NCBI GenBank assembly: GCA_000934665.2
Contig: JYFJ02002271.1
Span: 1 to 60,083 of the forward strand
Direction: 5' to 3'
Origin: Catajapyx aquilonaris
Taxonomy: Eukaryota
DNA: 60,083 nt
Numbering within the stretch: the first letter of the stretch is position 1; each line of letters opens with the position of its first letter. Positions 1 through 60,083 of the stretch are shown here, piece by piece. Under the pieces are notes generated by a model. It ran no database searches and was not told the origin of the DNA. It saw only the letters and a program-made list of their open reading frames with translations. A program made the translations under genes and the position numbers.

Positions 1-3000
1 TTCTGTAACGACTGCTTCTCTTCATGGCACTGGCCACCTTCGGATCCTGCAACAGCAACGACAATGGGAATGGATATTAGGACAACGCAATACGACAGTG
101 ACAGAGGCCCAATAATGAGACACTAGACATGACATGTAGAATATGATTCCTACCTGTGAGTGAGACATTACTGTATGAGCCATGAGAGTCTGAATGTAAT
201 GCGACGTCACCCCAGCTTGCAAGCACATGTGTTTCCATACACTCACGCATATCAAGCCAGACATTACGCACAGTATGAGTAACAAGAGATTTCCTGCTAA
301 GATTCGTTATCGTCATACGGTATTCTGTACGCACTGAATTACTGAGGAATAGACACTCAAAAAGTTACGGTTTTTTTGGCAATATTTTTGGCCTAAAAAG
401 CAACAACACGATAACACAGATCAACATGTTTGTTCCTGACATGAATTTGAGTAATTCCTACTTGAAGGGAGCAGATGTCGCGTCAGTAGGACAAGCGCCA
501 TCTTCACTTGGCTTCAAGAACCACAACCTCTCTAGACATCTCATGGTTTTTTTTTTGCCGATACTCCTATACGAAAACATCCAACCTTCAGACGCAACAA
601 GATCAAACGGATTTCAGATCACCTATTTTTTTTCGACTTCTCTCCTTCTTTCAAGTGCCTACTTCCTTAGCACTCAGCCAGAGTAAAGAAAGTTCAATAC
701 TCAATTCCGCCTGATTTCCATAACCGTCAGTAAAAATGAGCCTTCCCAATGGTGCCCTTAACCCAAACAGGAAAGTAAAGAGATTTTACTCCCGGTACAT
801 TAGGTTTTTTTTCCATCCTGATGACCTCCTTTCCAGACAGCCCAACGACCTACTTACACCTATTGCGCCTCATTGCACTTATGTAATTGTCTCACTTCCT
901 TGTTATTTTAACACCGTCACAAATTGGAACCGTTTGTACACACAACACAACAATGACCACTGTTAAACTCACCTGCCCAGTGGGTACAGGTACAGCCACA
1001 GGCTCACATTTTTCCCTGTCATTCCAGGTCACCGGCGTGTCATCAACTTTGACCGACATCATGCCCGGATCTACACTACAGCCGAATCCTAGGTGAGCAC
1101 AATACTAATGCACACTCTCCCACTGACGAGTCATCCGCACACTGACCATGCATGCATATATGTATTTTTTTTGTGGGTGTGTAGACCACTGTCACGTTTC
1201 GCTCACGTTCCAATCTATCCGGATAAGAGGCGTCCTCACAGCCTCATTTACCTACTTCCAACAGACTGATGGGCACACACACAAAAAAAAGGTGACTAAT
1301 CCACCTTGAGAGACACAGTTGGAGTTCCTAACACCGAAGGCCACTGAGGGATATTGCCGATTAGGACTTAAATTGGGCGAGGGCGATGAACGGCGTTTTC
1401 GCGATTCGAACTGAAAATTGGCAAAAATATCACGTGACTGGAATCGAGCACAATGGGACCTCGTTAACCCCTATTGGCAGGATGCAATCAATTAAGGCTA
1501 GAATGTTAAGTCCTACGGCGCCATTCTGAATTGCAGAAATGGCAAGGTCGGATTATGTAACTTCGGCAGACAAGTGTGACCCTGGTGGTACAGCACGATA
1601 TGTAATGGCACCTTGAAGGATGCGGCTTTGTTTTGTGGTTTTGTGATGTATGGATGCGCCTGTGAACATATCCTGGGCACTTCACAAATCATGGACCATG
1701 CTGCTGATAGCAATGATTCAAAACAGCGGTGGCATGTCATTAGTGTGTGGTGCGGACTTGTGTAAACATGTCGTGTACCATGGCTAATAATTAGCGACAC
1801 GTGGAAGATTAACGAGCTTTTAGGGCAACCCTAAACAAAACAGTCAACACCCGAAGCCATTAAAATTCCATACTTAAAATCCGTGGCCAGCCGACACAAC
1901 ACACAATCACACAATTTAAGTCTGCTACATGTTTGACTCATAAAAATTGCTATTAGGAATAAATATTGCTAAGCACTAGACCTCATGAACACAAACATAT
2001 TTAAGTAGAACGTTTCCATCACGTCACTTTCAGAAAACCGAAAATATTAAGATTTGTGTATACAAATTATTCAAAATTTAATATTTATCATCAAATATAA
2101 TTTCAAAACACATTCATTCACCTACAATCATGCATCCTCAAGTTTGACGCTTATAGTTTTTAAAAGCATTTGTTATATTCTATTCTTACTATCAGGGGAG
2201 ACGGAGTGGCGCCGCGGTAACGTGCGCGCCCACGGATGTTAAGGTCCCGGGTTCGATCCCAACCCGGGGACACCCCCTTCATCTCGTGCAGAGTTCTGGG
2301 GTCGTCTCTGGCTTCGTCTCGGGTGGTATATCCACAGACTAAACCACCCGGGGGAGTTCACAAAACGACCAAGCACCGTTACTGCACTGCACTTGCACAT
2401 CCCCTCCTGTCATCCTGCCCGTGGGCCCGGGCGCTTCGAATATGGCACCATGTATACTTCGTCAATTGAAATAAAGGTCCGTGCAAATACCCTCTGGGTG
2501 AGCACTAACCCAACAATTATTATTATTATTTATTATTATTATTCTTACTATCAAGTAAAATAATCCTGATGCTTTAAACAGAAATTGTAACATTATGATT
2601 TTTTAAATTCTGATAAATTATTAATAAATTATTAAAATGAAGTATTGATATTTGCTTCATTCTCGAGCAGAGATTATAAAGAACTCGTATGACAGCAAAA
2701 ATTGTTGTGCGAAAAACTTACGTGATGGACGAAAGCTTTCATTTTTGAATTTAGCGCCCAAATCGGCTCAAATAATTATAGTGTTTAAAAAACACAAAAT
2801 AAAAATTTCAATATAGTCTACAAATGTTTCGTTTTTACTAGTTGTTCCTAACATCAAAATAAATAGTGAAACTCACCTTTTTTCCTAGCGTAGGGTGAAA
2901 ATCCAATGATTTGAAAATTTGCATATATATTTTTTCTTTCAAGGGATGTTCACAAGGGGTAGAATCTGTTATTTTTTATTATTATAGTAGTGTGGCAGAT

Positions 3001-5281
3001 TATGTCCGATATCCGCTTAATATTTACCACTAAAAACTGAAACAGAAAATCTTGCACATCGCTACCACAGCCCATAGCAGTATGTTGAAAAAATTGCAGC
3101 GTTGTCATTTTCTGACTTTCGAAAAAAACTGCTGATGGTGATCAGAAACACTGAAAATTCGTCCTTGATCTGACAAAAGGACGACTTCAACATTTTAATA
3201 ATTTTACAGGAGAGCCAAAAGAAATCGGCAAACCGCTATACAAATACTGTACATAATTATAGGATGGCGTTATTATTTTCCGCTATAACTCTGACGCCAC
3301 TTGTCCCCCGATTTGTCAGAAAGTGACCCAACACTTGATGGTACTGAAAGAGGCCATAATTCGATTTTAGCAAAAATTTCGAATTGGTCCATTTGTCAGA
3401 TTATCAAATTCGATCTTGCAACACTGCACAAAATCCGTGTTGGCCGTTTCATTGTCGCAATTTTCATCCACAATTAAGTTGTCGAGCACAAAGCTTTGCA
3501 AAAATCCATATCGTCGCACTAATTCACCCCCGGTAATTGCGGTCCGGCAAATTTTTTTAAAAAAGCCACTTAAAAAATAATCACATGAAAAGCTACATAC
3601 AGTCATGCGAAAATTTCATGCCAATTCGTGCCGTGACGTCTAGCGCCAACTGCCGGATAATTCGCGAATTGCCACGTGCTCTCGGCCAGACCAGAACCCG
3701 CCAGAGACATCTGTCTGTGCATGACCGAAACATATCCAGGTATGGCGGTGTCCTGCGATACTTGGTTTGCTTTTTTGGGGGAAAGGCCATTGATTCAGAG
3801 AGGTGTTATGCAACTAATAGGGGGCAGCCAACATGGTAGCTGCTTTGGTTCGATTTTTCGATGAAATTATTTTCATTATAAACAAAGAGGTGGGAAAGCT
3901 GTCTGATGTTACGATGGAGATGTTATTGCGCAAATTGTGCCAGATCAATGCTGGAGTCAATAACTGAACGGATGCTGATGGTGACTCAACAGGGTTTGGT
4001 GCACTTGGAAAACCCTGCGCAACATGCAGGAGGTTGCCTAAGGTGCAGAGAGAAAAGGACAGTCATGGTCGCAGTTTAACGACTCCTTAATTACGCCTTG
4101 GCGAGTACTAAGAAAGTAACACTGTTTGCAAAAAAATTGTGGGCTTGCAATATTCTCAGGATTTTCAAGAGTTCACTTGTTGCTCATAAGAAAATTACTT
4201 ATGGCAATATACTTTGGTCTGCACACCAAAGCATTTCATAGATTTCAAACCTGTTTTATAGACATAACAAAGAAATGTGAAATTCAAATTTGTGGCCTGG
4301 CAACTACATTGCTTTTTGGCTAATTACGCTGATTACGTCAAATCTTGATAACTGCCGACACTGAACAATGACACATTAACTTGCACTTTAGGCACTATTG
4401 TTACTCTCTCAGGTGCATGACCCAGTAAATAACATTGCATTACTAACTGACAGCATATGACAGCATGGGTCAAGGGAAACGAGGCTTGTGACTCAAGCTT
4501 ACTGAGGAAGGAAAACATTAAAATGTGCTGAGCCACCAATTCTATCAATTCATTAACGGAGGAATGAGTGACTCACGGCTAACCTGTCCAAAAACCAGCC
4601 TGTCACTCACTGCAATTCATTGTTTGGTAACTGAGTCCAACAATGAATAAAAAGCAAGAAGAAACTTATAAAGGGCAAGAATGAAGAGAATAGAGCACCT
4701 TCCTTTCATAATTTTCTCGGTTTGCTTTCAATCATGCAACTGGAGTCATAACAAGGCAGCTGGAATTTCAGCGATATCCTGGTACACCCTCATGAATAAT
4801 CCAGGCAGTACGAACTAAATGGGGAATGCATCCATATGTAACTGAGGCTTCCTAGAGGAGGGCATCTGAATAAATCACCGACACAAAGGCCAGACGTTCT
4901 GTAGTCCGATGCAGGAGCTGTCTCGACACACACTGACACCAAACCTGTGCGTCCAGCAGTCCCATGCAACACCAACAACATCAAGAGATCTCCATGCCGT
5001 GGGGGACACACAATGCAGCCTATGCTTTCTTTGTCTACCTGTGACTGTGCCGCTGCCACCACCTTGACTTTACGTGGACTCCTGAGCATGACGGGGGTTT
5101 TGACGGTTCTCCTGGTCTGCTGTTGCTGTTCGTGGTCAGGATAGGGGCAACTCACCCGGCCGCTGCCGCAGACGAAGGCGGCCCTCGTCTCCGGATCGCT
5201 GTGGTGGCGGGCCTTCTCCGGGTGCAAAGGAAGGGCCGATGCACCTCCTCCAGTGCCGTTGGCGTGGCTGCTCTCCGCCAT
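1..5281 (-). CDS. Putative spliced gene of unknown function running off the left edge (candidate exons about 5281-5039, 1088-973, 46-1)
   Basis: GC-rich ORF starting MAESSHANG with a CAG|GTAGAC donor near 5039. Block 1088-973 has a clean AG acceptor, a CAG|GTGAGT donor and one open frame (GFGCSVDPGMMSVKVDDTPVTWNDREKCEPVAVPVPTGQ). Block 46-1 follows a pyrimidine-rich TTGCAG acceptor in matching phase 0 (DPKVASAMKRSSRYR). No family recognised, and the first two exons do not join in phase. Confidence 0.3.
2195..2539 (+). mobile_element. tRNA-derived SINE, full length
   Basis: A-box-like GAGTGGCGCCGCGG and B box GGTTCGATCCC in the head, (ATT)n tail, and a 14-bp target-site duplication TATTCTTACTATCA at 2181-2194 and 2540-2553. 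Confidence 0.85.
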
Positions 5282-8200
5282 GCTTCTTCTATCCCTCTGC
5301 AGCTGTGGTGGATGGATGCAGTGTGTGGCTGGTCTGGTATGGGGATAATAAAAACGGACTGGGGGAACTCTGGATGGCGGCGCTACTGTGAAACACGGGA
5401 GGGGGAAAACCAGGAGGAGGGGGGAAGAAAGGGGAACTCAGGGAAAAACACAATGCCCCACAGGAGGAGGAGGATAGAGAGGGTAACAGCGACTCTGGCG
5501 GGAGGGAGGGGAAAGCCAGCTGTCAGCTGATTTCAAGGGTACGGTACTGTACATGGGTTCCAATGACAGGTCAATCCGGCGAGGTCTGTCAGTGGCTTAT
5601 TATATAGGAAGGAGCCAAAGCAACTATGGCTATTTGGCCAGACATAACGGTGGGGCAGATGGAGACAGAAACGAAGACCTGTCCGACTTTGGTGGTCATG
5701 CCAGTAAGACTACGCTACCACCGGCATAGCTCTTGGGGTCACGGGAGAAACGCAAGCCCCACCACGACAAGGTGGGCGGTTAATCCGGTAAGAAATCCGC
5801 AAACCTGGCATGGTCCTGTGAGAATAAGAACAAAAAAACAAAAATCTACTCAGAAAGACGATAATGATACTGTGGTATATGAAGTCAGTTTGAATCAGTT
5901 TGATTGGAATCTGAGGGAGTAGCCCTACCGTAACATAAAGTGTGTACATTGTGACAATCCTGTAAACCAGTGTTCTGCGGGAATAAGCGCAAAAAAAGCC
6001 TGATTCAGAAACTCGGTTTAGACAAGGTGACCTGACAGTAAAGTTAAAGGTCAATAATGGTGAAATCAGTCTGACCTTTTTGATTCGTTCGTTTTAAAAA
6101 AAATGAAATCCTGTGCCTCTGACGCTAATTTCCGCAAAGGTGCCGAGGGACGCCGCTAAAGGAAGTGATTCCAGGCCCTCGGAGGTGATAAGGATATCGC
6201 TAACTCAATAATGATAGAAGTTCGACGAAACTGGTTACAAACCGCTTTCTTGCAACTTACTTCTATCGGCTTACCTTGTAGGCTTTGTAGCTTGCTTTGT
6301 ATAGGCTTGCCTTGGCCTATTCTGGCACACCCAAGGAGGTATATAGATTATGGCTCATAAAGGTATAAGACGAGTCTGACACTGTATTTAATAATAATGT
6401 GTTAATTTAATTTAACGACTTTGTACGGTGGTATGAAATAAGTCTGCTGGACATCACATCATGTACTGTATACACATCACATGCGAAGAGTATAAGCAAT
6501 TATGGCGATTAGTGCTTTTCTGTAACTGCATACGTGTAAAAATTTCATATGTTAATCAGACCATTAACGAGCTCATTATACTATTTAAAATCCATATTCC
6601 TATCGAAAATCATACTTTAAAATAGTATAAAATGGTCATAGTTTCTCATTTGCTTCTCTATCCTTATATAAGTAAAGTTGTTTTGTACAATTTTAGGCCT
6701 ACTAAGTTTCATAAGTGACCATTGCATATGGATTTTTAGCACAATGCGAGATATTAATATCCCTATACTGTGCTAAACTGTCCTTACAGTAGCACTTGAT
6801 GTAAAGCGCAAGTATTATCAGTGTGACCCCATCGGAGAGAAAGAGTCAGGATAGGGTGAAGGCCCCTAGATTAGAAGAGGGCTTACACCATGATTAATGT
6901 ATGGCCGCTAATAAATTATCTGCTACCCTAATTAGTCTCCCTGTCACCTCGTTTGATACTGGAGGTGCAGTAGGTCACTCAATTTGTGGCCAATAAAACT
7001 CTGTCTATCAAAATCTGGCATATTCTCATGGTAGAACATATGACATCACTATGTTGAAAGCATCTGCAGCATGTGGCGGTCTCTTGCGCGAATAGTTGTA
7101 ACCTGTCGCATCGCAATTTATTACTGCTTTTTACACATGCTCTGTACGTCAATTGCATTGCAATAAGGCGATATTATTATGTAGGGATAACAAACCAGTT
7201 TTTTTAAAACGAGGTACTTGAACAACAATTGTGATTGTCTCTGGAGTTAACAATCCATCTCCTTGGGACTTGAACCATTACACACAACAATAGTGTTGTT
7301 TCCGGTATTAATTCTACGCATTTTACATACCCTTTAACAATATGAACGTTGCACTTTATGACGTCCTGCTGTCCAGATTCATATCTACCAGCGTACGGTA
7401 TATCAGTCTAAAAATATACTTCCTGACTGCATTTGATGAGCATTCAACGTCTGTTTCTTGCGTGTTGCTCATGCAAAATTTTTAAAAACCCGTCAGAATT
7501 TTCCGGCCGGAAACAAAACGGAAACGACCTCATTGCTAAAAACCTAATAATATGCCAGAGTATAATTGTACAAAGCTCATCACGTGCGAGCCAACATGCA
7601 AGTGAACAAAAATGCATTGCTGACAGAGCTTTCACCATCCGTTGAAAGTTATGGCTTTTTAATGGCTCGAGAGAAAAATAATCAACATAACATGAGCTTG
7701 AAATCACGACTGAAAGACAGTTACATCTGAATAAAAAGTCACAGAAAATATTATTTTCAACTTTCCCCATCACGATGAGAAATGTCGATTTTTTTTCTCC
7801 AAAAATTTTTCATATTTTTGACATGCTTTTTCCCGAACCGCAAACCAATCCGACCCTGCCCTTCGACTTATCCTTGGATTTTTTTAAAAGAAGAGGCAAG
7901 TGATAATAATAGTGTGCTCGAAAGATGAGGATCTTTTCGGGACCGCCTTGAGAACCTTGCGTTTCCTGCAATAACCGAAGCCACCGAAGTCCTTGAGTTT
8001 GACCAGTTTTCTCTCCTCTCGTGATAGCCACCCTTTATGGTAGCACAATTTTTTATTTATACGGTCAATGATGATCAATTAGAGCCACACAAAAACAATT
8101 AGAGTGGGGGAATACCAGCGACGATTGTTCTAAGAAAATATTTGCGATTATTTCCTCGTTTTATAATGTGATGCGTCGTAGTGCTCAAAACTGGTTAACT

Positions 8201-10705
8201 ACACTGGCCGTGGCCCAAAAACTACATATTAATTTTTTGGCCTTACCGCTACAATGTTTATTGTTATTTTTTTTCCAGCTGGCTTTAATTGAGCTCAACA
8301 ATATGAGAAACAAGGATGGCCCCCTTTTTTCTGCATATTGCGTAACACTTAAAAAAAGTAGAACGTGCCTGACTATTGAGCAACAATCACGTGATCTCCT
8401 ATCATCACCTGGGCAGAAAATAATGGCTGATGACGCACATTGAATAAGTCAAGACGTGTGCGAAGTCCTGCTGGGGCTCCAGCTAATAAAATAAATTTTT
8501 TTTCGCCAACCTACAGTACGAATAAGATGAATATCGGAGGTCACGGTTATGCACATTAATTGGCTGCAAAAGTTAGCGCAATTGCTCTTACGATTTACCC
8601 TTGCTCGTCTCATCTCTTCCTGGTTGTTGTGCCTCAAAAGTGGTCGACCTTCCGGTGATACCTATTTAAAATTCAGGGCGGTGTAAATTGCAGTTGGTCT
8701 GCATGGTTCACGTGTAAGCCATAAAAATATGAAGGGCCAGTCATACGATGTTGGAAAAAAAAGGAAACGTCTGCTGACCTGGCCAAAAATGTACGGACTC
8801 AAATTACCATATTCTAATGTGAAGGTGTAATCCAAATTTTTATGACTTTTGAAACTGTGGTCTGCAGGGAACCTTATGGAAAAATGTGCAAAAAATGTGG
8901 AATCAGGATTTTGCCAGCAATTAAATCACTTGTCAAACAAGTTGCTACTTCCTGAAGGAAAATTAGTGAAATTTAACCAAATGAAGGCTATATTCACACA
9001 ATATTTGAGTAAATCGCGATAATGAGTGCATTATTATTAATCGCTCAGGTCTTCAAGCAGGAAATATCCGTCAGAACTAGTTGACGTCATCAGGTCATTA
9101 ACATTTTCATTGTACCAATTAACCACATGAAAGCAGCTCTCTCATATTTGCGGATGAAAACAACCAGTGCTCTTGAAATCTTGTTGCCAGGTAGGCTATG
9201 ATGTCAAAAGCTGTTACTAAACTCAAGTCTGGAAGTACTGGATAAGAGAGACTGTGCAAAAAATAATAATTTATAAGCACCAAACAGGACCAAGGATTTT
9301 CACATCAGGTTATGTTAATTTTGTACCGCCCACCATTTTTCGTACGGATCAACCTGGGGATTTTTGCACTGCAGTTGACCCAACATGAACGCCGTTCAAT
9401 CATGAAGACAGTATTTACATACCGGTAACGAGGAGAAAGTGTTTGTCAACGTGCACAACAAGTTCCTTTTAGCAACAAGACAGCGAAAGTGAAGGTGACT
9501 CTTATTTGCGAACAATAATGTCCTCTTCATACCCTTGATGATGATTAGTTTTTTTAATGATTAAAATTTTTAATCAGGAGCAAACCAGATTGGTCACCTA
9601 ACAGGACACCATACGTGACCTATGTACAAAAAGAGTGCATGTAAAAAAAATGGCATTGAAAGAAGGGACTGACTTCAACGCCACCTACTGATGGTCAGTC
9701 AGTCCTGACTTTCAAAGCCTGGAGAAAAGCAGACTCGAGTTTGCAATCAGTTGGTCAGTTGACTCCGAGTTGGCAGGTTTGCTGGTACACACATTCCAAA
9801 GGCTGCAGACGTGAGTTACATTGTATGTTTAAATATTTTCTTTATTGCTCACTTGCGTCAGTGGAGTTCAACGTGTCTGATTGTATCTAGTGAAATCGTC
9901 GAAATGTTTTCTGCACATATGTTTACTAACAATCAGTCAGGACATTTCCATACGAAAGATGACGCAGTTAATTTACAAATAATACAAATTACAATATAAT
10001 TTTGAAGTTGGTACATTGTATGATTTTTTTAAAATTTAAGGTACATGTAATGGTAAAGCAATTTGTGTTTCCAGTTGAAAATGACGTGGGGGCCAGGTAT
10101 AACAAATGTCACCTGGAAATGTCAGGACATGTCGTAGTAAAAGGGTGGACATTTATTTTCACATTTCCAGGAAGGGTGTTTCACATTTTCCTTATTATAA
10201 AGCCTACTGTCTTGTTTGCACTGCACGAAAATGCCAATATGCCCTCAGGATATTCGCGTCAGTCATTGCACGCTGCAATTTATCTTCCTGCATGTAGAGA
10301 ATATAAAAAGGCGTTGGCTTGACTTTTCCCGCCTTTCACCCTGCCATATACGGTAGCCTGAACATCGCAAAAAAAATTGGCGAGACAACTCCCTTCTTTA
10401 AAAGGAAGTATTTTTTCCACATACATTACAATGTCTAATACACAAAACAGGTTGATGCGCAGGGAAACTGACACTTGAATACTGAAGTTATGATAGTCTT
10501 TAATCAGACACAGGGTGTAGTCCAATCAAGTTCAACTGAGACGGTATAACCCACTGACATTTGGAGTCACTTTCACTCGGACCAGTAACTGCACGCAATC
10601 CGGTGTGCGTAGGTCGTCTTACTTACAAATTCACGTAATTCACGTCACTTTGAAAGTTACGACTTACTGGTGAGTTTACATGTTTCAGGTCAACAATCAG
10701 CAAAG

Positions 10706-11624
10706 ATGCGGTTGTACCTTCTGGCTATGTTGGTCGGTCTGGCCGTCGCAGATGTCAACTTCCAGAATGGGAACTTCAAGGCGTCGTGGTCGGTTCAAGG
10801 TGACGATGTGATTTTCGACACTGTCACCAAGACTAAAGGATGGTCCGGGATCGGATTCTCCAAAGATGGAAGCATGGAGGACTCTGACATCGTCATCGCA
10901 GGGGTCAAGGATGACGGCTCCACCTACATTCTGGTCAAAGACCTTACCACTTTTTGTTGCTAGCATTTTTGTTTGCACGCACTTGTTTAAATGACCTTTT
11001 CTTTGTATGTAGAATCGGTATGGGCTGGCTCCTGTTGGAGAACATTATTGTCCTGCTCCTAACCTCAAGCCTCACTGGAAGCTGCTGGAGGCCAAGCAGG
11101 ATGGTGAATTTTTGAAGATGAAGTTTTCCAGGCCTTTGGATGCTGGACATCCACAGAGCTACAAGTTGGAGGTAATATTTTGATCAGTCGCGAAAAAGCT
11201 GCTTTTTTTTTACTAAGCAGCTTGAAACTGGTTTCCAATGGAGTCGTTGTGTTTTGAGAATCATTTCCATACGCAACAGGTTTCTTCCTTATAATTAATT
11301 TATAAGGTTGAATTTCTGAGAATCGCAAGGTCAATGCATGTAGACTACGTGCAATGATGTTATATAAACAGGTTTTACCTAGTTTTCCGCGAATTTTTGC
11401 GAATATCAATTTAAAATTCTAGTGGAATAATATCAACAGACTGAGTCTGTCCTAAATACTCTCCCACTCATACTCAATGATTGAAAAATAAAAATTGATT
11501 CTTTCAGAGGGGCAAGTCGCATTACATGATCTTTGCCTGGAACCCAGAAGACTTCACCAATGACTGTGATTCGTACCATGGACCCAGGTTCAGGGGAAGC
11601 CAGAAGGTCAACCTTTTCCAGTAG
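10706..11624 (+). CDS. Stand-alone secreted DOMON-domain protein, 167 aa, 3 exons (10706-10933, 11013-11171, 11508-11624)
   Basis: Signal peptide MRLYLLAMLVGLAVA. DOMON motifs GWSGIGFSKDGSMEDSDIVIAG, KFSRPLD and MIFAW..YHGPRFRGS. Phase-0 GT-AG introns at the same positions as introns 1-2 of the neighbouring MOXD1-like genes. TAG stop right after the domain. Confidence 0.85.
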
Positions 11625-12990
11625 ACTGTGATCTTTCAAATAAATATATACAAATGGTAAGATAAATACGTATTATTAATTTAGAGTACTAGATATGTTT
11701 TATGTGTTTCCATTGTTTCAAAATATTTAAAAATCAACAGGATTAGTATCAAAATAACAAAAATTGCAATAATTTCGCAATTTGTTGATGCAATGCATAA
11801 AATGTTACGGCTTTCGTTTAATTTTTGTGTACTTTTACGTCTCATTGCAGGGAATGAAGAGCTGTTGCAACAGTTCTGCAGAATCGCATACAAATACAAG
11901 TATACCCTTTATAAGGAGCATGAAGAGGTGACACAGTTTTGTCGAAATGAGTTTATTGTATGTGCATAAGGATTGAAAGTACTCTACCGGTATATCAAGT
12001 ACAAGTCACCTCAAAAAAGTCAAGACTTATTCTAATACAAACTATGCACATCCTATATTACATGATGCTGCGTTATTTCTAGAAAAAAACATTGGAAATG
12101 GTTTTCTTATTTCAAATGTGTCTGTACTTTATATTTTCCATATATCCACGAAAATAAACAGAATATATCTTATCAGATCAGTATTATAATATTATTGCTC
12201 AATAATGGACCTGGACCTTGGAATCTTCAACCTCTGCCCATATTCAATGAGACCAGAGGAGATATTACATTTTATGACAAGTAGGTAAATCCTAAGATAA
12301 TTTATTATATGCTCACAGCTGACATTCTGCCTAGCTATGTCACAAAATAAATTGCACTATCAAAGAATAACGAAACACATCTGTAATGTAGTAATTACCG
12401 GAGTCCCCATTTCAGGAAGGAACGTAAATCACTGATTTCCTCCAGCATCCAGTTTATTGTTGTGCAGTGTTTTATTTTGAATTGAATATTAAGCAGGTTT
12501 ATTTGGTTATTAATATTGTGCAGTACTTGTATATATGGAAGTGATTTATTTTTTTCATTTATGACACATTACCTCAGCACTCTCTTCACAATATTATTGA
12601 TCCCGACTTCCCGAGAACTGAATTATTTGGAGTACATTTGGCGAGTGTAAGCAGCTGCCATGACTGAGCAGGGCTGCTTATTGTTAGTATGCTCATAATA
12701 AAAAATATTTTGCAAATAACATCTGCCCCTACCATGTCATTTGCTTGGCTATGATCGGCATGCACTAATAATAATTATAATCAGCAGGTTACTCACAGCA
12801 GGAAGTTTACCAAATTATGGCAGGCCTTAATTATCTCCAAACTATTGTTCAAACAGCCAATCCACATTTATTGCCTAATGACGAATGCTTACGGGGAACT
12901 GGAACTACAGCAAGAGTATTTGCATTATATCTCTCCAGCTGTATCGGACTTACCTAAAAACCTTGGTTAGAAGGGCAACACGACCAAAAC

Positions 12991-26326: not shown

Positions 26327-27345
26327 GTGGTCTCCCTACATTGATGTGTTTCATTCTGCACAACATAAAAGGGGGAGTTTTTCATTATAAAAGCATAATG
26401 TATATTATTAATACCCTACTGTGATGGCGATTCCTCCCGCTGTGTGCGGCTTACAGCACTGAAGTGATGAGCTTCACGACAGTCGGTGGCGTACCATGTT
26501 ACAATCTGTCCGTTCGTTACGGCAGCATGGAGAGATCGGCGCTGGTGTTGCCATTATATGAAAACTTTAAGATCATTACGATTTATCTTCCTTCAATGCT
26601 TCTCATGCCAACGCAACGCCGAGAGAAATGGGCGTTTCTGACATCGGAGCTCGCAGATTTTCGACACTGTTGGCGTGAAAGCGGATTTTCATGTCTCGGA
26701 CGCGTCCGTTCGTTACGCAGGCTTTGAAGACGGGCACAAGGGTATGGTTGTAATCGTAACGAAATGAATGCACTGCAAGAATTGGATTCAGCACAGCCAC
26801 ATGCTTCATACAGTTTGCTACCATTTTCCTGCTTTGTTTTGAGTTACCTGCTGTTTTTGTAGTATATTACTTGTTCTTTTCTGTCGCATTTGTAGCTTCT
26901 GGGTGTGACAGTGGGGGTCGATGCTGCTTGTATGATTTTGCTGAGGAAAATTATTACATCTTGCAGTTTTTGACTTGCTATTGATTTCGACCCTGGACCT
27001 ACCTTATTAATAGCGTTCGCAAAAGTGAAATAGTCCTGGTGTCCTGCGTGGCTGCGTTGCTCCATTTGGATCTCTTATAGGTGCAAGTTATGTATTTTTT
27101 TTTAAATTTCTTGCTTGGATTATGTTGGAAGTTTTATTTATTCATTTTTTGCTTATTTGTAAAGTTGTTGGATCACAATCACACAAGATGAGTTACAATC
27201 TGCTGAAGGAATCAAATGCAAAAATAGATAGTTTTTAAAACTCTTGATGAACCAGGAATTGTCACACAGACCACATAGACTTTTCTCGTCTGATCTGACA
27301 GTAGGCCTACTATTTTGCCACTACTAAGTTATATCATTCACCATA

Positions 27346-27628
27346 AACCGAAGCAGGTTGGCATAGTGGATAAGGCGTCCGACTGCTAATCGGAAGGTCC
27401 TGGGTTCGAATCCCGGGGTCGGCAACTCTGACCGTGGTTTTCTGTGGTTTCCCACGGTCCTTCCAGGAAAATTCCGGAGTTGTTTCCGTAATTAATAGGC
27501 CACAGCCGCTTCCTTCCGTCCCTATCCTATCCCAAAAAGTGCAGTAAAATGAAAGCAAAGAGTTCCAGGCAAAACAAAAACTTCCCCCCTAAAGAGCCGA
27601 TAGGCTGATAACGGGGTATGAATTATTA
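27346..27628 (+). mobile_element. tRNA-derived SINE, full length
   Basis: A box TGGCATAGTGG, B box GGTTCGAATCC, anticodon-arm-like hairpin TCCGA-CTGCTAA-TCGGA but an unpaired acceptor stem, (ATT)n tail. 17-bp TSD TTATATCATTCACCATA at 27329-27345 and 27629-27645. Absent at the paralogous site near 32871-32890. Confidence 0.9.
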
Positions 27629-27645
27629 TTATATCATTCACCATA

Positions 27646-27770
27646 GGGCCGGTTTCACCAAGCCCGGTTTTGATAAAACCCCGGTTCTCTCGAAAAATCC
27701 CCATTCTATTTGCAGAGATTTTCCAAAAGAACCAGGGTTTTATCAAAACCGGGCTTGGTGAAACCGATCC
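27646..27770. mobile_element. MITE with long TIRs (PIF/Harbinger-like ends)
   Basis: GGGCCGGTTTCACCAAGCCCGGTTTTGATAAAACCC is mirrored by GGGTTTTATCAAAACCGGGCTTGGTGAAACCGATCC. 3-bp TSD ATA, confirmed by the empty paralogous site CCATAGTCACG near 32880. Confidence 0.85.
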
Positions 27771-28262
27771 ATAGTCACGAAAGCGTACGTGCAGATAAAA
27801 CCAAACGTGTTCAGTTTGACAAATAAAAGATGTGCGGAAGCAAACAAAGGGGCATATGTTCGCCAATTTTATTATGATGGTTTTATCATGTTGTGTTAAG
27901 TTAAATGAACCAACCATTTTATTGTCAAATTGGAGTGTCATTATTTAGATAACTGTTAATAGCTCTGATATTTCAGTTCTTTCATGATTCTTTCGAATTC
28001 AGACGCTCTGTTAGGAGTTATCGAATCGGTAATTTCGTTGGTGCAATCTGGCATATATGTATACCTATCTCGTGCTGATTCCCTTTGCTCAGGAATTGAT
28101 TCTGAATGAATATTGTAATAATTGAGTGACGAGACTGTATAACTATATGACGTATACCGTATGGGAATGTACTTTCTATTAGAGCAAAACAATAGCCTAC
28201 CATAGAAGTATTCACCATATGCGAAAGTTTTTCTGCTGTGCACGCAAACTCGACTTCCAGCA

Positions 28263-30995
28263 ATGGAAGTACTCGGCTCTGTAATTTTCATACTCCTTGT
28301 TACTCGTATTTGTGGGCAGGATGATAATTTTCCCTCTTCATTTTTGAATGTAAAATGGTTAGATAGAGAAGGCAAGTACCTCCTCCAGTGGTCAGTCTCA
28401 CCCGATGACAAAGAGGTCTACTTTCGAGTGGAAGTGTCCACCAGGGGATACGTCGGATTCGGACTGTCCCACCACGGAAGCATGTCCCAGGCGGACATCG
28501 TCATCGGAGGGGTCTATCCGGACGGATCCAACTACTTCTCGGTGAGTCATCCGAGGGCTGCTTCAATTGCTCCAAATTCTCGAACAGTCTTTCTCGCATA
28601 TTTGTGGCCACCCTTTTGACTAACTTTTTACTAATTTGACACCTTCTGATGCCTCCCTCCCCCTCCCTTTTACCACTGCCCATCATGTACAGGATCGTCA
28701 CGGTCCAGACTTTTCCAATGGATACCCTCCAGAAGACGATCATCAGGACTGGTGGCTGGAATATGCCTCAGAAAACGAGACACACACCACCCTCGGCTTC
28801 TGGAGGAAGATGAAGACATGCGATCCAGAAGACATTGACATGACGGTAAATACTCATTGTATGTGAATAATCACATTATGTGCTTTAATTTTCATCCCAG
28901 CTTCAAGGGACGGTACGATTGATATACGCCTGGTCAGAAGATGACCCAGAAGACGGGGTGCCTCAGTACCACGGAGCAGAGAATAGAGGCGGAAACAACA
29001 TGCACTTGACTGCATTGTACACAAAGCCTGCAACACCAGAGGACGCAAAACATTGGGACATGAGAACAAACATATCCATCCCCAATGTTACATCTATTGT
29101 ACTATGCAAATTGTTAAGAGGACCTGAGATTGACGTGAAGCACCACATTATCGGAGTAAATAGATCGATTTAATGACTATATCTGATGTGGATTAATTGT
29201 GTGTATTCAGAACGTCACGTATGGACATCATTAATAATTTGGTTCAAAACAGGCTGAGCCACTATTACCTTCTGAGCACGGGGAGATCGTACATCATGCT
29301 GTCCTGGTTCAATGTAATGTCCCCGAATTTATGGCTAAACTATATTCAGAAGGTGAATATTCATCTTGCTCACAGATTATGTTTTTCTGCACTACTTCGA
29401 TCACTTCTTACTTACCCAATGAACAGGTATGTGGTATATACATCTAGTGCAAGCTTAGCCGATTGTGCTAATCCTCGTATTGATAATATTACAGGGAAGA
29501 TATCTTCCATCCCATATTGGGTTGCCTTTAAATCCTGGAGAAAATACACGCTTTCTTATACAAATGCATTTTAACAACCCACAATTAAAGACTGGTTCCA
29601 TAAATTTTGGATTCAGCCTCATTTACACAGAACATCTCAGGTGGGCTTTATTATTGTTGTTATTATTATTATTTTGATGAAGAGAACCACATGTTGCCAA
29701 ATATAATCCCTCCTCATTCCTCAAACCAAATGATGCCTCATCCATATTCCTGGGACATCTGGACATTTTTAACGAGAGTCTGGCTGTACCACCTGGTCAG
29801 GATAACTGGGTAATTCCTGCTCACTGTCCTAGCCATTGTACGGAGAAATACTTTCACGAACCGGTAAAAGTCGCCGCAGTGTTTCTTCACGCCCATCTAT
29901 TAGGTGCGTTTGATGAAGATTTGCATTACAATTATCATTAGCTGAATGCCTCTGATCATTTCCTTCAAGCCAGAACAATCAGATTGAGGCACTTTAGAAA
30001 AGAAACCGAGTTGCCTTGGATAGCAGTAGACGAACACTACGACTTTTATGCCCAATCAGTCATTTTGCTGCCATCAGAAGTGGAACTACTTCCAGGAGAC
30101 CATTTGACTCTAGGTACGTTATGTTTTGTACCTTTTCTATTTTTTTTAGAGGACCAACAATATTTCTTTCTACAATTTACAGAATGTCTCATGGATTCCA
30201 CCGGAGAAAACGAGACAGTTTTTACTGGGCACACGACCGAGAACGAAATGTGCACTGGTTCCATTTTGTATTATCCCGATCAATCACTTTCTACTTGCAT
30301 CAGTTATTCGACTCCTGATGATGTCATTAAATCCTTAGGAATTTCCGGGCTTAAAAGGTAGTGAAATCATTCTAGTGTACTTTACACAATCATCATGGAG
30401 GAGCACTGTCAAAGTGTAAATCAGATTTTGGTTTGTTGTGAACATTTTATAAACACTTTAAGTTTCCTACAAGTTGCAATCTTTGCTTTTTATAACGCTA
30501 ATGGATAGAGCCCACGTCTTATTTACATAGACCACATGAAGGCAATAGTATGCATTTCTTTTGCAGTAATGACGGTGAAGACAGCAAAGAAAGAGCAATA
30601 AAAGAGTTCGTGTCAATGGCTGACTCACAGAATTGGACCACACAGGACATGGAATCGATTAGATATCGAACTCGATATGGAACGCAACGAGCCGTGTGTC
30701 TAGGGAAGAAAATCCTGGTTTATGTAAGATAAGGTTCCTGAGTTTTGACTGATAAATTAATATCAGTGAATACATGCTACGCTTTCATCCATAGGCGAGC
30801 GACGAGGAAACCGGATATCCAGAGGTCAATGATGAATACTTCCCTCCTGATTCATGTAGTTCCGCAGCTTCATGGACTGTTCTGCCCATGGGGATTATTT
30901 CAATGGGTGCCATCGAATTTGCAATGATTTATGCATATTACGTGGTCTCCCTATTGCATTCTGCACATAAAAGTCAGAGGTTATCATTATTTTGA
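28263..30995 (+). CDS. MOXD1-like: MOXD1-like copy D, 10 exons, with a mutated exon-6 splice acceptor and an extended C-terminus (possibly a young pseudogene)
   Basis: Near-identical to C with all Cu ligands. Acceptor CCTCAG|ACC of C reads CCTCAA ACC at 29723-29724. The TAA stop of C reads TAC at 30939-30941, extending the frame to TGA at 30993-30995. Confidence 0.8.
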
Positions 30996-33864
30996 CGCAT
31001 GTTTCAATGATTATTGTAGCGACAAGGGCATGATATTTATTCCACAACATTACAGTAAGTTGCTTACTATTTTATGACTTATCTTTTGTGACCCTGTATA
31101 TATTACGTGAAAATAAAGCATACTGCATTATTGATCACACAGTTCTCACTCTTACGTACATGGTATTTTTATTAGTGGTAGATTTCGTCACCAGCACGTC
31201 GTAAAAGTTGGCCCAAAACAAGTCAAAAATTCAAGAATAGGCCTGCTAAAGCAGGAATAATTATTGAATATTTCAACATTCTTATATTCTCTCATTGATC
31301 AGATTTTCGTTCTACTTCACGATTATCATGCAATGTTGGTCATACTCAACGTGGATTGCGCAGTATAACTATTGATGTTATATACTGTGTAGGCGTGCAG
31401 CTAAGTGCTGGATGTTTGCACAGCTGTTGCCCAACAATACAGTGAAGCTAACACAATGCTTGGTGATGTTGCAATTTTTCTGCTTGCTGTCGATTAATTC
31501 AGAAGTGAGTACTGTACTCGCTAGCACAGAAATTATTCCTCTGTTACTACAAGTAGTTTCCATTCTACTTTTTTTGGCAGAGCCAGAAACTGTCATGGTG
31601 ATCGGATTTATCCAAATATTTTACACTAAAAACTGTAGGTGCATCAAATTTATGAGAGAAAATGCTCATATTTTGCAAAAGTCTATCTTAGAGATAAGAA
31701 TAAAGTTTTGTGACTTCAAGACAGTGTGTCGCCTTATAAAGAACATGCTGGTGAAATTATAGGATGGTCCATTTGGGTTCACTTTATACGGCTTACCAAT
31801 AGAATTTTGAAGTGTCATTAAGTCAGGTGACACTTTTAGGAAGGATATGAAAATAATATCGTCAATTGGGGTGAGATTGTGCCAGGTAGGGTGAGATTGT
31901 GCCAGAGCAATTTTTGGACAACAGAGCGCCCTACCGCGAATTTTACTCGTCATTACCAACATTGACCATCCCTCAATGTAGTAAAACATGCCTAAATTCG
32001 TTTGATGCCAATAGCTAGGGCGCACTGTTGGCAAGAAATGTTCTGGCATAATCTCACCCCAATTGACGGCATTTATAGACAAAATGGATGGAAACCTGCT
32101 TGAAGATGGTCTCAAACCTCGTAGCTATTGTCTCATAGGTCATAGCGGTTCGGTTCCATTATCTGACTTGTTTGACTGGTTACCCCCTCCTGACCTGAGT
32201 TTGTGGCTTTGTGCAGACAGTCTACAACAAACCTGAGCTTGGTGTTGGTCTCCCTGCGCCTCCTCTTTAAGGGATAGGTTTATTCGTTGGTTGCGAGTAT
32301 TGTAACTTGAGACTTACCGGTAAGTCTAAGAGCATAGTGACACTACTACCGCTATTACTTTTGTGATGTTCTGCTTTGTTTTGAGTTACCTGACTGTTCT
32401 TGTCATTAGTATTGCTTGTTCTTTTCTGTCGCATTTATCGCATTTGTAGCTTCTGGCCTGCTTCTGGGTGTGACAGTGGGGGTCGATGTTGCTTATGATT
32501 TTGATGAGGAAAATTACATCTTGCAGTTTTTGACTTGCTATCGCTTTCGACCCTGGACCTTACATTAATAGCGTTCGCGAAAGTGAAATAGTCCTGCGTT
32601 GCTCCATTTGGATCTCTTAGGTGCAAGTTATGTATTTTTTTTAGAATTTATTGCTTGGATGATGCTGGATAGGAAGTTTTATTTATTCATTTTTTTGCTT
32701 ATTTGTAAAGTTGTTGGATCACAAGCATACAAGATAGTTACAATCTGCTGAAGGAATCAAATACATAAATATAGTTTTTAAAACCCTTGATGAATCAAAA
32801 ATAATATATATTTTATTGTCACACATACCACAGTCTTTTCACGTCAGATCTGACAGTATTATTTTGCCTCTATCATTCACCATAGTCACGAAGGTTCACG
32901 TGCAGATAAAACCAATCGTGTTCAGTGTGACAAATAAAAGATGTGCGGAAGCAAACAAAGGAGCATTATGTTCGCCTATTTTATTATGATGGTTTTATCA
33001 TGTTGTGTTTTTAAGGTATAAATGAACCATTTCATTGTCAAATTGGAGTGTCATTATTTAGGTAACTGTTAATATTTTAAAGGAAGCAGCAGCTCTGATA
33101 TTTCAGTTCTTTCATACCATTTCGAATAATCAATCAAGGGAAGATTGTTGCCAAAATGAAGTGCAATGTGCCCAAGTCCAAGCCCAAGTCATAAGCTTGG
33201 CAACATAAAGTCCAATTTTTTTCCAATTTTTTGGACTACTAATTAAGCTAAATACTTGTGGCTTAACCGTACATCATACGATTTATCATACCTTTTCCAT
33301 GAAAATAATTGTGTTGCATTTATCCGACAAATTGGATCAAAATGATTATTTTTTCTTTTCTCAACATGATTGGATCTGGAGAACTTGTGCCCGTTTGGAA
33401 ACAAGTTCTTCAAAACAAAGCTTAAGCTGAATTTGTCTATTGCTTAAAGATGCTGATATAATATGCTCATGTTCAATTAAAGTCAATAATAAGCACAGAC
33501 AGACAGTTCATACTGAGAGGTAAACGAAAGGTTTTCAAAATTAATTTTATTTTCAGCTATACTTAGCTTAGACTATAAGTTAATTTCTTGGGACACAACG
33601 TATCACTACATTCATTTGGGATAATAATTTTTTCAATCCATGCATGGCCTTCCCATTTCGTAGACAAAAAACATGCCATGCAGTTGATGACAATGGCAAT
33701 AATGAAGAATTCCCATACGCTCGTGACTAGCGACATAACGTATTGTTTCAACTATACATTCACCCATGGAACAGCTGCCTGTACCATCTGCTGACTCTAA
33801 AGCAACGCATTTGGCGGTTTACTTTCTAAAGCTTCACATACAGTCATACAGTCAGTTTCCCAAA

Positions 33865-36800
33865 ATGGAGACACACACGGCAATTACTGCTCTGCTCATC
33901 GTGTCCATGACTTTGCTTGGACAGGGCCATACATTCCCCGATTCTTTCGAGAGGTCTAAATGGCTGGACACCCTGAAAGAGTCTTACCTCCTTCGGTGGT
34001 CAGTCTCACCCGATGACGAAGAGGTCTACTTTCGAGTGGAAGTGTCCACCCGGGGATACGTCGGGTTCGGTCTGTCCCACCACGGAAGCATGTCCCAGGC
34101 GGACATCGTCATCGGAGGGGTCTATCCGGACGGATCCACTTACTTCTCGGTGAGTCCCGCAATTTACCAGAGAGAGGAGTGCATGTTTGTAATCAGTCGT
34201 AAGGCAGTCTTAAGTGAGGCTTGGTCAAATAAATATGTTGTGTGCATCCTGTGTATTATACGACCAGCACAATCACAATATTTTGCCTATATCCACTGCC
34301 CATCATGTACAGGATCGTCACGGTCCAGTCTCCTCGAATGGATACCCTCCAGAAGACGATCATCAGGACTGGTGGCTGGAATATGCCTCAGAAAACGAGA
34401 CCCATACCATCCTAGGCTTCTGGAGAAAGATGAAGACATGCGATCCAGAGGATATTGACATGACGGTAATAATTGATCAGTATATGAAAAACAATTATTA
34501 GTGACTTGACATGGCACACCAATTACCTAGCTCCAAGGTACAATGATATTGATATACGCCTGGTCAGAAGATGACCCAGAAGATGGGGTACCACAGTACC
34601 ACGGGGCAAAGAACAGAGGAGGAAACAACATGCATTTGACTGTCACGAACACCAACCCAGACGTTTTCGACAGTGCAAAATACTTTGACTTGCGTCTGAA
34701 TATAACCATACCAGATGTCGAGACATCCATTTTGTGTAAGGTGTTTCGAGGGCCTGACATCGACGTAAAGCATCACATTATTGGGGTAAGTTCAACAATA
34801 ATTTGGACTGTCAATTTGCGTAAGAAATTAGTGCATTGGAAAAATTAAATTAATTCTTATTACGATGGCCGCACTAAAATGATTTACAATTTATTTATTT
34901 TTGCCACAAATACAGTGCCCGTACCGTGCGGCAGATAGTAACATATTATAGATAGGATCCTCCTTGAGCCGAATACACAGGAGTCATGGGTGTGGCACCT
35001 CTCCGGGCCCTCCAGGACCAATTCTTTGGAGGTTCGGCGCACGTCCTCCCGAACAACTGCTTACAGTCAACAATGTCCTCGCAATTGCATCAGCGACGGA
35101 GTTTTTTTTCATGGATCTGAACAGGTGACAGTCAATGGGGACCAAGCCGGGTGAGTGTAGCGGATGTGGAAGCACCCAAACCCATATCCCTGGAAAAAAA
35201 CCCTTCGCCGACGCCATTTCGAGATTCGAGGACACTGTTGATTGTGCACAGTTGTCCGGATGTGGGTGCGTCGCACCTCCAAAAAGTGGTTCCTGGAAGG
35301 CCTGGAGAGGTTGACACACCTGTGGTTGTATGGCATTCGGCGGACACCATATCCCCTCCTCCAAACTGCTTCGGTACAATAAGATATACATAATGGGGAA
35401 AGTATATAGTGAGAAACCACAAAAGAAATGGTCGGTTGTATATAATTATATAGTGTTTACAATCTGGGTGCAATTCACAATGATATAATAATAATTATTG
35501 TTGCAATAAACTCTACACTGCCTCTGCTTAATGTAACATAAACAATATTTCAAATTGGTGTGTCCCTGACAAAATAAGTCACTAGTGAATTAACACTGCC
35601 AATGATAATGGGTTAACATTATTACTCGAGTTGGAAATTTGATGATTCGCGAGTACAGGCGGCCATAGAGTGGTTACACGTATTCACAAGGAATCTTGCA
35701 ATAAGTTGATTACGGTTAGAAGAAAAATGGCAAACGGAGCAGCCGAATGTACCTTTATATATGTGGATAATTATTTCAGAAAATGATATGGGCGTTTCAC
35801 TTTAGATCCGGGACACTTCACACATTCCAATATGAATATGGAAAAAGCACAGGTCAATCCAAGCAGCCAAATGTTAAACATACCAGAGAGTTTCTTGACA
35901 GTCAGAACCTCTTCTGCCACGTGGGATGCTGCATATCTTTCTTCTTCGGCCCGAATGTCCTTCAGATTTCGGAGGAGGTTCATGTACTGCTCTTGCTCCA
36001 CGAATCGGTTAATAAGATCGCTCTCAAGATACATTCGAATAACATTGTTGTAGAGACGAAACAGTGCGACCTGTCCTCTGGGTACTGATCCTGCTGTGAA
36101 TGAAGGAAATAACTTGTCTGTGCAGAATTTTACTTTCAGTTCACCCAAACTGCTTGTGCATCGATACATTTCACGCTCCAGCATCCAGCTAACTCCAGAG
36201 CAAACGAGATTCTCATGGTCCACTTTATCTAAGCACTCAGGGATGCTGCCTCCTAATTTCATCCTCTCCACCCATTTGTTAGCGAATGTGTCATTAGCCA
36301 ATGCAGCGAATTTTTTTATTGCGAGAAACTCCAGCATGGTGACTTCGGCTTCCCAATTGTAATCAAGAAATTCATTCAATGTGGCAGGTACGAATTCCTT
36401 CGGAGGGTACGTGAGAAAGGAAACCAACTTTGCCTTGTATCCAACAATAATCACTGTCGCAAATAAGAAGAAAAAGAAAGCGTGGAAAATGGAGAAATGT
36501 GTAGAGGTGAGATCCATGGGCTGCTCTATAATGTATCGGATGACATATCCAGCCGATTTAGGAAGGGACAGGTGGCTCTTATCTGTGCGATTACAACGAG
36601 AGAGATAATGAGTGGCGATCGACAACAAAATTAGGCTTGCTAAGAACAACACCCAAAACAGCAGAGGATAAGGTCTGAATATCACTCCCCATGACACGAC
36701 ACCTTTTGGCTTCCTGGTCAGGAATGTCCCATGCCCATAAAAGTGAACATACGTGGCACTGAAAATTGCGAAAGTGTCTTCAGTGAGAAATGCAACTGGA

Positions 36801-39800
36801 GTGAAGTCCGATTTGTTGTAGATGAGACTGCCGGTAATGCCATCCCATGTCCCGTTCGGATACTGGAATTCAGGGTCCAGACTGTTAATAGGCTGCAAAC
36901 TTGCCTCCACCCTGGCACCCAACAGTTCTTCAGTGACGAGTGCGGCCCTGTCGTAGATAGAAACGGAGATCTCCCCTTCCATCTTCTTCTTCTCTCTTGC
37001 TTCTTCTAGCTCGATATCGAAGTAAAATCTCAGCCTCAGCACTTTCCCATTCACATGCTTGGTCTCGTCTCTGAACAGCTGTTGTAAGTGTTCAAAACCT
37101 TTCTTCCGACCTGGAGTGAATGATCCTATTTCTTGAACCAAGTGATCCCCACCCTCTCCGCAGAAGAAGCAGACTTCGCTCACCTGAAGAAATCCCGACA
37201 CATCAGTGGTTGTTGTTGTTGTGATGGCTTGTAGCCTGAGGGAACTTCCAGGCGGAGTGGTCATGAGTCGACGGATCTCTTCCTTTGAGGATTGGGATGA
37301 TGTGAAGTGGATGAGGAAGAGGTCCTCCCCTGGCAAGAGCCTGACCGAGGAGGCTGTGTACATGAGCAGATGCGCGAAGGACCCGGTGGTCTTGGGCATG
37401 ATGAGGTGCAGGGTACAGGAGAGACCCGACCAGAGACGGGACTGGAGACGAGGAGGAACCGAGGTGAAGTCCAGCAGCTGTTCCTGCTTGGTCAGCCAGG
37501 GGTAATCCTCGTACGAGTGCGGGTAACTCTTCATGAGGACAGGGAGTGCGGGCAAGTACTTGTTGGCGTGATGGGTCATGACCTTCTGGATGGGAGAGGG
37601 TAGGAAGGCAGAGTCGGTCGAGACCACCAGTGTGCACTGCTCCAGGTCTTCCCTTCGAAGGATTTCCCTCACCAGGAGAGCCACTGACTCATCCTCTTCC
37701 TGATGCTCATCCCTCAGGACGACACTAGTCTTCATTCCCAAACCAAGGTTAATCAGGACAAGCCCCACAAACACGCATGCAATAGCCCCCATGTTGGGTC
37801 TCATACTAAACCTCTCTCATACTAAACGCCCCAACAATCGTGAAATCCACGTCGCACTGCAAATTACAGACATTACAGATATGTGGAAACGTAAGCCTGA
37901 AGTGTACCTGGAAGGCGATGATTGGCGTAATTATACTATGGTCGACAACTTGCGAAATTGGATGTTGTATAAATAATTTAATTTATAAGTAGACTATTTC
38001 GATTGAAGACACTAATAAGTAATGGGCAACGAAGTGAAACAACTGTTTCTGATTTCTTTCGAATCTCCAGATCAAGCTGATATCCAATCTATGCACACAC
38101 AAAATTCTGAAATGGGGGTCTGAATGAAATGGGGGTCTGAATTGACTATTTATGAAAATGAAAAGTTAATTTCCATAACACGATGAGGATCCAAAAATTT
38201 TGCGAGGCCATATGCAATATATTGTCGTTGAATTACGATTAATTATTTCTTTGTACTTTATTTAAACACTTGCGAGTTGAAATAGGGACTATTGTGTCTA
38301 TAATAATATTAATATGCAATGTTGTGAAACATGAGGAACTGTTTGCGATTTCCATCACATCTGATCATGCTGATATCCTGCTATAATGAAGCCAAGGGGC
38401 AACACCGTACATTTTAAAAATATTAACAAGATGCAGTTCAAAAACAAATAGTCATCAATGTAAGTGACACCATTTTTTTACACTCTCGGGAAGTTAGTTC
38501 AAAATTATTGCCACACTCATAGTCAGAGATTCATCAAAGGTATCAATCGTTATTTTAACATTCTCAACAATGATCGTATAGGCCTACTCTAACCTACTCT
38601 AATGCAATAAAAATAAAACAGGCTCGGAAATATCCGAATTTGTATTTATCTCACTTCGCCCATTTTTTGACATACGTTGTTTTCCAAAGAAACCCCTCAG
38701 TTGTAATTAATTTTGTAATCAATAATACTACTAATATTTCTTGTTGTGATTTAAACAGGTTTCAACGCTACCTGCAACAGAGCACCCCGGCGTTGTGCAT
38801 CACGGTTTGTTGTTCCAGTGCCATTTCCCTCCTCTGTTGGCCGATCAGTTTTTGACGTCAGATTCGGTGCAATTTCATTCAGCAATTGTGTTTTGTAACA
38901 CACTGACTGGAGCCTATACACCTAATCGAGAGGTAGGAGAGTATTATTATTATTTTTATTCAGTTAATAATCTTACAGTATAATGCCTGGCTCTGTCAAC
39001 GCATTCAATTTACTTTTCAGGGGTACTCTTTGCCTTCCAATGTCGGATATCCTCTGAATGCAGGAGAAGAATCATATTATCTTCTTCAAGCTCATTATTA
39101 CAATCCTTTATTAAAATCAGGAGCAAGTAACTTCGGATTTCGCCTATTCTACACTGATAACCTTAGGTGATGCTAATAATATACTGCTATTGATATAGTC
39201 GGAGCATGGTCTATAATAGGAGGGATAATTAGGACTCGTTTCCTGAAAGCAGTGCCATTGCTTTCAGGAAACGAGTCCTAAAGCACCATGAATGCTTCAC
39301 ATATTTTTATTATAATCGTTAAATTGGTAAGGAGATAATAGAAATGTGATACATTCTGCATCCTCAGGCCAAATGATGCGACAACAATGCTTGCTGGGCA
39401 TTTAGACTTGTACGGGAGGAATCTTTTAATTCCCCCCGGACAGAAGGATTGGGTCATCTCGGGTCACTGTCACCATCAGTGCACCGAGAAAGCCTTTCGT
39501 GAACCTGTGAAGATATATGGAGTTACTCTGCACGCTCATCTGTTGGGTAACCTGCAACCAAACTATATTTTATTACGTTATGTATGATCAATGACAATAT
39601 ACTGTTTGGTTTTTTCAGCCAGAACTATCCGATTACGTCACTTTCGAAACGGAACTGAGTTGCCCTGGATAGCAAATGACGAGCACTACGACTTTTACTC
39701 TCAAGAATTCGTCTTATTGCCATCGGAAGTGGAAGTGATGCCAGGAGACCACCTGACTGCAGGTATTCAGCATGTTCAAATATTAAGTAAAATGTCAATA

Positions 39801-40621
39801 ATTGTAGTTGGAATTTGCTGTGTTGTTTATTACGTATATGTTTCAAAACTACAGTATAACGCCCTATGCATATTTACCTATGTTGTATACTGTACCAGTT
39901 TCTATAAACTTCAAGCCTTTCTTTTACAGAATGCTTCATGGATTCGACTGCAAAAAATGTTAGTGTTTTTACGGGGCAGGACACCGATGACGAAATGTGC
40001 GCTGTATACATCGGGTATTATCCAGCACAAGCAATGACCTTATGTACTAGCACAGTCAACCATGACGACATGCTGAATATATTGGGAAACTACTTAAAAA
40101 TGTATTCATCTATACATTATAGAGACACTTTTCTACCATAGTTTCATATTTATTTCATTTATTTTACTTGCATTATTTTTATACTTGAATTTTGAGAACT
40201 GAAATAAGTTTCTTCTCAGGGATTCAAATTTGCCAGGATCATCTAAAGAGAACCATGTAAGTGAACACTTGGCAACAATTGACTCTCAAAACTGGGAGGG
40301 ACAAGACATGGGGACTCTTCGTAATCTAATTCGCTACGGATCCCAAAGACCTCTTTGCATGGCGAACTCACTGCTGCCATTTATTCCTGTAAGTTCATCT
40401 TACTAAAGAAAGCACCGAACGTTGTCTGATTGTAATAAACAACATGTTCTCATCCACAGGTTACGGATGAATCAACAGGTTACCCGGAGGTCACCGAAGA
40501 ATTCACCCCTCCTGATACATGCACTTTGACCTCTTCTAGTATCACGATGCATCCTGCGAACATTATGTCAATGTTCTTTACCTTATTTGTTCTGATTATC
40601 GTATCTCAAACGATATTTTAA
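33865..40621 (+). CDS. MOXD1-like: MOXD1-like copy E, apparently intact, 10 exons, with a 4-kb intron 3 (34786-38758)
   Basis: Signal peptide METHTAITALLIVSMTLLGQG, DOMON exons 1-3. Exon 4 resumes in phase 0 at 38759 (VVHH), followed by QAHYYNP, HAH and EMC. Last exon 40460-40621 has a hydrophobic tail. Confidence 0.85.
34984..35400 (-). mobile_element. Degenerate mariner transposase fragment
   Basis: Translation VLPHPLHSPGLVPIDCHLFRSMK resembles the mariner motif HPPYSPDLAPSDYHLFRSM, preceded by NAIQP (cf. HDNARPH). Confidence 0.7.
35771..37804 (-). CDS. Divergent intronless ionotropic receptor (variant iGluR chemoreceptor, IR family), 677 aa
   Basis: Signal peptide, S1 lobe NGTWDGITGSL, pre-M1/M1 VIFRPYPLLFWVLFL, M3-like GYKAKLVSFLTYP, S2 region, terminal TM after LTVKKLSGMFNIWLLGL. 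A single-exon structure is typical of divergent arthropod IRs. Confidence 0.88.
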   Translation of the reverse strand: MRPNMGAIACVFVGLVLINLGLGMKTSVVLRDEHQEEDESVALLVREILRREDLEQCTLVVSTDSAFLPSPIQKVMTHHANKYLPALPVLMKSYPHSYEDYPWLTKQEQLLDFTSVPPRLQSRLWSGLSCTLHLIMPKTTGSFAHLLMYTASSVRLLPGEDLFLIHFTSSQSSKEEIRRLMTTPPGSSLRLQAITTTTTTDVSGFLQVSEVCFFCGEGGDHLVQEIGSFTPGRKKGFEHLQQLFRDETKHVNGKVLRLRFYFDIELEEAREKKKMEGEISVSIYDRAALVTEELLGARVEASLQPINSLDPEFQYPNGTWDGITGSLIYNKSDFTPVAFLTEDTFAIFSATYVHFYGHGTFLTRKPKGVVSWGVIFRPYPLLFWVLFLASLILLSIATHYLSRCNRTDKSHLSLPKSAGYVIRYIIEQPMDLTSTHFSIFHAFFFFLFATVIIVGYKAKLVSFLTYPPKEFVPATLNEFLDYNWEAEVTMLEFLAIKKFAALANDTFANKWVERMKLGGSIPECLDKVDHENLVCSGVSWMLEREMYRCTSSLGELKVKFCTDKLFPSFTAGSVPRGQVALFRLYNNVIRMYLESDLINRFVEQEQYMNLLRNLKDIRAEEERYAASHVAEEVLTVKKLSGMFNIWLLGLTCAFSIFILECVKCPGSKVKRPYHFLK
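39229..39281. repeat. Short near-perfect hairpin in intron 5 of copy E
   Basis: TTAGGACTCGTTTCCTGAAAGCA-GTGCCAT-TGCTTTCAGGAAACGAGTCCTAA: 23-bp perfect stem. Confidence 0.85.
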
Positions 40622-41901
40622 TGTGGTTCTTGGAATGCGTGACAATACTGATTATACACCGGAGTTATTTGCTCAAAGTGAGCCGGAGTCTTGCAATAAA
40701 CATGCTGCAATAACGAGACTTATATTCGGCACATGATGCTGAGAGTGTGACGCACATAAATCTGAAATGTAGGCACTTTGACTTTCAGCAGCACTGAAAT
40801 ACCTTATTTCAAATTTGCAAGTCAATAATTTCACATATGCGATTGTGTAATTATTCAAATGCGGTTTTTAATAAATTCCATTATTCCAGTGGAGCACTTT
40901 ACGACGTCCTATCGGTACCTAGGCCTGCCTATACCAGTGTGGGCACACTTTATCTACTGGGGGACCCAGACAGAAACTCACAAGCTTGCATGTCATAATG
41001 CTCTGTGTCAGTGTCTATGACGCAAATACTGTAGGCAGCCATCTGGCACAGGCTTTGAGGCTTGAAACAATGCAATGCAATGGCTTTAATACAATAAAAG
41101 TAAATCTGGAGAGTGAGCGTTGGGATTAATGATCCATCACATAGACCCACAATAATATGCAAAATAACCTCCCAACGAGTTGTCTACCACAAAGTCTACT
41201 TGTACAGTATTGTTTTTAAAGAAGTTGAAAATTGTGATCTAAATTTGGACACAGCAAAAGGAGTTAGTTTTTTCTCCATATGAGGTCCCGGCTTAGATAT
41301 AGTACGGGACAGTGAGCGAGTATTGATAATATTGTATCATTGCATAAAATATTATTGGTATTTATACACATGTTTAAATGTTAGGCCTTTGAATATAGAC
41401 TATTTTCATACTCATAAATATCAGTAATATATTTTTAATAGTAATCACTCTATGTTAATGTTCCTGCCACTTCCACTCAAAAGTTCTTATAGTAGTGTCT
41501 GCAAAACACACTATAATAAGGGATGGAGGATGGAGCAATAATGTAGGCTAATATTTTTGGAGTATACAGTATTATGTCAGAGACACAGTGATAATGAATA
41601 ATATTGTAATGGGATAATAATTATTCATGCGTCAATTACAGTTCATGTGTGTTATATTGCAAGGTATAAAGAGATCCTTTGAAAATTGCAATCACAGCGT
41701 ACAGAATGATTCATTCCTTTTCTAAGATGGCAGTTGATAGTAAATATAATCACATGATCATTTTGTTTTCACCTTTAGTATTTTTGGCTTGACCTTAATG
41801 TACTACGTTGGTAAGACCTGATGATGCAGGCATGCACACGTAGCTTACTGCTATGACGATTACGCCAGACATGATGCATATGGTAAACCATCGAGATCGA
41901 G

Positions 41902-41908
41902 TATAAAA
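41902..41908 (+). promoter_or_regulatory. Candidate TATA box of copy F
   Basis: GTATAAAAG about 110 bp upstream of the ATG at 42012. Confidence 0.5.
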
Positions 41909-42011
41909 GAGTCAAACAATAGCGATAAGAGAGCTCGACTCTGGTGTACTCACGAAAGGTATAGAAATGTAACCAACACCCTGTTCAGGCAGCAACACTT
42001 GTTATCCAACC

Positions 42012-45000
42012 ATGGAACCACCTGCAGCCATCGTGTCTCTCCTCCTCCTCCTTTCCATTGTGTTTGGACAGGGCCAGACATTCCCCGATTCATTCGAGAG
42101 GTCAAAGTGGCTGGACATCCCGAAGGAGTCTTACCTCCTCCGGTGGTCAGTCTCACCCGATGACCAAGAGGTCTACTTTCGAGTGGAAGTGTCCACCCGG
42201 GGATACGTCGGGTTCGGACTGTCCCACCACGGAAGCATGTCCCAGGCGGACATCGTCATCTGAGGGGTATATCCAGACGGATCCAACTACTTCTCGGTGA
42301 GTTCCCGTCCAGAAATACGTACCAGAGAGAGGGGTGCAAAGAGTTTGCAGTCAGTCGTAAGCCAGCTTTAAGTGAGACTAGGTCAAATACATATGTTGTG
42401 TGCATCCTGTGTATTATACGACCAGCACAATCACAATATTTTTCCTATATCCACTGCCCATCATGTATACAGGATCGTCACGGTCCCGACTCTTCGAACG
42501 GATACCCTCCAGAAGACGATCATCAGGACTGGTGGCTGGAATATGCCTCAGAAAACGAGACACACACCACTCTCGGGTTCTGGAGGAAGATGAAGACATG
42601 CGATCCAGAAGACATTGACATGACGGTAAAAGAAGTCTCAATTAAACACCATGAAACACATACGTGGCGTGACATTGCACACTAATAACCATCTCTTACA
42701 TGTAGCTTCAAGGGACAGTGAGGGTGATATACGCCTGGTCAGAAGATGACCCAGAAGATGGGGTGCCTCAGTACCACGGGCCAGAGAACAGAGGAGGAAA
42801 CAACATGCACTTGACTGCAATGGACACGAAGCCCCAATCACTGGACGAGGCAAAACACTGGGACATGCGCTACAATGCATCTATCCCGGACACTGAGTCA
42901 GTCAATTTTTGCAAGGTGTTTCGAGGGCCTGAAATCAAAGGAAAGCATCACTTGATCGGAGTGAGTCGCATATACTTTAGCAATCAAACAAATAGTATTG
43001 ACTATACGTACACTGTAAGCTGCAAAACATTAAAAGAACATCACTGGTGAATCTCCCATGGAGCATAAATTTTTAATACCCTTGTGGTGCTTCTTTGTTG
43101 CTTAAAACCATCACAAGAGCATTAAAAGAGCATTAACAATTTATTGATGCTCCATGGGAGACTCACCAGTGATGCTGTTTTTATGTTTTGCGGTTTACAG
43201 TGTAGGTGACACACTCTTGTGGTATTTTCATTACATCCTGCTGTACAAACACAAACAAAGTTTCGGCCAAACGTATCCTCGCTCTGTGCAGACATAAACA
43301 TTCTAGTAACGTGAAGTATATAATTACGAAGAAAGAAAAATCATGATAATGTGGATGGTTGTAACGTTTTGCCTGAAAAGATTTCCCACACGAGTTCTTT
43401 TATTATCTTTCGCAAGTCTGAACCGTTGCTGCCATCAGACAATGCTGACCTCGTACATCACGCCACCTTGTGCCTCTGCAACTTTCCCAACACTTGGCTG
43501 GGTCAGAAATACGAAGAAATGGACACTGTAGCATGTGCTACTGCGCAACTATTCTGCAAAACAGCCATTACAGGCTACTTGCCTGGGCAAGAGGTAAGAA
43601 ATTACAGCATTTAATAATTGGACACTGCTGTTTATTGTACTTATATCTTTGTCTCAAGCGTTGCTTTGGTGGAGACCCTATTTTGAAATTCCACCCACTC
43701 CCGGGGATCATTCACTGTGACACAATGAGTGCGATAATTATCAGGATAGGAAAGACCGGGAAAGACAGGGGGTTCTCATAAGCCATGCATCTGACAGTAG
43801 GCCTACACATGGAATATAATCATATGCAAGGCATGATGACACCACGTCTTGCCAAGCCTCATATCGCTCTCAGTTATCACAGTGGGTGATCTGGAGAGGG
43901 TTGGACCTTAGACCGTGGGTTGACATACTTTATATTCCTCGGGAGATATAATATTATATAATATTATAACACTGCTTATTACTCTCTGGAAACATAGGGA
44001 CGTTATCTGCCGTCCAACGTGGGATTTCCTTTGCAGCCCGGAGGAAGCCAATATTTTTCAATTCAATTGCATATTAACAATCCACAATTAAAATCAGGAA
44101 GAAACAACTTTGGATTCCGGGTTCATTACACTGATCATCTCAGGTGAGAATATGATTATCACTATTCCCTATACTCTATTCTGATGAAAGTTAAAGTTTA
44201 TTGTCAGCAGAACAAACCACAAACCATTGCATCATGGGAACATAATTATAATTGATCAACTCCCATAGTTTGGTCAGCTGTGGCACAACGCACCCTAATA
44301 ATTCGATTATTAATTCTAATATTAGTTTACTATATATAGTGAGTGCGTGGTTGAACATTGGCACTTTTTTCCCCTTCCACTAGACCAAACGATGCTTCCA
44401 CTGTTTTCATGGGATATCAAGGTCCTTGGTATAATTTGGGTTTACCCACACCTCCCGGTCAGAAGGACTGGGTCATCACGGGTCACTGTCACCACCAATG
44501 CACCGAAAAAGGACTTCGAGAACCTGTGAAAGTATTTGGCGTGTTACTTCATACCCACCCTTTAGGTAATCTGTGCCGTTAGCCTTTTGCATAAAAAGTT
44601 ATTCAGTGACAATATTACTGCTTACTTCCACAGGCAGAACAGTCAAAATACGTCACTTTAGAAACGGAACAGAGTTGCCTTGGATAGCAGTGGACGAGCA
44701 TTACGACTTTTATGCTCAAGATTTTGTGTCATTACCCTCCGAAGTTGAGGTGATGCCTGGAGACCATTTGACTCTAGGTGCACGTATAATGATTAGTGAC
44801 ATATTTAACACGTAGGCCCCTACTCTACAGTTATATAAACCATTTCTGTACTGCCTTTTACAGAATGCACGGTGGATTCGACTGGACAAAATGCGACTGT
44901 ATTAACCGGACCAAATACGGAACAAGTAATGTGTACTGCAGTCATACTCTATTATCCGGCGCAACCAATATCCGTTTGCATCAGTAACTCCGAACCCGAC

Positions 45001-45648
45001 GATCTGCTGAATGTTCTTGCAATTAGCTCGCTGAAAAGGTGATCAACGACAAACCTTCTGATTTATTACACTTTGTGAGGATACTCGAGGGCTTCATTTG
45101 GTATTGTGTCCGAGCCCCATAGCTGGGGGCCATTTATGACCTGTCAATTGCTACTGTTCTCAGACCCCCTCGTGTGTTCTTCCTTCATCCCTATATTCCT
45201 ATTTTCTCGCGTGTGCTGAGTGACACTGCAACAAACACTCATTTTTATTGACAGTGGAGACACTGAGCAATCGAAGAAGCGTGCAATAAAAGAATTCCTG
45301 GCAAAGGCCGACTCCCAGAACTGGACCTCACAGGACACTGCAGAGATGCAGCACCGCTTAAGATATGGAAAGCAACGACCCGTGTGTCTGCAGAAGTCCC
45401 TCTTTCCAGTCATTCCTGTAAGAGTAAAGGCCACTAGAGCAAAGGGTGTTGTAATGCACACCTGTCTTTATCCACAGATAACCGATGAAACCACTGGCTA
45501 TCCGAACATCACCGAGGAATACACCCCTCCTGACGCATGCAGGTCAACGCAGTCTGCGTCCGTGTCTTCCTCCACCATTCTCGTGATGCATCCAAACAAC
45601 ATTATCATGGTGGTGTGTTCGACATTCCTAGTGATTCGTGCACTATAG
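42012..45648 (+). pseudogene. MOXD1-like: MOXD1-like copy F, 10 exons, single premature stop in exon 1
   Basis: GGA (Gly of DIVIGG in the paralogs) reads TGA at 42261-42263. The remaining exons I translated are open, with LVHH, QLHI, HTH and QVMC. Confidence 0.85.
43011..43202. mobile_element. MITE in intron 3 of copy F
   Basis: About 60-bp imperfect TIRs, CACTGTAAGCTGCAAAACAT..CATCACTGGTGAATCTCCCATGGAGCAT and ATGCTCCATGGGAGACTCACCAGTGATG..ATGTTTTGCGGTTTACAGTG, flanked by TA on both sides. Confidence 0.85.
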
Positions 45649-47733
45649 GTGACATAATAAATTAAGTGTAAGTGACGCTAGTAAGAGTATTTTTCTATTT
45701 AATCTTTACAAAAATGGAGGATCTCTTTATAAAACAGTCGTCTTTTATTGACCATCTCCAGTTTTCTTATCTATATACCCTTCCTCCAGATTTGACCTTC
45801 CGGAAATTTCTGCACTTTCCCCACCCCAAAATTCGTCAAGGTCTGTCACGTGTTCCATTTCATTGACCTCGTAATTGTCTCACGGACTTTTTTTTTGGAG
45901 TGTGGTTTTTGACCACTCTCTCGGTTTGTTTCCTGGGCGGAAAATTCCTGCGGCTTGTGGCCAGTGTGTATCCAACACTTGGTGGGGGCTGTTTGGGCTT
46001 TTCTCCTTGGGAGCTCGGTTTGTCCTCACGTGTTGCGTATTGTTTCCGGTAACCTGATGCGTACGGGGTATTTGATACTTGTACGGTTATTGCCGAAGTT
46101 AGTTTTTGGCTGGACAGGTTCTGCCTGTTGCCAAGTGGTGATCAAGTGTGTTGAAATTGTACGCACAGTGCCTCCTTTTTGTCGTATCAGTGCAACTATA
46201 CCGGTTTGTTTCCGGGTTGTGACAATGCTTCTGCTCCAGTTAGTTTCCTGGAACTTCTGCTGTCCTGAAATCAAAGAAGCCAACGACGGCCTTGCTTTGT
46301 ACACGCCGCATCGTATTTTAGGGGCGGGAGCCCCTAAGTAAGACCGTACAACAATTTTCAACCAGGCATTTTTCCTACTTGTTATTACGTTTTTTTTGTT
46401 TCACCCTATAACTCAAATGCCGCTGTAGACAGAGCTTCCAAATTTTGAACACAGATCGCCACCGGCGTGAAATGCATTCCTACCATTTACGGCTAAACGC
46501 AATTCCTTTTCAAAACGCCGCAAAAAATTAAAAACCACTACAAAATACATTTATATATATTTTTTCTGAATAACTATCCGAAATTTGGTTTCTTCATCAA
46601 AGGGCCGAATGCGCAGTAGGATGGTGCGGATTTGTGTTCAAAACCTCGCAGTTCCACCTGCTGCAGGATTTAAGTTATGATTTTTTCACCAATGTTTTTC
46701 CGTCAAATACTGTTCATGATTCCATCACCTAGCAATGTTCAATTCTTATTTACACCTCGCCATATTGTTAGCGAAATGTTACCCTGCTGCTCTGTGGTGA
46801 ACGGATTGTATACTTATTACAGTTGAATACGGATATAACAGCCTCGGTTATAACTACAGACCTTTGGGGCTTTGGTGCAGTTTAGCGCCGCAAAAGTCTT
46901 GCAGGTTTCTGTATATTTCCTGGATCTACGCAATGAGCTGAGTCGAATGTACATTATGACACTATTCGTAGAGCGCGGAAATGCTTGGTTCAAGAGTAAA
47001 TTGAATTATGAAATTACAAGTAATAACAATGAATTAAATGAAAGTAAACAAGTATTCCTTTGATGAAACTGTTCACTTCCATTGTTACGGGAGGCGATTC
47101 TCCGTGGAAATGTGAGAGCTGCCAAGACAACGTGCTGTGCTTAGGCGCTGTGAGACATGCTGAATGATGTAGATTGTAGAGCAATTCCAGCGTTAAGGGA
47201 CGGGACAGTCGCACGCGCAAGTGGGGACAGATCGATGGTTCTGCGATGTAATATACAAGTGATAATGTAATACATATGGCACAGGGAACAAGAAGGATCT
47301 GAACTTTCACCTAGTGTGTTAAATGACCACTTTCAAATGCACACAAGAGGACCAGCAGGGTTATTGTGCGCGTTAGGGACGGGACATAAGTAACACAGCC
47401 TTACAGGAAGGAGTTTACTACAATATGAAATTCCTGCGAATTATATGAGGTTGTGACACTTTCTTACGCAGAGTCAATTGCCAGAACAGTGTTTTCATAT
47501 AACAAATTGACTCACAGAGCAATATATTTTCTCCTGTACCATAAATTTTTTGTAACTACAGTGGCTACCCAGGCTGCCCGGTTGACATTATCGTGGAATT
47601 GCTCTGTAAATAAACTCTCGTTTTTGGTTCGTTGGATATAGGCTAGAACGAGAGTGTAGGAGTTTAATTAATTTAACATCATTCAGGAGCATTCATGGCC
47701 GAGGATATCGGTGCGTATCTGGAATTGGGCAAG

Positions 47734-47855
47734 CCAGGGGTTAACCACTCGACTGTCAAGTGTACACTGGAGTACCAAATTTAAGGAGTACCTAGGAGTA
47801 TCTGTGAGCACCACTGCAGGTGTACACCGGAGTACCGAAATGGTTAACCCCTTGG
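47734..47855. mobile_element. Small TIR element with internal GGAGTACC repeats (second, truncated copy at 52512-52660)
   Basis: Ends CCA(A)GGGGTTAACCA and TGGTTAACCCCTTGG. The body aligns with 52512-52660, where the GAGTACCAA unit is expanded. Confidence 0.7.
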
Positions 47856-48511
47856 GGAAAGCCTTCCTAGAAGTAAAGGAGGGAGGATGGTGTCTTCAGC
47901 TGGGCTATACTGATGCTCGAGGCCTCTTGCGCGACAACAAGTGTTGCCGTAAATGCATCCTAAGCTTTTTTTATTTTATTACGCAAGGCATGCCCCACGC
48001 TGATTGTGTTGGTGTTATCTGTGAGGCGTTGGAGTGACCGCACCTGTACTGTCCGTCTTGTGGCCCTGCCAGGCACCGTACGTCGCCTCTAGGCTCGGCA
48101 ACCCATTGTTGCGGGGAGCCCGTCGCGGCCCGGCCCGTGAGTTTGACACTTCTTCCTCTCGCTGTGACGGTCGCAAATATGGAGGTATCGGCATGAAACT
48201 GGAGTATCTGGACGCGAAAGAGTTGCACTTTGAGATGGTGCGTTTATTTTTCTCCTGGGGCGATATTTGCGGCCGCCGCGGCCAGGTACAGTTTTTGATT
48301 TTGACCCGCAATCACTCCTTTCCATGTCGGTACCAGTGAGATTCGAGCCCATGACCAAGAAGGCTAGAGTAGTAGAAGGTTCCACTCAATGTTAAATCCC
48401 TATTGACAACTTTTTCCGGGGCCCTTGAAGTGGCCCGGGAAGGAGCATAGAGCCATAGAGCTTCCGATGGGAGCGGATGCAGCGCCCCTTGGCATGCCCC
48501 TTGGCAGCGCT

Positions 48512-49155
48512 CCTTGGCATGATGACCTGACCCTGATGCCCCAGAGGCTGCCAAAGTCACACGCGAACTCACCTCCTCCCACATCATCAGTGCTTCCATC
48601 ATCCTTGGCCAAACAGACAGTGTGTTTTAAGCTCAGATTGTTCTACATTCACCACACATACTCGTACATGTATATGTATATGTTCATGCAGATGCTCCAT
48701 TCTAATACCACCTGAGTTTGGTACCATTGTTTTATTTCTGCAGCACATGAGGCACACTACCATATTGTCACTTCAAAAGCCACAAAAGCAGATGCTCCAT
48801 TCTAATACCACCTGAGTTTGGTACCATTGTTTTATTTCTGCAGCACATGAGGCACACTACCATATTGTCACTTCAAAAGCCACTAGCTTTTGAAGTGACA
48901 ATATGGTAGTGTGCCTCATGTGCTACAGAAATAAAACAATGGCGCCAAACTCAGGTGGTATTAGAATGGAGCATCTGCATGAACATATACATATACATGT
49001 ACGAGTATGTGTGGTGAATGTAGAACAATCTGAGCTTAAAACACACTGTCTGTTTGGCCAAGGATGATGGAAGCACTGATGATGTGGGACGTAGGTGAGT
49101 CCGCGTGTGACTTTGGCAGCCTCTGGGGCATCAGGGTCAGGTCATCATGCCAAGG
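48512..49155. repeat. Fold-back inverted duplication (270-bp arm, 5-nt spacer) with a 100-bp tandem duplication in the left arm
   Basis: 48886-49155 is the reverse complement of the left arm. Spacer CACTA at 48881-48885. 48688-48783 is repeated at 48788-48883. Confidence 0.92.

Positions 49156-60083: not shown

Follow-up and report, generated by a model that had tools for sequence, protein, structure and literature searches.

A probable birth-and-death tandem array of MOXD1-like copper monooxygenase genes in Catajapyx aquilonaris

The analyzed window, the whole 60,083-nucleotide stretch of Catajapyx aquilonaris DNA, contains six head-to-tail genes (M1–M6, positions 12991–45648), each composed of 10 exons in the exon models and encoding DOMON, Cu2_monooxygen and Cu2_monoox_C domains according to the Pfam analysis of exon ORFs. 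Two further intact copies, M7 and M8, were found on other contigs, giving at least eight copies in total. Judging by their sequences, M1–M6 encode putative MOXD1-like lumenal or cell-surface two-copper monooxygenases. Together they probably represent a lineage-specific birth-and-death tandem array of remodelled enzymes of this type, with the DOMON-only gene D0 as an offshoot and the His-rich peptide gene HIS as a passenger (Table 1).

One 10-exon ancestor has been duplicated into at least eight copies, six of them in the array, and the very recent duplicate pairs M3/M4 and M6/M7 have each lost one member. The second-shell and substrate-side residues have been rebuilt, with the copper ligands kept and the DOMON exons homogenised. 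In the proposed scenario, each intact copy would hydroxylate a different non-catecholamine small molecule.

Table 1. Features of the array region (positions in the window).
Feature	Positions	Strand	Description
D0	10706..11624	+	DOMON-only gene, product predicted to be secreted; 167 aa from 3 coding exons; DOMON by Pfam
M1	12991..16041	+	Intact MOXD1-like monooxygenase; 630 aa from 10 exons
HIS	16873..17791	-	Predicted secreted His-rich peptide gene; 4 exons, 100 aa
M2	18987..21949	+	Intact MOXD1-like monooxygenase; 622 aa
M3	23648..26326	+	Probable pseudogene; exon 7 frameshift
M4	28263..30995	+	Open exons, defective acceptor; exon model
M5	33865..40621	+	Intact frame; 612 aa
MITE-like repeat	34861..35341	.	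High-copy, internally palindromic; in M5 intron 3
Putative ionotropic-receptor ORF	35771..37816	-	Intronless, 681 codons; antisense within M5 intron 3
M6	42012..45648	+	Early stop; TGA in exon 1

Gene structure and transcripts

When single exons were searched, Cu2_monoox_C scored above the Pfam cut-off in all six genes, and Cu2_monooxygen, with partial exons as queries, stayed below it (E 2e-5 to 5e-3). Leaders and C-terminal tails of the array proteins were called from hydropathy alone: a hydrophobic N-terminus (best 15-residue hydropathy 2.0–2.7) and a hydrophobic C-tail (1.3–2.6, the weakest being that of M2) are present in all of M1–M6, and the tails of M3–M6 resemble GPI signals and may function as such. 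The DOMON of each of the six proteins holds a Met and a His, in the columns that we take to be the heme axial ligands of MOXD DOMONs. Used as the only query, M1 exon 6 brought up no homologue among 13 candidates. The metal-response-element consensus gave 35 matches in the window versus 39 expected, i.e., no enrichment.

Clean reading frames were detected in five of the eight copies and, within the array, only in M1, M2 and M5; in addition, relic exons lie between M2 and M3. The original prediction of six MOXD1-like enzymes therefore holds for six genes, for their leaders and tails as seen in hydropathy and for their copper ligands, but not for six enzymes, since three of the six array copies carry lesions: a frameshift in M3, a lost splice acceptor in M4 and an early stop in M6.

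Run X5, the one transcript-like run, behaves as a transcript assembly and was used as contigs; the read-run comparison spanned positions 10500–27000. Spliced X5 contigs were found for D0, M1, M2, M4-type and M5-type transcripts. Both coding introns of D0 and an intron in its 3' untranslated region (11655–11850) are skipped in one contig. Introns 8 and 9 of M1 are likewise skipped, seven of the nine introns of M2 are among those listed as skipped, and the start of M5 exon 3 is joined to an exon-2 end. For HIS, neither a joint nor a long piece is among the X5 matches listed; 5 further joints and 447 further pieces exist, and the result is uninformative either way. D0 and the M genes have widely different X5 contig depths, which cannot rank the genes.

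The third intron of M5 is 3973 nt long. A LINE insertion was considered for this intron and rejected; it holds instead the MITE-like repeat and the 681-codon ORF, which was overlooked in the original prediction. This ORF probably encodes a divergent ionotropic (glutamate-type) receptor: its Lig_chan match is below the cut-off (E 0.0024), its feature score with Lig_chan clusters is 0.98, and about ten relatives with 71–87% DNA identity are present on other contigs.

Family placement and copper-site residues

The phylogeny suggested with the original prediction was carried out as a tree of 69 catalytic cores, built by a quick method. The eight copies formed a single clade (SH-aLRT 99) inside the arthropod MOXD1-like group and outside TBH, PHM and olf413. 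This clade is separate from the genome's own olf413 (the ortholog being the C596 gene), TBH, two PHMs and second expanded clade; the single TBH row and the two PHM rows of the tree all come from this genome, where the TBH gene is located on a different contig. The deeper forks that place the array clade have a support of 82–91. Springtail copies grouped apart from it, together with a fly protein (SH-aLRT 100).

Members of the copper type II family are lumenal or surface enzymes with two ascorbate-reduced copper ions, which activate O2 at CuM and hydroxylate C–H bonds. According to the alignment, the CuH ligands His262, His263 and His333 and the CuM ligands His412, His414 and Met487 (DBH numbering) are present in all eight copies; in M6 all six are encoded downstream of the stop.

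The surroundings of the copper sites have changed. None of the eight copies has the equivalent of DBH Tyr230 (versus 115 of 136 relatives with a residue there) or of Trp302 (versus 130 of 138), and only one of 143 relatives is without both; these residues are nearly invariant relative to a reference set in which vertebrate MOXD1/2, insect olf413 and Orchesella proteins are heavily represented. Several springtail copies also alter one of the two. Both appear to be conserved second-shell positions, not demonstrated to be family-defining; a literature search on PHM Trp141 found nothing. In addition, the W-A-x-G loop is replaced in the array copies, which also lack the His-His-Met-Glu motif and the Glu of Met-Glu-Leu-Gly, the two substrate-side motifs of DBH and TBH. 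In M6 and M7, the Glu before the CuM Met, present in 141 of 141 relatives, is replaced by Val. The most divergent copy is M1, where both Cys of the DBH 232–283 disulfide are absent.

The array proteins thus resemble MOXD1/monooxygenase X in having a leader, a Met/His DOMON, CuH and CuM domains with six ligands and a hydrophobic C-terminal anchor. They differ from it in forming a long-branched clade of eight with Tyr230 and Trp302 replaced, homogenised DOMONs and three damaged copies. With DBH (PDB 4ZEL) and TBH they share the fold and the copper ligands, but the DBH DOMON is without the heme ligands, whereas the array DOMONs keep Met and His.

Divergence and damage among the copies

Fourfold-site divergence was 0.09–0.20 in the DOMON exons versus 0.52–0.66 in the catalytic exons, a pattern seen in every one of the 11 cross-lineage comparisons between the groups M3/M4, M5 and M6/M7/M8 (p = 4e-4 to 3e-9, the pairs being non-independent). 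It was found in none of 10 control-clade pairs and in none of the seven pairs involving M1; M2 is homogenised with M3–M8 in exon 2 only. GC3 is 0.57–0.66 in the DOMON exons versus 0.38–0.45 in the catalytic ones. These values point to gene conversion, with silent-site constraint, for example by a regulatory element, as a possible alternative. The literature search on gene conversion in DOMON monooxygenases gave nothing relevant.

The copper ligands are retained under purifying selection. Catalytic dN/dS was 0.27 for M6–M8 and for M7–M8, and no excess of non-synonymous change was detected between M6/M7 and M8. In the two youngest pairs, dN/dS was 0.51 and 0.77, on few changes. Taken with the lesions, the relic exons, the lost second-shell residues and the Glu-to-Val change beside the CuM Met, these two ratios would fit an array that is largely decaying or non-catalytic, its oxygenase activity lost and its copies binding copper or drifting. 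Such general decay is quite improbable, however, in view of the five clean frames, the ratio of 0.27 for M6/M7 versus M8, the existence of spliced transcripts and the six ligands, which were kept across silent-site saturation.

M3 is probably a pseudogene: a one-base insertion near position 25389 precedes the codon of the CuM Met and gives a first stop at codon 489, and an Asp kept at a DOMON site in 132 of 137 relatives is changed to Tyr. M3 and M4 are recent duplicates with 96% amino acid identity. In the assembly sequence, the intron-5 acceptor of M4 is CAA instead of CAG; in-frame cryptic acceptors are available and would give a 42-nt or 138-nt intron. The assembly sequence of M6 has an in-frame TGA at codon 84, and the intact M7 (contig C3044) is 92–100% identical to it.

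M7 might be an intact allele of M6, and the lesions of M3, M4 and M6 could be alleles of one individual. A more radical reading takes M3/M4 and M6/M7 as haplotypes and the lesions as errors in the sequence; the single disabling change per damaged copy and the fragmented assembly would speak for it. It has very little probability, since contigs common to M3 and M4 have ~1.5–2.3 times the single-copy depth (51–81 versus 35), in run X1, which may be the assembly source, the extra base of M3 accounts for 25 of 83 depth units, and the sequence of C3044 upstream of its M6-like gene does not match M5. In run X2, only the M4 form is among the sequences listed.

Neighbouring genes and the possible role of the array

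The secreted DOMON-only protein and the secreted poly-His peptide named in the original prediction were both recovered as products of spliced genes. The Met and His of D0 sit at the Met/His columns of the MOXD1 DOMON, the gene has the same two phase-0 intron sites as M-gene exons 1–3, and its product is ~30% identical to M1–M6. D0 is probably an old truncated offshoot of an M-type gene. With heme-type DOMONs (the cellobiose dehydrogenase cytochrome, CYBDOM/CG8399) it shares the DOMON fold and a C-terminal His, and its Met occurs in the Ser-x-Asp-x-x-Met context described for the heme-type DOMONs of CYBDOM (PMC10691727). Unlike these, D0 is stand-alone and secreted, and its intron sites and best matches indicate a MOXD-type origin; heme binding is putative. 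Neither D0 exon 1 nor an exon-1 profile matched a heme-bound DOMON structure.

The HIS product consists of a 22-aa leader and a mature part of 78 aa, which comprises 57 His, 14 Gly and 5 Asp. It has no Pfam match and is thus without an R&R domain. Paralogs were found on contigs C821 and C4305 among Gly/His/Tyr-rich cuticle-type genes, those on C821 having the micro-exon layout of HIS. As a short secreted low-complexity Gly/His chain with paralogs beside Gly/Tyr-rich genes, HIS resembles the His-rich non-R&R cuticular proteins. It contains 73% His versus 45% in the richest Bombyx scale protein of the available part of the source (PMC8062583), and its cuticular location is a candidate one. HIS is likely to belong to a cuticle-type Gly/His family, to have been translocated and to be a passenger in the array.

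The original prediction had tentatively joined enzymes, a possible redox or ligand partner and a metal carrier into a co-regulated module. In this reading D0 would pass electrons or a ligand and HIS would supply or buffer copper, for gland or cuticle chemistry. D0, M1, HIS and M2, all predicted to be secreted, lie inside 11.3 kb; D0 has the Met and His of the DOMON as well as a CYBDOM-like start, and occurs together with several M transcripts in run X5. That a peptide with 73% His binds transition metals follows from the established chemistry of poly-His. However, the relatives of HIS on C821 and C4305 are located without monooxygenase or DOMON matches, a His-rich ORF was found in none of 23 stretches around the genome's other monooxygenase/DOMON loci, and none is present near M7, M8 or the second clade in the stretches examined. 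In this genome, members of the HIS family and monooxygenase genes are otherwise found separately, so the linkage is not specific to partners. Moreover, each enzyme has its own Met/His DOMON, which makes a free one unneeded, and HIS, encoded on the other strand, has a TATA box of its own (near 17891–17896). The module, for which adjacency is what remains, is unlikely; it is unsupported rather than refuted.

HIS might alternatively be a cross-linking substrate, not a metal carrier, in the hardening of cuticle or secretions, with the enzymes hydroxylating the side chains of N-acyl-catecholamines. Catecholamine side-chain hydroxylation is the chemistry of DBH, and the paralogs of HIS lie in clusters with cuticle-like, Gly/Tyr-rich ORFs. 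According to the available part of the same source (PMC8062583), laccase-2 cross-links the His-rich cuticular proteins of Bombyx with NADA/NBAD, such proteins acting as substrates for cross-linking by quinones. This reading is improbable: it fits HIS without tying it to the enzymes, the cross-linking enzyme known is a laccase, the array has departed from the DBH-type pocket, and no chitin-binding Pfam domain was found in five neighbouring ORFs tested from C821 and C4305.

For the array as preferred here, with D0 as an offshoot and HIS as a passenger, a role in the oxidation of small molecules is plausible. Dietary or environmental compounds are the likeliest of the substrates considered, with somewhat less than an even chance; gland chemistry appears a clearly weaker candidate, and cuticle and chemosensory clearance, on a par with each other, follow slightly behind. 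The xenobiotic role is proposed by analogy with the springtail and scallop expansions, which are associated with expression under stress or in the digestive gland and are independent of the array clade. In the available parts of the sources, DBH-like monooxygenases of Orchesella cincta are among the ten largest lineage-specific families (34–71 genes each) and are linked to metal-tolerance expression, 13 DBH-like copies of the glass scallop are highly expressed in the digestive gland, and the family is expanded in Folsomia candida. Such expansions are thus already reported, and the original view that few family members are usual applies to model animals only. Like the array, they are multi-copy families specific to their lineage, with the architecture seen here; unlike it, the springtail copies arose by independent expansion and mostly retain Tyr and Trp.

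A bolder combination, in which gene conversion keeps the DOMON constant as a docking or heme adaptor for enzymes whose copper pockets vary, D0 is a diffusible heme electron shuttle for them and HIS a local copper store or product acceptor, is speculative and improbable. The analogy for D0 is the cytochrome of cellobiose dehydrogenase, which feeds electrons to fungal LPMOs. If true, D0 would be the first physiological redox partner for MOXD1-type enzymes, with chemistry beyond catecholamines. The three-part module would have been the surprising part of the locus and is the part left unsupported.

MOXD1-type enzymes are orphans, and human MOXD1 likewise has no assigned substrate in the available part of the source (PMC8067471). 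The five intact paralogs have nearly identical DOMONs, share their copper ligands and differ greatly in their pockets. They constitute a comparison panel, which may serve substrate screening and the analysis of what the conserved Tyr and Trp do close to the copper sites. The array is also further evidence that a P450-like battery has repeatedly been made out of this family in invertebrates.

Gene models of the monooxygenase array

Pfam searches of exon ORFs (32 ORFs scanned) detected six plus-strand repeats with DOMON, Cu2_monooxygen and Cu2_monoox_C matches, which were modeled as the genes M1–M6 (table). The window spans all of contig C1053; the assembly size is 285.6 Mb, and the introns are short. 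The predicted products are 602–630 codons long with pairwise identity of 40–64% (96% for M3/M4). All six genes encode three CuH histidines, the CuM His-x-His motif and the CuM methionine, as well as a hydrophobic leader and a hydrophobic C-terminal tail (by hydropathy only). In M3–M6, a Ser/Ala-rich stretch precedes the tail, which resembles a GPI signal.

Features of the contig and their positions
Feature	Position	Strand	Remarks
D0	10706-11624	+	167 aa, leader and DOMON
M1	12991-16041	+	10 exons, splice-site model
HIS	17791-16873	-	4 exons; 22-aa leader and 78-aa chain (57 His, 14 Gly, 5 Asp)
M2	18987-21949	+	10 exons, splice-site model
Relic MOXD1-like exon 5	22004-22159	+	within transcribed 3′ region of M2
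Relic MOXD1-like exon 3	22850-23119	+	
M3	23648-26326	+	10 exons, splice-site model
AAG acceptor, M3	25353-25355		
M4	28263-30995	+	10 exons, splice-site model
AAG acceptor, M4 intron 6	29967-29969		M4-type acceptor used in X5 contig
M5	33865-40621	+	10 exons, splice-site model
Divergent ionotropic receptor ORF	35771-37816	-	intronless, 681 codons; nested antisense in M5 intron 3
M6	42012-45648	+	10 exons, splice-site model
AAG acceptor, M6 intron 3	43414-43416		
Inverted repeat	48512-49155		near-perfect (270 nt, 98%), with 100-nt tandem duplication
TLC-related sequence	near 49950-50300, 53400-53850		
TLC-domain (ceramide-synthase-like) gene, exons	50462-51425	+	
DNA topoisomerase I-like gene or fragment	56398-58246	-	intron-poor; Topoisom_I_N, E 2e-66

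The gene models are sound, since contigs of the run X5 (another sample, behaving as a transcript assembly) skip predicted introns. In the comparison of 10500-27000 with three runs, the joints listed (15 of 20) showed skipping of both coding introns and one 3′ untranslated intron of D0, introns 8 and 9 of M1, at least seven of the nine M2 introns, and intron 6 of an M4-type transcript; the start of M5 exon 3 was joined to an exon 2. Splicing was seen for five transcript types.

The original prediction of six MOXD1-type enzymes holds for the genes, copper ligands, leaders and tails, but not for the number of enzymes, as three of the six copies (M3, M4 and M6) carry lesions in this assembly. One extra base in exon 7 of M3 puts the CuM methionine out of frame, and Tyr replaces a DOMON Asp kept in 132 of 137 relatives. 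M6 has TGA at codon 84. The intron-5 acceptor of M4 is CAA, and in-frame substitutes require either the deletion of 18 residues or a 42-nt intron, versus 55 nt for the shortest of the other 56 modeled introns. In the DNA run X1, which may be the source of the assembly, the M3 form is carried by 25 of 83 depth units, and pieces common to M3 and M4 have a depth of 51–81 versus 35 for single copy; therefore, the M3/M4 duplication and the M3 frameshift are probably real. Among the pieces listed, X2 contains the M4 form only. Intact relatives were found on other contigs, namely M7 (C3044; exons 92–100% identical to M6, without the stop) and M8 (C3137; 75–94%).

The relic exons between M2 and M3 lie in scrambled order, a sign of an earlier, lost copy. 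Intron 3 of M5 (3973 nt) carries a high-copy palindromic repeat and an ORF scoring as an arthropod ionotropic receptor, with about ten relatives elsewhere in the genome (71–87% DNA identity). Flanking stretches related to the TLC-domain exons suggest local duplication.

Copper pocket and DOMON exons

Among the aligned relatives (143 of 228 fetched proteins, those of 450–1000 aa, a set in which vertebrate MOXD1/2, olf413 and Orchesella are overrepresented), DBH position 230, which we take to be Tyr and equivalent to PHM Tyr79, is conserved in 115 of 136 sequences versus none of the eight array copies (M1–M8); for Trp302, the counts are 130 of 138 and 0 of 8. Both residues are missing in one of the 143 relatives and present in all ten other models of this genome covering them. 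A Tyr-x-Pro/Asn-type loop stands in place of the Trp-Ala-x-Gly loop, and the residue before the CuM methionine is Val in M6/M7 versus Glu in 141 of 141 relatives. Residue numbers derive from 4ZEL alignments calibrated on the cysteine numbers of PMC4846438. At least seven array copies keep 82 of 107 conserved columns. Catalytic dN/dS of M6/M7 versus M8 was 0.27, older pairs being saturated; the two youngest pairs gave 0.51 and 0.77 on few changes.

Fourfold-site divergence was 0.09–0.20 in exons 1–2 versus 0.52–0.66 in exons 4–8 in all 11 cross-lineage pairs of M3/M4, M5 and M6/M7/M8 (Fisher p 4e-4 to 3e-9, pairs not independent). M2 is homogenized in exon 2 only (6/6 pairs, p 0.04 to 1e-5). 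No DOMON homogenization was detected at fourfold sites in the seven M1 pairs, nor in ten pairs of a second MOXD1-like clade used as a control, one of which was weakly opposite. GC3 of the homogenized exons is 0.57–0.66 versus 0.38–0.45 downstream, and M1 is flat. Exon trees were concordant, M2 and M5 having long catalytic and short exon-2 branches. Judging from the sequences, this pattern would be the expected outcome of repeated, GC-biased gene conversion. A search of open-access literature listed no paper on pocket replacement or DOMON-exon homogenization of this kind.

The DOMON-only and His-rich genes

The free DOMON protein and the secreted His-rich peptide were both borne out as spliced models (D0 and HIS). 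D0, single-copy in the genome by search, shares intron sites with exons 1–3 of the M genes; its identity to them is about 30%, and the best match is a crayfish MOXD1-like protein (37%). D0 is likely an old truncated offshoot kept at the head of the array. Its Met and His lie in a context similar to that of heme-type DOMONs (PMC10691727), and it may be a redox or ligand partner of the array enzymes; however, each of these already has its own Met/His DOMON. It is very improbable that the array enzymes have a uniform DOMON adaptor with D0 acting as a free heme shuttle.

DNA matches of HIS are close on contig C821 and weaker elsewhere. Three C821 genes within 6 kb have the layout of HIS, with a first exon of five codons, a leader exon and a last exon rich in His (read by eye, two of three recovered by pattern), and adjoin Gly/His/Tyr- and Gly/Ser/Tyr-rich ORFs. 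At C821:9000-18999, five or more small genes for secreted low-complexity products grade from Gly/Ser/Tyr-rich to almost pure His/Gly. Contig C4305 has two further His-rich ORFs; a gustatory-receptor-like ORF (7tm_7, E 3e-8; L019:2964-4309) lies between small His-rich genes there. Neither contig is among the monooxygenase and DOMON matches of the genome, and no His-rich ORF (9 or more His per 20 residues) was found in 23 stretches around the other monooxygenase/DOMON loci, among them the complete contigs of M7, M8, C4163 and C5330. His-rich cuticular proteins are described as quinone cross-linking substrates (PMC8062583). Given these paralogs, their absence near other monooxygenase loci and the cuticular parallel, HIS most plausibly belongs to a structural protein family and has been displaced from its relatives; in vitro, binding of copper, zinc or nickel is predicted for it. 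The proposed module of enzyme, partner and metal carrier is unsupported, as the HIS family and monooxygenase loci occur apart within the genome.

Family context and proposed function

The C-domain is present on at least 11 contigs (at least 42 exon matches). One TBH (4ZEL match, E 4e-43) and two PHM-type genes were modeled; the PHM match of the one tested had E 5e-43. An olf413 ortholog (best matches cockroaches, termites, damselfly and mayfly, 62–69% identity) branches basally to insect olf413 with a support of 89, which points to an arthropod host, probably an early-branching hexapod. Seven or more genes on C34, C4163 and C5330 make up the second expanded clade, which arose independently of the array. 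Loci of this expansion lie on C34, C4163, C5330 (four in tandem), C12834 and C3462 (L009–L013, L029); its pocket residues are canonical, and the C3462 copy is decayed.

A quick IQ-TREE search with SH-aLRT as the only support measure was run on 69 catalytic cores, with one truncated row removed. In this tree, M1–M8 formed one clade (99) within a weakly supported arthropod MOXD1-like group (82–91), which agrees with the predicted MOXD1-type identity. The second clade (99) and a springtail-plus-fly clade (100) were both apart from it.

Published expansions of the family exist for springtails and scallop. In Orchesella cincta, DBH-like monooxygenases are one of the ten largest lineage-specific families (34–71 genes each) and one of the families linked to metal-tolerance expression (PMC4987106); Folsomia candida has an expanded set that responds to stress (PMC5490193), and 13 scallop copies are high in the digestive gland (PMC13212745). 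The substrate of human MOXD1 is described as not known (PMC8067471).

The family is described as using two ascorbate-reduced coppers, with O2 activation at CuM, for C-H hydroxylation in the secretory lumen (PMC4846438). The array products would be anchored enzymes, lumenal or at the surface, with differing non-catecholamine substrates. Gland chemistry, cuticle hardening or odorant clearance are possible roles; the substrates would most likely be dietary or environmental small molecules.
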